Below are positions 1 through 44,176 of a DNA stretch of 44,176 nucleotides, in pieces. Source of the stretch: Candidatus Iainarchaeum sp. (GTDB taxonomy: Archaea > Iainarchaeota > Iainarchaeia > Iainarchaeales > JAZDFD01). A program made the translations under genes and the position numbers. Location of the stretch: positions 1-44,176 of the forward strand of contig JAZDFD010000006.1 in NCBI GenBank assembly GCA_043808155.1. Reading direction: 5' to 3'. Each line of letters opens with the position of its first letter. Positions within the stretch are counted from its first letter, which is position 1. Under the pieces are notes generated by a model. It worked only from the letters and a program-made list of their open reading frames with translations, searched no databases and was not told the origin of the DNA.

Positions 1-1
1 T

Positions 2-3000
2 ACTTCAGAAGTTTATGATGTTCCGGCAAATGCATCCAGAACAATTCACGCTATTTTAGAACCAGAAATTATTTCAGGAGATGTTGAAATTGAATTTTTG
101 GGTTTGTATACTGATTCAGGAGAAATTGCAGCAGTTCTTGCGTCCAGTTCAGAATATATTGCAAAATTCAAACTCCGGGTTCCAAAAAATTCAGATTATG
201 ACACGATTGGTGCACACATAAGAAGCGGAACTCATTCAATGATGGAACTTGATAAATTCTTTATTAAGAAAGTTAATGCATCTGGAGATTCATTTGTAAT
301 ACAGAGTACCTCATACAATCCTCCTGCAGGATATGATTTAGATAATCAGCACATTACTTCAGGAGATGCAAAATGGGCAAGCATCCAGTGGGATTCATTC
401 AACACAGGAATTACTGAATTCAGTGTGAGACTTGAAGTTAAAGAAAATGCATCTGAAGGAGATGACATCAAACTTTATTACAGAGGATATGGTGTAACAA
501 GCGATGATAAATTTAAGAGAGATCCTTATGATTCAGAACTTCAGGAGCGTGAAAATATTCCCGGAAAGAAACACGCGCTCTACGCAAACACATATGAAGA
601 CATAAAACAAGTAGGGGAAGAAACATTATGCACTGAAAAGTTCTGTTATAGTGCGAACATACTTGATAAAGATAATGACATTGTTTCAACAGTTGAGGAT
701 TCTTATTCAACAAAAATTTTCAATGATTATGTTTTGAGATTTACAATTCTGAATAACAGTTTGTTTGAAACAGACACATACCCCAATGCACAGATACGTG
801 TGATAAATTCTGAAGAAGCAATAAAACTTACAAAATACACATTTTATGATGTGGGAAGTCAGCCACATTCAGGAAGCGTTAATTCAAGCGAAACTGAATG
901 GGTTAATTTAGGAGACTTGGAACCAAACAATACAATTTCAGGTGTTGTTAATTTCACACCCATAAAAGTTTTCAGTTCCCCATTGATAATACAGATTAAA
1001 TCACTGCAGAGAATCATTTATGAGAAATCAATTAACATAAACACTGTTGCAACAAATGAATTTGAGATTACAACAGAACCTGAATTGTTACCGAGCGGAG
1101 TAGACAATGAACTGAAAGTTACTGTTTTCAATAAAGAAGATGGTCTTGAAGTTGAGAATGCAGATGTCAAAATTAAGGACAGATTTTTAACAGAAGTTGC
1201 ACGCGGAAACACTAATGAAATTGGAATCGCACTTATAAATATCACTCCGCAGAAACCAGGCGAGAAACTAAAAATAGTTGTTGATAAACCAAATTATCAG
1301 ACATTAGAACAGGAGATTTCAGTTAATGATGTGGTTATTGAACTCAGTCCTGAAAGTGTTGGGCTTGGTTTGAATGTTAAAACCAAGTTAGAAGATGAAA
1401 CAGATTTCACTATTAAAAATCTTACTGAAATGGATTTAACAATAAAGAAAATTGAGATTGATGGAGATTTCAAAGGATTGTTAGATGATGTGAAAATGCA
1501 GAACTGGCTGTATGTTTATGAAGATGATAAAGTTCTTGCGGAAGATTCTTTTGATGTTATTGTGAAAGGTTTCCTTTCAAACTTAGGTACAAGAATAACA
1601 GAATCTGAGACGCTTAATGCAACAATCAATGTTGAGGTTAGTGCATTTGATGAGGTCTGGGAATTTGAAATCCCATTGACAGTTAGTATTGGTATTGGAG
1701 ACGAAGTAGATGACCCCTCATGCTTTACAATAACTCAAAGGGAGTGGACTACATCTACAGAAGGAAAACCTGTTGAAACTGAATTTGAAATAAAAAACAA
1801 CTGTACAGTAGAACAAACACCTGTTGTTTTGAATAATTTAAGAGCAAAAGTAATGTGGGAAAGTAATAACCTTGGTATGTTTGAACTGAGAACTCCAAAT
1901 TATAACAGGGAGTTACGCGGAGGTTATTCAAGAATTATTGCAGCAGAAATGGGACCTGAAGAAACAATAAATGTTGTACTTACATTCACACCTAATTCAG
2001 GAATTGATGGTGAAGCACGCGCAACCATTGTGTTTGAAGCAGATAATCCAACTGACTCTAAAAAACAAACTGTTTCAGCAGAACTTACTGCAACAATTGC
2101 ATCAGTGAATCTTCTGGAATGTGTTGTGGTTGATCCTAAAGTAATTTATGTTAATCCAGAACAGACAGGAAAATTCACAATTGAAACTTCAGGCTGCGGT
2201 TCAGAAACTGACATTATAATTGATTCTGAATTAGGAGTTAACACTGAGAATTTCACAATTACCGGAGATGACTCAAAAGAAATTGAAGTCTATGCTGAAA
2301 GAAACATTCCAGGACAGTATCCAATTTACATTTATGCAAAAGGTGAAGGCAGTGTTACTGATAAAATAATTGACACAGTTAAAGTTAGAATTGCTTCAAG
2401 CGGGTGTCTTGCTCTGAGCAGGTATGAATTTGATATTTATGATGAGAATCCTGATGATACCTTCAGCGGTTATGACACAGTGAGTATCATAAACAGATGC
2501 TATGATAAGCAGGTTGACATTACAGTTGACACCAAAGACTGGGGCGCTGCAATGGAAGATGGTCTGAAGCTGGGACTTGCAGGTCTTGTTTTAGGCGCAC
2601 TGAAAAATCCAGATTATTTCAAAGATATGTTTGACGGCGGGGGCAATGATGGAACACCACAAAATGAGGGCAATAGGGACACTCAAAATGCAGGAACTAT
2701 AAGTATTGGTAACTGCAGTACTGCACAAGATTGTGCAGATCAATTTGGAAATGGCGACTGTACACAATACGAATGCTATGATGGACATTGCGGTTGTGTA
2801 TCTCCTGAAGAGACTCCTATTTGCAGAAATGGCAAATTAGAAGGAAGTGAAGAATGCGAAGCCAACTACACAGAATCATGCCCAGAAATTAATTCTGATT
2901 ATGTTGGTGGTACCGCTACATGTAATATGCAAGATTGTACATGGAATACTTTAGAATGCATATACCCAAGCGGAGGTAACGGAGATGAAACTCCGCCTGC

Positions 3001-5809
3001 AACACATAACATATGTCAAGCAGGCAGCTGTGTTTCGGTAACAGGTGCTGGAACTGATGGTTGCACAACAAATACAGAGTGCGGAGGAGGAGGGACAGCT
3101 GGAGGAACTGGTGTCAATGCAGATATTCCAGAAACGCCAACGCAAAGTGCAACAGGATTTGTTGTTTTGCAAATCCCAGCAGGTACAGGTGGCCTCGGAG
3201 GAGTTGGCGGAGCAGGAATGGATTTCATGAGTGGTGCAATAAACGGAGTAATGGGCGCACTCAATAGTGACAATCCTTTCACAACTGCAATCACAATGTT
3301 TGTGATTGGAACAATTGCCTCTTACATGCAGATGGAAACTTTGGATTTAACATTTGTGGACCTTGATTTGGTTTATGTTCCGCAAATGACACCGCTTGGC
3401 GGATTAGAATTGTTTATGCCGGGAAATATACTTGGTACAGCAGAAGTTGAAGAAAAGGGAATTAACATAATTGATCTGAATGAATCATACTTTGAGTCCA
3501 ACACAGGACAAACTGCAGCAGGACCTTCAGTGGGTGCAGTATTCACACCATATGCTGCAAATTATACACCGCAAGCAGGAGATGTCACAAATCAGCAAGC
3601 TAGTACAGTTAACATGCTTGGCACAAGTATTGAAATCAAAGATATTGCATTTGATAATGATGGAGTTATACAGACAGACCCATACAAACCAGAATTCAGA
3701 ATTCTTAAAATCACTGGTGACAGATCAGAATATAAAACAGAATACAACAAGAAAATACCTGAAGAGTTAACAGTAACAGATTCAAAAGAACACACTGAAA
3801 AATTCCATTTGCAATTCAACACATTCAAACCAGAAGAAGGGGGAATTGCAGAGAAAACCAGAGCATGCAGATTAGGAAGTAAAGTTGGGGCAACAGGACC
3901 TAACGCAATTCCGAGAATTAACTTTGGATGGAACTTTAATGATATTTCAGCCGATGCATGTGATGATGTTGAATTGGGAACAGGCAATGTTAAGGATGAT
4001 TATATTTACTGTGATGCAACTCAGTTCAGTATTGATGTTCTGAAGAAAATAAATATTCTAAAAACATGGCTTGAAAACAATTCGAGTAACTTAAACTGCC
4101 CAAGTGCTGCAATTGCAGGAACAACAAAAGAACAATACTTAAATGAAAATGAATTAGATGTTGCAATAACAAAACTCGAGATGAGAAGGGATTCAACAAG
4201 CAACAATAATGTGAAGGCATTTGTTACTGTAAAAAGCAATAATACTCCTGCTTCAGATATTCCTGTGTTCGTGAATATATTTGATTCAATGACAGGGGAT
4301 CTTGCAGGTTCATGTAATACAACTGCAAAGAGTGTTGGAAGTGTTACTGCAGAATGTACAATTGAGGATTTGGAAGAAATTGAAAATACATTATATGAAG
4401 CACAGGTTGAAATTGTAACAAATAAGTTGTGCAGTGGCTGTGCAGATAATGATAACACTAACAATTTCATAAGCACAAGCTTTTCATTCTCATCAGAAAC
4501 AGGATTAGAAAAATGTGAACCATACAATACTTCAAGAATTGAAGAATTCATACAAGGAACACGTGCAAAGAATGCAGGTGCGTTAACAGATAAAGAAGTA
4601 GATATCGCTATAAGATCAGTTAAATTCAATGCACACTTAATCAAAGATGGATATACACAGGACTTCAGAGAAGACTTTGATGATTATATGATAATTAAGG
4701 GATTCTTAGCAGCAGATTCATTCTACAGAAGTACTAATAATAGTCCGGGCTTAAGAGAATTCTTTGTTGACCCAGACCATTTCAAATTCAATTATTACGG
4801 CGCACCGCACAATTCAATTGATGCAGGAAAATATTACGTGACAATTAATATTGAATTTGATGGACCAGGCTGGGACTTCTTTGATGAACAGGGAAATCCA
4901 GAAGCAATCATAACTGTCAGCATGCAGGAATTGCACGCACCAGAACCAGAAAGTCCGTTCTATTACTTACCATTTGACGGACTTATTGGAATTGATTCTG
5001 AAAACGGAAGACAGGGCTATGGTGTTAATTACATCCAGGATTCACCTGAAACATTACTGATAACTGACTCAACTAATAAACAGCCAATAATAACTACTAA
5101 TATTGCAAACTCAACACCAGCAACAGGTGCATGGGTTAATGCAAAATACGAAGATGACTTTGAAGAACTGAATAAGAACAACAGAGGTGTTGTGCTGAAC
5201 GTGAGAAAGACTGGTGATGAAACAGATATTGTATTCAGCCCAAGCTTTGCAACAGAAGTTGAGATGACAATTGATGCAAACAAACAGAGGGATGCTTACG
5301 TATTCTACACAATTTACACAGATAATGAAGCCCAAAGCAATATGTCAAATATGCTTGCATGGGACGGTGTTTCCGGCCTTGACGCAGAGAATAATGACTT
5401 CTTAGGCGGTTCAGTGCTTGAAAATTATGACTCAACTTATGATAAACACGGAATTAATGCAGAGTGCACACCCCTGGGAGGAGAAGATTTAACATCATAT
5501 GGATTTGAATGGTGCGATAGAAAGTACTCAGGTTCAATGACACTTGAAACAGTTGTATTTACTTCTCAGAAGAAAAGCAGCAACATGAAAGTAGTTGCTG
5601 CAGCTGATGACGCAAAACTGATAATTAACAATAGTACAGTGATTATTGGAAATTTAACAGGCACTGGAGATGGAAAAACAGCAATAACTTCAGTTGAAAA
5701 AGTATTAGAAATGGTGAAAGAAGATAAACTCTGTGTAATAGGAAGTGACAGCAAAGTTGAAACCCAGTTCTTCTGGAATCCTGAAAAAGTATTTGACATG
5801 ACGGGGTAA
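2..5809 (+). CDS. Giant surface/extracellular protein (5'-truncated by window), tandem Ig-like/carboxypeptidase-regulatory-like beta domains; paralog of 5846..13051
   Basis: Frame is open from base 2 (ORF track starts at an internal TTG at 98). Acidic, beta-rich, Cys pairs. Shares motifs ALYANTYE, YIYCDATQFSI, KDGYxQDFREDF, NGRQGYGVNY and FxWNP with the next ORF. Confidence 0.85.
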   Translation, partial: TSEVYDVPANASRTIHAILEPEIISGDVEIEFLGLYTDSGEIAAVLASSSEYIAKFKLRVPKNSDYDTIGAHIRSGTHSMMELDKFFIKKVNASGDSFVIQSTSYNPPAGYDLDNQHITSGDAKWASIQWDSFNTGITEFSVRLEVKENASEGDDIKLYYRGYGVTSDDKFKRDPYDSELQERENIPGKKHALYANTYEDIKQVGEETLCTEKFCYSANILDKDNDIVSTVEDSYSTKIFNDYVLRFTILNNSLFETDTYPNAQIRVINSEEAIKLTKYTFYDVGSQPHSGSVNSSETEWVNLGDLEPNNTISGVVNFTPIKVFSSPLIIQIKSLQRIIYEKSININTVATNEFEITTEPELLPSGVDNELKVTVFNKEDGLEVENADVKIKDRFLTEVARGNTNEIGIALINITPQKPGEKLKIVVDKPNYQTLEQEISVNDVVIELSPESVGLGLNVKTKLEDETDFTIKNLTEMDLTIKKIEIDGDFKGLLDDVKMQNWLYVYEDDKVLAEDSFDVIVKGFLSNLGTRITESETLNATINVEVSAFDEVWEFEIPLTVSIGIGDEVDDPSCFTITQREWTTSTEGKPVETEFEIKNNCTVEQTPVVLNNLRAKVMWESNNLGMFELRTPNYNRELRGGYSRIIAAEMGPEETINVVLTFTPNSGIDGEARATIVFEADNPTDSKKQTVSAELTATIASVNLLECVVVDPKVIYVNPEQTGKFTIETSGCGSETDIIIDSELGVNTENFTITGDDSKEIEVYAERNIPGQYPIYIYAKGEGSVTDKIIDTVKVRIASSGCLALSRYEFDIYDENPDDTFSGYDTVSIINRCYDKQVDITVDTKDWGAAMEDGLKLGLAGLVLGALKNPDYFKDMFDGGGNDGTPQNEGNRDTQNAGTISIGNCSTAQDCADQFGNGDCTQYECYDGHCGCVSPEETPICRNGKLEGSEECEANYTESCPEINSDYVGGTATCNMQDCTWNTLECIYPSGGNGDETPPATHNICQAGSCVSVTGAGTDGCTTNTECGGGGTAGGTGVNADIPETPTQSATGFVVLQIPAGTGGLGGVGGAGMDFMSGAINGVMGALNSDNPFTTAITMFVIGTIASYMQMETLDLTFVDLDLVYVPQMTPLGGLELFMPGNILGTAEVEEKGINIIDLNESYFESNTGQTAAGPSVGAVFTPYAANYTPQAGDVTNQQASTVNMLGTSIEIKDIAFDNDGVIQTDPYKPEFRILKITGDRSEYKTEYNKKIPEELTVTDSKEHTEKFHLQFNTFKPEEGGIAEKTRACRLGSKVGATGPNAIPRINFGWNFNDISADACDDVELGTGNVKDDYIYCDATQFSIDVLKKINILKTWLENNSSNLNCPSAAIAGTTKEQYLNENELDVAITKLEMRRDSTSNNNVKAFVTVKSNNTPASDIPVFVNIFDSMTGDLAGSCNTTAKSVGSVTAECTIEDLEEIENTLYEAQVEIVTNKLCSGCADNDNTNNFISTSFSFSSETGLEKCEPYNTSRIEEFIQGTRAKNAGALTDKEVDIAIRSVKFNAHLIKDGYTQDFREDFDDYMIIKGFLAADSFYRSTNNSPGLREFFVDPDHFKFNYYGAPHNSIDAGKYYVTINIEFDGPGWDFFDEQGNPEAIITVSMQELHAPEPESPFYYLPFDGLIGIDSENGRQGYGVNYIQDSPETLLITDSTNKQPIITTNIANSTPATGAWVNAKYEDDFEELNKNNRGVVLNVRKTGDETDIVFSPSFATEVEMTIDANKQRDAYVFYTIYTDNEAQSNMSNMLAWDGVSGLDAENNDFLGGSVLENYDSTYDKHGINAECTPLGGEDLTSYGFEWCDRKYSGSMTLETVVFTSQKKSSNMKVVAAADDAKLIINNSTVIIGNLTGTGDGKTAITSVEKVLEMVKEDKLCVIGSDSKVETQFFWNPEKVFDMTG

Positions 5810-5845
5810 TCAAAATCTGCACAATAACAGTAAATTAGTGATGCT

Positions 5846-8800
5846 ATGGGAATAGGACAGAACATAAAAGATTTGTATTTCTCACTAGAAGAGAAGTATT
5901 ACGGTGTTTTAGATAAGATTGACACAAAAATTCCGATTTATAAAGTCATAAATCCAATTGACAAAGTTTTCCCTTCATTTGTTCTTGTTATTATTCTTTT
6001 TTTAGCATTGATTCTGGGGATCATATTAATGATGATTCCGCCAATGGGAGTGCAGCAATTCACTGATGTTACTTTCAGGATTGAAAACAATTCAGGAAAC
6101 AGACTAAGCGGATTGGAAGTTTATTACAATTATGGAATAGAAGGAACCACTGTAACAACAAACAATGAAGGTGAATTTACAATAGTTCAAATTCCGCTAG
6201 ATTCAATTCTTGAAATTAATATTGTAGCTGGTGTTGTGAATGGGAAAGAATACAACGGAGTTGAGAAAAGTTATACTGTTGATGAATATTTCTCAGGAGA
6301 TACAATAATTCTTTTAGAAAAAAGCACTGGTCCGACAAAAGTTGATATTTACATTACTGACATGTCAGGTAATAGGATAATTGGAAAAAACATTGAAGTT
6401 CTGCTTTCATGTGAAAATAGTTATGTTGTACCTGTACCAAGTATTGTAAGAGACACCGACAATGACGGGAAAATTAGTGTGGATGTTCCACAGAACTGCG
6501 GAACAATGCGGGCAACAATTTCTGCAACAGGTTATATTACTGAAATGTTCGTGCTTTTATCAGCGAGCAGAACAGTTAAATTGAGTGCAAAGGAACCATC
6601 AAAAGGTTCTTTGAAAGTGCGTGTAAGAGATGACTCAGGAATTTTAGTAGAGGATGCTGATTTTGTAATTACATTATATGATTCAGCAGACATTTATGTT
6701 AATTCAAAACACACTCTGGATTACGGAGAAGTTACATTCACTGAGTTGATGCCGGGAACTTATTCTGTTATAGGATATGATACTGACTCACGGTATTCAA
6801 CAGATTCGGAAGACGATATTTACATTGGTTCAGGAAGCACGGAAGAAGTTACATTAGTTGTAACTGGAGGGCCAAGTGGCGGATTTATTGGACCTGATGG
6901 TAAATGGCACGAATCAATTGGAATATTAGAAGTTGAAGTTATTGATAATTTAAATGGAGAAAGAATCAAAAACGCAAATGTTGAACTTAGACTAACTGAA
7001 ACAGATGTACTTATTGAGGAAAGAAATACAGGTGATGACGGAGAAATTGTTAAGTTCCCAATTACAGAGGATTTAGGATTTACATTAGTTGCTTCACATG
7101 AAAATTATCATTATGAGATTGTTGAGGTTAGTGATTTAAATAAACTAGTAGTCATTGAGCTTGAGAAAATCACTCCTGAAAATTCAGGAATTGTGAAAAT
7201 ACATGTGATTGACGAAGATGATATCGCTGTTGAAAATGCAAAAGTAGTTCTGAGATTTTTAGACAATGGCACGTTAGCACCATACAATTACAAAGTAACT
7301 GACAACAACGGATTTGTTGAATTTAAAGGTGTTAAACCAGGTTCATACTATGCTTATGCAACCAAATATCATTCATACGGAGACAATATTGAAGACGGCA
7401 AAGAAATTGATGTAAAAGAAATTACGGAATTCACTGTGCGTATTGAAATCGGAGATACTGATTTTTCAATTACTGCACATGATGAAGACTTTGAATTAGT
7501 AGAGGATACTGAAGCAGAATTCTTTACAGTATTCGGGGAAAGTCTGGGCGTGATTCCATTAAGTGACGGAACAGGAACTCACAAACTGAAATCAGACAAG
7601 GAAGTTTATGTTGTTATAAGTCACGATGATTACATTGATGTGCAGACTCTGACGTATGACTTGTGGCCTGATACAGTAATTGATATTGATGCAACATTAA
7701 AACCCACGTATTACGGAAATCCAAAAATTAAATTATTGGGGGTTTTCTTTGATGACTTTGCAGTTGAAATGCTGGAAGCAGGTCAGATTTATGAGGTTGT
7801 ATTTGAAGTTACGATTCCTGAAAATGCAGATTATGATGAATTTGGAATTCATTTAAGAGCAGGGGATGATGAACCATTTGAAAACACACCAGTAGTGATA
7901 AAACGTGCAAATACCCCAAATGCAGTTATAATCAAGGGAACAAAATATACTCCCCCAAACGGTTATGCAATTGACCATGCACCTGAAAATATGGTTGATG
8001 AAAAAGATGATGGAAAATGGATTAATATCATTAATGAAAATCCAAAAAGCAGAGTTTACACTTATTCAGTAAAAATTAAAGTAAAACCTGAAATTCAGGA
8101 ATATACAGATATGGTTTTGCATTACAGGGCATGGTTTAAGGATGGCGACAGATACATCAGAGACCCGACTGATGATGTTTTGGGAGAGAATGCAAATGTT
8201 AAAGAGAAACAGGCATTATACGCAAACACATATGAGAAACTTTATTCTGAAGGAAGACCTCCGCTTTGTGAGCAGGAATTCTGTTATGGGAATGAAGAAG
8301 TTTTGGATTTGGAAACAGATGAGCTCTATCTCATAGAACCATATCTCTTGAAGATTTATGCGGAATATGAATTAGGATTTGATTTGACAAATGATTCTGA
8401 TACGGTTTATGAAAATGCAGAACTTTACATTTTAGCAATGGAAGATGGAATTGGAAGTGATGTTCTTGAAATTAAAGGATATGAATTTACAAATGCAGAC
8501 ACAATGAAATTCTCAGAATCAGGAATTGCTTTGAACAGCATTGAAAAACTTCCTTTGGGGGAGTTTATAAAAGGAAAAACAGTTTCAATGAAAAGTCTGG
8601 TGTTTGAACCTAAATCCCTGGGAAGTTCTGAATTTGAAGTGAGAATTATTTCCGGAGGAAAAATAATCTATTCACACCTGATAAAATTTTCAGTTGTTAG
8701 TAATCAAACAATGATAATTAGATTAGAACCTGAAGTTATTCCTGCATACATACCAAATCAGTTCATAATTACAGTAACTGCAGAGGAAAATGAACTTCCA

Positions 8801-11800
8801 ATCGAAGGTGCATACATTACACTTACTAAAACAAATCCTAATCACGTAGATGGAGATTCATTTGAAGCAGAAACAAATGAACGGGGAATTGCAGTTATAC
8901 TTGATCAGGAGTTATCTGACCCCGGAACTAAAATAAAGGTTGAAGCTCAGAAATTGGGATATTGGGCAGAACCAGTTACAGCAGAAATAAGTGAAGACAT
9001 TATTTCAATTGAACCAGAAGAAGTTTCAGCATCTGTTACGCCTGATGATGGTCCGACATATGTTGATTTTTCATTTGAGAATAAAGTCGGCATTGATTTG
9101 AAATTTTCAGAACTTTCACTTACAGGAAATGATGAATTTGGTTATTTCTTAGAGTTAGAAGGAATGAAATATTATCTGGAAAAGTGGACTGTTAATGATT
9201 TCATTACTGCAATGGAAACTGATACATTTGATTCTTTCCTGAAAATACAGTTCAGAGACAGCAGTCTGAATGACCTGAAGAAAACTGAAAATGCGAAAGG
9301 CATACTAACAATTACTTTTACAAAGAAGGGAGTAGGAGGACCATGGACTTTTGAGGTTCCAGTAAATGTTACTATTTCACCTGCGGGAATGCCTGATAAT
9401 GAGGGCTGTCTGCAGATTGTCGGTCCTAAAACATGGGATACATTTACTGAAGGCAGCGAAGCTAAAATGGACTTCGAAATAGAAAATCATTGCATAAGAA
9501 ACACAAAAGATATTGAGCTGGATAATATTCAGGCAATGGTTAAATGGAAAGGTTCACGCATGGGTTACGTTGAACTTACTATTGAGGGAAATTCAAATGT
9601 TTTAGTAGATAATACATGGACAAGAGCTTACGGAACTATTGAAGGTGGAGACTCACTCAATGCCTTATTGAGATTCATACCAAATGAGGGCTTTGAGGGT
9701 GAAACTGCACAATTTACTGTTTTCATTGACAGTGCTTTTGGAATGGGTGCATCTGATGAAAAAGAAATGATAAACAATAAAGCAGAATTTATTGAATCAA
9801 CTGTGACAATTGCGAATTTGGAGACATGCATTAAATATCTGGATAAGAGCGAGCAAGAATTTACAAAATTGGTTATTGCAAAGGATGATTCTGATGGGGC
9901 AGTTGAATTTAAAATTAATATTGAGGAATGCGGAGCAACAGATGTAAAATTTATTCTTTGCAAAGGAGATTCACATTGTAACGGCGGGGCAGAAGGGGGA
10001 ATTGAATTAACTCCGAATGAAAATCAGATGTTTACAGTAACTTCAGACTATCCAAACAGTGAATACATAACAGTTGAAAGAGAAAGCATTCCTGGAATGT
10101 ATGGTATTCCAGTTTATGCAACAACTCCGGGTGGAACAACAAGAAAAGTTGCATTAATTGATGTTGAAGTCGAACCTGAAACAGGAGAATATTTCAGATT
10201 AGATAAATATGAATTAAATTTAAGTGAGAAGGGAGATTATGAAGCTGTTGATTTGGTTAATGAAATGTATATTGAAAACGTAACTGTCCACGCAAACTAC
10301 TGCAGCTGGAAAGAAGCCGCAAATAACGATAAAACAATGGACTGGATTTTGAAGGGTGCGTCTATTGGCGCAGTATTTGGTAGTTCTGCAGCAATAATAA
10401 CTGCAATGGGTATTGGTGCATGGGCAGGTCCAGTCGGGATTCTCCTCGGTGGACTAATAGGCTTGCTTTTTTCATTGTTCGGATGCCACGGATGTGAATG
10501 CAAATACAAGCAAGGCACACTAAATGATTATGTGATAAATTTATCAGGTGGGGATAATGAAATTGCTAAATTTTTAGACAGTGATCTAATAGATGATTTT
10601 AACATAAGTTGGTCTACAGGAAATCCAAAATACGGATCCGAACCAGAACATGCAAGTGAAACTGTTGCTTTGGTAATTGAAAAAACATCAGATTATGAAG
10701 ATGTTAAGCCAACTTATACAACAATGCAGGTTAGTGCAAAAGAACACATACACAAAGATGAAACACATGCAATTGAAAATCCAGAAGAAGGAAGCGCGGA
10801 TGTTTACTGTCGTAATGGTAACTTTGGAGCTTTGAATATTGGCGAAAGTGCAGAGGAAGGTTCTTGTGATGATATAAGCGAAAAAACGCATACACAAAAA
10901 TTCCATATGAAAATTAATACAAGTCAATATGAAGAAATAGTTGCGCCACCTACAAATGCGCAGAAATGTTCACAGGGAACACTGAAGGGTTATACTGGTG
11001 CAAATGCATTACCAAAAACAGAATTGAATTGGAGCTGGAATCTTAATGCAGATGCATGTGATTACAAAGAAGCAGGTAATGAAAATTACATTTACTGTGA
11101 TGCAACTCAGTTTAGTATTGCATTTACAAAGAAAATGATGCAGTTAGAAGAGTTCTTAGCACACAATGGGCAATTCAGCTGCCCCCAAAACTGGATGATG
11201 ATAGGCCTACAAAACTCACTTGGAGATGAAAATGATAAGACACGTAGAAGATCTGTAACAAAAGACAAAATAGGTCTTGAAGAAATAACTGAAACAATAA
11301 ACGGAAACACTGTTGATTTTATAATTAAAGTAACAAATAAAACATCTGCTCAGCAGACTGCAACTGTTACACTGACAGTAAATGATCAAGGCGGGGGCGA
11401 TAAATTCAGTAGAACATGTGAAAAGGGAATCACTCTTGAAAAAGGTAAAAGCGGAGAAGTTTATTGTAACATTCCAAATGTCCCAGAAACAGAAAAAATG
11501 TATATTGCATATGCAAATATTGATTCTGAAACAACAGATAATGTTGAAAATACAGAAGAGGGACATTTATTAGGAATTTCATTTATAATATGGCCTGAAC
11601 AGAACGAATGCTTTGTTGCAAAAACAACAATTCCATTTGACGGAACTCCGACAATTGAATATTTCATAAATAAAAATAATCCAAAATACGGACAGTACGT
11701 AATTCAGGAAAGTGTGCAATGGAGAGATTTCAGTGTTGAGGGTTCGCAATGGGAGACTGTTCAGACAAATAGTCAAGGAACGGAAGATATTCAAGGAATG

Positions 11801-13051
11801 GACGATGTTATTAACTGGCTGAGAAGTGTGACTCAGTTTAAGGCATATTTAATGAAAGACGGATATAGTCAGGATTTCAGAGAAGACTTTGTTGAATACT
11901 ACACGCTTAATTCATTTATGGATGCACCAGCTGATTTCCATATAAGGTCTGGAGGAAACTGGGCGGATTACTTTGAAGATAATGAAAAACTGGAGATTAT
12001 GAGAAAAAACATAAACAATGGGAGTGGGAAATATACTTTGCAAAGTCCAGGGCTTTATGAAATTGATGTTGAGATTGACTTCGGAGATGACTGGACATTC
12101 TTTGAAAATGGACAACCAAAAGCAGATATTGACTTAATAATGCACAATATTGCAAAACCTTCGAGAGCGAGTCCGTTCTACAGCTTGCCATTGAATGGTA
12201 ATGTGGGATTAGATTCAGATAATGGACGGCAAGGATATGGTGTTAATTATGAAAATGCGAATGATGTGATTTCAATTGCAAGCGCAGGTTCTGGGAATGA
12301 ACTTATTTCAACAAGCGAAATTGAAAATCCAAATGCATTAGTAACTGTTAATACTGAAGTTAATGATAATTTCAAAACAATAAACAGTATTCCTGCAACA
12401 AGAGGGATTTTACTTTCATTAAATGAAAATAATCTTACATTTTCACCTAATTATGCAACACCTGTTCTTATGAAAGTGCACAGTGAAGTTACAAATAATC
12501 CATTCAGCGCAATTTATATTGTGAAGGAAAATGAAACTCCAAAAGATGTCGGAAGTATAATGACTTACTGGAACGGCGAAGGTCAGTGCCTTGACTTTTC
12601 GGGGGATTCTGTTTCAACTGCATTCAGAAACAGAGCTGACAGTGAAACAAACGCAGAAGATATTGTGGATATGTGGGAAGATGCGTATAAAATCTCATGG
12701 GTGAACGGAGTGGAAATTAAGGGGGATGTTTATCTGAAAAGTGTGTTCTATACACCTATTTCCAATGTCTATGAACTAACTGAAATCGGAGAAACAGATG
12801 TTTCATTTATCTCCCCAAACGGAGGACCAAACCCCACAATAGCACTTAGAGGGATTAGCGGAACTGCAAACAATGACCAGTCAGGAAATCAGAATGTGAG
12901 CTCAATTGCAGAACTATTTACAATGGTGAGCAATGAGGAAGTCTGCATTACAAACGATGATGGCATTGAAACTAAATTCTGGTGGAATCCAATACATATT
13001 GGCGAAGTAGAAGGCTATGCAAACGCAGGTATTACCTGTGTTCAGAATTAA
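5846..13051 (+). CDS. Giant (2401 aa) N-terminally membrane-anchored surface protein with tandem Ig-like domains
   Basis: N-terminal TM helix (FVLVIILFLALILGIILMM), repeated VENAKV/T-x-x-x-G beta-sandwich motifs, internal Gly-rich hydrophobic hairpin. Confidence 0.9.
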   Translation: MGIGQNIKDLYFSLEEKYYGVLDKIDTKIPIYKVINPIDKVFPSFVLVIILFLALILGIILMMIPPMGVQQFTDVTFRIENNSGNRLSGLEVYYNYGIEGTTVTTNNEGEFTIVQIPLDSILEINIVAGVVNGKEYNGVEKSYTVDEYFSGDTIILLEKSTGPTKVDIYITDMSGNRIIGKNIEVLLSCENSYVVPVPSIVRDTDNDGKISVDVPQNCGTMRATISATGYITEMFVLLSASRTVKLSAKEPSKGSLKVRVRDDSGILVEDADFVITLYDSADIYVNSKHTLDYGEVTFTELMPGTYSVIGYDTDSRYSTDSEDDIYIGSGSTEEVTLVVTGGPSGGFIGPDGKWHESIGILEVEVIDNLNGERIKNANVELRLTETDVLIEERNTGDDGEIVKFPITEDLGFTLVASHENYHYEIVEVSDLNKLVVIELEKITPENSGIVKIHVIDEDDIAVENAKVVLRFLDNGTLAPYNYKVTDNNGFVEFKGVKPGSYYAYATKYHSYGDNIEDGKEIDVKEITEFTVRIEIGDTDFSITAHDEDFELVEDTEAEFFTVFGESLGVIPLSDGTGTHKLKSDKEVYVVISHDDYIDVQTLTYDLWPDTVIDIDATLKPTYYGNPKIKLLGVFFDDFAVEMLEAGQIYEVVFEVTIPENADYDEFGIHLRAGDDEPFENTPVVIKRANTPNAVIIKGTKYTPPNGYAIDHAPENMVDEKDDGKWINIINENPKSRVYTYSVKIKVKPEIQEYTDMVLHYRAWFKDGDRYIRDPTDDVLGENANVKEKQALYANTYEKLYSEGRPPLCEQEFCYGNEEVLDLETDELYLIEPYLLKIYAEYELGFDLTNDSDTVYENAELYILAMEDGIGSDVLEIKGYEFTNADTMKFSESGIALNSIEKLPLGEFIKGKTVSMKSLVFEPKSLGSSEFEVRIISGGKIIYSHLIKFSVVSNQTMIIRLEPEVIPAYIPNQFIITVTAEENELPIEGAYITLTKTNPNHVDGDSFEAETNERGIAVILDQELSDPGTKIKVEAQKLGYWAEPVTAEISEDIISIEPEEVSASVTPDDGPTYVDFSFENKVGIDLKFSELSLTGNDEFGYFLELEGMKYYLEKWTVNDFITAMETDTFDSFLKIQFRDSSLNDLKKTENAKGILTITFTKKGVGGPWTFEVPVNVTISPAGMPDNEGCLQIVGPKTWDTFTEGSEAKMDFEIENHCIRNTKDIELDNIQAMVKWKGSRMGYVELTIEGNSNVLVDNTWTRAYGTIEGGDSLNALLRFIPNEGFEGETAQFTVFIDSAFGMGASDEKEMINNKAEFIESTVTIANLETCIKYLDKSEQEFTKLVIAKDDSDGAVEFKINIEECGATDVKFILCKGDSHCNGGAEGGIELTPNENQMFTVTSDYPNSEYITVERESIPGMYGIPVYATTPGGTTRKVALIDVEVEPETGEYFRLDKYELNLSEKGDYEAVDLVNEMYIENVTVHANYCSWKEAANNDKTMDWILKGASIGAVFGSSAAIITAMGIGAWAGPVGILLGGLIGLLFSLFGCHGCECKYKQGTLNDYVINLSGGDNEIAKFLDSDLIDDFNISWSTGNPKYGSEPEHASETVALVIEKTSDYEDVKPTYTTMQVSAKEHIHKDETHAIENPEEGSADVYCRNGNFGALNIGESAEEGSCDDISEKTHTQKFHMKINTSQYEEIVAPPTNAQKCSQGTLKGYTGANALPKTELNWSWNLNADACDYKEAGNENYIYCDATQFSIAFTKKMMQLEEFLAHNGQFSCPQNWMMIGLQNSLGDENDKTRRRSVTKDKIGLEEITETINGNTVDFIIKVTNKTSAQQTATVTLTVNDQGGGDKFSRTCEKGITLEKGKSGEVYCNIPNVPETEKMYIAYANIDSETTDNVENTEEGHLLGISFIIWPEQNECFVAKTTIPFDGTPTIEYFINKNNPKYGQYVIQESVQWRDFSVEGSQWETVQTNSQGTEDIQGMDDVINWLRSVTQFKAYLMKDGYSQDFREDFVEYYTLNSFMDAPADFHIRSGGNWADYFEDNEKLEIMRKNINNGSGKYTLQSPGLYEIDVEIDFGDDWTFFENGQPKADIDLIMHNIAKPSRASPFYSLPLNGNVGLDSDNGRQGYGVNYENANDVISIASAGSGNELISTSEIENPNALVTVNTEVNDNFKTINSIPATRGILLSLNENNLTFSPNYATPVLMKVHSEVTNNPFSAIYIVKENETPKDVGSIMTYWNGEGQCLDFSGDSVSTAFRNRADSETNAEDIVDMWEDAYKISWVNGVEIKGDVYLKSVFYTPISNVYELTEIGETDVSFISPNGGPNPTIALRGISGTANNDQSGNQNVSSIAELFTMVSNEEVCITNDDGIETKFWWNPIHIGEVEGYANAGITCVQN

Positions 13052-13085
13052 AAAAGTATTTAAACACTAAAAACCTATTTTAAGC

Positions 13086-13463
13086 ATGCTTCTGAATTAT
13101 GGACTGCCTGTGATTTTTTCATTAAGTGAATTCTTTGCAGACATGAATTTAGTGATAAAAATCTTTGCGCTTTTAACAATGGTTTCATTTGTGAAAAACA
13201 GACTCGGGACAAGTCCTTTGGCAATCATTTTAATGACAGGGCTGTTCTTTTTCATCTTCTTTGATTTTTGGAGATTGTTTGGGACTATTTATGTACTTTA
13301 TATGCTTTTGATGTTTGGAGTTAGCGGGATATTAATTGATTTTTTCTTTGTTAGTCAAATGGGCGGGGGCGGAATGCAAGGAACTCCAAGCAGTTCTGCA
13401 CTTAGCACAGGTGCGGATTTGGCAATGAGATCAAAAATGCTGCGGAGAATGAGGAGAGGTTAA
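13086..13463 (+). CDS. Small multi-pass membrane protein
   Basis: About 3 hydrophobic helices; KNRLG motif shared with the next two ORFs. Confidence 0.8.
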   Translation: MLLNYGLPVIFSLSEFFADMNLVIKIFALLTMVSFVKNRLGTSPLAIILMTGLFFFIFFDFWRLFGTIYVLYMLLMFGVSGILIDFFFVSQMGGGGMQGTPSSSALSTGADLAMRSKMLRRMRRG

Positions 13464-13464
13464 A

Positions 13465-13779
13465 ATGAATCAAAAAGGAGATGCACTTCCGTTTATTCTC
13501 ATAGGGCTTATCTGTTTAGCATTAGCTGTGCCTGTGATAATGTGGTTATTCCCTTATGCAAATATCCTGATGAGAATTATTCTTGTGTTTTTGATATTTA
13601 CTATTGTAAAAGGTTATTTGGGAGACGGTACACCAACATTGATAGTGTCAGCGATTTTGATTTATTTCCTTGCATTTAAATATGCATATATCGCGGCAAC
13701 AGCATATGTGCTTTACATCCTGATGGGGTTTTCATTTCTTTCAGTGATTGTATGGGGTATTGGAACCAGAATGCACTGA
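13465..13779 (+). CDS. Small multi-pass membrane protein, possible class III (pilin-type) signal peptide
   Basis: MNQKG|DA followed by a hydrophobic stretch; KGYLG motif; 1-nt spacing from the upstream gene. Confidence 0.8.
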   Translation: MNQKGDALPFILIGLICLALAVPVIMWLFPYANILMRIILVFLIFTIVKGYLGDGTPTLIVSAILIYFLAFKYAYIAATAYVLYILMGFSFLSVIVWGIGTRMH

Positions 13780-13815
13780 TAGAAAATGATTTAAATTATC
13801 AGAAACCTAATATTA

Positions 13816-14049
13816 GTGATTAGAATGGGACTTGAGAATGATATTATAACAGTGCTTTCATTATTCTATTTTGCATGGATTTTTAGCTGGGCAAAATCTA
13901 AATTTGGTTCTGCAAAATTAGCTGTGCTTTTCGCAGTAATTGTTGTTTATCTGACATTTTTCATGCACCCGGAGCTTGTGTGGATTCCAGTGATAATTTT
14001 CATTTTCGCAACTTTTGGAAAGGAGTTCTTCGAACAGGTAAAAATATAG
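13816..14049 (+). CDS. Small multi-pass membrane protein (start may be ATG 13825)
   Basis: About 3 TM helices; KSKFG motif. Confidence 0.75.
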   Translation: MIRMGLENDIITVLSLFYFAWIFSWAKSKFGSAKLAVLFAVIVVYLTFFMHPELVWIPVIIFIFATFGKEFFEQVKI

Positions 14050-14062
14050 TGGTAGTGATAAT

Positions 14063-14368
14063 ATGGATGAATTCAATTATTTACTTTCAATGTTTTTGAT
14101 TATTATTGCATTTCAGTTTGAGATACCCTGGCTTGTTTTCTTAATTGTTGCAGCAATGATTATTTCATTAAAGAGTTTTTCCGCAACTTTTTTGCTGATA
14201 ATGACAGTTATTGTTGTTTATGTTGTAAAATCATCTGACCTTTCAGTTTACTGGATTCCTGCAATGGTTGGTTTGACTTTGTTTTCAATGTTACTGGGTG
14301 CAGGAAAACAAGCACAGGCACCAGATATGTATTCACCTTATGCAGGATTGATGGACGGATTGAGATGA
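14063..14368 (+). CDS. Small multi-pass membrane protein
   Basis: Almost entirely hydrophobic; GTGA SD-like site; ATGA overlap with the next gene. Confidence 0.8.
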   Translation: MDEFNYLLSMFLIIIAFQFEIPWLVFLIVAAMIISLKSFSATFLLIMTVIVVYVVKSSDLSVYWIPAMVGLTLFSMLLGAGKQAQAPDMYSPYAGLMDGLR

Positions 14369-14739
14369 AAGGAATTCATGTGCTTATCCTGTTTGCACTT
14401 GCAACTTTTTTTCTTTTTTATAACCATTACTGGCTGTTTATGCTTTTTTTTGCAGGCGGGTTGGCAATTATTCTGGCTAACGTGATTAATAAATCAGGAC
14501 AGGCAGGGCTTACATTTGGAAAAGAAATGGCAGACAGTATTAGTAATGATATGGAAAAGGCAGATTCCTCTGTTAATATGAAGGAAGTTACAGAACACAG
14601 TTTAAAACATGCAGGGAAAAGAGCAGGGCAGCTTGCAGCATCGAGTGATGATACAAGGTTTAGTTCACACAATTTGGGTCAGAGAATACACAGAGGCGCA
14701 AAAGACACAATCAAATGGTTTTTTGATTTGTTCAATTAG
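14365..14739 (+). CDS. Membrane protein with N-terminal TM hairpin and soluble tail
   Basis: Hydrophobic first ~40 aa; overlaps the upstream stop. Confidence 0.8.
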   Translation: MKGIHVLILFALATFFLFYNHYWLFMLFFAGGLAIILANVINKSGQAGLTFGKEMADSISNDMEKADSSVNMKEVTEHSLKHAGKRAGQLAASSDDTRFSSHNLGQRIHRGAKDTIKWFFDLFN

Positions 14740-14760
14740 AAAATTAATTATTTCTTTAAA

Positions 14761-15318
14761 TTACTTCTTTAAGTTTGTTAAGATTTCTCTGTCAGTATCA
14801 AGGATTTTTTCCATAATACTTTTTGTTGCAGCACTCATTGCTTTAATATCTGAAAGTTCCTTTTCAAAGGTTGAAATTCTCTGGGCCAGATATTTAATTT
14901 CAATAAGCATAGAATCCCCATCAGGAACAGAAAACGAATCTACTTTTGCATGGAGATTATTAACAGAACTGTGGACTTCATCCAATTTATTTTGATGTTC
15001 AGTTAAAGTAGCATGCGTTGTTGTTTCTTTTAATTCATCTGCATCTGCTTTTTCAGCAATGTGTCCTCTCACTTTTTCAGCTGTGCGTGTTGCGATTCTT
15101 TCAACATCATCATCTTCAGGAACGGATTCAGCTACAACTATTTTTGGGACTTGTCTTGGTGCGGTTGGTTTGGGGCTGGTTACTTCACTCATATAAGACG
15201 AAATTTCTGAATCTGAAAGGCCGATGTTCTTCAAAGTGTTCTCAATAACTGATGGATCAATCCCTGAATCATACATTTTCTTTATTGTTTCAAGGACTAC
15301 TTCACGCTTTACCATCAC
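14761..15318 (-). CDS. Hypothetical protein, small N-terminal helical domain plus coiled coil
   Basis: Long ORF with heptad-like C-terminal half. Confidence 0.8.
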   Translation of the reverse strand: MMVKREVVLETIKKMYDSGIDPSVIENTLKNIGLSDSEISSYMSEVTSPKPTAPRQVPKIVVAESVPEDDDVERIATRTAEKVRGHIAEKADADELKETTTHATLTEHQNKLDEVHSSVNNLHAKVDSFSVPDGDSMLIEIKYLAQRISTFEKELSDIKAMSAATKSIMEKILDTDREILTNLKK

Positions 15319-15405
15319 ATCTCACGCCATGTTTTTATAGTACTTTACATATATATAACTTTAGATATATATACTAAACGGATTAAGTGGATTTAGGGTT
15401 TTATA

Positions 15406-16914
15406 ATGGAATTTAAGCTCAGCGAGGGGCCTTGGAAAGAAATTTTCACAGGCAGATTTAACGAATACGAAGTTGAAATATTCACAAATCCCGATGGGCT
15501 AGTTTTAGTTGCGATTTATGAACGAGAAGGCACGAATAAGACTGGTGTTGTTCTTGAACTGTATAAAATCTTTTATTCAATCGGAGACGTGGATGATTTT
15601 GTTGAGACTCTTCCACGCGAAGTTATTGCTTTAACAAAGCATGATGAAAAAGTAACTCAAAAATTTTTCCTTTTGGGTTCCACGCCCACTTATGTCAAAT
15701 ATGAAGAAGATGAGATTATCAAAGAAGTCGACAGACTTATAAGAAAACTTCAGACATCTGCAAAAATGATAAAGGATGTTTCAAAAGCATATGATATTAC
15801 ATTCAAGGAACTTTCAGAATGTGATGAAGGAATCAAAGATGCATTCTTTTCTCAGCCATTACTGATACCTATTGTGTCAACATCTTCACATAGTGTTACT
15901 ACTGCATCAAAAACAGAATTAAGTGAATTTTCAGGCGAAGCAATACTTGGAATAACAAAAGACGGCACTATTGTCAAGGAACCAATTTCACTTTTCAAAA
16001 AAACAATAATCACAGACGGAGAAAGTGACGACAGACTTCATCTGATGAGAATACTTGCAGAAAGTTATTTGATTTCAAACACTGCGACAGTTATATTTGA
16101 TTGGGGCGCATCATTTTCAGGTTTGAGCTCACCAACAAAAAAAAGAGACGAATTGAAGAAATACAAAGTGGGAATTGAACCAATTGGTTTTCCTGTAAAA
16201 GAGTTTTCAGTTCCAAGCAATGTTAAAGTTGATCTGCATACTCTTGATAGTCATGGATTAATGGAATTATTTGCAGCAGGAGAAGGTATTGTTTCAGACA
16301 CAATAATGCACGTGATTGATGAACGTAAATTCAAATCACTTAAAGAAATTGTTGACAGAATTAAAGAAGTAAACTGTGAAGGTGATTTCAGCGAATTCCA
16401 GAAATTGAGAGCTGTGAGGTTATTACGTTTGATTGATTTAAGATATCCTGAATTATTTGACGGAGAAAATGATGTTGCGGAAATTTCAAAAAACTGGTTT
16501 CGCGGAATTGGCAGAGCAGGAATTGTAAAACTTTCTGACATAGATGAAAGAGCATCATTGATTATTGTTCAGAGTCTTTTAAAGGGCATTTTGGAATATT
16601 ATAAAAAAGAAGGTCCAACTAAAGGAATAAAATCAGTAATTGTTATTCCCGAGGCAGACAAAATTATTAATTCACAAAATGAAAACAGTATGTCAAAAAA
16701 CATTGCAAATGATTTAGATGAATTAGGTAAATATGGTGTAGCTTATGTTTTGGGTGCACATAAAAATTCAGATTTAACAAGAAAAATTATTGGTTCTGCA
16801 GAAGCAAAGCTTTCCATAATCAGAGAGAATGATGTGGGTGTTGAATTAAAAGACAGAAAACAATACCGTGTTTTAGTAAGGCCAAGTTTGAGTGAGAGCT
16901 CTGAGACTAAATAA
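15406..16914 (+). CDS. Degenerate HerA/FtsK/VirB4-like (DUF87-type) P-loop protein
   Basis: ILG-x-TKDG pre-Walker strand, VIFDW and VIVIPEAD (Walker B-like). Walker A position reads DGESDDRL, with no GKS/T. Confidence 0.65.
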   Translation: MEFKLSEGPWKEIFTGRFNEYEVEIFTNPDGLVLVAIYEREGTNKTGVVLELYKIFYSIGDVDDFVETLPREVIALTKHDEKVTQKFFLLGSTPTYVKYEEDEIIKEVDRLIRKLQTSAKMIKDVSKAYDITFKELSECDEGIKDAFFSQPLLIPIVSTSSHSVTTASKTELSEFSGEAILGITKDGTIVKEPISLFKKTIITDGESDDRLHLMRILAESYLISNTATVIFDWGASFSGLSSPTKKRDELKKYKVGIEPIGFPVKEFSVPSNVKVDLHTLDSHGLMELFAAGEGIVSDTIMHVIDERKFKSLKEIVDRIKEVNCEGDFSEFQKLRAVRLLRLIDLRYPELFDGENDVAEISKNWFRGIGRAGIVKLSDIDERASLIIVQSLLKGILEYYKKEGPTKGIKSVIVIPEADKIINSQNENSMSKNIANDLDELGKYGVAYVLGAHKNSDLTRKIIGSAEAKLSIIRENDVGVELKDRKQYRVLVRPSLSESSETK

Positions 16915-16956
16915 TTGTTTTTCCTATTGTTTAGTAAAAGTTATGGGACTAAGTAA

Positions 16957-17418
16957 TTATTTTCTTCCTATTTTTTCATTAATTAGTTTGTTTACCTGAT
17001 CAAGAGTTACAAATTCCAAAGGATTAATGCTGTCAATCACATACTTTAATTCTTGGAGCTGTTCTGACATTGCATAAGTTTCCCGGATTTCTGAGAGTTG
17101 TGCTTCAATTAGTGCTAAGCGTTCATTCATTTTTTTGAGGGTTTCATTTATTCCTGCCATGTCTTCTGAGCTCATTCCGCCAAGCGTACCTGACTCCATT
17201 TTTTCATCAATGCGTTTTAGTTTTTTATTAAGAACAATGAGGTTTCTTCCGAGGATTTTTTCATTTCTTACAAGGTATTTCATTTTCTGAGAAATGAGCA
17301 TAATACTGGAGTTAAGTGCTTTAATGTCTGAACTTGTACCAGAACCCATTGGTTTGTCTTTCTCTGATGATCTTGAGACCTTTTGAGGTTCTCGTGAAGC
17401 ACGTGCGTGTCTTACCAT
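16957..17418 (-). CDS. Hypothetical coiled-coil protein
   Basis: Heptad pattern; conserved-looking segments KILGRNLIVLNKKL and INPLEFVT. Confidence 0.8.
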   Translation of the reverse strand: MVRHARASREPQKVSRSSEKDKPMGSGTSSDIKALNSSIMLISQKMKYLVRNEKILGRNLIVLNKKLKRIDEKMESGTLGGMSSEDMAGINETLKKMNERLALIEAQLSEIRETYAMSEQLQELKYVIDSINPLEFVTLDQVNKLINEKIGRK

Positions 17419-17464
17419 TTAAATCCCCGTTATTAATAAAATATTGGTACTTAAAAAGATATGT

Positions 17465-19864
17465 ATGGTAGTGAAAACAACAAAAGCTCTGCTGCTTGAT
17501 GCAGATTACATTAATGAGGACGGAAAATCAATTATCCGGCTTTTTGTGAGAAATAAGGATAGGCTTGAGATTTTCAAGGATGCTGAATTTCACCCGTATT
17601 TTTATGCAGTTGTAAATGATGCTAAAAAAGCAGTGAACGAAATTAAAGAAATGGTTTTTGGTGAAAACAGCAAAGTAAGAGATGCAAAAATTATTGAAAA
17701 GAAATCAGGCAATACAATTAAAGTTTCATTCAATCTTGTTCAGGAACTTATACATGCAAGAGAAAAGATAACAGAGCTGTCTTCAGTTATTGAGAAACAT
17801 GAGTATGACATTCCTTTTGCAGAGCGTTATTTGATTGATAAAATGCTTGAACCAATGAATGGGATTGAGATAAAATCAGAAAATGGTTTGATTAAAAGTG
17901 TAAAAAGCTTCGATTCTGATTTTGATTTTAAGTTAGGAGCATTTGATTTGGAAACATATTCCAAAGGAAGATTTTCAGACCCAAAGAAAGACAGAATTCT
18001 GATGGCATCATATGCTGACGGAAAAGATGATGTTGTTTTCACAGATAAAAAAGCCATGAGCAAAATAAAATATGTGAAAGTTTTTGAATCTGAAAAACAA
18101 ATGATTGAGAAATTAATTGAAAAAATAAAAAAAGAAAATCTTGATTTGCTTGTTACTTACAATGGTGATTCTTTTGATATACCTTACCTTACTGAACGTG
18201 CGCATTTATTTAAGTTGAAGGCAGACTTAGGTTCGGATGGTTCGGAACCAAAAGAAAAAAGAATGGGAATGAATAATGCAGTTCAGCTTAGAGGAGTTCA
18301 ACATTTTGACGCATATAGATTGATGCGCATGCTTGGGAGATTTGCTGTTGTTGATTTGATAAAATATGATTTGGAATCAGTGAATCAGAAAATTTTTGGA
18401 GAGGCTAAAGAAAAAATAACTGCAGAAAACATAACAAAATTCTGGGATACTGAAAAAGAACTTAAAAGACTTGCAGATTATAATTTAGAAGATTCGAAAG
18501 TCACACTAAAACTTGCTAAAGAATATCTTCCTTTGATTATTGAGATTTGCAAATTAGTTAAGCTTCCTGTGTTCATGGTTAACAGAAGTTCTGCCTCAAC
18601 ACTTGTTGAAAGACTGCTGTTGAATAAATGTTTTGAAACTGAAACATTAGTTCCAAACAGACCTGAAGGCGGAGTTGTAAATCAAAGATTAATGCAGAGT
18701 TATTCTGGCGGATTTGTAAGGGAGCCGAGAAGAGGACTACATGAAAATATTGCAGTTCTGGATTTTTCATCACTTCATCCCACAATAATTATTTCACACA
18801 ATATAAGTCCTGAAACATTGAATTGTGAGCATAAAGAATGCAAAAAAAATGAATCTCCGACAGGGCAGTGCTTCTGCACTAAGAAAGAGGGTTTTCTTTC
18901 AAGCATACTGCAGGATTTATTTAACAGAAGAATGGAAATTAAAAAGAAACTCAAAACAATTGATAAAAAAGACAAGAAATACAATATTCTTAATGCAAGA
19001 CAGCTTGCACTAAAAATTATTCTGAATTCTTTTTATGGTTATCTTGGTTATGCAAGAAGCAGGTGGTACTCGCGTGAATGTGCACAGGCAGTAACTTCAT
19101 GGTCACAGCATTATGTTAAATGGGTTGGGAATGAAGCAGACAAAGAAGGATTTGAAACAATCTATGCTGATACTGATTCTGCATTTTTGTTAATTAAAGA
19201 TAAAACACAAAAAGATGTAACTGAGTTTGTTAAAAAAATAAATACAAAACTTCCAGGGATTATGAATCTTGATTTGCAGGGTTTTTATAAAAGAGGGCTT
19301 TTTGTTACAAAGCGTGAAGGTACGGGCGCAGCAAAGAAAAGATATGCATTAATTGATGAAAAAGATAATCTGAAAATTGTTGGTTTTGAGTATGTCAGGC
19401 GTGACTGGTCGGGAATTGCAAAAGAAACACAGAAGAGTGTTATTGAAGCAGTTTTGAAAGAAGGTAAACCTGAAAGAGCTGTGAAAATTGTAAGAGATGT
19501 TGTTGACAGATTGAAGAAGGGAAAAGTTCCAAACAAGGAACTTTTGATTTATACTCAGATTAAAAGACCTCTTGCAAAATATGATGCAATTGGCCCGCAT
19601 GTTGCAGCAGCAAGAAAAGCAATTGCGCGCGGCAAAACAATTGATGTTGGTTCTGTGATTGAATATGTGATTACTAAATCAGGAAAGAGTATTTCAGATA
19701 AAGCAGAGCTTGTTGAATTTGTGAAAGAAGGAAATTATGATGCAGATTATTATATTGGTCATCAGGTGATTCCCGCAGTTATAAGAATTCTTGCTGAACT
19801 TGGTTATAATGAACAGGATTTAATTCAGGGCGGTAAACAACATACTTTAAACAGTTTTTGCTGA
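17465..19864 (+). CDS. polB: Family B DNA polymerase (archaeal PolB), no intein
   Basis: Exo motifs FDLET, YNGDSFD, YNLED; polymerase motifs DFSSLHPTII, KIILNSFYGY, YADTDS. ATG at 17465 is more likely than TTG at 17444. Confidence 0.97.
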   Translation: MVVKTTKALLLDADYINEDGKSIIRLFVRNKDRLEIFKDAEFHPYFYAVVNDAKKAVNEIKEMVFGENSKVRDAKIIEKKSGNTIKVSFNLVQELIHAREKITELSSVIEKHEYDIPFAERYLIDKMLEPMNGIEIKSENGLIKSVKSFDSDFDFKLGAFDLETYSKGRFSDPKKDRILMASYADGKDDVVFTDKKAMSKIKYVKVFESEKQMIEKLIEKIKKENLDLLVTYNGDSFDIPYLTERAHLFKLKADLGSDGSEPKEKRMGMNNAVQLRGVQHFDAYRLMRMLGRFAVVDLIKYDLESVNQKIFGEAKEKITAENITKFWDTEKELKRLADYNLEDSKVTLKLAKEYLPLIIEICKLVKLPVFMVNRSSASTLVERLLLNKCFETETLVPNRPEGGVVNQRLMQSYSGGFVREPRRGLHENIAVLDFSSLHPTIIISHNISPETLNCEHKECKKNESPTGQCFCTKKEGFLSSILQDLFNRRMEIKKKLKTIDKKDKKYNILNARQLALKIILNSFYGYLGYARSRWYSRECAQAVTSWSQHYVKWVGNEADKEGFETIYADTDSAFLLIKDKTQKDVTEFVKKINTKLPGIMNLDLQGFYKRGLFVTKREGTGAAKKRYALIDEKDNLKIVGFEYVRRDWSGIAKETQKSVIEAVLKEGKPERAVKIVRDVVDRLKKGKVPNKELLIYTQIKRPLAKYDAIGPHVAAARKAIARGKTIDVGSVIEYVITKSGKSISDKAELVEFVKEGNYDADYYIGHQVIPAVIRILAELGYNEQDLIQGGKQHTLNSFC

Positions 19865-19876
19865 TGTGATTTTTTT

Positions 19877-20185
19877 ATGGTTTATAATCAAGAAAAAGAT
19901 GAAACAGATGCAGTAAAAAGATTTGAGTTATTAATAGGGCTTATTGAAAAGGATAGTCTAAAAGAAAGCCATCTTGAAATAGAAAAAAGTTTAGCAGGTG
20001 CTCCTTTCAAAAGGATTTATGATGAACTTATTGAAAAATTTAAAACTAGTGGATTAACACACAGAGATTTAGTAATAGCCAAGAGTCAGACTGCAATTGT
20101 TGCAGCACAAAGAAGAGTGACAAGGGAAAAATTAGAAAAGCATAGTAATGTGCCACCTAATAAAAAGCAAAGAAGATTTAGGTAA
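19877..20185 (+). CDS. Small orphan protein with basic C-terminus
   Basis: ORF with GTGA SD-like site; ends KKQRRFR. Confidence 0.65.
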   Translation: MVYNQEKDETDAVKRFELLIGLIEKDSLKESHLEIEKSLAGAPFKRIYDELIEKFKTSGLTHRDLVIAKSQTAIVAAQRRVTREKLEKHSNVPPNKKQRRFR

Positions 20186-20232
20186 TTAAGAGTATAGATT
20201 AATTATACATAACAAGATTTGGAGCTGAAAAT

Positions 20233-21129
20233 ATGGAGAAAAAAGAAGTAGAAAACTACATAAAAGCAGGTAAAATACTGCAGGAAGTGCAGAAAAAGGC
20301 TAAAAAAACCATTAAGCCAGGGCAGAAACTGCTTGAAATTGCGTTAGAAATAGAGAAACACATAGAGACCCTAGGCGGGAAACCAGCATTCCCAGCAAAC
20401 CTTTCCCGAAATAATGAGGCAGCTCATTATTCACCCTCATCAGACGATAAATTAGTTCTGAAAGAGTCAGATGTAATGAAAGTGGATCTGGGAGTTCATG
20501 TTGAAGGCTATATTGCAGATGCTTCTTTTACGCTTAATTTCTCCAATGAACACAGCAAAATGATTGAAGCTTCAGAGAAAGCACTGGAAAATGCTTTAAG
20601 TAAAATTAAAGTTGGAGCTAAATTAAGCGATATTGGAAAAGAGATTGAAACTACAATAAAAAAGGCAGGTTTTAATCCAATTCAGAATCTAAGCGGACAT
20701 GGATTGGGAAAGTTTCAGTGTCACACAATTCCAACAATTCCGAATTATGAAACAAGAGATGAACGCATTTTAGAAGATGGCATGGCTATTGCAATTGAGC
20801 CATTTGCAACAGACGGGAAAGGATTTGTTAAAGAAGCCCCTCAAAGTGAAATTTTTGGTTTAAATGAGCCAAAAAATGTGAGAAATATGCAGGCGAGGAA
20901 AATACTTGAGTTTATATTGGATGAGTACGATACTTTGCCTTTTGCTGAAAGATGGATTTCAAACAAAATGAAGATGTCAGAATTTCAGAGAAAGGTTGCA
21001 ATGCGTGAATTAATTTCTAAAAACTGCATAAAGGCATTCCCTATTTTAAGGGAGCAACCTGACAAAATAGTTACTCAGGCAGAAACATCTGTGATTTTAC
21101 ACGATGGAAAAGTAATTATAACAGTTTGA
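20233..21129 (+). CDS. map: Methionine aminopeptidase type II
   Basis: PAFP, AAHYSP, KVDLGVHVEGYIAD, NLSGHGL, AIEPFAT, QAETSV. Confidence 0.97.
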   Translation: MEKKEVENYIKAGKILQEVQKKAKKTIKPGQKLLEIALEIEKHIETLGGKPAFPANLSRNNEAAHYSPSSDDKLVLKESDVMKVDLGVHVEGYIADASFTLNFSNEHSKMIEASEKALENALSKIKVGAKLSDIGKEIETTIKKAGFNPIQNLSGHGLGKFQCHTIPTIPNYETRDERILEDGMAIAIEPFATDGKGFVKEAPQSEIFGLNEPKNVRNMQARKILEFILDEYDTLPFAERWISNKMKMSEFQRKVAMRELISKNCIKAFPILREQPDKIVTQAETSVILHDGKVIITV

Positions 21130-21142
21130 ACATAATCTGAGA

Positions 21143-22147
21143 ATGGATATGGAAATCAATCCCCAATATAGTGCGAGATATGCGCTAATTGGGGTTTCAG
21201 TTTTTGTTAGTGTTATGCTTTGGGCATTCTTTTTAGGTTTAGTCGGGAATTTGATTACTAGTTTTTTGGATTTTGAACTTGAGACACTTATCTCACAACT
21301 AATGTCATTTAATTTTATTTTGTTTTTGATTTTCTTTCCACTAACTTATGCACTAATAACTGCATTTCAGATGAAATTCAAGAAATTTGAAGTTTTATTG
21401 TTTTCATTTGCGGGTGTTGTTATTGCAATGTTTATGTCTGCATTACTTTTCTCAGCGTTGTTAGGTTATAGTCTTTTGATTCCATTTTATTTGATTTCAG
21501 TATTTTTAGTTAATGAAATTTCAGATTTGAGATTTAAAGAACTGAAAGGCTGGAAGGTTTTTAGAACCGCGAGTAAAGGTGTCGGAATGGGAATTTCAGT
21601 TCTTGCAGTTGGGTTTTTGTTTTTTGGAGTTGTTACTTTGCTTCCAAACAATGCGGATAATGTGAAAGAAATTGAAGATAAATTTATTAGTGAAATTACG
21701 AACAGTATTTCAGATGATGATATTGCAAGTCAATATGCAGATACATCTGCAGAGTTATTTATTGCTGGTCAGAAATCAGTTATTGATGAAATAACAGATA
21801 CGCCACAATATGATGCAACAGAAGATTTACAGCTTAAAACTGCGATTGATGCAGTGGATAATGAAATAAATTCAAAAAAATATCAAAATACTGTTAAAGA
21901 AGAATATGCTAATGCACTCGCTGAAAATCAAAGTGATATTAGAGAAAAAATAGATGTTATAGATGTGATGAAAAAACAGTTTCCATTCATTAAAATTCTC
22001 GAGAACTTTGCATGGGCTTTCCAGTCATTAGTTCTTGCATCAAGTTTCATGTTTTTCGGGACTTTCATCTTCAGGCCACTTGGCGTGATTTACGGAGTGA
22101 TTATTGGAAAGATTCTTTTGAGTTCGGGTTCTGGAAAAACACAATAA
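21143..22147 (+). CDS. Multi-pass membrane protein with large soluble loop
   Basis: About 6 hydrophobic segments. Confidence 0.85.
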   Translation: MDMEINPQYSARYALIGVSVFVSVMLWAFFLGLVGNLITSFLDFELETLISQLMSFNFILFLIFFPLTYALITAFQMKFKKFEVLLFSFAGVVIAMFMSALLFSALLGYSLLIPFYLISVFLVNEISDLRFKELKGWKVFRTASKGVGMGISVLAVGFLFFGVVTLLPNNADNVKEIEDKFISEITNSISDDDIASQYADTSAELFIAGQKSVIDEITDTPQYDATEDLQLKTAIDAVDNEINSKKYQNTVKEEYANALAENQSDIREKIDVIDVMKKQFPFIKILENFAWAFQSLVLASSFMFFGTFIFRPLGVIYGVIIGKILLSSGSGKTQ

Positions 22148-22180
22148 TCAAATTTATAAGCTAACTCATTCTAGAAGTAT

Positions 22181-22252
22181 ATGCGAAGTATGTGCGAACT
22201 CAAAGTGAGCTAGTGCTGCCGAAGGCGCACTCAAGCTCGAGGATTGAGCCTC
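22181..22252 (+). repeat. Structured tRNA-Arg 5' leader made of tRNA-associated hairpin modules
   Basis: GC-rich; contains GCGAACTCAAAGTGAGC and AGTGCTGCCGAAGGCGCAC, which recur near tRNA-Glu and tRNA-Thr. Lies between TATA-like TTTATAAG (22153) and the tRNA. Confidence 0.7.
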
Positions 22253-22324
22253 GCCCCCGTAGTATAATGGACAGAATGTTAGCTTGCGGAGCTTGAGATC
22301 TGGGTTCGATTCCCAGCGGGGGCG
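22253..22324 (+). tRNA. tRNA-Arg(GCG)
   Basis: Cloverleaf GCCCCCG/CGGGGGC, anticodon loop TT-GCG-GA, T loop GTTCGAT. Confidence 0.95.
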
Positions 22325-22332
22325 AATTTTAA

Positions 22333-22352
22333 TTCACCGGAAATTTACTCTT
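22333..22352 (+). promoter_or_regulatory. Conserved motif upstream of LAGLIDADG gene (copy 1)
   Basis: TTCACCGGAAATTTACTCTT, 58 nt before ATG; 18/20 identical to copy 3. Confidence 0.65.
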
Positions 22353-22390
22353 ACAAGTTCTTTAAAAATAAGAAAATTACAAATTTTATT

Positions 22391-23368
22391 ATGCTGGGAG
22401 AGTTTGACTTATTAGATTTGCATAATAGTGACGATATTGTACTTCGGAGATGTATTCGCGCATATACTATTATTCCAAAATATGTGAAAAATCCAACTGA
22501 AAAGAATTTCAAGGCGCAGAAAATTGTTAAGATTTTAAGACAAATAAATTCTAAGCTTAGAAAAGAAATTGGGCTGAGTTGGAAAGATCAATGGATTGAT
22601 AAATTACCTTTTGAAATGAAACGAACAAGTCCAAAAGAATGGTTTTTAGGAAGGGCTTCAATACCCTTAATTGCAATAACTAAACTAAATGAATTTGGTT
22701 GTGAAACAGAAGTTGAAGAAATCAAAAAACATCTAGATTATTTGTGTAGCACAACAGGTACTGTTGCAAAAAGTCCTAAAAAAGTTTCAAAAGAACTTGC
22801 TTGGTTTGTTGCAACAATACTTTGTGATGGGCATATGACAAAAAATGAAAGTAGACTTAGTTTTAGCTTAAGCGATAAACAATTAATTAAAAAAATTGGC
22901 GGGGTTTTTAACAAACTTTTTGAACTTGAAGGTCGGACTGTCAAAATCAAAGATAAACCGCAGTGTGTAAAACCACAATATGGATTGGATGGTAACAACA
23001 AAATTATTATTCGTTTTCTAAATAAATTTTGTGAGATTCCCGTGGGTAAAAAATGCGATATTATACTTGTGCCCGAAATAATTAAACAAGCACCACCAGA
23101 AATCAAAAGAGCATTTTTAAAAGGAGTTTTTGATACCGACGGAGGAAAACGGAGTGGTGGTCTAGGTTTAACAAGTGCATCAAAAAAATTCAGGGATCAA
23201 AACCTTGAGCTTCTTAAAGAATTCGGTATTAAATCTTACAAAGACGAATGGATCAATAAGCTATATAATAAAAAGTATTATGGTCTCAAATTTAAAATAG
23301 ACTCAAATTCAGAATTTTTATGCAGGCGTCGGATAGTGGCAATTCCGTCAGGTTTAGGGGAGTATTAA
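22391..23368 (+). CDS. Free-standing two-motif LAGLIDADG homing endonuclease-family protein
   Basis: LAWFVATILCDG and AFLKGVFDTDGG motifs; 3' end reads into tRNA-Leu. Confidence 0.85.
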   Translation: MLGEFDLLDLHNSDDIVLRRCIRAYTIIPKYVKNPTEKNFKAQKIVKILRQINSKLRKEIGLSWKDQWIDKLPFEMKRTSPKEWFLGRASIPLIAITKLNEFGCETEVEEIKKHLDYLCSTTGTVAKSPKKVSKELAWFVATILCDGHMTKNESRLSFSLSDKQLIKKIGGVFNKLFELEGRTVKIKDKPQCVKPQYGLDGNNKIIIRFLNKFCEIPVGKKCDIILVPEIIKQAPPEIKRAFLKGVFDTDGGKRSGGLGLTSASKKFRDQNLELLKEFGIKSYKDEWINKLYNKKYYGLKFKIDSNSEFLCRRRIVAIPSGLGEY

Positions 23369-23440
23369 GTCGTTTTTGATTTTTATTCTGAAACACCTGA
23401 TCCCTTAGTGGGTTCGCAGGTTCGAGTCCTGCCGCCTGCA
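23322..23440 (+). tRNA. tRNA-Leu(TAG) with 36-nt canonical 37/38 intron (23359..23394)
   Basis: GCAGGCG/CGCCTGC acceptor stem, long variable arm. BHB: TTTA/TGAA helix, bulges GG|G and AC|A. Confidence 0.92.
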
Positions 23441-23448
23441 TTATTAAG

Positions 23449-23527
23449 ATGCGAGCGAAGCGAGCTATTACGACTGAAAGTCGTACACGCACTCGCCGGA
23501 CGTGACGGCGGAATCCTGCCTCCTGCA
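23449..23527 (+). repeat. tRNA-linked hairpin element followed by a duplicate of the tRNA-Leu 3' end
   Basis: GCGAGCGAAGCGAGC...GCACTCGCCGGACGTGACGGCG, then GAATCCTGCCTCCTGCA (tRNA has GAGTCCTGCCGCCTGCA). Confidence 0.75.
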
Positions 23528-23601
23528 AAAAAACCAAAAAATTATAAAAATAAAAGTAGCCCATTAATCATCTGACTAAAAGAACATATTTCCAATAACT
23601 T

Positions 23602-24288
23602 TCATTGTATTGGTTTTACGGGTATTTGGCTGTAACCGCCACCCGTGTTCTGAATATTCTGCAGGCAGTTTTGTTTCTGGCTTTCATTTGTTATCTTGTC
23701 ACAATATGAAGAGTCTCCGAGTCTCATTGCCATGTTAAAATAGCAACTGTCCTTCATGCTGATGCTCTTTATTTCGTTGCAGAGTTCCGGATCTAAAAGC
23801 TCGCTTGCTAAATTACTATAGCAGTTTTCTCTGTAGTTAATTTCACTTATTTTGTCGCAAATTAAGGCATCCTTCTTGTCCCTTGCATACTGTTCATAGC
23901 ACCTGTCTGCATCTGTTCCTGCTTCCGAGCATATATCCGCGTCATTCTTCAATTCAGCCACTAGTACATAGCAGTTTGTTCGCTGGTCTCTACTCACTTC
24001 TTTGCAAATGGAAGCATTTTCGTATTTGCCTGCAATCCCCATTATGCAGGAATCCTCAAATGGAAACGCCTGAGTTGAGGGCATTCCGGAACAAACTTCC
24101 AGGTCTTTTTCCTCCTGTGTTAGCTCTTTTGTTGTCGCAGTAGTTGCAGGGCACAATGTTGGATCTGTTACTGTTGTTGTACCATCCGCACACACATACT
24201 TGATTGCAGAATCAGAAGTGGTTTGTGTGCAGCCAGCTAGAAGAAGAGTTAACCCCAATGCCAACATTAAATAGGATATATTCACCAA
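23602..24288 (-). CDS. Secreted lipoprotein-like protein with Cys-rich repeats (C-x-x-I...CY)
   Basis: LLAGC lipobox-like signal; about 5 tandem disulfide repeats. Confidence 0.85.
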   Translation of the reverse strand: MVNISYLMLALGLTLLLAGCTQTTSDSAIKYVCADGTTTVTDPTLCPATTATTKELTQEEKDLEVCSGMPSTQAFPFEDSCIMGIAGKYENASICKEVSRDQRTNCYVLVAELKNDADICSEAGTDADRCYEQYARDKKDALICDKISEINYRENCYSNLASELLDPELCNEIKSISMKDSCYFNMAMRLGDSSYCDKITNESQKQNCLQNIQNTGGGYSQIPVKPIQ

Positions 24289-24474
24289 ATCACTGTTTAG
24301 TAATATCTTTTAAGAGCTTAAAAACATATGGTTTCTAAATTTTTGTGAAATTTGCTTAAGAGCGCCATCACACAAACCTACGTCTCATATTCACCATCCT
24401 GCCTCTTGCATTACGTTTATATTGGAAAGCTACTTATATACTTCAAATAAATTCAATTTAGGGAGGGTTAGAAA

Positions 24475-24630
24475 ATGCCTGTAAAAAAACCGTTTGGTGG
24501 ATATGAAGTTTCATTCAAAGGATGCACTGACACTATGGAAAGTGTATTTGGATCAAAAGGAATTCCACCAAGTGAAATGACAAAAAAGCTCTGGGCTTAT
24601 GTTAAAAGTAAAAAAATAGCAGGGAAGTAA
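24475..24630 (+). CDS. 51-aa SWIB/MDM2-like mini-protein (not in ORF track)
   Basis: MPVKKPFGG...IPPSEMTKKLWAYVKSKKIAGK; GGAGGG SD; KKLWAY(V/I)K is SWIB-like. Confidence 0.7.
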   Translation: MPVKKPFGGYEVSFKGCTDTMESVFGSKGIPPSEMTKKLWAYVKSKKIAGK

Positions 24631-24645
24631 TTCCCTGACTTATTT

Positions 24646-25011
24646 TTATTGCAAATTGCAATTAGATGCAGATGCAAGAGATTGCAGTTGTTGCGTTCCT
24701 CTGTATTCTAAACCATTTATTTTCCAAGTAGGATAACCAGTTACACCTTCACTATTGCAAACTGATTTTTGCTGATCACAGTCAACGTAATTTACAAATT
24801 GGAATGAAGTTCCAAACATGTCTTTTTGATTTTTGCAGTTGTGACACCATTCAGTTCCATACATCACCACCCCATTTGCAGTTAAACATTGTGCGAATTC
24901 ATTCAGATCGCCAGGTGTTGCTGACCAGTTAATGTAACTTATTACAACAAAAGCAACTATTGCAATTCCGGTTATTCCTAAAACTGCATAAAGAGCTTTT
25001 TTCTTATCCAT
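24646..25011 (-). CDS. Membrane-anchored thioredoxin-fold protein
   Basis: MYGTEWCHNC (CxxC), GYPTW cis-Pro motif, N-terminal TM helix. Confidence 0.88.
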   Translation of the reverse strand: MDKKKALYAVLGITGIAIVAFVVISYINWSATPGDLNEFAQCLTANGVVMYGTEWCHNCKNQKDMFGTSFQFVNYVDCDQQKSVCNSEGVTGYPTWKINGLEYRGTQQLQSLASASNCNLQ

Positions 25012-25015
25012 TGTA

Positions 25016-25306
25016 TTACCTCAAACTCCAATTGTTTTGAATTAGTTCTGAAAGTTTAGGCATTATAATTATCAAAGCCCAAATTGCAGTTATTGAAAAT
25101 GTGATTACAAATCCTAAAAGTAAATCATTTGCCAGATTTTCACTAATTAAGAATAATTCATTATTCCAAAAATGATCAACTATTCCAAAAAGAGAACCAC
25201 CTAAAAACATAAGAGACAACCAGTGGAGATTTTGATTTTCCGGTTGCTTTTTTTTCAAACTATGTGCAAATAAAAATACTACTGCGGGAACGATATAACA
25301 GGTCAT
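25016..25306 (-). CDS. Small membrane protein
   Basis: 3 hydrophobic segments, GIVDHFWN motif, GGAGG SD. Confidence 0.8.
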   Translation of the reverse strand: MTCYIVPAVVFLFAHSLKKKQPENQNLHWLSLMFLGGSLFGIVDHFWNNELFLISENLANDLLLGFVITFSITAIWALIIIMPKLSELIQNNWSLR

Positions 25307-25344
25307 ATTAAAGCCTCCTAAATGATGTATTATTTAAATGAAAT

Positions 25345-25977
25345 TTATTTAAGAATCTTTCCGGTTTCCATATACCACAAATATAAGTCAAGTTCTGCCT
25401 GTGTCAGGTTTGATTTTTGTGCGATTTTTGCAAGTGTTTTTTCAATTTCGATATATACTTTTGGAGTTAATGTTTTTGATTTTTGAATTATTTTGTATTT
25501 CACTAACAAATCAATAATATGGAAATCAACTATTGCCAGATTTTCATAACCTATGTTTCTGAGGAAGTGACTTGCTTCTTTAAAACCCAGACCTTTTATG
25601 TTCTTTACAACCCATTCACGAAGTTCGAATTCATTCTGGGAGGAGAACATAATTTTTCTCAGTGAGCTTTTATGTTTTCTTGCTTCTGCTATGTGTTCTG
25701 CTCGTTTGTTGGGAAATCTATGGCCTAATGATTTGAGTTTTTTTACCAGCTGTGGTTTTGTAAGAGTTATGAAACCATCTTTGATTTCAGTCTGAATTTT
25801 TATTGCAGGTTCTGCACTGTAATTTGCAGTTAAAATACAAAAACAGAGCTCTTTGAAAAGCTCATTGTTTGATTTTGTACCCAGTTTTTTGAATTCTTTG
25901 ATTTTTGAATCTACTTGGGATTTTATTTTTGTTCTTTTAAGTTTTTGTAAATCTCTGGTAAGGTTATTGTAAGTCAT
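25345..25977 (-). CDS. ogg: 8-oxoguanine DNA glycosylase/AP lyase (Ogg2 type)
   Basis: ELCFCILTAN, HhH KGLGFKEASHFLRNIG, AIVDFHI. Confidence 0.92.
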   Translation of the reverse strand: MTYNNLTRDLQKLKRTKIKSQVDSKIKEFKKLGTKSNNELFKELCFCILTANYSAEPAIKIQTEIKDGFITLTKPQLVKKLKSLGHRFPNKRAEHIAEARKHKSSLRKIMFSSQNEFELREWVVKNIKGLGFKEASHFLRNIGYENLAIVDFHIIDLLVKYKIIQKSKTLTPKVYIEIEKTLAKIAQKSNLTQAELDLYLWYMETGKILK

Positions 25978-25998
25978 TTGAATCCTTGTATTCGGTAT

Positions 25999-26379
25999 TC
26001 ACAATTTTGCTGTCCACAAACCATGCAAATTGCAATATGCTCTTACAGTTAAGTTATCTGCAATTTTACAGAACATTGTTTCGGGTGGCATTCCAGGTTT
26101 TAGGTGTTTTCGGATTGATTTTCCATCTGCAACTAATTCAACCCATTCAATGTAATGTTCCTGTGTCATGGGGTGTGGTTCAGACCCTATTTTCACTTTT
26201 ATTTTTCCATTAACTTCTTCAATTACAGGAACATGCTTTTCCTTACTTGCGTCTACGCTGTTTTCTTTTTGCAGTTGCATTGGCTGTCCGCAACAAACTA
26301 ATTGGCCTGCACCTGCGTGAAGCATCTCAACAATGTTTCCGCAGACATTACATTTGTAAATTTCATTCAATTTCGTCAT
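25999..26379 (-). CDS. dfx: Desulfoferrodoxin / superoxide reductase
   Basis: YKCNVCGN, VCCGQPM, EKHVP, HPM...HYIEW, YCNLHGLW. Confidence 0.95.
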   Translation of the reverse strand: MTKLNEIYKCNVCGNIVEMLHAGAGQLVCCGQPMQLQKENSVDASKEKHVPVIEEVNGKIKVKIGSEPHPMTQEHYIEWVELVADGKSIRKHLKPGMPPETMFCKIADNLTVRAYCNLHGLWTAKL

Positions 26380-26386
26380 TTTATCA

Positions 26387-26908
26387 CTACTTTAATCTAT
26401 CGCCTGAAAGGTTTAAGTGATCAGTTTCTATCTGAACAATTGCTGCAAATAATGTTTTCACTCTTTTATTTTCTGATTCTTGTGCTGCTTTTTTGTAAAA
26501 ATTAATTGCACGCTCTTCTCTTGTGTGAGATTCTTTCAAGTTGTCAGTATTTGCAATTGCACATTTTAATGATTTTTCAGTTTGTTCTTTTGGTAATTTG
26601 AGAATTTTTCTCCATATTATTGCATGTTCTGTTTCAACTTTTGCTAAAGCTTTGAACAACTGTTTGCCTTCTGCATCGTCTGTTTTTTCTGCAGCACACA
26701 AATAAAAAGCTGTGTTGTCAATTTCTAAACCTAATGCAGTTTCTACATTTTTTTTATCGGTTTCATTTAGTTTTACATCAAAAGTTTCATTGTAATCTTT
26801 TGCTTCCACTATGAATTTTTCATAGGCACCACAAAACGGACATCGGCTTGGTGCATGTTCCCCAATATAAGGATCTCCGCAAATTCTGCATCTAAATAAT
26901 TTAATCAT
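26387..26908 (-). CDS. Rubrerythrin-like protein (N-terminal rubredoxin + ferritin-like domain)
   Basis: CRICG...CPFCG; ExxH diiron motifs (ETEH, ETDH). Confidence 0.88.
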   Translation of the reverse strand: MIKLFRCRICGDPYIGEHAPSRCPFCGAYEKFIVEAKDYNETFDVKLNETDKKNVETALGLEIDNTAFYLCAAEKTDDAEGKQLFKALAKVETEHAIIWRKILKLPKEQTEKSLKCAIANTDNLKESHTREERAINFYKKAAQESENKRVKTLFAAIVQIETDHLNLSGDRLK

Positions 26909-26916
26909 ACAATCAC

Positions 26917-26988
26917 CTATTTTTCCTTTTTAACTGGTTTTTTAACTGGTTTCTTTTCAGCTCCGCAACAACAACAATCTCCGCCCAT
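26917..26988 (-). CDS. 23-aa Cys-rich leader/mini peptide MGGDCCCCGAEKKPVKKPVKKEK (not in ORF track)
   Basis: AAGGAGGG SD; stop overlaps the GGTGA SD of the rubrerythrin gene. Confidence 0.6.
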   Translation of the reverse strand: MGGDCCCCGAEKKPVKKPVKKEK

Positions 26989-27055
26989 AATTAATCCCTC
27001 CTTAGGCAGAATAAAATACAAAATAGATTAAATAGTTATGCTGCTCTTCTGCACA

Positions 27056-27445
27056 TTATCGTCTTCGCATTAAAGGTAATTTTCTTTTTTGTGCATCCTT
27101 TAATGCAATTGCGGCTCTTGTTATTCTGCCTTTTAACCCGCCAGTTGTATGTATTTCTTGCATTTCACGAGCATTGAGATTATGCAATGCTGTTTGAAAA
27201 GCAGGATCGATAACATTCTGAGCTCTCAAAAAATCGATTGCGCTAGTTAAGGCAACATTCTGTTCTGGAAACTCCCATTGTTTTGCGCCTTTTTTAATTT
27301 TTTCAGCCATTTCGGGATCGTTAAGATGTTGAAATAAGTCTGCTTTCAAATCTCGTCCCATTTGCTGGCTTAGTTTCCTTAAATCTACCCCCTGTACTTT
27401 CAATTTTTCAACCAGTGCTTCAAAATCTTTCTTAGCTAATACCAT
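27056..27445 (-). CDS. Small orphan protein with basic C-terminus
   Basis: GTGA SD-like site; ends PLMRRR. Confidence 0.7.
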   Translation of the reverse strand: MVLAKKDFEALVEKLKVQGVDLRKLSQQMGRDLKADLFQHLNDPEMAEKIKKGAKQWEFPEQNVALTSAIDFLRAQNVIDPAFQTALHNLNAREMQEIHTTGGLKGRITRAAIALKDAQKRKLPLMRRR

Positions 27446-27545
27446 ACAATCACTAATTAAATTAAGAATCCAAACTATTTAATCATTGCTCTTTGACAGC
27501 AAAGTAAGAGATAAGTATTTAAATACTACATGGGAAAAGTAAGTT

Positions 27546-27656
27546 ATGAGATTTGAAGATAGTGATTTAGTTCATCTGCTTCGATTCAAATCAGATGATG
27601 AAGAAGAAGATGATAATGAAGAGGAAGAAGAATTCGACGAAGAATTCTGCTCTTAA
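27546..27656 (+). CDS. 36-aa acidic peptide (putative)
   Basis: MRFEDSDLVHLLRFKSDDEEEDDNEEEEEFDEEFCS, downstream of TATA-like TTTAAATA. Confidence 0.45.
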   Translation: MRFEDSDLVHLLRFKSDDEEEDDNEEEEEFDEEFCS

Positions 27657-27733
27657 AGTCCTCGGTTCAATTAGCGGAAGCTTCAAATACCTTTCTTATT
27701 CTAATTTTTTCAAGTCTAAAAGTTTTAATGACT

Positions 27734-27856
27734 GGCTGCAGTGGTCTAATGGTATGATTCAGGACTGTGGAAACCTTTTCTTTTCGAAGAAAAGCTTTAC
27801 CAAAAGAAAACAGTTGCAGGTATCCTGTGAAGCGGGTCCGATTCCCGCCTGTGGCC
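27734..27856 (+). tRNA. tRNA-His(GTG) with encoded G-1 and 51-nt 37/38 intron (27771..27821)
   Basis: GCTGCAG/CTGTGGC acceptor stem, C73. BHB: CTGT/GCAG helix, bulges GG|A and GT|A. Confidence 0.92.
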
Positions 27857-27882
27857 CTGCCCGATTCCGATTGGGCGTACCG

Positions 27883-27925
27883 GAATATGTGCAGGATTTC
27901 GTTACACTCAATCCTGCGATAATAT
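27883..27925. repeat. Hairpin repeat (GCAGGATT...AATCCTGC); inverted copy of a segment of the tRNA-Tyr intron
   Basis: 37/43 nt identical to the reverse complement of 43652..43694. Confidence 0.8.
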
Positions 27926-28011
27926 CTGATTCTGAAAGTGAGTTAGTTCATCTCTGATTTGTTTTTTAGGGAAAACATAAATAGTAAAACTGCATTAATA
28001 ATGGTGAAACC

Positions 28012-29295
28012 ATGGAACTAATAAATGCAAAAGGAACAAAGGATCTGATGCCGGAAGAGAAAATTGTAGTGGAAACTCTGAAAAGTAAATTAGTTGAGAT
28101 TTTTGAGAGATATGGTTTCAATCCTTTGGAAACTCCGCTTATTGAGAAATTGGATGTTCTTTCTTCCAAATACGCAGGCGGGGATGAAATTCTTAAGGAA
28201 ATTTTTGTACTTACAGATCAGGGAAACAGAAAACTTGGTTTGAGATATGATTTGACTGTTCCATTGTCACGCGTTGTCGGCATGAATCCTAATTTGAAGA
28301 TGCCTTTTAAGAGATATCAGTTAGGGAAAGTTTTCAGAGACGGGCCGATTAAAGCAGGAAGATATCGTGAGTTTATTCAGTGTGATGTTGATACTGTTGG
28401 AAGTTCTTCAATGCTTGCGGATGCAGAATTTGTTGCAATTGTACGTGATTTTTTCAGGGAGCTCAATGTTGAAGTTGTGACAAAAGTGAATACTAGAAAA
28501 TTACTGAATGGGATTATTGAGGAAGTTAAAGTTCCGGATTCTAAAAAAATGAAAGTAATACTTGCAATTGATAAGCTTGAGAAGCAGGGAATTAATGTTG
28601 TGAGAAAAGAACTTGAAGATTTGGGAATTTCTGATGACAGAGTTTGCAAAATTGAAGAAATGATTTCAATTAAAGGAAATAATTCAGAAAAACTTGAGAT
28701 GATTAAGAAATTTGTGAAAAATAAAGAGGGACTTGAGGGAATTAAAGAACTTGAAGAGATTGCTAATTATCTGAAATTAATGAAAGTTGATAATTATGAA
28801 TTTGATTTTTCACTTGCGCGTGGTTTAGCGTATTATACAGGAACTGTGTTTGAAGTGTTCGCAAAAAAAAGCAAAGTTTCGGGTGCTCTTGCCGCAGGTG
28901 GAAGATATGACAGAATGATTGCTGAATTTTTAGGCAGAAAAGAAGATGTGCCTGCTGTCGGAATTAGTTTTGGTGTAAGTGCAATAATGGATGCTGTAGA
29001 ATTTGCAGAGAATAAGAAATGTGTTACTCAGATTTATGTGATTCCTATTGGAACTTTGAATGAAAGTGTGAAAATTGTAAATGAATTACGCGGAAAAGGT
29101 CTGAAAGTAGATGTTGATTTGATGTCACGCGGTGTGAGTAAAAATTTGAATTATGCTAATTCTTACAAGATTCCTTTTGTTGCAATTATCGGGGAAAAGG
29201 AACTTAAGCAGAAGAGAATCAATTTGAGAGATATGAAAACAGGGAAGGAACAATTAGTTTCTGTGAAAGACGTTGCTGATTTTCTGAAAAAATAA
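28012..29295 (+). CDS. hisS: Histidine--tRNA ligase
   Basis: KGTKD, LRYDLTVP, GRYREFIQCD, ARGLAYYTG, GGRYD, anticodon-binding domain. Confidence 0.98.
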   Translation: MELINAKGTKDLMPEEKIVVETLKSKLVEIFERYGFNPLETPLIEKLDVLSSKYAGGDEILKEIFVLTDQGNRKLGLRYDLTVPLSRVVGMNPNLKMPFKRYQLGKVFRDGPIKAGRYREFIQCDVDTVGSSSMLADAEFVAIVRDFFRELNVEVVTKVNTRKLLNGIIEEVKVPDSKKMKVILAIDKLEKQGINVVRKELEDLGISDDRVCKIEEMISIKGNNSEKLEMIKKFVKNKEGLEGIKELEEIANYLKLMKVDNYEFDFSLARGLAYYTGTVFEVFAKKSKVSGALAAGGRYDRMIAEFLGRKEDVPAVGISFGVSAIMDAVEFAENKKCVTQIYVIPIGTLNESVKIVNELRGKGLKVDVDLMSRGVSKNLNYANSYKIPFVAIIGEKELKQKRINLRDMKTGKEQLVSVKDVADFLKK

Positions 29296-30315
29296 TTATC
29301 TTATATCCGAGTTTTGTTTTGTTACCTTAGTTGCATAAGGGTCTAGCTGATTAATACGTGCATTTGGCCCTCCGCGATAATATCCTGAAAGCAGATTATT
29401 GAAGTTTGTGCTTGAACCTTTGCGTCTTATTTCAAGTTCGTGGCTTATTATTTCATCATGCGCAATTGAAAGCATCATGTTTAATTTCAAATCGTTTTTC
29501 AGGAGAGTTCTTAAGTTTGCAGTTGAGATTGAGTCGGAAATTTTTGCAATGATTTCATCTCTGAAAGGAAAATTTTTATCTGCAAGTGCTTGTCGTCTAA
29601 TCATCTTTGTAGATGACGGCATTATTTGTGTTATGCCTAATGCACCAGTCTTTGAAACTGCCTGCCAGTTTCCGTTGCTTTCTGTCAGAATTCTTTTTAC
29701 AAACATTTCAAAATATTCAGCTAATTTTTCCGGGGTGAATCCCCGTATCTGTGAGTATTGTCTGCATAATTCAAATGCAGTTGGCAGAACAATTAACATT
29801 GTTTGTGCTCTTGCTGCGTAATTTTCAGAACCATGTCCGTTTTTGTAAGCACTGATTCTTTGCTCTAAATTTGTTTTTAACTGTGAAAAATATTTAGTCT
29901 GTGTTGCGTAATTATTGAAATTATTAATAAGTCGTTCTGAAACTATGCACTGGGGAGTCGGAAGATGATTTATATCATTGGGAAGTTCAACATATTTAAC
30001 AGGCCTTGCAACAAGGAATTTTTCAGGAACATTCATGTCAACATCTTTCATTCTGTTAATAAAGTCCTGAGTTGCTTGTTGTGAAATTTCAGATTTCTGC
30101 ACAGGAAGTGATCTTACTCTTTCAATTCCTTTTGAAATTCCAAATCCTGCTGCAGCTGCTCCAAGCATGGCAACTGCTTTTCCTCGCCCAGTCAATGTCA
30201 ATCTTTTTTTTTGGGAGATGGGTTTTCTTGTGGGTGAAAGAATCTCACTGGCAGGTGGTAATTTTCTCCCAGTACGAAGTTTCGGTTTTGGGTAGTGGGA
30301 ATGTGGATTTGGCAT
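29296..30315 (-). CDS. Transglycosylase SLT-domain protein with membrane anchor
   Basis: TESNG...AVSKTGALGITQIMP...YYRGG SLT motifs. Start probably MPNPH (ORF track starts at 30330). Confidence 0.75.
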   Translation of the reverse strand: MPNPHSHYPKPKLRTGRKLPPASEILSPTRKPISQKKRLTLTGRGKAVAMLGAAAAGFGISKGIERVRSLPVQKSEISQQATQDFINRMKDVDMNVPEKFLVARPVKYVELPNDINHLPTPQCIVSERLINNFNNYATQTKYFSQLKTNLEQRISAYKNGHGSENYAARAQTMLIVLPTAFELCRQYSQIRGFTPEKLAEYFEMFVKRILTESNGNWQAVSKTGALGITQIMPSSTKMIRRQALADKNFPFRDEIIAKISDSISTANLRTLLKNDLKLNMMLSIAHDEIISHELEIRRKGSSTNFNNLLSGYYRGGPNARINQLDPYATKVTKQNSDIR

Positions 30316-30360
30316 AACATAATTATACACTGCATATTTAATAATTTCCCGCTCTCGAAG

Positions 30361-30379
30361 TTCAGAGGAAATGAACTCT
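30361..30379 (+). promoter_or_regulatory. Conserved motif upstream of LAGLIDADG remnant (copy 2)
   Basis: TTCAGAGGAAATGAACTCT, 56 nt before ATG. Confidence 0.6.
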
Positions 30380-30416
30380 AAGAGCGTTTATAAATGCTGA
30401 AAAACAATTTTTTATT

Positions 30417-30734
30417 ATGCTGAGGGTTGGTGATAAAAAAGGTGCAAGGATAAATCCCCTTGCAACTATTCCGTCAAAAATGTCTGCTGATTTAGCTGAA
30501 GAAAGTGAAAAATTAATACTGCAAATAGACAAAATACTAAAACAAAATAACTTCACCACTTCGGCGGTACTGAATTCCAAAAACAAAGCAAGTAATGGAG
30601 TTGAATGCATAAACAGCAGAGTATATCTTTATGGAGTCAATAATCTCAAAAGATGGTCAAATTTAATTGGTTTTTCAAATCCAAAAAACATATGCAAATT
30701 CAACATTTGGCAAGAAAAAGGATATTTAAAATAG
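30417..30734 (+). pseudogene. Internally deleted LAGLIDADG paralog of 33445..34173
   Basis: MSADLAEE joins directly to SEKLILQI...ASNG...IGFSNPKN...EKGYLK. The paralog has ~130 extra aa here, carrying both catalytic motifs. Confidence 0.8.
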
Positions 30735-30806
30735 CCCCATCCGGGATTCGAACACGGGACCTCGACATTACCAATGTCGCGCTCTAACCAGCTGAGCTAA
30801 TGGGGC
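30733..30806 (-). tRNA. tRNA-Thr(GGT)
   Basis: GCCCCAT/ATGGGGC, anticodon arm CGACA-TTGGTAA-TGTCG, U73; one T-stem mismatch. Confidence 0.93.
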
Positions 30807-30859
30807 AATAATACCTAACAATAGGTAAAAACATTTAAATTGATTCACTCAATTAAACA

Positions 30860-30882
30860 GGTTCAATTCCCGCCAGAGGCTT
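30860..30882 (+). repeat. Orphan tRNA 3'-end fragment (att-like), partly repeated at 31771..31784
   Basis: GGTTCAATTCCCGCCAGAGGCTT vs CCTGCCAGAGGCTT. Confidence 0.55.
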
Positions 30883-30932
30883 GAGATTCTTTCCGAAACT
30901 ATAAAATATGAGTTTGGACTTAGTTATGATTT

Positions 30933-31316
30933 ATGAAAATGTATTTAATTTTTGGATTAATTTTAGCAGTTTTAATTTTTAGTGGTTGTGCAAATAATAA
31001 TGGTGTAGGCCCATCCCCTTCATTCACAATATCAATAAGTAATGCTTCGGAATATTCGGATTATGAGTTTTATTATGTAGGTAATATTTGGGAAGATCAA
31101 TTAACGTTGATAGCTGATGATACGGAGGTTTACAAATTAAATACTCATGTTACAGTTTATGCTGTTCCTAAAGAACTGAACATTAATAAAAATACTTTTG
31201 CGGAAATTAGTTCAAAAAGTGTTAAATCCCAACAAATATCATTAGACTCAGGAAATAATGATTTTGAAGTTAGTTCTTTTGATACTGCAAATGGAACTAT
31301 GTTGTTAAGTAAATGA
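30933..31316 (+). CDS. Secreted lipoprotein-like hypothetical protein
   Basis: IFSGC lipobox-like signal. Confidence 0.8.
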   Translation: MKMYLIFGLILAVLIFSGCANNNGVGPSPSFTISISNASEYSDYEFYYVGNIWEDQLTLIADDTEVYKLNTHVTVYAVPKELNINKNTFAEISSKSVKSQQISLDSGNNDFEVSSFDTANGTMLLSK

Positions 31317-31353
31317 AGAATAAATAAATATGAGTTTGGACTTGGTTTGTAGT

Positions 31354-31656
31354 ATGAACAAAATAATAAAATTAATAATTATTATTGGAATTATCATTGT
31401 ACTGTTTATATCCATATTTGTAATTAGCACAGTTATTTTTGCGATTAGTTCCGTTGCAGATACTGACGAAATTGCAATTATGTTAACTGAAGCTAAATGT
31501 AATTGGAGACTTTCTGATATTCCAGCTGAAACATGCTCTGCAATTTTTACAGGCGTCTATTTCAATGGTGAAAAATGTGTAAGTGATATCACAGGTGCAT
31601 GCAAAAATTATGCTCCTTTTGGAACTTTAGAAGAATGTCAACAAAAATGTGAATAA
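31354..31656 (+). CDS. Membrane-anchored protein with Kunitz/BPTI-like domain
   Basis: N-terminal TM helix; six Cys with the pattern C...CSAIF..YF....C....GAC....F.TLEECQQKC. Start MNKII preferred over 31330. Confidence 0.7.
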   Translation: MNKIIKLIIIIGIIIVLFISIFVISTVIFAISSVADTDEIAIMLTEAKCNWRLSDIPAETCSAIFTGVYFNGEKCVSDITGACKNYAPFGTLEECQQKCE

Positions 31657-31844
31657 TTCACAAACTACGAATATTTCAAACAAACGAACATCACAAACTT
31701 TAAAAGAAGTTTCAGGGCAAATTATAATAGTACGAAAAACAGCTCAATACATTGAACAAGACTGATTCAGCCTGCCAGAGGCTTTCTTTTTCTGTTTACG
31801 AAGAAAGCATTAAAAAATCCAGAATTGTAATAATAGTGGTTTAT

Positions 31845-32522
31845 ATGAAACTGAATGATGAACTTGTGGATGCTATTGTCGATAAATACATCAAAGACGG
31901 AGATGTGATTTCTTTTGGAACTTCGAAGGCGAGTGAACAGCTGATTAAGAGAATTGCAATAAAAATCGAAGAAAAAAATGAAAAAGTGTATGTGGTTCCT
32001 TCATCTTTGAGAATGGCTTCAATTGCTTCTGATTTGGGGCTTGAAATTGTCACGCTTGATGAAAAAGAAGTTGATGTTGCAATTGAATTTGCAGAGTATG
32101 CAGACGAGCAGTTTAATTTTGTTAAGATGGATGCGAGTTCGTTAATTAAAGATAAAATGATTGGGCAGAGTGCTGCAGAACTGATTGTTATTTGTGACCA
32201 TGATAAATTTGAAAAGCGTTTGAAAGTGATTCCTTTTGAAGTTGCTTCATTCGGATGGAAAAGAACCGAGATTCAGCTGGGTGCATTAGGAAACGCAAAA
32301 TTAAGGAAACATGACGGAAAAGTTTTCAAAACTGAAACGGGAAATTATTTCATTGATGTGGAATTGGATGATGTTTATTCATTAGAAGATATTGATTATG
32401 CGACAAAAGAAATCCCCGGCGTAATTGAAACAGGACTTTTTATTGGTTATGCTGACAGATTCTTATTACACAACGGAAAAGAGATTACTGTTAAAAGCAG
32501 GCTTGATTATTCAAAACAATAG
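31845..32522 (+). CDS. Ribose-5-phosphate isomerase A-like protein, catalytic motifs degenerate
   Basis: RpiA fold motifs (VPSS, PFEV, T.TGNY, IPGVIETGLF), but SFGTSKA and EFAEY replace GLGTGST and DGADE. Confidence 0.8.
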   Translation: MKLNDELVDAIVDKYIKDGDVISFGTSKASEQLIKRIAIKIEEKNEKVYVVPSSLRMASIASDLGLEIVTLDEKEVDVAIEFAEYADEQFNFVKMDASSLIKDKMIGQSAAELIVICDHDKFEKRLKVIPFEVASFGWKRTEIQLGALGNAKLRKHDGKVFKTETGNYFIDVELDDVYSLEDIDYATKEIPGVIETGLFIGYADRFLLHNGKEITVKSRLDYSKQ

Positions 32523-32535
32523 GGGTTTGGAGAGT

Positions 32536-33177
32536 ATGCAGGACTTACAGAAAGAGAATTGCGCAAAGAAGGCAATGGAATTAGTTAAGGACGGAATGGT
32601 TATTGGGTTAGGGAGCGGAAGTACGTTAGTTTATTTCACACGCTTTCTTGGACACTCAAACTTAAATGTAAAAGTGGTTGTTAGTTCCAAGCAAATTCTA
32701 AAAGTTGCAGAAGAAGTTGGTTTAGAAATTGTTGATTTTGAAAGTGTAGATAAAATTGATTTAGCAGTTGATGGTGCAGATCAGGTTGACAAGGAATTTA
32801 ATTTGTTGAAAGGTCTTGGTGCATTTGCAGTTGTGGGGGAAAAGAAATTAGATTATTTTGCAGAAAAATGCGTTATTGTTGTTGATGAAAGTAAAATTTC
32901 TAATGTTCTTGATAGGAATGTTATTTTAGAAATTAATCCTCACAAACTTGAGAGTGTTAAAAAAGCGCTCATGAATTTTGATTGTAAAATTGTGAAAGAA
33001 ACCATGCATGAGGGAAATTCAGTTGTTTTTTTGGATTTTGGAGTTATTAAAAATTCAGCTGAATTAGAGCAAAGAATTGATGCAATTGATGGTGTTAATG
33101 GCAATGGAATCTTTGCTAATTTTAAGCAGCCAATTGATGTGATTGTAGGCAAAAATCAGGGTGCGGAATTCCTCTGA
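32536..33177 (+). CDS. rpiA: Ribose-5-phosphate isomerase A
   Basis: GLGSGST, DLAVDGADQVD, KGLGA...EK. Confidence 0.85.
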   Translation: MQDLQKENCAKKAMELVKDGMVIGLGSGSTLVYFTRFLGHSNLNVKVVVSSKQILKVAEEVGLEIVDFESVDKIDLAVDGADQVDKEFNLLKGLGAFAVVGEKKLDYFAEKCVIVVDESKISNVLDRNVILEINPHKLESVKKALMNFDCKIVKETMHEGNSVVFLDFGVIKNSAELEQRIDAIDGVNGNGIFANFKQPIDVIVGKNQGAEFL

Positions 33178-33326
33178 CAAAGTGCAAAGTTTCTCTGAAA
33201 TTCTTTTTTAATAGTTTGCCAGGCAAATTAGTAATGTCTGTCGCGGTAGCTCAGCCAGATTATTTTTAAGTTACCTTTTTTAAGACTTTCCAGAAACAAG
33301 TTTTAGTGCTTTAATACTGAGCATTT

Positions 33327-33440
33327 GCCAGAGTAGCTCAGCCGGTTAGAGCACTAGACTGGTTTTTTGGTCTATTAATCAAAAAATACAGGGTGAAACT
33401 CATAATCTAGGTGTCAGGGGTTCAAATCCCCTCTCTGGCA
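33327..33440 (+). tRNA. tRNA-Met(CAT), probably elongator, with 40-nt non-canonical 30/31 intron (33358..33397)
   Basis: GCCAGAG/CTCTGGC. BHB: GAG-CACT-AG|A-CTG / CAG-GGTG-AA|A-CTC; splicing gives CTAGA-CTCATAA-TCTAG. Confidence 0.9.
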
Positions 33441-33444
33441 TTAT

Positions 33445-34173
33445 CTATTTAACATAGCCTTTCTCGAGCCATGCTTCTAGTTTCTTCAAATTTTTAGGAT
33501 TAGAGAAACCAATCGAATCAACCCATCTTCCAAGGTTTTTCTTCCCAGAAATATAAACTCTGTTTATAAAACACATTGTCCCATTGCTAGCCACACCAGG
33601 CTTATCATATTGAACACATGTTGTAAATCCCATATTCAATAAAATTTCATTTACTTGTTCTATTAATCTTCTACTCTTACTTGCTATATCGATCCTTGGA
33701 TAATATTTTATTTTTTTGTATTTTTTCTGAAACTGCAAACAACCATCAGTATCAATCAATCCCCGTAAAAAATCACTAACAAAATCCGACTTTAATACAC
33801 AATCAGGAATTTGTATTTTATTTTTCGACCCAATAGGAAACCCTAACGCTTTTTTGAACTGAAGTAATACTTTCGAACTGTAAACAAGTTGAAGACAGTC
33901 CTTTTTCTCATAAATTTTCGTATCTAAGTTATAGACTTTTTTCATCAATTTTTTTAGATGTTTGACATAATCTAACTCGTCTTTTCCAGATGAAATAGTA
34001 TAGTTTATAATATTTCTATGAGGCAATCTATACAAATACAGTCCTCCGTCTCCAACATGAATTCCAAACTCCTCTGCTAATTCAGCACTCATTTCTCTTG
34101 GAAATTTAATTCCTTTTTTCCTATCAACTGAAGAAAAACTAATTCTTGAAATATCAACCAACTCTTTATCCAT
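33445..34173 (-). CDS. Free-standing two-motif LAGLIDADG homing endonuclease-family protein
   Basis: LAEEFGIHVGDG and FLRGLIDTDG; stop codon 4 nt from the tRNA-Met 3' end. Confidence 0.9.
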   Translation of the reverse strand: MDKELVDISRISFSSVDRKKGIKFPREMSAELAEEFGIHVGDGGLYLYRLPHRNIINYTISSGKDELDYVKHLKKLMKKVYNLDTKIYEKKDCLQLVYSSKVLLQFKKALGFPIGSKNKIQIPDCVLKSDFVSDFLRGLIDTDGCLQFQKKYKKIKYYPRIDIASKSRRLIEQVNEILLNMGFTTCVQYDKPGVASNGTMCFINRVYISGKKNLGRWVDSIGFSNPKNLKKLEAWLEKGYVK

Positions 34174-34210
34174 ATAATAATTTGAGTTTTGTGCTTTAAA
34201 AACGCTTTCA

Positions 34211-34230
34211 AAGAGTGGATTTCCGGTGAA
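34211..34230 (-). promoter_or_regulatory. Conserved motif upstream of LAGLIDADG gene (copy 3)
   Basis: TTCACCGGAAATCCACTCTT on the - strand, 57 nt before ATG. Confidence 0.65.
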
Positions 34231-34266
34231 CTTACATTTTTTAATAATTTAGCTTTTGATTATTAA

Positions 34267-34303
34267 TGCCGATGACGATCCGGCTGAGCGATGAGTGTTT
34301 GAT
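34267..34303 (+). ncRNA. Possible box C/D-like small RNA
   Basis: GATGA-8nt-CTGA-GC-GATGA arrangement ~25 nt downstream of an AT-rich TATA-like stretch; guides are short and the D box is imperfect. Confidence 0.3.
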
Positions 34304-34363
34304 TTATCAAATATAGTGATTATAAGTAATGAGTTCTGAGGCAAATTATTTCAAAGTGATGTT

Positions 34364-35200
34364 ATGGGTCAGCAATTGAAAACTGTGTTTTTTCTCGGGT
34401 TAATGACTGGGATTTTCTTACTTACAGGATACGTAATTGGCGGAGAATTTGGAATAATAATTGCTTTTGTTTTAGCGCTTTTTATGAATTTAATTAGTTA
34501 TTGGTTTTCAGATAAAATTGTTCTGAAAATGTATCGTGCAAAGGAAATTTCAAGAAATGAAAATCCTGAACTTCATTCAATGATTGAAATGCTCGCACAG
34601 CAATTTGAAGTTCCTAAACCTAAAGTTTATTTGGTTGAAAACCCATCACCAAACGCATTTGCAACTGGTAGAAATCCGGCAAATGCTGCAATTGCAGTTA
34701 CAACCGGACTTTTGAAATTATTAAATACAGAAGAATTACGCGGAGTTCTTGCCCATGAATTTGCACACATTAAAAACAGAGATATTTTGATTAGCACAGT
34801 TGCAGCAGTAATTGCAGGTGCAATTGGAATGCTTGCTTTTTTTGCAAGGATTGCAATGTGGGGCGGAAGTTCACGTGACAGAGGAAATATTGTTAGTTTG
34901 ATTTTAGTTGCAATTATGATTCCGATAATTGCAGTGATTGTGAGATTGGCAATTTCACGTTCTAGAGAATATTTAGCAGATGAAACAGCAGCAAAAACAA
35001 TTCATTCTCACATTGGTTTAGCAAATGCATTGCAGAAATTACAGTATGGGACTAAAAAAATTCCAATGCACAATGCAAATGAAGGCACTGCTCATATGTT
35101 CATTGCAAACCCTTTCGGAAAAACTGGATTTATGGAATTATTTTCAACTCATCCACCCATGGAAAAACGAATTGAAAGACTGAGAAATGTTTCAATGTAA
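34364..35200 (+). CDS. htpX: Zinc metalloprotease HtpX
   Basis: PNAFATGRNP, HEFAH, ISRSREYLAD, FSTHPP. Confidence 0.97.
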   Translation: MGQQLKTVFFLGLMTGIFLLTGYVIGGEFGIIIAFVLALFMNLISYWFSDKIVLKMYRAKEISRNENPELHSMIEMLAQQFEVPKPKVYLVENPSPNAFATGRNPANAAIAVTTGLLKLLNTEELRGVLAHEFAHIKNRDILISTVAAVIAGAIGMLAFFARIAMWGGSSRDRGNIVSLILVAIMIPIIAVIVRLAISRSREYLADETAAKTIHSHIGLANALQKLQYGTKKIPMHNANEGTAHMFIANPFGKTGFMELFSTHPPMEKRIERLRNVSM

Positions 35201-35230
35201 GTAATAAAAAGCTTCTTCTGCACTTTTCAT

Positions 35231-35293
35231 ATGCGAGCGAGGACAAACCCATAGCGCAAAGCGTATGGGTTCAACTCAAGGTTGTGGCCTTGT
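35231..35293 (+). repeat. Structured tRNA-Glu 5' leader
   Basis: Begins ATGCGA like the Arg leader; CCCATA/TATGGG and CAAGG/CCTTG hairpins; ACTCAAG shared with the Arg leader. Confidence 0.6.
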
Positions 35294-35366
35294 GCCCCTG
35301 TAGTGTAATGGTTAAGCATTCTGGCTTCTCAAGCCAGCGATTTGGGTTCGAATCCCGGCGGGGGCA
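35294..35366 (+). tRNA. tRNA-Glu(CTC)
   Basis: GCCCCTG/CGGGGGC, anticodon arm CTGGC-TTCTCAA-GCCAG. Confidence 0.95.
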
Positions 35367-35377
35367 TGATTAATACA

Positions 35378-35546
35378 TTGCTATTGAGCGAACAAAGTGA
35401 GCATGTGGCACTTCAGTGCCACTCGTACTAGCCGGACGTGTCGGCTTTCGAATCCCGGCAGGGGCATAAAATACAGTGCTACCGAAGGTGCACAGATCAT
35501 AGCCGAGTCTTTTCGTTTTAGTGCTATTGAGCGAAGCGAAAAGTAC
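35378..35546 (+). repeat. tRNA-linked hairpin modules including a duplicated tRNA-Glu 3' end (35447..35466)
   Basis: TGCTATTGAGCGAA x2, GCCGGACGTGTCGGC, TTCGAATCCCGGCAGGGGCA, AGTGCTACCGAAGGTGCAC. Confidence 0.8.
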
Positions 35547-35616
35547 CAGTGTAACTAACACAATAAGACCTAAGCTTTTCAAAACAATTAAATATGAGAA
35601 AGGGGTTAAGTTCTAA

Positions 35617-36048
35617 ATGATGAACAAAAGAATGCTGGTTGCAGGAGTTCTTTCAATTATTAATCTATTTTTATTATATGTTTCTATATTTGTAATTGGG
35701 TTATATATTTTACCAGGGCAGTTTCTTACTTTTTTTCCTTTAATTGTGGGGGGAATTGTTTATTACTGGGCTAATAAAAAAAGAAAATATGATACATTGA
35801 AATCATTTATTTACTTTAATATAGCATTCTTTTTGTCTTTTATAATTCCATTTGGGGCGCTTGTGTTAATCTATGTTCTTACTGCCCCAATAATTAGGCC
35901 CATGTATGGGGTTGAGCCAATGTACGGAGTTCCAATGCCTGCTCCAGAGTATGGTGTTGGGGCAATTACAGGTACAGTTTTGTTTGGATTTAAAGCTAGA
36001 ATTTATTTAATAATGGATTCAATTAAGAAACTTTTTAGAAAGATTTAA
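35617..36048 (+). CDS. Membrane protein with three PxYGV motifs; candidate radical SAM substrate
   Basis: RPMYGVEPMYGVPMPAPEYGV following TM helices; directly upstream of the rSAM gene. Confidence 0.75.
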   Translation: MMNKRMLVAGVLSIINLFLLYVSIFVIGLYILPGQFLTFFPLIVGGIVYYWANKKRKYDTLKSFIYFNIAFFLSFIIPFGALVLIYVLTAPIIRPMYGVEPMYGVPMPAPEYGVGAITGTVLFGFKARIYLIMDSIKKLFRKI

Positions 36049-36073
36049 TAGACTTTTATATTCAATTGTTTTT

Positions 36074-37123
36074 ATGAACTCAATTATAAGAAATAATTAC
36101 GGACTTATTAATCACAATATTTACAAAATTAAGAACAAACTTTCAATTCTTGATGGCCCTACTTATGTTCAATGGCTTGCAACCCATGATTGCAATTATT
36201 CATGCGCTCATTGCGGCACAAGTGCGGGAAAAGCCTTGAAAGATGAATTAACAACTAATGAAATAAAAAAAGTTATTGAAGATATGGGCGAAATGGGTGT
36301 AAAACTTCTTTCGGTAACTGGAGGAGAACCACTTTTGAGAAAAGATTTGTTTGAAATGTTACATTTGGCAAAAAGTAAAGGAATGCATGTTGGGTTTGTT
36401 ACCAATGGTTCTTTAGTTTCAAAATATAAAAAAGAAATCAAAGAACTGGAACCATATTCAATGATGGTGAGTATTGATGGAATTAAAGAAACACATAATT
36501 TTTTGAGAGGTAATGAAGCACATTTTGATAAATCTATAGAAGCAGTTGAATTTTTTAATAAAATTAATGTGCCTATTGTGAGCATTGCAACAACAGTAAA
36601 TAAGAAAAATTTAAATGAATTAGAAGAATTAAAAAAAATTGTAATGACTTCGGGTGCAACACATTGGAGAATTAATATTGCAATTCCTGAAGGCCGTGCA
36701 AAAGATAAAGATTGGATGCAACTAAATGATGATGAATTGAGACAATTGTTTGAATTTATTAAGAAAACTAAGGGTGAATTCAATATTGAAATTTGTGAAG
36801 GTGCTGGTTATTTGGGAAAATTAGATAAAGACTTAAGAAAAATGCCATTCTTTTGCGGGTGTGGGTGGAATACATTTACTATAATGGCAAATGGATATGT
36901 TATGGGCTGCCCCATTTTTGAAAATCAAGAAGAGTTAAGTGAAGGAAATGTGAGGCAAAACTCAATAAAAGAAATTTGGGAAAATAAATTTGAGAGATTT
37001 AGAAATCTTCAATTAGATGAAACATGTAATAGTTGCAATAACGTAAATGCATGTAGAGGCGGCTGTTGGATGATGAGACTATTTGATGCTCATTGTTTAA
37101 AAGAAACATGGGAAACATACTAA
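36074..37123 (+). CDS. Radical SAM/SPASM domain protein
   Basis: CNYSCAHC, TGGEP, SIDG, SPASM C...GC...CxxCxxxxxCRGGC. Confidence 0.93.
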   Translation: MNSIIRNNYGLINHNIYKIKNKLSILDGPTYVQWLATHDCNYSCAHCGTSAGKALKDELTTNEIKKVIEDMGEMGVKLLSVTGGEPLLRKDLFEMLHLAKSKGMHVGFVTNGSLVSKYKKEIKELEPYSMMVSIDGIKETHNFLRGNEAHFDKSIEAVEFFNKINVPIVSIATTVNKKNLNELEELKKIVMTSGATHWRINIAIPEGRAKDKDWMQLNDDELRQLFEFIKKTKGEFNIEICEGAGYLGKLDKDLRKMPFFCGCGWNTFTIMANGYVMGCPIFENQEELSEGNVRQNSIKEIWENKFERFRNLQLDETCNSCNNVNACRGGCWMMRLFDAHCLKETWETY

Positions 37124-37236
37124 AAACTAAATTATTTTTTGACTACCAACAAGGGCATAATACCGATAAGCATTGTGGGGGGGTGCTAGTATGCAAGGTA
37201 TTGATTTTTAAAGTTGTAGAAGCTGATTCTAAGTAT

Positions 37237-37824
37237 ATGGCAGACAGCACAATTTACAAAATAAAGGAAAAAGTTGGTTCGATTATTGATTCTGGCGCAC
37301 ATATTAATATTGCAAAAACAACTCAGGAAATTGGAAAAATTTTTGGACTAAATGAAAGAATGAGAAATTATACTCATATTGAAATAAGGAACAAATTAAA
37401 TGAATTCACATACAAGACTGTGCCTTATAACAAAAGAATTCTTTTTCTCCCTCATTGTCTGAAAGTTGCAGGAGTTTGCAAAGCACCACTTACAGATGAA
37501 GGTTTGAATTTAGATTTTTGCGATAAATGTGAAGCAGCAGACCAATGCCAGATTAATGAAATCAAAAAGATAGCTGAAGAAATGAAATATATGAAAATAG
37601 CAGTTGCACCCGGGGGAAGTATGGTTCACAAAATAATTGCGAAATACAAACCAAAAGCGGTTTTAGGTGTTTGCTGTTATAATGAAGCAATAATGGCATT
37701 TGAAAAAATCAAAGGAAAGAATATGGGCGCGCAAGCAGTTTTATTAATGCGTGATGGTTGTAAAGATACAGCAGTTAATGTTGATGAAGTTAAAGAAAAA
37801 TTAGAGTTGTGCAAGAATGAATAA
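37237..37824 (+). CDS. DUF116-family Cys-rich protein
   Basis: ILFLPHCL...C...CxxC...C.I, PGGS, GVCC, GC.DT. Start MADST preferred. Confidence 0.8.
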   Translation: MADSTIYKIKEKVGSIIDSGAHINIAKTTQEIGKIFGLNERMRNYTHIEIRNKLNEFTYKTVPYNKRILFLPHCLKVAGVCKAPLTDEGLNLDFCDKCEAADQCQINEIKKIAEEMKYMKIAVAPGGSMVHKIIAKYKPKAVLGVCCYNEAIMAFEKIKGKNMGAQAVLLMRDGCKDTAVNVDEVKEKLELCKNE

Positions 37825-38542
37825 AATGAATCTAGGAAAGCATAAGAATTTGATAATTATTTCAGCAATAATTTTAGTTCTTGTTTTAATTAATGCAATG
37901 CTTTTATTGTATCCGGGTTTAATCAGCATAGTGAATCCATATGCAGATGATTTGAGTAACTATAAAACATTCAGCACACAAATACACTATTCAGTTCAGG
38001 CTCTTTTAGCAGATTCAGAAGGAACTTTAATTGATAATGAGGATTATTTGTTTTTACCGGATGACCAAAGAATAATCAGGGATGCAATTAATGATTCTGC
38101 AAGAGAAGATGTAATGTGGATTGCATTAAAGGAAAATGAATATTTTGAAGCGATTGACAATGCTACTTCAAAAGAGGAAGCGTATTCTTTTGCGCATAAG
38201 GAAGCTGCACTTTATTACATATCTGAAGGATATATTTCAACTCTTAATGTTTTTGCAATGCAGGACAGCAGTGATGACAAAGACATTATGGATGACGTCA
38301 TTCAGAATGCAGAAACATTTAAAGAATCGATTAAGATTGCAGATTTTCTTGGAGAAGAATTTGAAATTCCTGAAGGCATGAACTTTGACAGAGCGCTTTT
38401 CAAGCAGGAAGCTCTGAATGTTATGGCTGAATTTTTAGAACTGAGAAAAATTAAATATGACGATGCGGAATATCTTTCACACGAAAGAAAATTTGTAGAA
38501 GCTGAGAAATTAATTTCACTTTATTTTTTATTCACTAATTAG
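37817..38542 (+). CDS. Membrane-anchored hypothetical protein
   Basis: N-terminal TM helix, acidic helical body. Confidence 0.8.
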   Translation: MNKMNLGKHKNLIIISAIILVLVLINAMLLLYPGLISIVNPYADDLSNYKTFSTQIHYSVQALLADSEGTLIDNEDYLFLPDDQRIIRDAINDSAREDVMWIALKENEYFEAIDNATSKEEAYSFAHKEAALYYISEGYISTLNVFAMQDSSDDKDIMDDVIQNAETFKESIKIADFLGEEFEIPEGMNFDRALFKQEALNVMAEFLELRKIKYDDAEYLSHERKFVEAEKLISLYFLFTN

Positions 38543-39172
38543 TTCAATTGGGGAAATCATTTTTAGAATTTCATCTGCGGATAGTTCCCCAAGTGTTATT
38601 CCTTTGCAAACAACAACGCCTTTGTCAGGAAGTGTTTTCCAGTGTTTCAGGAAACCTTCTTTTTTTACACTTTCGAAATAATTGAAAATTTCTTTGTAAT
38701 GTTCTTCTCCGTGAGCATCAATTTCGTAAAAAGTCTTAACATGCAGTGTTTTGCAGAAGGGATAAATTTTTGTGAAATCAGGATTTTTTTCATATGAGAT
38801 AAAGGGGAAAAATTTACATTGCGCTGGTTTTGACTTATGTACTTTGCATAATTGATTTTCAAGGAAAATGCAGAACTCGTCTTTTTTTAATGCAAGAGTT
38901 GGAAGTACTAAAACAAAATTAGGGAGTTCATTTAATTGAGTTTTTAACGCATCTGCAATTTGTTTTGGAAGAAAGTCAGTGCTTATTTTGAGTTTGTTCT
39001 TGGAAAACTCTGCTGGAAAAAGCTGAATAAAAATTGTGCAGTAATTTTTAAGAAATTCTTCTTCAGAAATTTTAAGTTCTGAAGCCATATTTTTGGCGTC
39101 TTCGGGGAGTAGCGTAATCCAGTATTTTTCACAGCACTCAGTGCAGTTTAGGGATTTGCAGTCAATTTCCAT
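38528..39172 (-). CDS. YkgJ/CxxCxxCC family Cys-cluster protein
   Basis: C...CTECC; CIFL....C.VH..KP.QC.FFP. Confidence 0.85.
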   Translation of the reverse strand: MEIDCKSLNCTECCEKYWITLLPEDAKNMASELKISEEEFLKNYCTIFIQLFPAEFSKNKLKISTDFLPKQIADALKTQLNELPNFVLVLPTLALKKDEFCIFLENQLCKVHKSKPAQCKFFPFISYEKNPDFTKIYPFCKTLHVKTFYEIDAHGEEHYKEIFNYFESVKKEGFLKHWKTLPDKGVVVCKGITLGELSADEILKMISPIELISE

Positions 39173-39232
39173 GTATAAGCCTGGATAATTGCTTAGGAGA
39201 TACGTTTTAAAGTATTAATGAATGTAATTTTA

Positions 39233-39332
39233 GAAGTGCTGACAAAGGCGCACAGATTGCAAACGGATCTCCCGATTTCAGCAAAGCTGAAATGGGCACA
39301 TTTCCGCAAAAGCGGAAATAGTGTTTCGTTTT
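39233..39332 (+). repeat. Structured tRNA-Thr 5' leader
   Basis: AGTGCTGACAAAGGCGCACAGAT module plus hairpins ATTTCAGC/GCTGAAAT and ATTTCCGC/GCGGAAAT. Confidence 0.7.
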
Positions 39333-39404
39333 GCCCTTGTAGCTCAGTGGTAGAGCACCTGCCTTGTAAGCAGGGGGTCGGGGGTTCAAGTCCCCCCAAG
39401 GGCT
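39333..39404 (+). tRNA. tRNA-Thr(TGT)
   Basis: GCCCTTG/CAAGGGC, anticodon arm CCTGC-CTTGTAA-GCAGG. Confidence 0.96.
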
Positions 39405-40296
39405 ATTCAAATAGTTCAGTACTCAAATATTTCTCTCCGCGGTCGGGAAGCAGTACTACTATTGTGCCTTTTTTAATTTCAGTTGCTTTTTTGAGTGCAA
39501 CAAACATTGCAGCGCCTGAACTCATACCTGCAAAAATACCTTCTTTTTTTGCGAGTAAACGTGATGTTTCAAAGGCATCTGAATCAGAAACTTTTACAAA
39601 TTCATCAATTTTTGAAGCATTATAAATTTCAGGAATTATTGCTTCTTCGAGACTTTTTAGACCTTGTATTTTGTGACTGAGAAAAGGTTCTGCTGCAACA
39701 ATTTGAATTCTTTTATCAAATGATTTTAATGCGTGAGACATACCCATCAAAGTTCCTGAAGTACCCAAACCTGCGACAAAAAAAGAAATGCGCCCTTTAG
39801 TTTCAGAAATTATTTCATTTGCAGTATAATAGTAATGTGAAAGAGGATTATTAATATTAGAATATTGATCCGGAACGAAGTATTTTTCAGGGAATTTTTC
39901 ATACAATTCTTTTACTTTTAAAATTGCACCATCTGTGCCATGTGATTCAGGAGTTAAAATTACTTTTGCTCCGAATGCTTTCAGAATTTTTCTTCGTTCA
40001 ATGCTTACTGATTCGGGGAGTGCTAATTCAATCGAATATCCTTTTATCGCAGCAACCATTGCCAAGCCAATACCTGTGTTTCCGGATGTTGCTTCCAGAA
40101 TTGTTTTTTCTTGTGTCAGTTTTCCTGAAAGTTCTGCTTCAGTAACCATCTGAAGTGCAATTCTGTCTTTTACGCTTCCACCTGGATTCTGCCCTTCTAG
40201 TTTTGCAAAAATTTTCACTTCTTTGTTTGAATTTAATCGATTTATTCTCACAAGAGGTGTATTTCCAATTGTTTCAAGAACGCTGTTGAAAATCAT
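39403..40296 (-). CDS. cysK: Cysteine synthase (PLP-dependent, CysK/CysM family)
   Basis: IGNTPLV, NPGGSVKDR, EATSGNTG, GLGTSGT, PDRGEKYLST. Start ATG 40296 or GTG 40305. Confidence 0.93.
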   Translation of the reverse strand: MIFNSVLETIGNTPLVRINRLNSNKEVKIFAKLEGQNPGGSVKDRIALQMVTEAELSGKLTQEKTILEATSGNTGIGLAMVAAIKGYSIELALPESVSIERRKILKAFGAKVILTPESHGTDGAILKVKELYEKFPEKYFVPDQYSNINNPLSHYYYTANEIISETKGRISFFVAGLGTSGTLMGMSHALKSFDKRIQIVAAEPFLSHKIQGLKSLEEAIIPEIYNASKIDEFVKVSDSDAFETSRLLAKKEGIFAGMSSGAAMFVALKKATEIKKGTIVVLLPDRGEKYLSTELFE

Positions 40297-40297
40297 T

Positions 40298-40514
40298 TTA
40301 ATCACTGTTCACTTTGTAATATATTTTCCGCAAATCATCAAAATCTGAAAATCTCATAATCAGACCGAAGTTAATTAAATTTGAAAGAGAATATCGTACT
40401 GTTCGTGCAGATATTAAAGTTGAATTAGAAATTTCGTTTTGTGAAAGCGGACCTCGCAGTTTTAACTCTATTAAAATCAGTTCAGAACTTCGTGCAAAGT
40501 CGATCCCTTCTCAT
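40298..40514 (-). CDS. MarR-like winged-helix regulator interrupted by a +1 frameshift at codon 6/7 (programmed frameshift or pseudogene)
   Basis: 0 frame: MRRDRLCTKF*. +1 frame from CTT-T: ARSSELILIELKLRGPLSQNEISNSTLISARTVRYSLSNL...DLRKIYYKV. Not in ORF track. Confidence 0.7.
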
Positions 40515-40667
40515 AAAACCACTTTAATATTTATGCAGGGAATATTAATAAATCTTTAGATAGTGGCAATTATTTTGTTTAAAATCACATAATATTTCGA
40601 GAAATAGACTGCATAATGTTAAATACCTGGAGTTTGTAATCATAACATAAAACAAGGAGTTGAGATA

Positions 40668-40766
40668 TTGCCGGAAGTTTCAAAGGCGAGAGCCAAAGCA
40701 AAAATGTCACACCGCGCACAGTCACTACATCGGTTCAAAACCCACGGGAAAAATAAAAAGATTTAA
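40668..40766 (+). CDS. 32-aa highly basic peptide (not in ORF track)
   Basis: AAGGAG SD, TTG start, MPEVSKARAKAKMSHRAQSLHRFKTHGKNKKI, followed by a T-rich tract. Confidence 0.55.
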   Translation: MPEVSKARAKAKMSHRAQSLHRFKTHGKNKKI

Positions 40767-40773
40767 GGGATTT

Positions 40774-40998
40774 TTATTTCTTTTTTAGAAGTACTTTAAG
40801 ATGTGCTAATTTTCTATTTGCTATTGCGAGTCTTTCACTATTTCCAGTTCGCTCAGCAAATTGCAATTCAGCCTGTGCAAGAAGAAATTCTTGTTTTAAT
40901 TCCGCAGAAGATTTAGAATCGAAATGTGAAAAATCATGTTTTTTTTCAGCTTCTTTGCTAGCATCTCACCCAGTAAATCGTTTCCATTTTTTAGGCAT
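40774..40998 (-). pseudogene. Small orphan ORF with an in-frame TGA at codon 11
   Basis: AGGTGA SD; MPKKWKRFTG*DASKEAEKK...LKVLLKKK. Confidence 0.45.
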
Positions 40999-41004
40999 TT
41001 TATA

Positions 41005-41436
41005 TCACCTCAGCCCTGTGCTTCCAAATCCGCCTTCTTTTCTCGAGGAATCTGGAAGTTTTTCTGTTATTTCAAAAACAGGGAACTCAATTTTATTAAG
41101 AATTAATTGTGCGATTTTACTGCCTTTTTCTACTTTAAATGTTTCTTTTCCGAAGTTTGCCATTATTACTTTTACTTCGCCTCTGTAGCCCGCGTCAATC
41201 GTACCCGGTGTGTTGAGAAGTGTAATTCCATGATTTAGAGCTAAACCTGATTTTGGACGTACCTGAATTTCATATCCTTCGGGAATTGCAACTTTAATTC
41301 CTGTGGAAATTAATTTGATTTCATTTGGGGAAATCTGAGTTTCTTCTACAGAATAGAGGTCTGCTCCTGCATCCCCTTTGTGAGCAAATTCAGGGATTTT
41401 TGCATCTTTATGGATTTTTTGAATTAGAATTTTCAT
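41005..41436 (-). CDS. dut: dUTP diphosphatase (trimeric dUTPase)
   Basis: AGADL, RPKSGLA, GTIDAGYRGE, IAQL, R.EGGFGSTG. Confidence 0.97.
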   Translation of the reverse strand: MKILIQKIHKDAKIPEFAHKGDAGADLYSVEETQISPNEIKLISTGIKVAIPEGYEIQVRPKSGLALNHGITLLNTPGTIDAGYRGEVKVIMANFGKETFKVEKGSKIAQLILNKIEFPVFEITEKLPDSSRKEGGFGSTGLR

Positions 41437-41531
41437 AATAAGACAAAATAGGGAATTTCTTTTATAGCTATTGCAAAGGGAAGGAATTTAAAGGAGTGGA
41501 AAATATATTATTAGAACGCAGAGGTGAGAAC

Positions 41532-41975
41532 ATGGATAAGCAGATACAATTCATTTCAAATTATGAAGACTGGGTAGCGATTAAAAAACTGACAATTACT
41601 GAAAAAACACAACCAAAAACAGTAATGGAATTTTTAGCAGGATTAACAATCTCAATCGACAGGAAAGTTGAGGATAATTTAAGAAAAATTGTTGCACTTG
41701 ATAAATTAGACACAGTTTTGAAGGAAGAATTAGCTTCTGGGAAAGGTGCAGATAACATTGGGAAAAATCTTGCTGCAGTTGCAGGAGTTAAAGTTAACAG
41801 AGTGATTAATGAAATCTGCGAAATTGAAGGAATGCAGAAAAATGAGAAAAAAGAATTAATTGATTTCTGCAAAGTTTACGCAATGAGAAAAGCACTGAAA
41901 GAAGTTAAATTAATGATTGATTATTCGGAAATTGACATTCCCGGAATGAAAAGATTAAAGACAAAAAAGGTGTGA
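41532..41975 (+). CDS. Archaeal conserved protein (DUF2666-like)
   Basis: IQFISNYEDW..IKKL.I...T.P....EFLA N-terminus; GAGGTGA SD before ATG 41532. Confidence 0.7.
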   Translation: MDKQIQFISNYEDWVAIKKLTITEKTQPKTVMEFLAGLTISIDRKVEDNLRKIVALDKLDTVLKEELASGKGADNIGKNLAAVAGVKVNRVINEICEIEGMQKNEKKELIDFCKVYAMRKALKEVKLMIDYSEIDIPGMKRLKTKKV

Positions 41976-41976
41976 A

Positions 41977-42867
41977 ATGTTTCCTGAATTAGTTTCATTT
42001 GATTATTATGTTCTTTCTTTAGTTCAGACATTGCAGAGTCCATTTATGGATTCAGTAATGGACGGGGTAAGTTTCATAGGAAATCCTATTTTTTGGATGC
42101 TTATTGCTGCAATTATTTATTGGCTGGGAAAAGCAAATGAATCATTTTATTTGATGAATATTATTCTTTTCAGTTCCGCAGTTGTTGGCGCTTTGAAAAT
42201 TTCAATTGGCAGGATGAGACCGAGTTCTGAAATTTTCAGAGTTGTTGTAACAGATACTTATTTGCCTTATTCCTTTCCAAGCGGACATGCTACATTAACA
42301 AGTGCTGCTTTGCACCATTTAGGAGTTTTTGTAAAGAGCAATATAAGAATTATTTTTGCATTTGTGATTGTGAGTGTTGCTTTTAGCAGAATTTATTTGG
42401 GTGCGCATTTTCTGACGGATGTTGTTGCAGGCATTATTTTGGGAATTATAATTGGTGAATTGAATTTCAAATTAATTGAAAAAGTGAGAAACTCAAATTA
42501 CAGACTTTCAAAACTTCAGGATGAAATTATTGTTGTTGGGCTTGTACTCGTTGCAATTGTTATGGCATTGTTTGTGAGTTCAATTCCGCTAATTGCAGTT
42601 TTATTGGGATTCTATACAGGTTTCTTCTGGTCAAGAGAAACACAGCTTTACAAAAACTGGAAAATTGAGAACGGTTTCAGAAGAAATGCAATAAAATTAA
42701 TGTGGGGTTTTATGGGTTTGGGATTGCTTGCACTTTTCGTTCTTTATGTGCCAGATGTGTTTTTGTTTGGCTTTGATTTGAATTACATTGCTTATTTCAT
42801 AGGTGGTTTGTGGATTTCTTTTATTTATCCTGAAGCATACCAGCACTTTTTCAGGAAATTAATCTGA
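41977..42867 (+). CDS. PAP2-family membrane phosphatase
   Basis: K..IGRMRP, SFPSGH, SRIYLGAHFLTD. Confidence 0.92.
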   Translation: MFPELVSFDYYVLSLVQTLQSPFMDSVMDGVSFIGNPIFWMLIAAIIYWLGKANESFYLMNIILFSSAVVGALKISIGRMRPSSEIFRVVVTDTYLPYSFPSGHATLTSAALHHLGVFVKSNIRIIFAFVIVSVAFSRIYLGAHFLTDVVAGIILGIIIGELNFKLIEKVRNSNYRLSKLQDEIIVVGLVLVAIVMALFVSSIPLIAVLLGFYTGFFWSRETQLYKNWKIENGFRRNAIKLMWGFMGLGLLALFVLYVPDVFLFGFDLNYIAYFIGGLWISFIYPEAYQHFFRKLI

Positions 42868-42930
42868 AACGTAATTTACTGAATGGAAAAATATATTAAT
42901 TGCCAGAGAGTTTCTTTTGCAGGTGATATT

Positions 42931-43497
42931 ATGTTTGGTTTTTTAAAAGGAAAAATAGATGTCAAACTGAATAAATCAAATTTCAGGCCTGGCGATATGA
43001 TTCAAGGAACAGTTACCTTGGATTTGAAAAAGTCTACAAACGCACGCGGAGTATTTGTTAAATTTTACGGAATGAGTAAAACAACACAGCATTCCGGAGG
43101 CGTGAATTTACAGCCTGGTAGCGGAGTCAGGATAAGTTCAGGCGGTTTTTCAATTGGTTCCGGAAGTTCAAGGAGTAGTGTAGGTTCCAGTTCAAGAAGG
43201 AGCAGTGTAAGTCATTCTTCACAAAGTGAAACAATTACTGTTTATGAATTTGAACAGTTAGTAGAAGGCGAAAAAGAATATGCTGATGGTCCTCAAAGTT
43301 ATGATTTCCAGATACAAATTCCGAGTGATTTATTAGATCAGAATCAGGCACCTAACGAAATGATTGGTGCAATAGTTCAAACAGCTAAATTCCTGTCAGG
43401 GAGTGTAACAAACGTAAAATGGTATATTAATGCAAAACTTGATGTTCCCGGCGGATTTGATTTATCAAAACAGATTCAGATCAATATCACCAAATAG
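42931..43497 (+). CDS. Arrestin-like/SpoOM-type beta-sandwich protein
   Basis: F.PGD.IQG.V, YDFQIQIP, W...AKLDVP; AGGTGA SD before ATG 42931. Confidence 0.65.
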   Translation: MFGFLKGKIDVKLNKSNFRPGDMIQGTVTLDLKKSTNARGVFVKFYGMSKTTQHSGGVNLQPGSGVRISSGGFSIGSGSSRSSVGSSSRRSSVSHSSQSETITVYEFEQLVEGEKEYADGPQSYDFQIQIPSDLLDQNQAPNEMIGAIVQTAKFLSGSVTNVKWYINAKLDVPGGFDLSKQIQINITK

Positions 43498-43557
43498 GAA
43501 GGCTTTTAAAAAATGCCTAATGATAAATAGAAAAGCAAGGGAATTGATTTTGTTAAT

Positions 43558-43751
43558 CCCCCCTTTGCATAGTAGTTAATGCGCTCGGCTGTAGACTCTA
43601 AATCAACAGCTTCAATGCTGTTCCGGCGTAATGCGTTATATGAAAATGGTAATATTACCGCAGGATTGAACAAAATGAAATCCTGCACATATTCGCACTC
43701 GCCGGGCGCGCGGCGACCGAGAGATCCCCGGTGCAAATCCGGGAGGGGGGA
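43558..43751 (+). tRNA. tRNA-Tyr(GTA) with 121-nt 37/38 intron (43595..43715)
   Basis: C1:G72 acceptor stem CCCCCCT/AGGGGGG; CTCGG-CTGTAG|...|A-CCGAG; relaxed BHB. Confidence 0.88.
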
Positions 43752-43824
43752 ATTTCTTACTTTCTTACATCCCCACTCCCTTACCAAGTGGCTCCAAATA
43801 TGTAACTATAATGAAGTGAGTAAG

Positions 43825-44016
43825 ATGAATAAGAAAATGGAATTTACAAAATTAAGCAGTAAAGGTCAAGTTGTCATTCCGGGAACTATCAGAAACAAAA
43901 TGGGTTTAAGCGAAGGAGACGCATTCGCTGTTGTTGGAGACAAGGACACACTTCTTTTGAAAAGAATTAAAATACCTTCAAGAAAAGAATTGTTTAAAAA
44001 ATTCAAACTTAAATGA
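43825..44016 (+). CDS. AbrB/MazE/SpoVT-family DNA-binding protein
   Basis: TKLSSKGQVVIP..IR..MGL.EGD. Confidence 0.85.
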   Translation: MNKKMEFTKLSSKGQVVIPGTIRNKMGLSEGDAFAVVGDKDTLLLKRIKIPSRKELFKKFKLK

Positions 44017-44145
44017 TTGTCCCGCAAACTCAAAAAATGTCCCGCAAATGTCCCGAAAAAAATGTCCGAATACTCTCCAAAATGTCCGATAAGTGTCCGA
44101 TAAAAATGTCGCGAAAGCTTTGAAAATGTCGCGATAATGTCGGGA
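44017..44145 (+). repeat. Array of about 9 imperfect direct repeats (consensus AATGTC[C/G]CG[A/C], some copies AATGTCCGA)
   Basis: Seen directly; irregular spacing; non-coding. Confidence 0.8.
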
Positions 44146-44176
44146 ATGATACGCTAGCCTCAAAAATGGTGCGCAA

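What the first reader, a model, noticed from the sequence alone, without database searches (positions are those of the whole stretch)
22333..34230. Three tRNA-abutting free-standing LAGLIDADG genes share a fixed-distance upstream motif
Seen: each gene ends at a tRNA. 22391 runs into tRNA-Leu, the 30417 stop overlaps the tRNA-Thr 3' end, and 33445 stops 4 nt from tRNA-Met. Each has TTCA(CC/GA)GGAAAT-NN-ACTCT starting 58, 56 and 57 nt before ATG, just upstream of a TATA-like box, even though protein 1 is very divergent from 2 and 3. Established: LAGLIDADG proteins normally sit in introns or inteins, and some (WhiA) are domesticated as regulators. Inference: a family of intron-less, tRNA-targeting mobile endonuclease cassettes whose conserved left end or operator is this motif, or a co-regulated domesticated family.
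Basis: partly seen in the sequence, partly recalled or inferred. Interest (0 to 1): 0.85.

Follow-up and report, generated by a model that had tools for sequence, protein, structure and literature searches.

The report
tRNA-hugging homing endonucleases on repair promoter
Small selfish DNA-cutting enzyme genes in a tiny groundwater archaeon sit right against tRNA genes and are switched on by the same promoter signal as the cell's own DNA-repair genes, which may help explain why archaeal tRNA genes are so often broken up.

Summary
The 19-nt motif TTCA-NN-GGAAAT-NN-ACTCT is at 22333(+), 30361(+) and 34212-34230(-), 56-58 nt before each ATG and 6-10 nt before a TATA box, and each ORF ends on a tRNA gene. 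Gene 2 is only an internally deleted remnant without LAGLIDADG motifs.

The motif is not a cassette end. In this 1.08-Mb genome about 21 sites sit at the same promoter position, before RadA, NurA(-HerA), Hef, Hel308, an SSB-like protein, PriL, TnpB, PIN and 7 of 9 free-standing LAGLIDADG genes. A genome of another family has 19 exact sites (RadA, NurA, HerA, MCM, TnpB, LAGLIDADG). About 22 of 30 relatives carry a related element before radA. It is a regulatory site of a recombination/replication regulon that the selfish nucleases share.

The tRNA link is real and family-wide. 57 of 80 homologous loci from several DPANN phyla, and 17 of 24 from the same order, have a tRNA at the ORF's 3' end, and protein clades track tRNA identity. 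Several cassettes, some with an intact tRNA, lie between the two halves of a second tRNA. This suggests homing into tRNA genes with a substitute tRNA, which is inferred and not shown.

The parts
22252..22325 (+). tRNA-Arg(GCG), intact. Its 3' end lies 8 nt before motif 1, so it marks the left neighbour of cassette 1.
   Evidence: ARAGORN; Rfam 54.5 bits
22333..22351 (+). Motif copy 1 (TTCACCGGAAATTTACTCT), an upstream promoter element.
   Evidence: PWM score 30.4
22361..22369 (+). TATA-like box TTTAAAAAT, about 22 nt before the ATG. The transcript is inferred to be leaderless or nearly so.
   Evidence: Sequence read; spacing
22391..23368 (+). LAGLIDADG gene 1 (325 aa). It has a roughly 125-aa N-terminal extension and keeps both LAGLIDADG motifs. 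Its last 16 codons lie inside tRNA-Leu.
   Evidence: Pfam PF14528, E 4.9e-14; alignments
23321..23441 (+). tRNA-Leu(TAG) with an intron. It is the only Leu(TAG) gene found in the genome.
   Evidence: ARAGORN with introns; alignment to the other tRNA-Leu genes
23505..23527 (+). Degenerate 3' piece (T arm and acceptor strand) of a second tRNA-Leu-like gene, 64 nt after the intact tRNA-Leu. Candidate relic of a disrupted gene.
   Evidence: Local alignment to the 3' end of tRNA-Leu(GAG), 22 of 23 aligned letters plus a 4-nt gap
30361..30379 (+). Motif copy 2 (TTCAGAGGAAATGAACTCT).
   Evidence: PWM score 26.8
30387..30395 (+). TATA-like box TTTATAAAT.
   Evidence: Sequence read
30417..30734 (+). 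Remnant ORF (105 aa), an internally deleted copy of a gene-3-like LAGLIDADG gene with both catalytic motifs lost.
   Evidence: No Pfam hit; BLASTP against protein 3
30733..30806 (-). tRNA-Thr(GGT), convergent with the remnant ORF; the two 3' ends overlap by 2 nt.
33240..33261 (+). 5' piece (acceptor strand plus part of the D arm) of a tRNA-Met-like gene, 65 nt upstream of the intact tRNA-Met. Candidate relic.
   Evidence: Sequence read; no partner acceptor strand anywhere in the window; resembles the 5' end of the tRNA-Met of relative G005 in L171
33326..33441 (+). tRNA-Met(CAT) with a 40-44-nt intron, convergent with gene 3.
   Evidence: Rfam 60.3 bits; ARAGORN
33445..34173 (-). LAGLIDADG gene 3 (242 aa), with both LAGLIDADG motifs intact.
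   Evidence: Pfam PF14528, E 2.9e-13; invariant D42, G43, D141, T142, D143 and G144 in alignment A2
34194..34202 (-). TATA-like box (TTTTTAAAG on the minus strand).
   Evidence: Sequence read; context
34212..34230 (-). Motif copy 3 (TTCACCGGAAATCCACTCT).
   Evidence: PWM score 34.3

Best explanation
Two separate things are superimposed here.

(1) The 19-nt motif is the binding site of an unidentified transcription factor. It sits directly upstream of the BRE/TATA of a DNA recombination, repair and replication regulon in this DPANN order. Members found are RadA, NurA-HerA, Hef, Hel308, an SSB-like protein and PriL, plus MCM in a relative. The ATG follows the TATA box by about 28-30 nt, so the mRNAs are probably leaderless; that is why the motif lies at a fixed distance from the ATG.

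(2) The three genes belong to a DPANN-wide family of free-standing LAGLIDADG homing endonuclease genes whose 3' end is planted on a tRNA gene. Each lineage is tied to one tRNA species. The most likely mechanism, which is inferred, is homing into or beside tRNA genes. The enzyme cuts a conserved tRNA gene of a genome that lacks it, and repair copies in the cassette (promoter plus ORF). In several cases an intact tRNA of the same anticodon is copied in too and takes over from the gene that was split.

The cassettes, like TnpB genes, carry the host's repair-regulon element. The nuclease would therefore be made when the recombination machinery that must heal its cut is also made. Gene 2 is a decayed copy, as expected late in the life cycle of a homing endonuclease gene.
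For: Motif as a regulon site. G000 has 10 exact sites, and 21 sites of at least 14 bits against 1 in the reversed-sequence control. The TATA box starts 25-29 nt after the motif start in most of them, and the ATG lies at 55-58 nt in 13 of 22 sites with up to 2 mismatches. The genes behind the sites are listed.

The exact pattern was searched in 41 genomes of the order: G000 has 10, G035 (another family) has 19, two genomes have 1 each and 37 have none; the reversed control gave 0 everywhere. The G035 sites precede RadA, NurA, HerA, MCM, 3 LAGLIDADG genes and 5-6 TnpB copies. The orthologues RadA, NurA and an unnamed 507/486-aa protein carry the site in both genomes. A related element (CA-NN-GG-A/C-AA... 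directly before the TATA box) precedes radA in about 22 of 30 relatives, counted by eye. These include genomes with no free-standing LAGLIDADG hit.

Nuclease family. Proteins 1 and 3 have Pfam hits and both motifs keep their Asp. The nearest solved relatives are intein and intron endonucleases.

tRNA link. A tRNA lies within -140 to +120 nt of the ORF end in 57 of 80 cross-phylum loci; 44 are on the same strand and 13 are convergent, and about 1 would be expected from tRNA density. The same holds in 17 of 24 same-order loci. The tree has His(GTG), Arg(GCG) and Arg(TCG) clades.

Split-tRNA architecture. In G000 contig C1, halves of a tRNA flank the block motif-LAGLIDADG-tRNA-Ala(GGC). The 5' half most resembles the tRNA-Ala(GGC) of a relative. 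In the Arg(GCG) clade, loci L092, L098, L104 and L118 have a 5' piece, then the TATA box and ORF, then an intact tRNA-Arg(GCG) of another sequence type, then a pairing 3' piece. The 5'-piece type occurs only once in 3 of those 4 genomes. The window itself holds relics at 23505-23527 and 33240-33261.

Patchiness. The profile search hit 31 of 41 genomes, inteins included, with 0 to 12 matches per genome.
Against: No endonuclease activity, target site or transcript has been shown. No RNA run was listed.

No allele with an empty site was found. The laid contigs were fragments, and the only joint had a 21-nt side. Mobility therefore rests on patchiness, relics and one decayed copy. Conserved pairing of clade and tRNA across phyla could also come from old vertical inheritance.

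23 of 80 and 7 of 24 loci show no tRNA at the ORF end. A 10-member clade has none called.

The loose paired-relic rule found 9 of 107 loci against 6 in the control. Only 5 of these (L087, L092, L098, L104, L118) have a full D arm.

The motif occurs in only about 7 of 80 homologous loci elsewhere.

The transcription factor is unknown. MCM of G000 has no site on its own strand. One exact site (C4 2727) has no TATA box at the usual spacing.
Confidence: 0.6

Rival explanations
1. The motif is the conserved left end, homing site or private operator of the LAGLIDADG cassettes.
For: In G000, 7 of 9 free-standing LAGLIDADG genes carry it. It is the left-most element of the cassette: it starts 8 nt after tRNA-Arg in the window and directly after the tRNA 5' piece in contig C1. 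Its 19-nt length is typical of LAGLIDADG target sites (recalled).
Against: The same motif, with the same spacing to TATA and ATG, precedes RadA, NurA, Hef, Hel308, SSB-like, PriL, TnpB, PIN and Fic genes. It precedes RadA, NurA, HerA and MCM in G035. A related element precedes radA in genomes with no free-standing LAGLIDADG hit. Most homologous cassettes elsewhere lack it, about 73 of 80.
Confidence: 0.05
2. The LAGLIDADG proteins are domesticated host proteins functionally coupled to the neighbouring tRNA. For example they might act as a tRNA-gene-specific DNA- or RNA-binding factor or maturase co-transcribed with the tRNA. On this reading they are inherited vertically and are not mobile.
For: The family is widespread with intact ORFs: 376 relatives among the 594 pattern hits examined. 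The same clade-tRNA pairing is seen across several phylum labels. Same-strand ORFs run into the tRNA, so co-transcription is likely.
Against: Copy number runs from 0 to 12 per genome within one order. One genome holds several paralogues next to different tRNAs. Both orientations occur, 44 on the same strand and 13 convergent. The catalytic Asp of both motifs is kept. A decayed copy exists. Pieces of disrupted tRNAs flank cassettes.
Confidence: 0.17
3. The motif is an origin recognition box. On this reading the sites are Orc1/Cdc6 binding sites of replication origins, not promoter elements.
For: The core TTCA-NN-GGAAA resembles the S. solfataricus mini-ORB oligonucleotide (it contains TTCAGATGAAAC) and the Orc1-3 C3 site (it contains GGAAATTTAC), both read in the methods passages of PMC3089459. 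It also resembles the 'TTCC'/'GAA' cores of Pyrococcus mini-ORBs, read in passages of PMC1904270.
Against: The sites are single, oriented with the downstream gene and at a fixed distance from TATA and ATG. There is no cluster of motif-like sites next to either orc1/cdc6 gene of G000. An Orc1 paralogue acting as the regulator, as Orc1-2 does in S. islandicus (passages of PMC9738581), remains possible, but a second paralogue is present in 23 of 41 genomes irrespective of the exact motif.
Confidence: 0.04
4. tRNA adjacency is a by-product of larger integrative elements that insert at tRNA genes through an integrase, with the LAGLIDADG gene as cargo.
For: Integrative elements of archaea commonly target tRNA genes (recalled). 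TnpB, PIN and Fic genes share the promoter motif.
Against: The cassette is a single gene that fills the space between a tRNA and its neighbour, for example 66 nt between tRNA-Arg and the ATG in the window. No direct repeat of the adjacent tRNA was found beyond 5 short chance-level hits in 80 loci. No integrase was noticed beside the three window genes in the ORF list, although the neighbouring ORFs were not scanned against Pfam.
Confidence: 0.04

Closest known systems
Phage T4 SegB, with 'intronless homing' by free-standing homing endonucleases
   Same: SegB is a free-standing endonuclease gene inside a cluster of tRNA genes. Its recognition site includes a conserved tRNA element (the T-psi-C stem-loop), and homing carries the gene and the neighbouring tRNA genes into relatives that lack it (abstract of PMC2330249).
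   Different: SegB is a GIY-YIG enzyme of a phage and acts in co-infections. Here the enzyme is a two-motif LAGLIDADG protein in cellular DPANN genomes. The ORF's 3' end sits on the tRNA, lineages are tied to single tRNA species, and some cassettes lie inside a split tRNA. Cleavage is untested here.
Archaeal intron- and intein-encoded LAGLIDADG endonucleases (endonuclease domains of archaeal inteins; rRNA-intron enzymes)
   Same: Same fold family and both catalytic motifs. The best sequence matches are V-ATPase intein chains 7qsu/7qss (E about 1e-12) and the putative homing endonuclease 2dch. NCBIfam hits fall only on intein-containing models.
   Different: There are no intein splicing blocks and no host protein. 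No group I intron was found by Rfam. The three window ORFs lie outside the mature tRNAs. Only one relative (L087) sits between the halves of a tRNA.
Orc1-2/DDRE DNA-damage regulon of Saccharolobus islandicus, and Sta1 of S. solfataricus
   Same: A promoter element shared by DNA-damage and repair genes in an archaeon, bound by a winged-helix factor (passages of PMC9738581; Sta1 seen only as a search listing and abstract start, PMC2175319).
   Different: The motif differs (19 nt here against the hexamer ANTTTC). The lineage differs (DPANN). The factor is unknown, and selfish nuclease genes are members of the regulon.
WhiA-type domesticated LAGLIDADG regulators
   Same: A LAGLIDADG scaffold. Some paralogues have an HTH domain: the contig C1 protein has an N-terminal HTH_7 and the C30 protein an HTH_3.
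   Different: The catalytic Asp residues are kept. Copy number is patchy. The properties of WhiA are recalled and not tested here.

Membership tests
LAGLIDADG homing endonuclease (Pfam LAGLIDADG_3, PF14528) | Profile match above the curated cut-off | tested here: met
   Protein 1 scores 52.8 bits and protein 3 scores 50.3 bits against a cut-off of 22.5. Protein 2 has no hit.
LAGLIDADG homing endonuclease (Pfam LAGLIDADG_3, PF14528) | Two LAGLIDADG helices, each ending in an acidic catalytic residue | tested here: met
   Invariant D42/G43 and D141-T-D-G144 in alignment A2 of 6 paralogues, including proteins 1 and 3. Both are lost in protein 2.
LAGLIDADG homing endonuclease (Pfam LAGLIDADG_3, PF14528) | Site-specific double-strand cleavage of a long target | not testable with these tools
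   Needs purified protein and substrates.
Mobile (homing) genetic element | Presence/absence polymorphism at the same site in close relatives | tested here: inconclusive
   0-12 matches per genome across 41 genomes of the order, one decayed copy and tRNA relics. No empty-site allele was found.
Free-standing homing endonuclease gene (intronless homing, T4 Seg/Mob type) | The gene lies outside any intron or intein | tested here: met
   No group I intron or other Rfam family spans the ORFs. The ORFs start at their own promoters. There is no intein splicing domain.
Free-standing homing endonuclease gene (intronless homing, T4 Seg/Mob type) | The target lies in or beside a neighbouring conserved gene, and the resident allele is resistant | tested here: inconclusive
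   tRNA adjacency in 57 of 80 and 17 of 24 loci. The inner tRNA is of a different sequence type from the split outer one in L092, L098, L104, L118 and contig C1. Resistance was not tested.
Archaeal intron-encoded endonuclease (inside a bulge-helix-bulge intron) | The ORF lies within an intron of an rRNA or tRNA gene | tested here: not met
   The three window ORFs lie outside the adjacent tRNAs, which have their own short introns. The outer pieces in contig C1 and in the Arg(GCG) clade lack an anticodon arm. L087 is a possible exception.
Origin recognition box (ORB / mini-ORB) | Several copies clustered around an AT-rich unwinding region, usually next to orc1/cdc6 | tested here: not met
   No motif-like cluster within a few kb of either orc1/cdc6 gene. 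The sites are single and promoter-bound.
Origin recognition box (ORB / mini-ORB) | Bound by Orc1/Cdc6 | not testable with these tools
   Only a sequence resemblance to published oligonucleotides.
Archaeal upstream regulatory site (transcription factor binding site) | Fixed position and orientation relative to BRE/TATA, and conservation before orthologous genes in other genomes | tested here: met
WhiA-like domesticated LAGLIDADG regulator | Loss of the catalytic residues together with an added HTH domain | tested here: not met
   The catalytic Asp residues are kept. Proteins 1 and 3 have no HTH hit.

The most novel reading that the evidence does not exclude
DPANN archaea host an undescribed class of selfish elements that invade tRNA genes by 'cleave and replace'. 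A LAGLIDADG endonuclease cuts the resident tRNA gene in its anticodon arm. The copied-in cassette brings the nuclease gene plus a divergent, presumably uncuttable tRNA of the same anticodon, and the old gene is left as flanking halves. The cassette is driven by the host's RadA-regulon promoter element, so cutting is timed with recombination repair. Such elements, with intron-borne relatives such as L087, would be a direct selective agent behind the unusual fragmentation of archaeal tRNA genes (introns, split genes).
Probability: 0.3. Interest if true: 0.88.

Novelty: new variant of a known kind. Interest (0 to 1): 0.72.

Why it matters
If the reading holds, it gives three things.

First, it is a predicted recombination/replication regulon with a defined cis-element in DPANN archaea, which cannot be grown alone and whose gene regulation is almost unknown.

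Second, it shows selfish nucleases (LAGLIDADG and TnpB) plugged into the host's own repair regulon. That would be a simple way to make a cut only when it can be healed.

Third, it reveals a large family of endonuclease genes that live on tRNA genes. I found no paper describing this family in four full-text searches.

The third point bears on an old question: why are archaeal tRNA genes so often interrupted, split or permuted? One proposal, recalled and not read here, is that disruption protects them from mobile elements. These loci supply concrete nuclease-tRNA pairs on which that idea can be tested at the bench. The enzymes would also be new long-site nucleases with natural targets in conserved genes.

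Tried and rejected
Giant intron or split tRNA in contig C1. Cofolding the two ends gave an acceptor stem and a T arm but no anticodon arm. No full-length twin exists in the genome. I rejected a spliceable intron in favour of a disrupted gene.

ORB/origin reading. No motif arrays lie near either orc1/cdc6 gene. A second Orc1 paralogue is present in 23 of 41 genomes, so its presence does not track the motif.

tRNA introns as immunity. In G000, 4 of 4 tRNAs next to intact LAGLIDADG genes have introns, against 14 of 45 overall (hypergeometric p = 0.0067). Across phyla, however, 19 of 57 adjacent tRNAs have introns, which is about the G000 background, and the His and Arg(GCG) clades have none. It is not a general rule.

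Target duplication. Self-BLAST of each adjacent tRNA against its own locus found only 5 short hits in 80 loci.

Second DNA box. GCTNAGAGAGT at the start codon occurs 4 times in the genome, 3 of them at motif-bearing genes and one in another reading frame. The promoters of gene 1 and the contig C1 gene are near-identical over about 78 nt although the proteins are not alike. This was noted but not explained.

Sequencing runs. No RNA holder was listed. Four DNA runs held only small shares. The laid contigs were short fragments, and the single joint (22388 to 23536, 21-nt side, one contig, likeness threshold 80) is not credible.

Metagenome scan with protein 1. 64 pattern matches were found and none is a relative.

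ARAGORN with 300-1600-nt introns mostly joined halves of different tRNAs, so I did not count its output.

Figures and supplements of the ORB papers were not available, so the ORB consensus rests on text passages and recall.

Full report
Context. The window is contig C6 of a 1.08-Mb, 35% G+C genome in 35 contigs, 88% complete. Homologous loci carry DPANN labels: Woese-, Pace-, Nano-, Aenigm-, Micr- and Iainarchaeota. The window holds 8 tRNA genes, 4 of them with introns.

Observation. The pattern TTCA-SM-GGAAAT-NN-ACTCT matches 3 times in the window even with up to 2 mismatches allowed, where 0.06 are expected. The sites lie 58, 56 and 57 nt before the ATGs of ORFs 22391-23368(+), 30417-30734(+) and 34173-33445(-). 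Each is followed after 6-10 nt by a TATA-like box. All three ORFs end on a tRNA. The first overlaps tRNA-Leu(TAG) by 48 nt on the same strand. The second overlaps convergent tRNA-Thr(GGT) by 2 nt. The third stops 3-4 nt from convergent tRNA-Met(CAT). Proteins 1 and 3 are LAGLIDADG_3 proteins and keep the acidic residue of both motifs. Protein 2 is an internally deleted remnant of a protein-3-like gene and has neither motif.

What the motif is. Across the genome there are 10 exact sites and 12 more with 1-2 mismatches. A weight matrix finds 21 sites of at least 14 bits, against 1 in the reversed-sequence control. Nearly all sit just before a TATA box and face a gene; the ATG lies 55-58 nt from the motif start in 13 of the 22 sites. 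With about 28-30 nt from TATA to ATG, the transcripts are probably leaderless. That is an inference, and it would explain the fixed distance.

The genes behind the sites fall into groups:
- 7 of the 9 free-standing LAGLIDADG genes, plus a degenerate LAGLIDADG-like 348-aa ORF;
- host recombination, repair and replication genes: RadA, NurA (first gene before HerA; the gene is split over two contig ends), Hef (helicase plus ERCC4 nuclease), a Hel308-type helicase with an intein, an SSB-like OB-fold protein and the primase large subunit;
- a DUF2779/Cas4-like nuclease, TnpB, PIN, Fic and DUF7718 genes;
- a conserved 507-aa protein with no family, and two small ORFs.

In 41 genomes of the same order the exact pattern occurs 10 times in G000 and 19 times in G035, which belongs to another family. 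It occurs once each in two further genomes and in none of the other 37. The reversed control is 0 everywhere. In G035 the sites have the same promoter geometry and precede RadA, NurA, HerA, MCM, three LAGLIDADG genes, five to six TnpB copies, an 87-aa protein and the orthologue of the 507-aa protein. I then took the DNA upstream of radA from 30 genomes. By eye, about 22 carry a related element (CA-NN-GG-A/C-AA, then about 9 nt) directly before the TATA box, and 8 do not. Some of the 22 are genomes in which the LAGLIDADG profile found nothing.

The element is therefore an old, drifting regulatory site of a recombination/replication regulon. It is bound by a host factor, not by the LAGLIDADG proteins, and it is not a cassette terminus. 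Its place upstream of BRE/TATA is where archaeal activators usually bind (recalled).

The core resembles published Orc1 sites, and an Orc1 paralogue is the DNA-damage regulator of S. islandicus. However, neither orc1 gene of G000 has motif arrays nearby, and the second paralogue is common in the order regardless of the motif. The factor remains open.

What the genes are. The proteins resemble the endonuclease domains of archaeal inteins and intron enzymes, but they stand alone. A profile of three paralogues retrieved at least 376 relatives in species-representative genomes. The best 80 loci come from six DPANN phylum labels plus some bins labelled otherwise.

In 57 of these 80 loci a tRNA gene overlaps the ORF's 3' end or lies within -140 to +120 nt of it. 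44 are on the same strand, where the ORF often stops 15-16 nt inside the tRNA, and 13 are convergent. In only 2 loci is the nearest tRNA at the 5' side. The 14 remaining tRNAs in 344 kb match the genome-wide density, so about 1 adjacency would be expected by chance.

An independent sample gives 17 of 24. It takes the best free-standing hit from each of 24 genomes of the same order. G035 shows the same at three loci, and so do G000 contigs C1 and C13. On a maximum-likelihood tree of 87 proteins, the clades follow the tRNA: a His(GTG) clade of 22, an Arg(GCG) clade of 11 and an Arg(TCG) clade of 10 that includes the G000 C13 gene. A 10-member clade has no tRNA called. This was a quick search, and four rows sit on long branches, among them protein 1 and the contig C1 protein.

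Split tRNAs around cassettes. In G000 contig C1, a 33-nt 5' tRNA piece abuts the motif. It is followed by the LAGLIDADG ORF, an intact intron-bearing tRNA-Ala(GGC) (the only one in the genome), a hairpin, and a T arm plus acceptor strand that pairs with the 5' piece. The 5' piece is most like the tRNA-Ala(GGC) of relative G032. The anticodon arm and variable loop are missing.

The same layout recurs in the Arg(GCG) clade, in L092, L098, L104 and L118. A 5' piece (acceptor plus D arm, like this window's own tRNA-Arg(GCG)) is followed at once by a TATA box and the ORF. Then comes an intact tRNA-Arg(GCG) of a different sequence type, and 15-45 nt later a pairing T-arm/acceptor piece. In 3 of these 4 genomes the 5'-piece type occurs nowhere else; these are incomplete bins. 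Most His-clade loci keep a D-arm-like stretch directly before the TATA box.

The window has a degenerate tRNA-Leu 3' piece at 23505-23527 and a tRNA-Met-like 5' piece at 33240-33261. In one Micrarchaeota-labelled locus (L087) the ORF lies between the two halves of a tRNA that keeps both strands of its anticodon stem, and a 10-bp helix closes the roughly 760-nt insert. This may be a giant intron.

My loose automatic rule for paired pieces was barely above its control, 9 against 6 of 107. The case therefore rests on the five loci with full D arms, plus contig C1.

Mechanism. Shown: the motif geometry and its gene set; the conserved catalytic residues; the family-wide tRNA adjacency and its clade specificity; the nested architecture at the named loci. 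Inferred: that the proteins cut tRNA genes; that cassettes spread by repair-mediated copying; that the inner tRNA substitutes for the split one; and that sharing the RadA-regulon element times the cut with repair. The patchy copy number, the decayed gene 2 and the relics fit a homing life cycle. No empty site was found.

Comparison with what is known. The nearest functional parallel is phage T4 SegB, a free-standing endonuclease in a tRNA cluster that recognises a tRNA element and carries neighbouring tRNA genes along (abstract read). Four full-text searches gave no paper on free-standing LAGLIDADG genes at archaeal tRNA genes. The one paper that holds LAGLIDADG, Woesearchaeota and tRNA together deals with group I introns in rRNA genes (passages read). 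I rate the finding a new variant of a known kind.

Noticed in passing
L087:1954-2807 (genome contigs locus labelled Micrarchaeota): A homologous LAGLIDADG ORF lies between the two halves of one tRNA gene. Both strands of the anticodon stem are kept and a 10-bp helix closes the roughly 760-nt insert, so this may be a giant tRNA intron that carries a homing endonuclease gene. A motif-like element and a TATA box lie about 95 nt upstream.
   Followed up: partly
G000 contigs C6 22333-22410 and C1 92940-92863: The promoter region from the motif to the fifth codon is near-identical (about 5 differences in 78 nt) between two LAGLIDADG genes whose proteins share only 36% identity over 45 aa. A box GCTNAGAGAGT at the start codon occurs 4 times in the genome. 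Three of those are at motif-bearing genes, and one of these is in a different reading frame (a PIN gene).
   Followed up: partly
G000:C23:24575-25826, and G035 loci L042, L043, L044, L047, L048: TnpB (IS200/605 OrfB-type) genes carry the same promoter motif at the same spacing as RadA. G035 has five to six copies.
   Followed up: partly
G000:C1:40149-40716: A PIN-domain gene has the motif starting about 10 nt after the 3' end of tRNA-Thr(CGT). This is the same tRNA-then-motif junction as at window position 22325/22333.
   Followed up: no
G000:C4:2727-2745: An exact motif copy without a TATA box at the usual spacing, 155 nt before a TBP gene. Unexplained.
   Followed up: no
window 34267-34343 (+): Weak Rfam hits to C/D-box small RNAs (snoR122, sR41; below gathering score), with C- and D-box-like words, just beyond the promoter of gene 3.
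   Followed up: no
window 2-5809 and 5846-13051 (+): Two very long ORFs (at least 1935 aa and 2401 aa) fill the first 13 kb of the window. I did not examine them.
   Followed up: no
window 27735-27857 and 43557-43752: tRNA-His(GTG) has a 51-54-nt intron and tRNA-Tyr(GTA) a 106-nt intron. The ORF listing ORF 27595-27957 overlies the tRNA-His and is probably spurious. In other genomes tRNA-His is the commonest partner of this LAGLIDADG family; here it has none.
   Followed up: no
G000:C24:71739-72899 (-): The second Orc1/Cdc6 gene is read in two overlapping frames (221 aa and 178 aa). This is either a frameshift or an assembly error.
   Followed up: no
G035 loci L025, L027 and L039, the 30 nt upstream of the motif: The same 30-nt purine-rich stretch precedes the motif at three unrelated promoters: an 87-aa protein, RadA and a 56-aa ORF. 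The conserved module is therefore longer in that genome.
   Followed up: no
L181 (G028:C9:397661-401290) compared with window 30733-39404: The tRNA cluster Thr(GGT)-Met-Glu(CTC)-Thr(TGT) is shared with the window, and both have a LAGLIDADG gene between tRNA-Met and tRNA-Glu. In G028 it runs into tRNA-Glu on the same strand; in the window it is convergent on tRNA-Met.
   Followed up: no

Follow-up and report, generated by a model that had tools for sequence, protein, structure and literature searches.

The described systems closest to the small modular inserts considered here are the partial tRNA gene duplications borne by integrase-driven elements at their att sites. In both, the repeated stretch starts in the T loop or the anticodon loop and extends to the tRNA 3' end; the gene keeps the working copy, and the orphan copy is found across the insert, at its distal end. 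Tandem accretion occurs in both, and the differences between the copies resemble those of alleles, being synonymous where protein genes are concerned. Phage 21 and e14 in icd are an example of such an integrase-type duplication of a gene end, and T-loop and anticodon-loop sublocations of integrase att sites in tRNA genes are said to have been described by Williams in 2002. The module differs from these elements in that it spans 45-165 bp, carries no integrase, occurs as one family at many unrelated targets, mostly lacks a repeat and always has its joint at a conserved GC hairpin. With REP/BIME sequences (REPINs) and MITEs it shares being short, non-coding, hairpin-forming, multi-copy, modular, lineage-specific and intergenic, but neither a RAYT/Y1 transposase nor clear terminal inverted repeats were found for it, its repeats are long, optional and orientation-specific, and it ends precisely at RNA-gene boundaries or exon junctions. 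Mobile endonuclease ORFs bring along a replacement end of the target gene and, as here, the doubled gene end leaves the invaded gene intact, although the module inserts contain no endonuclease gene; mitochondrial GC clusters and double-hairpin elements are, like the module, GC-rich hairpin inserts in AT-rich compact genomes beside tRNA genes. In TnpB/IscB omega-RNAs and Cas12 crRNAs a constant structured part likewise stands directly 5' of a target-matching segment of about 20 nt; the module, however, is not at the end of a tnpB gene, shows no likeness to the two TnpB loci and is not co-distributed with TnpB. In the passages of PMC2266710 that concern IS1634 and IS1549, variable flanking repeats of 8-514 bp are reported, which, like those of the module, far exceed the usual target duplications in length and variability, and their mechanism is given as not known; these are, however, autonomous DDE elements of 1.5-2 kb, whereas no such transposase was found in the module's genome and the module's repeats are optional.

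The window, by which the whole analysed stretch of 44,176 nt is meant, belongs to a groundwater archaeon of the Iainarchaeales (DPANN). The sequence-only reading had noticed that the 3' ends of its tRNA-Leu and tRNA-Glu genes are doubled downstream, behind a hairpin, and this was confirmed with identities of 15/17 and 20/21, respectively (table 1). Both inserts (70-79 nt) finish with GCCGGACGTG(A/T)CGGC, one filler base and the copy of the tRNA end (17 or 21 nt). ARAGORN, when introns are allowed, places tRNA-Leu(UAG) at 23321-23441 with a 27-nt intron, and its default run mis-calls the gene as Lys. The final 17 nt of this tRNA (23424-23440, GAGTCCTGCCGCCTGCA) reappear downstream with 2 mismatches, and the orphan copy is an exact match to the 3' terminus of other class-II tRNAs, being identical at 17/17 positions to that of tRNA-Ser(UGA) on contig C28.

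Table 1. Features of the tRNA-Leu, tRNA-Glu and tRNA-Tyr loci, in window coordinates
Feature	Position	Strand	Sequence or description	Basis
tRNA-Leu(UAG)	23322..23440	+	intron-bearing	ARAGORN with introns; sequence; cloverleaf by eye
Insert after tRNA-Leu(UAG)	23441..23510	+	70 nt	sequence; 28-copy alignment; covariance model match 23461-23509
AT-rich start of tRNA-Leu insert			TTATTAAGA	
A box of tRNA-Leu insert	23450-23465		TGCGAGCGAAGCGAGC	
Hairpin B of tRNA-Leu insert	23469-23485			
C box of tRNA-Leu insert	23486-23494		CACGCACTC	
4-bp GC hairpin of tRNA-Leu insert	23495-23509		GCCGGACGTGACGGC; then filler G at 23510	
Orphan class-II tRNA 3' end	23511..23527	+	GAATCCTGCCTCCTGCA	sequence comparison
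tRNA-Glu leader from related modules	35230..35293	+	A-like box, hairpin, CTCAAGG...CCTTG hairpin	sequence
tRNA-Glu(CUC)	35294..35366	+		Rfam tRNA 60.6 bits; ARAGORN; sequence
In-gene repeat copy of tRNA-Glu	35347-35367		T loop to discriminator, plus T	
Insert after tRNA-Glu	35368..35446	+	79 nt; contains GATTAATAC... ahead of A box	sequence; alignment; model match 35398-35445, 57.5 bits
A box of tRNA-Glu insert	35388-35402		GCGAACAAAGTGAGC	
Hairpin B of tRNA-Glu insert	35405-35422		GTGGCAC-TTCA-GTGCCAC	
C box of tRNA-Glu insert	35423-35430		TCGTACTA	
GC hairpin of tRNA-Glu insert	35431-35445		GCCGGACGTGTCGGC; then filler T at 35446	
Orphan tRNA-Glu 3' end	35447..35467	+	20/21 identical to 35347-35367 (G67 to A)	
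Module at extreme 3' end of tRNA-Tyr intron	43668..43714	+	2 nt ahead of 3' exon	covariance model, sequence

The 5' strand of tRNA-Glu reads GCCCCTG; the partner of its T6 is G67 in the gene but A67 in the downstream copy, so that the latter does pair better with the 5' acceptor strand, as had been remarked. Better pairing is, however, no evidence that the downstream copy came first, because the in-gene state (CGGGGGC), not the downstream one, is that of the two closest tRNA-Glu(CTC) genes in relatives. The notion that an orphan copy is the old native end is therefore not general. The CTCAAGG...CCTTG (F) hairpin of the tRNA-Glu leader stops 1 nt short of tRNA position +1, and the same hairpin lies ahead of tRNA-Trp, Pro-TGG, Arg-GCG, Asp, Val-TAC and Cys.

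Both inserts belong to a modular repeat made of an A box, a covarying hairpin B (double-sided changes at 7/7 pairs; observed pairing reached by 0/500 shuffles), the motif CGYACYMG and, at the 3' end, a 4-bp GC hairpin that is invariant in the alignment of copies. The inserts contain no ORF. Long copies open with a D hairpin, a mirror counterpart of the 3' GC hairpin; an inverted 5' end is lacking in the short ones (A-B-C, B-C). The genome (1.08 Mb; completeness 88%) holds 28 copies by pattern and 29 by covariance model; with the latter the module was detected in 22/151 genomes of Iainarchaeales (17/66 genera), and the exact 22-nt pattern was found in 29 archaeal MAG stretches, most labelled Candidatus Iainarchaeum. 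The module is specific to Iainarchaeales (DPANN) genomes.

The 28 copies are followed by tRNA position +1 in four cases, by a tRNA reached through one extra hairpin in two, by an orphan tRNA 3' end in five, by an orphan non-tRNA copy in five, by an antisense tRNA 3' end in three and by the tRNA-Tyr 3' exon in one; eight lie elsewhere. In at least 13/28 copies, and likewise in several other genomes, the GC hairpin is 0-3 nt from mature ends or exon junctions, and the tRNA-Tyr intron of genome G009 (L107) carries the module at the same position as that of the window. Such placement, together with the covarying stems, could be explained by selected RNA-processing or promoter cassettes, with the GC hairpin kept beside cleavage sites of RNase P, tRNase Z or the splicing endonuclease for its help in maturation and the repeats being incidental. 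This explanation is judged quite improbable: the distribution is patchy, with most tRNAs of this genome devoid of a module and with presence varying at one locus among congeners, the module is found in both orientations and also beside protein genes, and an RNase P RNA was found in the genome, so that no substitute is needed. The C box, 5' of the GC hairpin, is conserved and, when a bulge-helix-bulge was sought by eye, cannot pair with the variable downstream exon.

A flanking gene-end repeat accompanies 10/28 module copies in this genome (14-25 nt), and 18/28 have none; across genomes the repeats measure 14-51 nt, those of protein-gene ends in related genomes 20-51 nt. The 16 nt that follow the module are repeated 30-300 nt upstream (at most 2 mismatches) at 8/28 copies, one of which repeats a neighbouring module and not a target, versus 100/20,000 random positions (Fisher p 1.6e-12). 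When each of the 45 tRNAs was scanned, to a distance of 500 nt, for copies of its ends, 15 rows were obtained, nine of which are neighbouring paralogous tRNAs; the other six are all 3' ends lying downstream in sense orientation (Gln, Arg-CCT, Leu-TAG, Glu-CTC, Leu-CAA and Gly-TCC), and 5/6 stand directly behind a module, extending the association first noticed at two genes. The tRNA repeats (17-21 nt) span the T loop to the discriminator in five tRNAs of this genome (G000) and in one of G025. The orphan copy starts 0-2 nt past the terminal GC hairpin, the joint at the hairpin base being constant, with no evident microhomology. The module also flanks the doubled end of a C/D-box-like sRNA and, among related genomes, doubled protein-gene ends. 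A separate observation was made on contig C14, where tRNA-Gly(CCC) is followed by two small islands without integrase, bounded by 36- and 43-nt tRNA-Gly 3' fragments, one island carrying a pair of DUF7557 and PemK/MazF genes.

That the duplicates are remnants of decayed tandem tRNA genes, already disfavoured, is hardly credible. Isoacceptor pairs separated by such an insert do exist (Pro-TGG/Pro-GGG in G000; Lys-TTT/Lys-CTT in G067 and G094), but no 5' half lies between the copies, the search of 23441-23510 and 35368-35446 for hidden tRNA 5' halves, which the sequence-only reading had named as its refutation, having returned none (ARAGORN; Rfam, E up to 1). Furthermore, the hairpin meets the T loop at almost the same point in six tRNAs, the same layout recurs at sRNA and protein-gene ends, and relatives have empty sites.

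The empty sites, which the sequence-only reading had suggested looking for, were found in congeneric genomes at two protein-gene loci; for the tRNA-Leu and tRNA-Glu loci themselves no close relative of this genome was available for comparison. In G094 a 20-nt repeat, comprising a Shine-Dalgarno sequence, an ATG and the overlapping stop, surrounds an 80-nt insert, and a single uninterrupted copy is present in G121 and G067. The 45-nt repeat of the second locus is single in G121 and G056, occupied at the identical nucleotide in G067, and doubled without an insert in G041. Since congeneric genomes have the single-copy empty site, the inserts are real insertions. Of the proposal that these are non-autonomous integrative elements, the part concerning inserts of about 70-80 bp with doubled 3' ends and empty sites in congeners is upheld; the integrase role is unproven.

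The insert is co-oriented with the gene in 12/12 assignable repeats (6 tRNAs, 3 at 2 sRNA loci, 3 protein genes), and no repeat is seen at reverse-oriented copies (the three beside tRNA 3' ends in G000; L148, L188 and L192 elsewhere). The two copies of the repeat differ, in the six tRNA cases, at 9/42 acceptor-strand versus 2/66 T-arm sites (Fisher p 0.003), and in two protein-gene cases 6/6 differences are synonymous third positions. The latter could in part stem from constraint on the orphan copy if it serves the downstream gene as promoter or ribosome-binding region; in the empty-site genomes that gene begins 4-6 nt past the stop. Other repeats are fully identical (Arg 20/20; C28 25/25; G094 20/20), which fits a plain target duplication equally well.

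With about an even chance of being right, the tRNA-Leu and tRNA-Glu loci would be insertions of a small non-coding modular repeat brought in by a replacement-end mechanism, as a 'gene end + insert' unit. The optional, orientation-specific and allele-like repeats of 14-51 nt are more in keeping with insertion of this or an att-like kind than with symmetric duplication by a transposase. Tandem arrays of inserts and the C14 islands count in its favour as well. A 'gene end + insert' segment from another chromosome copy or another cell would enter, with recombination anchored in the conserved gene, and its far end, exactly at the GC hairpin, would join a few to tens of bases upstream of the resident gene end. 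The joining may be due to a trans-acting site-specific recombinase, or to a structure-specific break at the hairpin that is then sealed by end joining, and would push the resident gene end downstream; as the insert lies in the 3' end of the gene, the part from joint to end is therefore doubled. Selection would retain an event only if one gene copy is left intact, together with the start signals of the downstream gene where needed, and recombination between the two copies could lead to loss of the insert. The working copy is the upstream one, attached to the gene; its orphan counterpart is no guide but a relic left as a by-product.

Several of these features would also be expected of classical site-specific integration, in which a miniature attL-insert-attR element, with an attP containing the 3' part of the target gene, is moved by a tyrosine recombinase in trans, the GC hairpin and direct repeats of the A box being putative recombinase binding sites. 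The extent of the tRNA repeats, the fragments starting at the anticodon loop that bound the C14 islands, the allele-like differences, the fixed orientation and the repeat-insert-repeat-insert-repeat arrays at the C/D-box-like sRNA (C12) and tRNA-Asp (C28) are all consistent with it. It is nonetheless considered unlikely, because a single genome contains at least 10 distinct targets, among them a promoter stretch and protein-gene ends, which would require many att specificities, and the majority of module copies have no repeat. Besides XerA the genome encodes one further tyrosine recombinase, cut by the contig end (C24:3-671). The family of this second enzyme is present in 5/151 genomes, four of which bear the module (hypergeometric 0.0016, kin not being independent), and in G056 and G008 its gene is the direct neighbour of tRNA-Ser or tRNA-Arg and is accompanied by a T-loop-like inverted repeat. 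However, it was not found in the module-rich relatives G014 (16 copies), G034 (15) and G094 (11), and up to 18 kb away from the G056 integrase no second tRNA-Ser end was detected. The search for a co-distributed recombinase, which had been suggested, yielded no partner enzyme beyond the tRNA-adjacent tyrosine recombinase, a weak lead.

Neither Y1 transposase (PF01797, 0 matches), RT, DDE_Tnp_1, rve nor Cas1 was found in the 88%-complete genome, and RT, TnpB and LAGLIDADG genes are not co-distributed with the module. LAGLIDADG genes occur in 131/151 genomes irrespective of the module and lie near only 1-2 of the 5 repeat-bearing tRNAs. Within the window, LAGLIDADG genes adjoin tRNAs.

The lack of DDE_Tnp_1 and rve matches, and of any multi-copy ORF of at least 100 aa in the genome, also bears on a MITE mobilized in trans by a transposase with long, variable staggered cuts, whose repeats would be target-site duplications like those of IS1634/IS1549. 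Exactly one repeat copy at the empty sites, the identity of some repeats and the defined ends (a 5' CYTGTTGG... common to two G094 copies and the constant 3' hairpin) agree with this, as does the 5' D hairpin of long copies, which resembles an imperfect terminal inverted repeat with the 3' hairpin. Target duplications of a MITE would, however, be expected at every copy, with a fixed length and in either orientation, whereas the repeats here vary in length and accompany a minority of copies, always in a single orientation and with allele-like differences, so that a mobilized MITE appears rather improbable.

A scaffold-plus-guide RNA, transcribed from the A box, with hairpin B and the GC hairpin as protein-binding scaffold and the orphan copy as a 3' guide directing an effector toward unoccupied gene ends, had been offered as an alternative in the sequence-only reading. 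The constant hairpin directly 5' of a variable segment, usually of 17-21 nt, that matches a nearby target is suggestive of it, and one sRNA has such an insert in two genomes distant from each other, its copies being identical inside each genome. Part of the A box is TGCGAACG, an octamer which an excerpt of PMC12558985 places at halobacterial rRNA transcription starts. On the other hand, the slot behind the hairpin is often occupied by an entire tRNA, by an exon or by a further module, repeats reach 45-51 nt, and orphan tRNA copies have 0-3 mismatches. The module has no match in Rfam and folds no better than shuffles (z about -1). TnpB is present in 6/22 module genomes versus 22/129 others and is missing from module-rich genomes, the 3' regions of both TnpB genes contain neither the module nor anything like it, and no Argonaute or Cas1 was found. 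The guide layout was accordingly left without support and is very improbable. Equally remote is a self-renewing guide cassette, in which every insertion would double its target and a transcript running from the A box through the hairpins to the orphan copy, or a single-stranded DNA of the same extent, would steer a nuclease or recombinase to unoccupied gene ends in other chromosomes or cells; if true, this would amount to a mini-transposon guided by RNA and without relation to TnpB, IscB or IS110. On the replacement-end reading favoured here, the inserts are members of a small mobile DNA family without an enzyme gene of its own.

The doubled tRNA ends and the hairpin inserts lying between the copies are real. 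At both window loci the positions assigned to them by the sequence-only reading are borne out by the window sequence, as is its remark, concerning pair 6:67, that the downstream copy of the tRNA-Glu 3' end pairs better with the 5' acceptor strand than the in-gene copy (i.e. the working copy upstream) does. The stretches directly 3' of tRNA-Leu(UAG) and tRNA-Glu(CUC) are 70 nt and 79 nt long, respectively, and lead to the orphan copies, as the second copies just after each insert are called here. That these could be remnants of decayed tandem tRNA genes is contradicted by ARAGORN and Rfam, with which nothing tRNA-like was found between the repeats at either locus. On the window, Rfam returned tRNAs only, at the gathering score as well as with E values up to 1, leaving the inserted module with no matching family. 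Folding of both window inserts together with their orphan copies gave z values of −0.9 to −1.2 on either strand, not above shuffles, so that there is no folding signal in them beyond local hairpins. Among the contigs of four DNA runs (≤0.13 of sampled words), one joins 35365 to 35475, with a shorter side of 22 letters for which another tRNA may be the source.

Positions, counts and loci of module copies and doubled gene ends in the window, in its genome (G000) and in other Iainarchaeales genomes
Feature	Position, count or locus	Details
tRNA-Leu(UAG)	23322-23440	ARAGORN with introns, 23321-23441; default ARAGORN run mis-calls Lys
GC hairpin GCCGGACGTGACGGC	23495-23509	end of tRNA-Leu(UAG) insert, then 1 filler base
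Orphan copy of tRNA-Leu(UAG) 3' end	23511-23527	identity 15/17
tRNA-Glu(CUC)	35294-35366	ARAGORN, Rfam
GC hairpin GCCGGACGTGTCGGC	35431-35445	end of tRNA-Glu(CUC) insert, then 1 filler base
Orphan copy of tRNA-Glu(CUC) 3' end	35447-35467	identity 20/21
Module then tRNA position +1, G000	4/28	Arg-CCT, Leu-CAA, Ala-TGC, Pro-CGG
Module, one further hairpin, tRNA, G000	2/28	Trp, Pro-TGG
Module then orphan tRNA 3' end, G000	5/28	Arg-CCT, Leu-TAG, Glu-CTC, Leu-CAA, Gly-TCC
Module then orphan copy of upstream non-tRNA sequence, G000	5/28	contigs C7, C12 (twice), C14, C28
Module antisense to tRNA 3' end, G000	3/28	Pro-TGG, Val-GAC, tRNA-Gly fragment
Module 2 nt before tRNA-Tyr 3' exon, G000	1/28	window 43668-43714
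Module elsewhere, G000	8/28	
Before tRNA +1, other genomes	L117, L128, L135, L143, L182	
Intron 3' end, other genomes	L107, L108, L132	L107, tRNA-Tyr, like window
Antisense to end of 5' exon, other genomes	L109, L137, L139	
Antisense to tRNA 3' end, other genomes	L148, L188, L192	
Repeat at tRNA-Gly(CCC), G025	L113	21 nt, from T loop
Repeats at protein-gene ends, G094	L115, L152	20 nt (L115), 45 nt (L152)
Repeat at protein-gene end, G014	L150	51 nt

G000 (1.08 Mb in 35 contigs, 35% G+C, 88% complete), whose contig C6 makes up the window, has many tRNA genes with introns according to ARAGORN. In this genome, the module was found in 28 copies by pattern search and 29 with a covariance model. As seen from the alignment, its conserved 3' portion consists of hairpin B, a C box with the consensus C-CG(C/T)AC(T/C)(A/C)G and an invariant 4-bp GC hairpin, GCCG-N6-7-CGGC. 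Hairpin B covaries, with double-sided changes in 7 of 7 pairs and an observed pairing that none of 500 shuffles reached. The parts upstream of hairpin B are variable. One type is the A box, GCGA(A/G)C-N3-8-G(C/T)GAGC, containing the octamer TGCGAACG, which is quoted as the putative start site in rRNA promoters of halobacteria (PMC12558985); the alternative is an 'E' unit, ATATGTGCA-hairpin-GCGGTAATAT, occurring in both orientations. The longest copies (about 165 nt) also carry a 5' 'D' hairpin, e.g. CCGGTTTCGACCGG, which adjoins the tRNA 3' end and mirrors the 3' GC hairpin, while the smallest consists of B and C only (45 nt, C14:11497). Inspection of the junctions by eye revealed neither consistent microhomology nor a conserved motif.

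The association with doubled ends was tested against chance. When the own 16-nt ends of all 45 G000 tRNAs were sought within 500 nt, 15 rows were obtained, 9 of which are neighbouring paralogous tRNAs and 6 are 3' ends, all sense and downstream. In this survey of tRNA loci, which the sequence-only reading had proposed as a check, 5 of these 6 non-paralogous end copies follow the hairpin module (the tRNAs listed in the table for orphan 3' ends). Conversely, the 16 nt that follow the module are repeated 30-300 nt upstream in 8 of 28 copies versus 100 of 20,000 random positions (p 1.6e-12). A search of the whole G000 genome for distant second copies of the 18 nt after each module led only to the tRNA-Gly islands of contig C14.

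Doubling also affects genes other than those for tRNAs. On contig C12 (about 69830-70100, minus strand), an RNA with GTGATGA ... CTGA motifs and a terminal stem, which we read as C/D-box-like, has its 3' end doubled; three repeats are separated there first by an A-B-C insert and then by a D-E-C insert. At tRNA-Asp (C28 16965-17070, locus L029), another small insert, GTGCTGCCGAAGGTGCAC plus GGAT-X-ATCCTT-X', is found twice in tandem, with 11-13 nt of the tRNA 3' end recurring after each copy, and a third kind of insert is found in the same tandem pattern at tRNA-Gln; end-doubling is thus not bound to a single insert family. At the tRNA-Gly(CCC) locus (C14 24668-26150; L021 369-1850), the gene is followed by a 0.7-kb island, a 36-nt tRNA-Gly 3' fragment, a DUF7557 and PemK/MazF-like pair and a 43-nt fragment, showing that doubling of ends with cargo occurs without a resident integrase. 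The present tRNA does not match the 43-nt fragment in the anticodon-stem strand, which looks as though the entire tRNA had been replaced.

Some further arrangements were observed around these loci. In the window, an insert of the GTGCTGCCGAAGGTGCAC type follows the orphan copy of the tRNA-Glu end (about 35475-35520). Isoacceptor pairs with exactly one reverse-oriented insert between them are found for Lys-UUU/Lys-CUU in G067 (L116) and G094 (L177), and for Pro-UGG/Pro-GGG on contig C1 of G000 (14941-15175), with the GC hairpin of the insert 2-3 nt from the 3' end of the upstream tRNA. In the window, a free-standing LAGLIDADG_3 gene (22391-23368, plus strand, 325 aa) occupies the gap between tRNA-Arg(GCG) and tRNA-Leu(UAG), its 3' end overlapping the 5' end of the latter; a contig of DNA run X3, in which 22323 is joined to 23316 via 29 other letters (depth 2, side 42), points to a relative without this gene. 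The end of a second one (33445-34173, minus strand, 242 aa) lies 4 nt from the 3' end of tRNA-Met (33326-33441), which has an intron; a sequence like the tRNA-Met 5' end, GCGGTAGCTCAGCCAG, is found about 70 nt upstream of the gene (about 33239-33258). The M48 peptidase gene (34364-35200) lies between this LAGLIDADG gene and the tRNA-Glu leader; in a contig of run X1, 34344 is joined to 35224 via 6 letters, which points to a relative lacking the peptidase gene.

Of the 151 genomes sampled in the order, 22 contain the module (17 of 66 genera), and the highest covariance-model counts outside G000 are those of G014 (16), G034 (15) and G094 (11); exact matches to a 22-nt pattern come mostly from genomes named Candidatus Iainarchaeum (DPANN, groundwater). 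The copies inspected in other genomes, in partly overlapping sets of 42 and 31, are those on which the corresponding table entries are based. A Lac Pavin Iainarchaeum MAG (L158 2200-2370) contains a homologous C/D-box-like RNA with insert and a 20-nt repeat that starts at the same nucleotide as on C12, the two genomes being distant within Iainarchaeales; the copies are identical inside each genome and differ between the two. Repeats of 15-16 nt of tRNA ends from other insert families were found in G004 and G024. Two pattern scans of IMG/VR gave one match each, on contigs of 73% and 56% GC, both without hairpin B and taken as chance.

Insertion itself is documented by comparing the protein-gene loci L115 and L152 of G094 with those of its congeners. 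At L115, a 20-nt stretch, which includes the Shine-Dalgarno sequence, the downstream gene's ATG and the upstream gene's overlapping stop, is single and uninterrupted in G121 and G067, and in G094 an 80-nt insert stands between two copies of it; the site has an unrelated spacer in G041, and G056 is not alignable downstream. At L152, one copy is found in G121 and G056, where the next gene starts 4-6 nt past the stop, while G067 is occupied, with the same repeat-start nucleotide, and G086 retains a 9-nt remnant. In G041 (L194/L199), the gene 3' end at this type of site forms a tandem pair that no insert interrupts, either the footprint of insert loss or a duplication preceding insertion. The occupied and empty states show that inserts are gained and lost and that doubling is part of insertion. 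For G000, the nearest 40 genomes all belong to other families, the best metagenome contig (86% HisRS identity, 1.9 kb) is not syntenic upstream, and in relatives the tRNA-Glu genes are directly followed by T-rich sequence.

The doubling is not of the obligatory, symmetric kind produced by a transposase. There is no repeat in 18 of the 28 G000 copies, and where repeats are found they are 14-51 nt long. In all 12 cases with a nameable doubled gene, insert and gene have the same orientation, and none of the reverse-oriented copies at tRNA 3' ends is accompanied by a repeat. In the six tRNA cases, the in-gene and orphan copies differ at 9 of 42 acceptor-strand sites versus 2 of 66 T-arm sites (p 0.003); the 6 differences found in the two protein-gene cases are all synonymous, although these orphan copies may be constrained as the start region of the downstream gene. 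In an orphan copy undergoing decay, mutations would be spread evenly; at least some pairs therefore stem from two alleles that were both functional. Behind tRNA-Leu(UAG), the orphan copy is exactly the 3' end of the G000 tRNA-Ser(UGA) and of a relative's tRNA-Leu, and that after tRNA-Gly(UCC) resembles the acceptor strand of tRNA-Gly(UCC) in G034. However, several repeats are identical, and for tRNA-Glu it is the in-gene state that is found in relatives.

As a check of an integrative origin, the sequence-only reading had proposed to identify a co-distributed recombinase. Besides XerA, G000 encodes a second, distinct tyrosine recombinase (C24 3-671, minus strand), cut by the contig end. It is found in 5 of 151 genomes, 4 of which have the module; it is missing from G014, G034 and G094, and is therefore a lead, no more. 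Its full-length relatives (frames of 406-457 aa) adjoin tRNA-Ser(CGA) in G056 and tRNA-Arg(TCT) in G008 (L226, L229), where a T-loop-like inverted repeat, GTTCAAATCC / GGATTTGAAC, surrounds the start of the gene; within 18 kb of the G056 integrase there is neither a second tRNA-Ser end nor the module. TnpB was rejected as a partner: the 3' regions of both G000 TnpB genes are unlike the module, and 6 of the 22 genomes with the module have TnpB, versus 22 of the 129 without it. LAGLIDADG proteins (14 matches in G000, two of them the free-standing genes beside window tRNAs) are uninformative, being present in 131 of 151 genomes. No match to Y1 transposase, RT, DDE_Tnp_1, rve, Cas1 or Piwi was found in G000 at its 88% completeness, and RT is present in 1 of 22 module genomes. 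All-against-all comparison of the G000 ORFs gave no multi-copy family resembling a transposase.

A two-step model is the preferred reading, in which a segment made of gene end and insert would enter by recombination anchored in the conserved gene, and its other end would then be joined upstream of the end of the resident gene, which would remain as the orphan. The joined end would in every case lie at the foot of the GC hairpin, with 0-2 filler bases added. Such a model would explain why orientation is fixed and the joint constant, why repeat length varies and copies differ like alleles, how inserts accrete in tandem, and how copies with no repeat come about; these last would arise when homologous exchange is two-sided or when joints fall outside genes. 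Candidate processes at the hairpin are the action of a trans-acting recombinase, or hairpin breakage followed by end joining.

Partial duplications of the att type occur at tRNA and protein-gene ends, and the layout of the inserts agrees with them as well as with 'replacement-end' mobile cassettes; as a repeat family, the module behaves like REP, MITE and mitochondrial GC-cluster elements. Among the defining features tested, none was found, namely an integrase gene for an integrase element, a fixed duplication with a transposase for a MITE, a RAYT for a REPIN and TnpB linkage for an omega-RNA. A precedent for long variable repeats is offered by IS1634 and IS1549 (PMC2266710). Literature searches on DPANN and Iainarchaeota repeats, hairpins and tRNA introns brought up no description of these inserts.

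In these DPANN genomes of about 1 Mb, which have almost no recognizable transposases, a small structured insert is nevertheless present in dozens of copies and lands exactly at RNA-gene boundaries, within tRNA introns and at protein-gene ends, often with doubling of the gene 3' end. In annotation, the orphan ends and hairpins should not be taken for split tRNAs, processing stems or guide RNAs. Once solved, the mechanism could turn out to be an insertion route of a new kind, one-ended or led by the hairpin, or else to rest on a recombinase that acts in trans and is unusually flexible in its targets, and would also account for the sequence origin of archaeal tRNA leaders, trailers and long introns. 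As dated fossils of earlier or foreign alleles, the orphan copies offer a handle on gene exchange among uncultured archaea.

Follow-up and report, generated by a model that had tools for sequence, protein, structure and literature searches.

The window analysed here is a 44,176-nt stretch of the genome of Candidatus Iainarchaeum sp. (positions 1 to 44,176 of contig JAZDFD010000006.1, GenBank assembly GCA_043808155.1). It carries a gene for a radical SAM (rSAM)/SPASM enzyme preceded by a gene for a small membrane protein in which the motif P-x-Y-G-V occurs three times. The question raised by this locus is whether the membrane protein is the substrate of the enzyme and, if so, which reaction takes place at its Tyr-Gly (YG) sites. 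To our knowledge, backbone splicing to beta-amino acids is confined to a few bacterial peptide pathways, which were studied by heterologous expression. In published work on this chemistry, tyramine is removed at XYG by rSAM/SPASM spliceases, with MYG and LYG as native sites (PMC10533398, PMC11002830, PMC11626197), and the published target of the tyramine spliceases PlpX, RhaX and RcsX is X-Tyr-Gly, where X is Met or Leu (PMC11414181, PMC11626197, PMC9811515). Binary splicease systems that do without a Y protein are on record, as is an AlphaFold prediction that puts XYG in the active site, and proven spliceases also act on splice tags built into carrier proteins (PMC11414181). Mining by YG enrichment beside rSAM-SPASM genes is credited with 27 confirmed enzyme-substrate pairs (PMC10849128). 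In reviews, the native products of splicing and the roles they play in nature are described as still elusive (PMC9811515).

The locus and its two genes

The best matches of the SSU and LSU rRNA of this genome were archaeal Rfam models, and the genome is therefore archaeal. The features of the locus are listed in Table 1. The stop codon of the membrane-protein gene ends at 36048 and the rSAM ORF begins at 36074, in agreement with the 25-nt gap given in the original prediction, which had been made from the letters of the window; this spacing is consistent with one transcript that would carry both genes. A tRNA-Glu(CTC) gene occupies 35293-35367, so that the locus is indeed downstream of tRNA-Glu, but the tRNA-Glu repeats that had been described are a single tRNA and a 3'-end scar, since only its last 21 nt recur (35447-35467, one mismatch) and no second tRNA-Glu is present near the locus. 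The DUF116 and CxxCxxCC genes found downstream were considered as further members of the system and set aside, there being no matching neighbours at L168, the one closer archaeal locus.

Table 1 Features of the membrane-protein/rSAM locus, in coordinates of the window.
Feature	Position	Strand	Remarks
Partner gene, putative substrate, 143-aa polytopic membrane protein	35617..36048	+	ATG start; without Pfam/NCBIfam match
Motif 1, P95-M-Y97-G98-V99	35899..35913	+	ccc atg tat ggg gtt; family-conserved column; this site is the one that the model docks into the active centre
Motif 2, P101-M-Y103-G-V105	35917..35931	+	cca atg tac gga gtt; second YG, at equal spacing, in P0124, P0128, P0131
Motif 3, P110-E-Y112-G-V114	35944..35958	+	cca gag tat ggt gtt; EYGV likewise in P0124, P0131, P0132, P0133
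Intergenic spacer, 25 nt	36049..36073	+	between two co-oriented genes
Radical SAM/SPASM enzyme, 349 aa	36074..37123	+	PF04055 1.4e-23, PF13186 3.3e-11 (Pfam)
CX3CX2C cluster motif, C40/C44/C47, THDCNYSCAHCGT	36191..36214	+	invariant in 27 homologs
SPASM region, seven conserved Cys: C261, C279, C318, C321, C327, C331, C341	36854..37096	+	invariant columns, alignment A1

The translation of the partner gene includes LTAPIIRPMYGVEPMYGVPMPAPEYGVGAITG and carries PMYGV-E-PMYGV-PMPA-PEYGV; the protein contains no Cys and its C terminus is ...LFRKI. Hydropathy analysis gave a hydrophobic stretch at residues 4-40, read as two helices joined by a short LPGQ turn and extending to about residue 51, a K/R-rich loop at residues 52-63 (five K+R) and a second hydrophobic stretch at residues 61-97. 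The YG loop, residues 90-116, comes after these three N-terminal TM helices and is followed by a weaker hydrophobic or amphipathic segment (residues 117-135) and a K/R-rich tail. Translation and hydropathy thus bear out the triple PxYGV in a loop past TM helices, and the codons at 35899-35958 the synonymous differences between copies, both of which had been read from the window before: Pro, Tyr and Gly are each encoded differently among the three motifs. By the positive-inside rule, the loop would lie on the outer side of the membrane. Among the 412,557 ORF residues of the entire 1.08-Mb genome there are 73 YGV (1.8e-4), and only 3 of the 2369 ORFs of at least 50 aa, the partner ORF included, hold three YG or more in a stretch of 20 residues. 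Pfam and NCBIfam scans of the partner gave no family, even at E<=10, and its look-alikes in the ESM Atlas all scored <0.9 and were generic membrane proteins, and therefore provided no lead.

In the enzyme, the Pfam SPASM match spans residues 261-322, and the seven Cys of this region would be enough for two auxiliary 4Fe-4S clusters. The cluster motif begins at residue 40, and no RRE-sized extension is present at the N terminus. Among the 77 NCBIfam families matched, TIGR04133 was the best (208.8 bits, under its cut-off of 425), followed by the mycofactocin enzyme MftC (TIGR03962; 169.1 bits, under its cut-off of 265). The PlpX-family model TIGR04103 ranked fourth (3.3e-41, 141 bits, cut-off 725) and the WgkB model NF050035 scored 127.6 bits (cut-off 650), while no triceptide-enzyme model appeared among the best 25 of the 77; the named families near the enzyme include the heme/cofactor maturases NirJ2 and AhbD. 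Judged by profile score, the enzyme is outside the PlpX equivalog (TIGR04103 / IPR026482). No match to TIGR04103 over the cut-off was found in the control genomes.

Relatives of the membrane protein

A word-based search with the single partner sequence returned the query itself only, and the family surfaced by exhaustive phmmer and then by profile. Against 1.84 billion representatives, phmmer returned 10 proteins (E<=0.001), namely the query, eight real relatives and one spurious match, P0122, a 629-aa repeat protein that matched the YG loop alone and was discarded as a low-complexity chance hit. The profile search gave 17 proteins at E<=0.01, self counted. The 19 distinct homologs collected (P0123-P0141) have the same 3-TM build. 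Just past helix 3, 13 of them carry X-Y-G (X = M, L, E, V or K) and two carry X-Y-A; neither is found in the remaining four, at least one of which comes from a 613-nt contig and may be cut. In the 16-row partner alignment Y97 and G98 are conserved at >=90%. The C-terminal part is variable, being a twin CX3C domain, nothing at all or, in the protein of the window, a hydrophobic helix. Within the sequences compared, YG is the one feature that the family has kept.

Association of the enzyme with YG proteins

For seven of the partner homologs, the source and the length of the longest contig coincide with those of an rSAM homolog of 46-68% identity (1738, 2050, 4576, 31251, 2041, 2354 and 6089 nt), and for three of these pairs the contig counts agree too. 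On the contigs of 1.7-2.4 kb the genes must adjoin, because the two fill most of the contig. In the same order of archaea, G177 encodes an enzyme 41% identical to that of the window with an 86-aa 2-TM protein ending MVSYGPAPPNTMIEYGPAPPK directly upstream.

The original prediction named YG partners near homologs as a check, and such partners, small and either membrane-anchored or lipoproteins, do occur beside more distant relatives of the enzyme, in bacteria and in one archaeon of the same order. A YG neighbour was taken as a protein of <=200 aa on the same strand with a hydrophobic anchor and YG[VTIPMA]; by these criteria, which are crude, were chosen post hoc and miss at least L008 (YA), L029 (291-aa partner) and L127, such a neighbour was present beside 33 of 68 related rSAM ORFs (blastp >=125 bits) versus 2 of 130 lower-scoring SPASM ORFs, among the matches listed. 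The opposite-strand control gave 3/68, again among the matches listed. HemB, which carries KY[AC]S.[FY]YGPFR and is encoded beside heme-type rSAMs, produced false YG neighbours that were removed by the 200-aa limit. The relatives drawn from metagenome and genome collections by generic SPASM motifs are at most 37% identical to the enzyme among the matches listed.

A logo of 48 neighbour sites reads [C/M/L/E/V]-Y-G-[T/V/P/M]-P. At the second position after Tyr the residues are confined to T/V/P/M/I/A, and Pro follows in 33 of the 48, so that more than X-Y-G is conserved. The proteins that share YG are otherwise unlike, comprising 3-TM and 2-TM proteins, proteins with a signal peptide and a C-terminal anchor, and lipoproteins with a beta-rich domain. 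In the tree, the clade of the window and that of TIGR04133 are joined in a group of 83 rows (support 90), of which 40 are labelled YG, 19 have none and 24 are without context; of the 31 closest rSAM homologs placed in the tree, 24 lack gene context. The homologs of the enzyme at 45-68% identity are P0003-P0034; P0021 comes from Patescibacteria and P0026 from Planctomycetota. The YG label is given to 0 of the 57 rows of the heme-type group and, among the other six rows, to L145 alone, which sits on a long branch. As judged from this comparative evidence, the pairing of the enzyme with a YG membrane protein is not a matter of chance. In the related genomes that were searched the system is a rare one: the enzyme as query found a match in 4 of 61 genomes of the same order (E<=1e-30) and, at the level of the phylum, in 3 of 215 (E<=1e-45), both counts including G000.

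Predicted complex of the two proteins

Structure prediction of the complex gave a score of 0.89 (median of 0.59, 0.89 and 0.89) versus 0.46 for the best control. The mark applied to such scores was attained by 116 out of 157 solved complexes and by 2 of 215 mismatched pairs, counts that apply roughly here (own alignments, ligands included). The contacts of lowest error join Y97/G98/V99 to enzyme residues 80-83 (the TGGE SAM motif), 109, 129-131 and C279-P280 of the SPASM region, and the model thus places the first YG (Y97-G98) against the SAM-binding GGE motif in the putative active site. The runs share at least 5% of their contacts, and the pLDDT of the partner is low (43-53). Since rSAM/SPASM-peptide complexes have been solved before (SuiB 5v1q-t, CteB 5wgg, anSME 4k37-39), the model may be reproducing a generic docking mode that it has memorised.

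Comparison with known systems

The locus resembles the spliceotide systems of Pleurocapsa (PlpX/PlpY/PlpA, PcpXYA) and Rheinheimera (RhaX/RhaA, RcsX/RcsA, RasX/RasA) in that the SPASM enzyme gene adjoins that of the substrate and the target is X-Tyr-Gly (MYG, MYG and EYG here), with several sites possible per substrate. The binary layout, without a separate Y/RRE protein, is that of the non-cyanobacterial splicease types. XYG at the SAM pocket is likewise predicted for those enzymes (PMC11414181), as it is here in a model. Unlike the spliceotide enzymes, the one described here is far under the PlpX cut-off, and its partner is an integral 3-TM protein that has neither a leader-core build nor a Nif11/NHLP leader; further, the hosts named in the literature consulted are bacteria, whereas the present one is a DPANN-type archaeon in which splicing is putative.

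TIGR04133 is the nearest named family to the enzyme and forms its sister clade in the tree. Together with TIGR04134 (radical SAM-associated putative lipoprotein) it makes up a pair of hypothetical equivalogs of Bacteroidota, named but uncharacterised: TIGR04133 is called rSAM_w_lipo, and a search of the literature for TIGR04133, TIGR04134 and the NCBI product names gave no relevant paper, nor did one for splicease with Bacteroidetes and lipoprotein give a splicease paper among the 15 listed. The likeness extends to the two-gene cassette and to a membrane-anchored partner with x-Y-G-[TVPM]-P near the anchor. The differences are that the Bacteroidota relatives score 430-585 bits against TIGR04133, versus 208.8 for the archaeal enzyme, and that the archaeal partner has no TIGR04134 match at E<=10 (the positive controls L093 and L088 scored 114.5 and 82.7 bits), no lipobox and no Cys, with three TM helices instead of a lipid anchor and a beta-rich domain. 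The original prediction was right in stating that bacterial rSAM systems with known YG partners exist, as shown by the XYG spliceases and by the YG of TIGR04134 lipoproteins.

MftC is also a SPASM enzyme acting on a Tyr that is next to Val and Gly. Its substrate MftA, however, is a soluble peptide of small size with Val-Tyr at its end and depends on MftB, an RRE protein; here the enzyme is under the MftC cut-off, and neither a PqqD/RRE-like neighbour (in Pfam) nor a Val-Tyr terminus was found. WgkB and the triceptide cyclophane maturases share with the locus an aromatic-X-X motif, often repeated, and a substrate gene beside the SPASM enzyme. Their substrates are leader-bearing peptides, and the WgkB cut-off is not reached by the present enzyme. 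We know of no precedent for a Tyr-Gly-Val cross-link.

Proposed reaction and alternative explanations

That the proteins encoded at 35617-36048 and 36074-37123 are a substrate and its enzyme is very probable, and the RiPP-like Tyr modification of an adjacent membrane protein that was originally proposed is supported by comparative genomics and by the complex model; as to its chemistry, we infer it from precedent. For a chance motif in a spurious ORF, a reading of next to no probability, nothing speaks beyond the small size of the ORF and its want of a Pfam or NCBIfam match, and it is already refuted by the 19 homologs of the same 3-TM build, by the 3 of 2369 ORFs with such a density of YG and by the differing motif codons. 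The YG repeats might instead be structural or serve targeting, as a turn or a Pro-rich linker, or the membrane protein might tether the enzyme, the rSAM protein then acting on a cofactor or tRNA. A loop predicted outside would fit such a role, the enzyme being cytoplasmic, as would the fact that YG-Pro-rich linkers can come from low-complexity sequence and the presence of NirJ2 and AhbD among the nearest named families; yet YG is the sole feature common to partners of quite different build, the association follows the enzyme clade (33/68 versus 2/130 among the matches listed, and 0/57 in the heme-type group), and in the model, which outscores all of the controls, Y97-G98 lies at the SAM site, so that an absence of any enzyme-substrate relation appears quite improbable.

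If the pair is real, a different chemistry at YG has to be weighed, be it a C-C cross-link in Tyr-Gly-Val/Thr/Pro (cyclophane or WGK-like, -2 Da), an MftC-like reaction of Tyr and Val, epimerisation or hydroxylation. An aromatic-Gly-X pattern fits three-residue cross-linking enzymes, conservation at the neighbour sites goes beyond X-Y-G (Pro in 33 of 48), the MftC model, whose enzyme couples Val and Tyr, outscores that of PlpX (169 versus 141 bits), a match to WgkB, named for its W-G-K link, is present at 127.6 bits, and the docking result is compatible with any reaction at Y97. Such alternatives are nevertheless considered unlikely, since the enzyme falls under the MftC cut-off (169 versus 265) at a locus with neither an MftB-like RRE nor a C-terminal Val-Tyr peptide, X-Tyr-Gly with X = Met/Leu is exactly the native site of proven spliceases (PMC10533398, PMC11626197), and YG enrichment beside rSAM-SPASM genes successfully predicted splicing (PMC10849128).

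Splicing, that is alpha-keto-beta-amino acid formation via tyramine excision at the YG sites, is accordingly the reaction that we put forward, by analogy and with the balance of evidence about even; the locus would probably be an archaeal, membrane-protein version of the bacterial splicease chemistry. Experimentally proven spliceases are absent from the tree, so that the case for splicing is drawn from the motif and from the published work. In the proposed mechanism, the cytoplasmic rSAM/SPASM enzyme would bind the loop past helix 3 of the small membrane protein and modify the X-Tyr-Gly sites MYG, MYG and EYG. Reductive cleavage of SAM would lead to hydrogen abstraction at Tyr, a tyramine equivalent (C8H9NO, -135.06 Da) would be excised and the backbone rejoined. 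Since the enzyme depends on SAM and reductant of the cytoplasm and the YG loop is predicted outside, modification would have to precede translocation, the loop probably being modified before its transfer across the membrane. The product would be a membrane-anchored protein that displays as many as three electrophilic ketoamides at the surface of the cell; this timing relative to membrane insertion, like any function at the surface, is put forward as an inference. A mass shift on the YG peptides, for which -2 Da had been named, stands as a prediction, and is to be widened to the -135.06 Da per site that literature precedent predicts.

Implications

The locus suggests that the logic of the XYG motif is used on real membrane proteins. 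The hosts include archaea whose genomes, at about 1 Mb, are reduced and have few dispensable genes, and the clade is large and takes in common gut Bacteroidota. Should the splicing be true, the partner would be a first in two respects, as a spliced protein of archaea and as one that is integral to the membrane, it would have to be asked how membrane insertion and a cytoplasmic radical enzyme are coupled, and small leader-independent spliceases would become available for protein engineering. It is tentatively suggested, as the less probable side of the matter, that the product is a ketoamide 'warhead', encoded by a gene and anchored in the membrane, that an episymbiont carries on its surface; if so, it could, for example, block Ser/Cys proteases of the host or the environment, or form a covalent but reversible bond with a surface protein of the host. 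Surface ketoamides would then be made throughout the TIGR04133-like superclade, the abundant lipoproteins of gut Bacteroidota included, and splicing would have a natural use in providing them at the cell surface.

Gene pair and host

The window carries a gene for a membrane protein directly ahead of a gene for a radical SAM/SPASM enzyme (PF04055, 1.4e-23; PF13186, 3.3e-11; Pfam), and the triple P-x-Y-G-V motif of the original prediction was seen in the former at 35899-35958, with Pro, Tyr and Gly codons that differ synonymously among the units. Hydropathy analysis of this partner disclosed three N-terminal helices, two inside residues 4-51 with a short turn between them and the third inside 61-97, and a K/R-rich loop at 52-63. 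After the YG loop (90-116) come a stretch of weak hydrophobicity (117-135) and a K/R tail, and no cysteine occurs in the 143 residues. The positive-inside rule would place the YG loop on the outer face of the membrane. In the enzyme, seven SPASM cysteines are conserved in the alignment of homologs, and CX3CX2C begins at C40, leaving no space for an N-terminal RRE domain. At least three YG within 20 residues were found in 3 of the 2369 ORFs of the whole genome. As this genome is small (1.08 Mb, 88% complete) with archaeal rRNAs, and the nearest named partner homologs come from 'Nanoarchaeota' and 'Nanobdellota' MAGs, the host is a DPANN-type archaeon.

Features of the gene pair and of the remainder of the window
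Feature	Position	Strand	Remarks
Giant ORF	2-5809	+	>1900 aa, in a 1-Mb genome
Giant ORF	5846-13051	+	2401 aa, in a 1-Mb genome
LAGLIDADG_3 ORF	22391-23368	+	325 aa, free-standing; ends within tRNA-Lys(TTT) call
tRNA-Lys(TTT) call	23348-23440		93 nt, long enough for an intron
ORF with weak SLT (lytic transglycosylase) match	29296-30330	-	344 aa; 1.9e-7; archaeal host
Tandem ribose-5-phosphate isomerase A genes	31752-32522, 32425-33177	+	ORF calls overlap
LAGLIDADG_3 ORF	33445-34173	-	242 aa, free-standing
tRNA-Glu(CTC)	35293-35367
Repeat of the tRNA-Glu(CTC) 3'-end	35347-35367, 35447-35467		last 21 nt; 100 nt downstream, 1 mismatch
14-nt word TGCTATTGAGCGAA	35379-35392, 35522-35535		143 nt apart
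Membrane protein ORF (partner)	35617-36048	+	143 aa, contains APIIRPMYGVEPMYGVPMPAPEYGVGAITG
P-x-Y-G-V units 1, 2, 3	35899-35913, 35917-35931, 35944-35958	+
Radical SAM/SPASM ORF	36074-37123	+	349 aa; starts 25 nt past membrane protein ORF
DUF116 ORF	37093-37824	+	next after radical SAM gene; Pfam domain, residues 78-236; true start likely internal ATG near 37237
ORF without family	37817-38542	+	241 aa, N-terminal helix
CxxCxxCC protein (PF03692)	38528-39172	-	convergent

The tRNA-Glu repeats noted upstream of the pair proved to be a single tRNA-Glu(CTC), only the last 21 nt of which recur. Together with the 14-nt repeat they resemble an att-type scar left by a past integration of an element at the tRNA 3'-end; neither a third copy of these repeats within the window nor a second tRNA-Glu was found. 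Around the pair at L168, the closest of the archaeal loci read, the flanking genes differ in sequence from those in the window.

Partner family and pairing with the enzyme

Pfam, NCBIfam and a word-based search with the partner returned no family or homolog. Exhaustive phmmer searching of 1.84 billion representatives gave ten proteins at E ≤ 0.001, namely the query, eight true homologs and P0122, which was rejected as a spurious repeat protein; a profile built from this set retrieved 17 proteins at E ≤ 0.01, the query included. Among 19 distinct homologs inspected, all shared the three helices, and 13 had X-Y-G after helix 3 (AMYGV, ALYGV...PEYGV, VEYGV, LEYGV, AVYGA, PMYGM, VKYGV), while two had X-Y-A and four had neither, one of these on a 613-nt contig where it may be cut. 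Y97 and G98 were at least 90% conserved in a 16-row alignment. Most homologs continue past the motif with a twin CX3C...CX3C segment and some stop there; the partner in the window has instead two additional YG units and a hydrophobic helix. Compared at the sequence level, X-Y-G is thus the constant feature of the family, and such retention of a motif on a changing scaffold is what a modification site would be expected to show. X-Tyr-Ala replaces X-Tyr-Gly in some partners (L008 455-787, P0129 and P0136; MVVYAPPEV, EPMYATR and SEYAVRMDP), so Gly is not absolutely needed in the family.

Enzyme homologs fell at 62-68% identity (12 clusters) and at 41-54%. Seven partner homologs match seven enzyme homologs exactly in the size of the longest contig and in sources (partner/enzyme: P0132/P0003, 1738 nt; P0126/P0006, 2050 nt; P0135/P0008, 4576 nt; P0130/P0009, 31251 nt; P0138/P0012, 2041 nt; P0129/P0016, 2354 nt; P0141/P0030, 6089 nt), and in three of the seven pairs the number of contigs is likewise equal. 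Since two such genes fill most of a 1.7-2.4 kb contig, they must adjoin. Judged from these records, the pairing of enzyme and partner is conserved. Close enzyme matches are rare, being found in 4 of 61 same-order genomes (E ≤ 1e-30) and 3 of 215 genomes of the phylum (E ≤ 1e-45), G000 counted in both. In the best of these, the same-order genome G177 (enzyme 41% identical), an 86-aa two-helix protein with the C-terminus MVSYGPAPPNTMIEYGPAPPK lies immediately upstream.

YG proteins beside related enzymes

The enzymes among the matches listed (24-41% identity; Bacteroidota, Bacillota, Myxococcota, Spirochaetota and others) are in many cases directly adjoined by a small exported or membrane-anchored x-Y-G-x-P protein. 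These comprise lipoproteins (...FQAC-YG-TP..., ...EYGTP... or ...MYGVP...), proteins with a signal peptide and C-terminal anchor (...NPLYGIRTPEE... or ...VPMYGVF...), tail-anchored proteins with two ...YGPPP... units and one Myxococcota protein with five ...LYG[VP]... units. A neighbour was scored when it lay on the same strand within 700 nt, had at most 200 aa and a hydrophobic segment, and carried YG[VTIPMA] outside that segment. By this rule, which is crude, was fixed after the data were seen and overlooks some cases spotted on inspection (the YA protein of L008, the 291-aa partner of L029, L127 and flank-cut loci), 33 of 68 enzyme ORFs at ≥125 bits to the enzyme of the window had a YG neighbour vs 2 of 130 below 125 bits, among the matches listed. 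With no length filter, the opposite strand gave 3/68 in the top bins vs 35/68 on the same strand, again among the matches listed; low-score YG neighbours admitted in this way were HemB enzymes and were discarded. The logo of 48 sites reads [C/M/L/E/V]-Y-G-[T/V/P/M]-P. Tandem YG-protein genes precede one radical SAM gene at several bacterial loci (L013 254-487, 538-882; L015 463-903, 914-1204, 1204-1425; L102 3010-3450, 3480-3893; L119 2973-3437, 3444-3905); with two to three such genes per enzyme, one enzyme may serve several substrates.

A FastTree phylogeny of 146 rows (every ORF of ≥280 aa reaching 118 bits, one quarter of those scoring lower, and 31 homologs from the databases) placed the enzyme in a clade of 36 rows (support 95), which joins a lipoprotein-type clade of 47 rows (support 99) as an 83-row group whose support of 90 is below the star; FastTree readily joins long branches, and this deep join is just moderately supported. 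The group holds 40 rows labelled YG, 19 with none and 24 without context. No YG label occurs among the 57 rows of heme-type and other SPASM enzymes, and of six rows outside both groups L145 alone, on a long branch, is so labelled. The Bacteroidota partners belong to TIGR04134 (114.5 and 82.7 bits), a family named 'radical SAM-associated putative lipoprotein', and their enzymes score 430-585 bits with TIGR04133, above its cut-off of 425. Other bacterial enzymes (270-377) and the clade of the window (160-230) fall below it, the latter thus being a sister lineage of this named, uncharacterised system and not a member.

Predicted complex

The enzyme (27-row alignment) was modelled with partner residues 86-126 (16-row alignment), SAM and three 4Fe-4S clusters, and scored 0.59, 0.89 and 0.89 (median 0.89) vs 0.46, 0.01 and 0.00 for controls; 116 of 157 solved complexes attain the score mark, as against 2 of 215 mismatched pairs, counts that apply only roughly here because custom alignments and small molecules were included. 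At least 5% of contacts were common to the runs, and partner pLDDT was at least 43, so that the partner's own fold is uncertain. The lowest-error contacts joined Y97, G98 and V99 to the SAM-binding TGGE motif of the enzyme (residues 80-83) and to its residues 109, 129-131 and 279-280 (a SPASM Cys and the adjacent residue). No solved splicease complex was found; among solved structures, SkfB, PqqE, SuiB, anSME and CteB are nearest in sequence, some with bound peptides, so the predictor may recall a generic peptide-in-barrel mode. The model supports binding of the partner loop by the enzyme.

Discussion

PlpX and other 'X proteins', which are radical SAM/SPASM enzymes, cut out a tyramine equivalent at X-Tyr-Gly and rejoin the backbone; the native sites are MYG and LYG (PMC10533398, PMC11626197), and excision shifts the mass by -135.06 Da, C8H9NO (PMC11626197). 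Non-cyanobacterial systems are binary, without a Y protein, and AlphaFold2 models XYG in the active centre (PMC11414181). YG-rich neighbours, sought for all rSAM-SPASM proteins, were found in 189 genera, and 27 enzyme-substrate pairs were confirmed (Scott et al. 2022, as outlined in PMC10849128). That YG partners are known for bacterial radical SAM systems, as the original prediction states, is borne out by the spliceases, which act at XYG (PMC11414181, PMC11626197, PMC9811515).

The MYG, MYG and EYG of the window and the M/L/E/V found at -1 in the family suit the published site well. The PlpX family model, TIGR04103, matches the enzyme at 3.3e-41 (4th of 77 models) but with a score far under its cut-off of 725. 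We give about even chances to the partner being a splicease substrate from which tyramine is removed at up to three sites before translocation. The cytoplasmic enzyme would bind the segment after helix 3 ahead of translocation and splice tyramine from up to three X-Tyr-Gly sites. Since the YG loop is predicted outside, as are the YG sites of the bacterial lipoprotein and signal-anchored partners, modification must precede export on any enzyme-substrate reading.

The same pair may instead perform another Tyr chemistry, a three-residue Tyr-Gly-Val cross-link or an MftC-like step; the MftC model scores higher (169 bits) than TIGR04103, and the residue two after Tyr is restricted and followed by Pro. 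We regard this as possible but less likely than splicing. That the genes adjoin without a substrate relation is improbable, as the motif tracks the enzyme clade across unrelated scaffolds; chance is excluded.

A radical SAM splicease with an XYG substrate is of a known kind, and the TIGR04133/TIGR04134 pairing is already named in NCBIfam; a literature search under these names found no publication. New, as far as checked, are a distinct enzyme clade that belongs to none of the curated families, a DPANN archaeal host and, on sequence grounds, a polytopic integral membrane protein as putative substrate, on whose extracellular loop tyramine splicing would leave ketoamides.

What the first reader, a model, noticed from the sequence alone, without database searches (positions are those of the whole stretch)
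40298..40514. Candidate cysteine-sensing +1 ribosomal frameshift upstream of cysteine synthase
Seen (- strand): ATG AGA AGG GAT CGA CTT TGC ACG AAG TTC TGA. The 0 frame stops after 10 codons. Slipping +1 at CTT-T gives a complete 71-aa wHTH regulator whose TAA lies 1 nt before the cysteine synthase ATG. The codon after CTT is TGC (Cys), and an SD-like AGAAGGGATC sits just upstream. Established: prfB uses an internal SD, CUU-U slippage and a slow A-site codon for +1 shifting. Inference: low Cys-tRNA stalls the ribosome at UGC and promotes the shift, producing the regulator and coupling translation into cysteine synthase. Caveat: a single-T indel (sequencing error or pseudogene) gives the same picture, and a nearby ORF (40774) also has a lesion.
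Basis: partly seen in the sequence, partly recalled or inferred. Interest (0 to 1): 0.85.

Follow-up and report, generated by a model that had tools for sequence, protein, structure and literature searches.

The report
Conserved cysteine-codon frameshift site, archaeal regulator
A tiny DNA-binding regulator next to the cysteine synthase gene of a small archaeon can only be read in full if the ribosome slips one base forward at a leucine-cysteine codon pair, and the same break is kept in related genomes, so it may be a built-in sensor of cysteine supply.

Summary
On the minus strand, ATG 40514 opens a 10-codon frame that reads CTT-TGC and stops at 40482. The 65 remaining codons of a winged-helix (HTH_24) protein lie in the +1 frame and end 1 nt before the cysteine synthase ATG.

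It is not a sequencing error or a pseudogene. All 10 loci of this gene clade (9 genomes, 3 families, 8 genera of one archaeal order) keep an ATG-led frame, CTT-TGY, and the regulator in +1. CTTTG is the longest invariant string in the locus alignment. One genome has TGT, which keeps Cys but changes the +1 residue. The codon-substitution pattern switches frame at the site. The gene sits beside cysteine synthase, tRNA-Cys or CysRS.

Best reading (about 45%): a programmed +1 frameshift (peptidyl-tRNA-Leu slips from CUU to UUU) made more likely when Cys-tRNA is short. Nothing shows the shift itself.

Main rival (about 30%): a cysteine-codon leader ORF plus separate initiation. Eight of the 10 loci have GTG or ATG in the regulator frame; the window has ATC. 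A distant relative (G213) keeps the leader but has the regulator in the -1 frame.

If the best reading holds, it would be the first cellular +1 frameshift in Archaea and the first natural hungry-codon sensor.

The parts
40545..40552 (-). TATA-like box (TTTATTAA) of the regulator/cysteine synthase unit, about 38 nt before the ATG. It aligns with the TTTAAA of relatives.
   Evidence: Alignment of 10 loci and upstream strings. Promoter function is inferred from archaeal promoter geometry (recalled knowledge) and was not tested.
40518..40523 (-). SD-like AGTGGT, 3 nt before the 0-frame ATG.
   Evidence: One search gives the sequence. In one search, GTGAT + 3 nt + start is the dominant SD spacing in this genome (64 of 119 GTGAT occurrences upstream of 907 long ORFs). 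One search gives the 16S 3' end.
40482..40514 (-). 0-frame short ORF: ATG, 10 codons (MRRDRLCTKF), TGA.
   Evidence: An ATG-led equivalent is present in 10 of 10 clade loci.
40502..40507 (-). Internal SD-like GGGATC; the GGGAT part lies 3 nt upstream of CTT.
   Evidence: Columns G-8, G-6 and A-5 are invariant in 10 loci, while the encoded residue varies (R, S or G).
40494..40499 (-). Proposed shift site CTT-TGC: CUU in the P site, the Cys codon in the A site, and a slip to UUU.
   Evidence: CTTTG is invariant in 10 of 10 loci and is the longest invariant run (5) in the 294-column alignment. TGC occurs in 9 loci and TGT in 1.
40298..40495 (-). +1-frame body of the winged-helix regulator, from GCA at 40495 (65 codons) to TAA 40300-40298.
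   Evidence: (HTH_24; alignments; synonymous/nonsynonymous 162/149 in this frame against 18/295 in frame 0).
39403..40296 (-). Cysteine synthase (CysK/CysM type). Its ATG lies 1 nt after the regulator's stop, with AGTGAT 4 nt upstream.
   Evidence: PALP, E 1e-66; TIGR01136, 370.7 bits, above the cut-off.

Best explanation
The locus encodes a 71-aa stand-alone winged-helix regulator whose full-length synthesis needs a programmed +1 ribosomal frameshift.

Proposed mechanism. Ribosomes start at ATG 40514, which has an SD-like AGTGGT 3 nt upstream; in the f20 relatives the mRNA is probably leaderless. They read five codons and arrive with CUU in the P site and the cysteine codon UGC in the A site. 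The internal SD-like G[G/T]GA[T/G], 3 nt upstream of CUU, can pair with the 16S tail in the same register as in an initiation complex.

- If charged Cys-tRNA is plentiful, UGC is read and the ribosome terminates a few codons later. Only a 9-18 aa peptide is made.
- If Cys-tRNA is scarce, the A site stays empty. Peptidyl-tRNA-Leu(GAG) re-pairs from CUU to UUU, GCA (Ala) is read next, and the regulator is completed.

The regulator's stop abuts or overlaps the cysteine synthase start. The shift could therefore also feed ribosomes into cysteine synthase by translational coupling.

What is shown: the sequence architecture, its conservation, the frame switch in the substitution pattern, and the genomic link to cysteine genes.

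What is inferred: that the ribosome shifts, that Cys-tRNA supply sets the rate, what the regulator binds and in which direction it acts, and the coupling.
For: 1. All 10 clade loci have ATG...CTT-TGY in one frame and the wHTH in +1. They come from 9 genomes: G000 (family f1), G059 (f27), and G019, G101, G103, G104, G111, G112 and G120 (two copies) in f20. Protein identity to the window's copy is only 36-49%.

2. CTTTG is the longest invariant run in the locus alignment: 5 columns, next longest 3, with 49 invariant of 294 columns.

3. G103 has TGT. This keeps Cys in frame 0 but changes the +1 residue from Ala to Val.

4. Frame signature, from pairwise codon differences in the 8 f20 loci:
- In the 12 nt before CTT: 14 synonymous / 53 nonsynonymous in frame 0, against 0/61 in +1.
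- In the 60 nt after the site: 162/149 in +1, against 18/295 in frame 0.
- The variable columns upstream are -1, -4 and -7, which are the third positions of frame 0.

5. The window (ATC) and G059 (ATT) have no canonical start in the wHTH frame. The possible starts elsewhere sit at two different codon positions: GTG at -8 in 6 loci, ATG at -5 in 2. The window's state is the mutational intermediate between those two, so a canonical internal start looks dispensable.

6. The internal SD-like nucleotides G-8, G-6 and A-5 are invariant, although the residue encoded there varies among R, S and G. The genome uses SD of this type.

7. Link to cysteine metabolism:
- Cysteine synthase lies directly downstream in 6 of 10 loci.
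- tRNA-Cys lies directly downstream in 3 loci, and after cysteine synthase in G019.
- In G213 the order is tRNA-Cys, then CysRS.

8. The genome has one tRNA-Leu(GAG) and one tRNA-Cys(GCA).

9. The regulator has only an Lrp/AsnC-like or Lrs14-like HTH and no ligand domain. A translational input would supply the missing sensor.

10. The 2016 review PMC5009743 (passages read) states that no example is known of hungry-codon frameshifting that makes a starvation-specific trans-frame protein.
Against: 1. Eight of 10 loci have GTG or ATG in the wHTH frame 1-2 codons before TTT, and gene callers use them (VSAF.., MDF..). In those genomes the regulator could be made without a shift.

2. G213 (another order) keeps a similar leader (MAKNRSLLC, then a stop), but its wHTH lies in the -1 frame and the +1 frame is closed. 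This suggests the leader can work without a +1 shift.

3. P0017, a close relative of the G059 protein, starts MWLQWKGIHFALS. That is an in-frame ATG further upstream with no break. Its DNA could not be fetched.

4. In-frame CTT-TGY is not specifically avoided in the window's genome. There are 72 observed against 105 expected in 914 long ORFs, but the same NNT-TGY deficit holds for nearly all codon families. One long ORF (C15 9892-10401) carries the full motif in frame.

5. The SD-like element is at the normal initiation spacing of this genome, not at the shortened spacing that acts in prfB.

6. No conserved 3' RNA structure was found (-1.75 kcal/mol).

7. There is no direct evidence of any kind.
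Confidence: 0.45

Rival explanations
1. Cysteine-codon leader ORF plus independent initiation. The short ATG ORF (..Leu-Cys..stop) is a regulatory upstream ORF. The regulator is started separately in its own frame, at GTG or ATG in most genomes and at ATC or ATT in the window and G059. Ribosomes pausing at the Cys codon when Cys-tRNA is short would cover or uncover that start 6-9 nt upstream. Cysteine supply would then still control the regulator, but without a frameshift.
For: - GTG (6 loci) or ATG (2 loci) is present in the wHTH frame in 8 of 10 loci, and gene callers use them.
- G213 keeps the leader MAKNRSLLC-stop with the wHTH in the -1 frame and a possible own GTG 27 nt after the leader stop.
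- If both Leu-Cys (frame 0) and Phe-Ala (+1) were selected, CTTTG would be forced by dual coding. This is my own reasoning.
Against: - The window and G059 have only ATC or ATT at that place.
- The putative starts sit at two different codon positions and none has an SD in register.
- No codon difference among the 8 f20 loci in the 12 nt before CTT is synonymous in the +1 frame (0 of 61).
- Classical leader peptides carry several regulatory codons and alternative RNA hairpins. Here there is one Cys codon and no conserved structure.
- The f20 promoters place the 0-frame ATG at about the predicted transcript start. That would favour it as the only efficient start (inference).
Confidence: 0.3
2. 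A real +1 frameshift that is constitutive. The site sets a fixed low ratio of regulator to short peptide, or corrects an old indel, and cysteine supply plays no role.
For: The architecture and conservation are the same as for the best explanation. CTT-T with an upstream SD-like element could shift at some basal rate.
Against: The A-site codon is Cys in 10 of 10 loci, including the TGT variant. The gene is tied to cysteine synthase, tRNA-Cys and CysRS. That would be an unexplained coincidence if any slow codon would do.
Confidence: 0.12
3. In-frame TGA readthrough. In the window the wHTH frame has GTG-GTT-TTA-TGA just upstream, and in G059 it has ATG-TGG-TGG-CAA-TGA. The regulator would start there and read through TGA.
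For: P0017 has Trp where G059 has TGA. Both TGAs overlap the 0-frame ATG.
Against: - TGA is an ordinary stop in the window's genome: 291 of 914 long ORFs end in it, and the frames after them are no longer than after TAA or TAG.
- The f20 loci have no start codon upstream in that frame.
- The GTG in the window has no SD.
Confidence: 0.03
4. Sequencing or assembly error, or a decaying pseudogene.
For: A single extra T in a T3 run would give the same picture in one genome.
Against: - The break is present in 10 of 10 loci from 9 independently assembled genomes.
- A public contig of a roughly 90% identical relative crosses the site without a gap.
- The +1 frame shows purifying selection and no stops.
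Confidence: 0.02

Closest known systems
prfB (release factor 2) autoregulatory +1 frameshift of bacteria (CUU-UGA-C with an internal SD). Recalled from established knowledge; mentioned in general terms in PMC5009743 and PMC8211752.
   Same: It has the same P-site codon and slip (CUU to UUU), and an A-site codon that starts with UG and is slow when its decoder is scarce. It also has an SD-like element 3 nt upstream, a short 0-frame product and the full protein in +1. The logic is the same: the site senses the factor that reads the A-site codon.
   Different: - The A site holds a sense codon (Cys) rather than a stop, so the decoder would be Cys-tRNA and not a release factor.
- The host is archaeal.
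- The shift is at codon 6-8, not 26.
- The SD-like element pairs in the normal initiation register of this genome, not at a compressed spacing.
- The product is a DNA-binding regulator, not the sensed factor itself.
Yeast Ty1 / ABP140 / EST3 +1 frameshift sites (CUU-AGG-C). Ty1 passage read in PMC5009743.
   Same: The P-site codon is CUU, with a +1 slip while a slowly decoded sense codon waits in the A site.
   Different: In yeast the slow codon is slow because its tRNA is permanently rare, so the rate is largely fixed. Here the codon matches the amino acid whose synthesis genes lie next door, which suggests a variable, sensed rate. Cys codons are not rare in this genome (13.5 per 1000 codons).
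Bacterial leader-peptide attenuation (trp, his, leu and similar) and T-box control of cysteine genes. Recalled knowledge.
   Same: A short ORF upstream of amino-acid genes whose translation reports the charging level of the cognate tRNA.
   Different: There are no tandem regulatory codons and no alternative terminator/antiterminator hairpins. The output here would be a change of reading frame or start-site access. I recall no counterpart in Archaea.
fucA1 of Saccharolobus solfataricus, programmed -1 frameshift (PMC8211752 abstract and passages; PMC1616953 listing only).
   Same: A cellular archaeal gene split into two overlapping frames and expressed by recoding.
   Different: That case is a -1 shift on an A-AAA-AAT heptamer in an enzyme gene with no known sensing role. 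This one would be +1 on CUU-U in a regulator, linked to cysteine.
Lrp/AsnC (FFRP) and Lrs14 archaeal regulators, such as PDB 2e7w, 9w4v and 6cmv.
   Same: The HTH_24-type winged helix is alike (E 5e-6 to 3e-3 with the profile of alignment A2).
   Different: These proteins have only 65-72 residues, with no RAM or ligand domain and no dimerisation helix of MarR type. The nearest sequence relatives outside the clade are the 88-98 aa haloarchaeal 'NP_1176A family' regulators.

Membership tests
prfB-type programmed +1 frameshift | Slippery P-site codon CUU followed by U, allowing re-pairing on UUU | tested here: met
   CTTT is invariant in 10 of 10 loci. tRNA-Leu(GAG) is present in the genome.
prfB-type programmed +1 frameshift | A-site UGA stop codon read by the factor that is being regulated | tested here: not met
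   The A-site codon is UGC or UGU (Cys), a sense codon. Archaea have no RF2 (recalled).
prfB-type programmed +1 frameshift | Internal Shine-Dalgarno 3 nt upstream of CUU, at a spacing shorter than for initiation | tested here: inconclusive
   G[G/T]GA[T/G] lies 3 nt upstream in 10 of 10 loci. However, GTGAT + 3 nt is the normal initiation spacing in this genome (64 of 119), so the spacing is not compressed.
prfB-type programmed +1 frameshift | A trans-frame protein is actually made | not testable with these tools
   No RNA holder was listed. No proteomic or ribosome data are on hand.
Hungry-codon (aa-tRNA limited) +1 frameshifting | Shift rate rises when the A-site aminoacyl-tRNA is limiting | not testable with these tools
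   Support is indirect only: Cys codon in 10 of 10 loci, a single tRNA-Cys gene, and neighbouring cysteine genes.
Leader-peptide attenuation | Several tandem codons for the sensed amino acid in a short ORF | tested here: not met
   The main-clade leaders have one Cys codon each.
Leader-peptide attenuation | Mutually exclusive RNA hairpins downstream of the leader | tested here: not met
   RNAalifold on 10 loci gives -1.75 kcal/mol and 8 weak pairs. The mini hairpin I proposed forms fully in only 6 of 10 loci.
Pfam HTH_24 winged helix (Lrp/AsnC-type HTH) | Score above the gathering threshold | tested here: met
   22.3 bits against a cut-off of 21.9 for P0001, which is marginal. Relatives carry PF13412 and PF12802. 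The PDB profile hits Lrp/AsnC and Lrs14 regulators.
Cysteine synthase CysK/CysM (TIGR01136) | Score above the curated cut-off | tested here: met
   370.7 bits against 344.15. The scores lie below the equivalog cut-offs of cysK and cysM, so the subtype and substrate (O-acetylserine or O-phosphoserine) are open.

The most novel reading that the evidence does not exclude
This is a translational amino-acid sensor built from a frameshift site. The level of charged tRNA-Cys is read directly at a CUU-UGY site, and the +1 shift produces a ligand-domain-less transcription factor and perhaps feeds ribosomes into cysteine synthase.

It would be the first cellular +1 programmed frameshift in Archaea and the first natural 'hungry codon' switch. 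It may also be one member of a wider class. A sister subfamily (G002, G050) is also frame-broken in the +1 sense and sits next to tRNA-Tyr.
Probability: 0.4. Interest if true: 0.92.

Novelty: new variant of a known kind. Interest (0 to 1): 0.85.

Why it matters
Programmed frameshifts that act as sensors are few: RF2 senses release factor and antizyme senses polyamines. The 2016 reference review states that no natural case is known in which hungry-codon frameshifting makes a starvation-specific trans-frame protein (PMC5009743, passage read). In Archaea only one frameshift, a -1 case, has been demonstrated (PMC8211752, abstract and passages).

A conserved CUU-UGY site tied to cysteine synthase, tRNA-Cys and CysRS would show three things:
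- how very small archaeal genomes can regulate amino-acid supply without a ligand-binding regulator;
- a missing archaeal counterpart to bacterial attenuation and T-box control;
- a compact, portable part (about 20 nt) for reading out tRNA charging.

If the rival leader-ORF model is right instead, it would still be a tRNA-charging-linked translational control of a kind that I do not recall for Archaea and that none of my three searches turned up.

There is also a practical point for annotation. Gene callers either miss this gene (as in the window) or start it at an internal GTG or ATG.

Tried and rejected
Sequencing error or pseudogene. Rejected on conservation in 10 of 10 loci, on the 0-gap contig, and on the selection pattern.

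TGA as a sense codon. Rejected: 291 of 914 long ORFs end in TGA, with normal downstream frames.

Specific avoidance of in-frame CTT-TGY. Not found. The deficit (72 against 105) is shared by almost all NNT-TGY pairs. The full motif RGKGADNNNCTTTGY occurs 4 times in the genome. One of these is in frame in a long ORF.

Conserved 3' stimulatory RNA structure. None found. A 5-bp hairpin G[C/A]CTT / AAG[G/T]C around the site forms fully in only 6 of 10 loci, with one covarying pair (3 AU, 3 CG). It did not beat the shuffles clearly: the covariation score was reached in 54 of 500.

Unusual tRNA with a four-base anticodon. ARAGORN listed 35 ordinary tRNAs and nothing odd. This was not a dedicated search.

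Loss of Trm5 (m1G37) as a cause of slippage. Trm5 is present.

More DNA-level examples. The metagenome scan gave one locus (L047), almost identical to G103. Class and phylum searches cover the same 215 genomes and added only G213. The other profile hits there are NAD kinase-wHTH fusions.

Sequencing runs. No RNA holder was listed. No run held more than 12% of the sampled words.

The neighbouring 'lesion' ORF. It has an in-frame TGA, no Pfam family, and no match in the other 195 genomes of the order. It was left as an orphan.

Transcriptional slippage on T3. Rejected on general knowledge that much longer homopolymers are needed (recalled).

Literature. Three searches found no report of this site, no cellular archaeal +1 frameshift, and no DPANN frameshifting apart from an IS982 paper (listing only). 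Supplements were not consulted.

Full report
1. THE OBSERVATION

On the minus strand, ATG at 40514-40512 opens ATGAGAAGGGATCGACTTTGCACGAAGTTCTGA, which reads MRRDRLCTKF and stops at 40484-40482. The +1 frame is open from 40510 to TAA 40300-40298 and encodes P0001 (70 aa). P0001 matches Pfam HTH_24 at 22.3 bits against a cut-off of 21.9.

That frame has no ATG, GTG or TTG until its last 19 codons. The stop is followed by one base and then ATG 40296 of a 297-aa protein that passes NCBIfam TIGR01136 (cysteine synthase CysK/M; 370.7 bits, cut-off 344). A +1 slip at CTT-T would give a 71-aa product (6 + 65 residues).

2. THE ORGANISM

The window is contig C6 of a 1.08-Mb, 35-contig genome that is 88% complete and 35% G+C. 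It has archaeal rRNA and an intron-sized tRNA-Lys. Its phylum holds only 215 species genomes in the collection. NCBI labels one family member as coming from a 'Candidatus Diapherotrites archaeon' MAG, so this is probably a DPANN archaeon.

TGA is a normal stop: 291 of 914 long ORFs end in it. The genome has one tRNA-Cys(GCA) and one tRNA-Leu(GAG), a CysRS and Trm5.

3. THE BREAK IS CONSERVED

Searches of 196 genomes of the order and 215 of the class/phylum found a tight clade of this small protein. It occupies 10 loci in 9 genomes:
- G000 (family f1)
- G059 (f27)
- G019, G101, G103, G104, G111, G112 and G120 with two copies (f20, six genera)

Identity to the window's protein is 36-49%. In all 10 loci an ATG-led frame runs for 5 or 7 codons and then reads CTT-TGY, and the wHTH lies in the +1 frame. 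The 15-nt sites are:

| Locus | Site |
|---|---|
| G000 | AGGGATCGACTTTGC |
| G059 | GGGGATTCACTTTGC |
| G019 | AGTGAGCGCCTTTGC |
| G103 | AGTGAGCGCCTTTGT |
| G104 | AGTGAACGCCTTTGC |
| G101, G120a, G120b | AGTGAGCGACTTTGC |
| G111, G112 | AGGGATGGACTTTGC |

The 0-frame peptides are MRRDRLCTKF, MKGDSLCLIGKS, MAARSERLCQGQ, MAERSERLCQGQ, MAARSERLC, MAEKSERLC, MAARRDGLCQVQ, MAVRRDGLCQVQ, MQSERLCQQQ and MQSERLCQQQQAYSKRFG.

CTTTG is the longest invariant run in a 294-column alignment of promoter, leader and gene: 5 columns, with the next longest 3 and 49 invariant columns in all. G103 has TGT. That keeps Cys in frame 0 but changes the +1 residue from Ala to Val. A metagenome contig (L047) is nearly identical to G103 and is not counted as independent.

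A 151-nt public contig from a lake-water metagenome lies on 40372-40518 with 14 differences and no gap. Ten of the 14 are listed and all lie at or below 40478. The other four were not shown, so I cannot say whether CTT-TGC itself is unchanged in that relative.

Together these results rule out a sequencing error or a decaying pseudogene.

4. THE CODING FRAME SWITCHES AT THE SITE

Pairwise codon differences among the 8 f20 loci:

| Region | Frame 0 (syn/nonsyn) | Frame +1 (syn/nonsyn) |
|---|---|---|
| 12 nt before CTT | 14 / 53 | 0 / 61 |
| 60 nt after the site | 18 / 295 | 162 / 149 |

The variable columns upstream are -1, -4 and -7, which are the third positions of frame 0. The pairs are not phylogenetically independent and the upstream stretch is short. 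The direction is nevertheless clear: frame 0 is the constrained frame up to CTT, and +1 is constrained after it.

5. START SITES

The genome uses SD sequences complementary to its 16S tail, GGATCACCTCCT. GTGAT followed by 3 nt and the start codon is the sharp peak: 64 of 119 occurrences upstream of 907 long ORFs. GGAGG peaks at 7 nt.

The 0-frame ATG of the window has AGTGGT + 3 nt. In six f20 loci, TTTAAA begins 29-30 nt before the ATG. By usual archaeal promoter geometry (recalled) that predicts a leaderless mRNA starting at that ATG. In G000, G059 and G120 the box is 37-38 nt away, which predicts an 8-10 nt leader carrying the SD-like GTG[G/A]. None of this is measured.

In the wHTH frame there is GTG at columns -8..-6 in six loci and ATG at -5..-3 in two. 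The window has ATC and G059 has ATT. None of these has an SD in register.

The window's AGGGATCGA lies between the f20 forms AGTGAGCGA and AGGGATGGA. It differs from the first at two positions and from the second at one, and it has neither start. Two of the three families are in the no-start state. A canonical internal start therefore looks dispensable.

6. THE INTERNAL SD-LIKE ELEMENT

G at -8, G at -6 and A at -5 are invariant. The codon at -9..-7 encodes Arg, Ser or Gly, which points to selection on the RNA rather than on the peptide. The element G[G/T]GA[T/G] + 3 nt + CTT has the same spacing as SD-to-start in this genome. It would hold CUU in the P site.

This differs from prfB, where (recalled) the spacing is shorter than for initiation.

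7. THE LINK TO CYSTEINE

- Cysteine synthase follows the regulator directly in 6 of 10 loci: G000, G059, G019, G101, G111 and G120a. The stop and start overlap or abut: ATGA in G059 and G101, a 1-nt gap in G000, and a TTG start inside the regulator's tail in G019, G111 and G120a.
- In G103, G104 and G112 the synthase is deleted except for its first few codons, and tRNA-Cys follows directly. In G019 tRNA-Cys follows the synthase.
- For G120b, only about 200 nt follow the gene in the locus I held, and they hold neither cysteine synthase nor a tRNA.
- ARAGORN was run on 9 loci. L023, L025 and L027 were not scanned.
- In G213 (another order, E 3e-15) the order is regulator, tRNA-Cys, CysRS (TIGR00435, 425.7 bits).
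- In the window's own genome, tRNA-Cys sits on contig C24 next to the ThiI-like gene that is the divergent neighbour of the regulator in relatives. The window keeps a roughly 11-nt remnant of that neighbour's start region (40559-40569). The regulator-synthase pair has therefore moved.

8. EVIDENCE AGAINST A FRAMESHIFT

- Eight of 10 loci could start the regulator at GTG or ATG, and gene callers do so.
- G213 keeps a similar leader (ATGGCTAAAAATAGGAGTTTACTCTGTTAG, MAKNRSLLC), but the regulator is in the -1 frame and +1 is closed. Only an unorthodox +2 re-pairing (CUC to the overlapping CUG) or a separate GTG start could serve there.
- P0017, close to the G059 protein, begins MWLQWKGIHFALS with no break.
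- CTT-TGY in frame is not specifically avoided, and one ordinary ORF carries the whole motif.
- No 3' structure is conserved.
- No RNA, ribosome or protein data exist.

9. WEIGHING THE MODELS

One model explains all 10 loci, including the two without any canonical start: a +1 shift at CUU-UGY. The leader-ORF model explains 8 of 10 plus G213, but it needs AUC or AUU initiation without an SD in two families. It also does not explain why the nucleotides, rather than the residues, of the SD-like element are fixed.

| Model | Weight |
|---|---|
| Cysteine-responsive +1 frameshift | about 0.45 |
| Leader ORF with separate initiation | 0.30 |
| Constitutive frameshift | 0.12 |
| TGA readthrough | 0.03 |
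| Error or pseudogene | 0.02 |
| Unassigned | the rest |

I consider it likely, about 0.8, that the Leu-Cys codon pair is a cysteine-related translational control element of some kind.

10. WHAT IS KNOWN

- The 2021 review of archaeal recoding (PMC8211752; abstract and passages read) lists one demonstrated frameshift in Archaea, fucA1 at -1. It mentions +1 only as a suggestion for a haloarchaeal virus.
- Atkins et al. 2016 (PMC5009743; passages read) describe hungry-codon frameshifting and Ty1 CUU-AGG-C. They state that no examples are known of trans-frame proteins specific for starvation made this way.
- Searches for DPANN plus ribosomal frameshifting and for frameshifting, sensor, cysteine and related terms found nothing relevant.

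11. VERDICT

The feature is real and conserved, and it is clearly tied to cysteine metabolism. It is best filed as a new variant of autoregulatory +1 frameshifting. Simple reporter and mass-spectrometry tests would decide it.

Noticed in passing
L019 (G002) about 1501-1707 minus-oriented; L020 (G050) 670-876: A sister subfamily of the small wHTH (35-36% identical to the window's copy) is also frame-broken. An ATG-led ORF (MNDDKRCWV.. / MSDKWCWV..) lies in the frame that needs +1 to enter the wHTH frame, and that frame has no canonical start for a full-length protein. Both genes are followed by tRNA-Tyr(GTA). The shift site could not be pinned down. Candidates are GTT-TAC in G050, CCC-TAT in G002, and a shared AAA-AAC.
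   Followed up: partly
L017, L022, L024, L026, L027, L055: 3' end of the wHTH gene: Six of the eight f20 loci (G019, G103, G104, G112, G120a, G120b) carry a second copy of the motif at the regulator's 3' end. It reads GGTGA[T/G] + 3 nt + CTT-TGT (..LCL.. tail). G111 has a degenerate form (TTT in place of CTT and no GGTGA), and G101 lacks it. The motif overlaps the SD and the TTG start of cysteine synthase (MSDSVLNAIGNTPL..). A +1 shift there would end in Leu-Val-stop right at that start codon in five of the six loci (not in G104). The motif is kept even where the synthase is deleted.
   Followed up: partly
L054 (G213): A distant homolog in another order has the leader MAKNRSLLC-stop, with the wHTH in the -1 frame. 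It is followed by tRNA-Cys and a CysRS gene. Relative to f20 there are 4 extra bases between CT[T/C]-T and the Ala codon.
   Followed up: partly
L022, L024, L026 (G112, G103, G104): Cysteine synthase is cleanly deleted, leaving its first 7-10 codons. This joins the regulator directly to the sequence that precedes tRNA-Cys. The same junction sequence occurs in three genera.
   Followed up: no
window 40559-40569 and genome contig C24 24634-25758: The window keeps a short remnant (TTGCCACTATC) of the start region of the ThiI/THUMP-like gene that is the divergent neighbour in relatives. The intact ThiI-like gene, tRNA-Cys and a uL16-like gene sit together on contig C24. The regulator-synthase pair was therefore relocated in this genome.
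   Followed up: partly
window 40774-40998 (-): This is an ORF with a good SD (AGGTGAT + 5 nt), starting MPKKWKRFTG. It has an in-frame TGA at 40968-40966, followed by 62 more open codons. It has no Pfam family and no match in the other 195 genomes of the order. There is no evidence that it is a gene.
   Followed up: yes
window 2-5809 and 5846-13051 (+): There are two very long ORFs, 1935 aa (open at the 5' end) and 2401 aa. This is typical of the giant surface proteins of small episymbiotic archaea. They were not examined.
   Followed up: no
window 42883-43497 (+): A 204-aa protein matches Pfam Arrestin_N (34.9 bits, above the cut-off) and weakly matches Arrestin_C. That is unusual for an archaeon.
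   Followed up: no
L058, L060-L063 (G014, G024, G212, G027, G045): The next-best profile hits in the phylum are 338-386 aa open frames. By eye (recalled motifs) they look like NAD kinase with a C-terminal wHTH of this type (..LPPSARF..). No family search was run on them.
   Followed up: no
alignment A4, columns 29-33 with 44-48: A possible 5-bp hairpin has CTT in its stem and the Cys codon in its 4-nt loop. It forms fully in 6 of 10 loci. One pair covaries (CG in G019, G103 and G104; AU in G101, G111 and G112). It does not form in the window.
   Followed up: yes
window 23348-23440 (+): tRNA-Lys(TTT) is 93 nt long, which suggests an intron.
   Followed up: no
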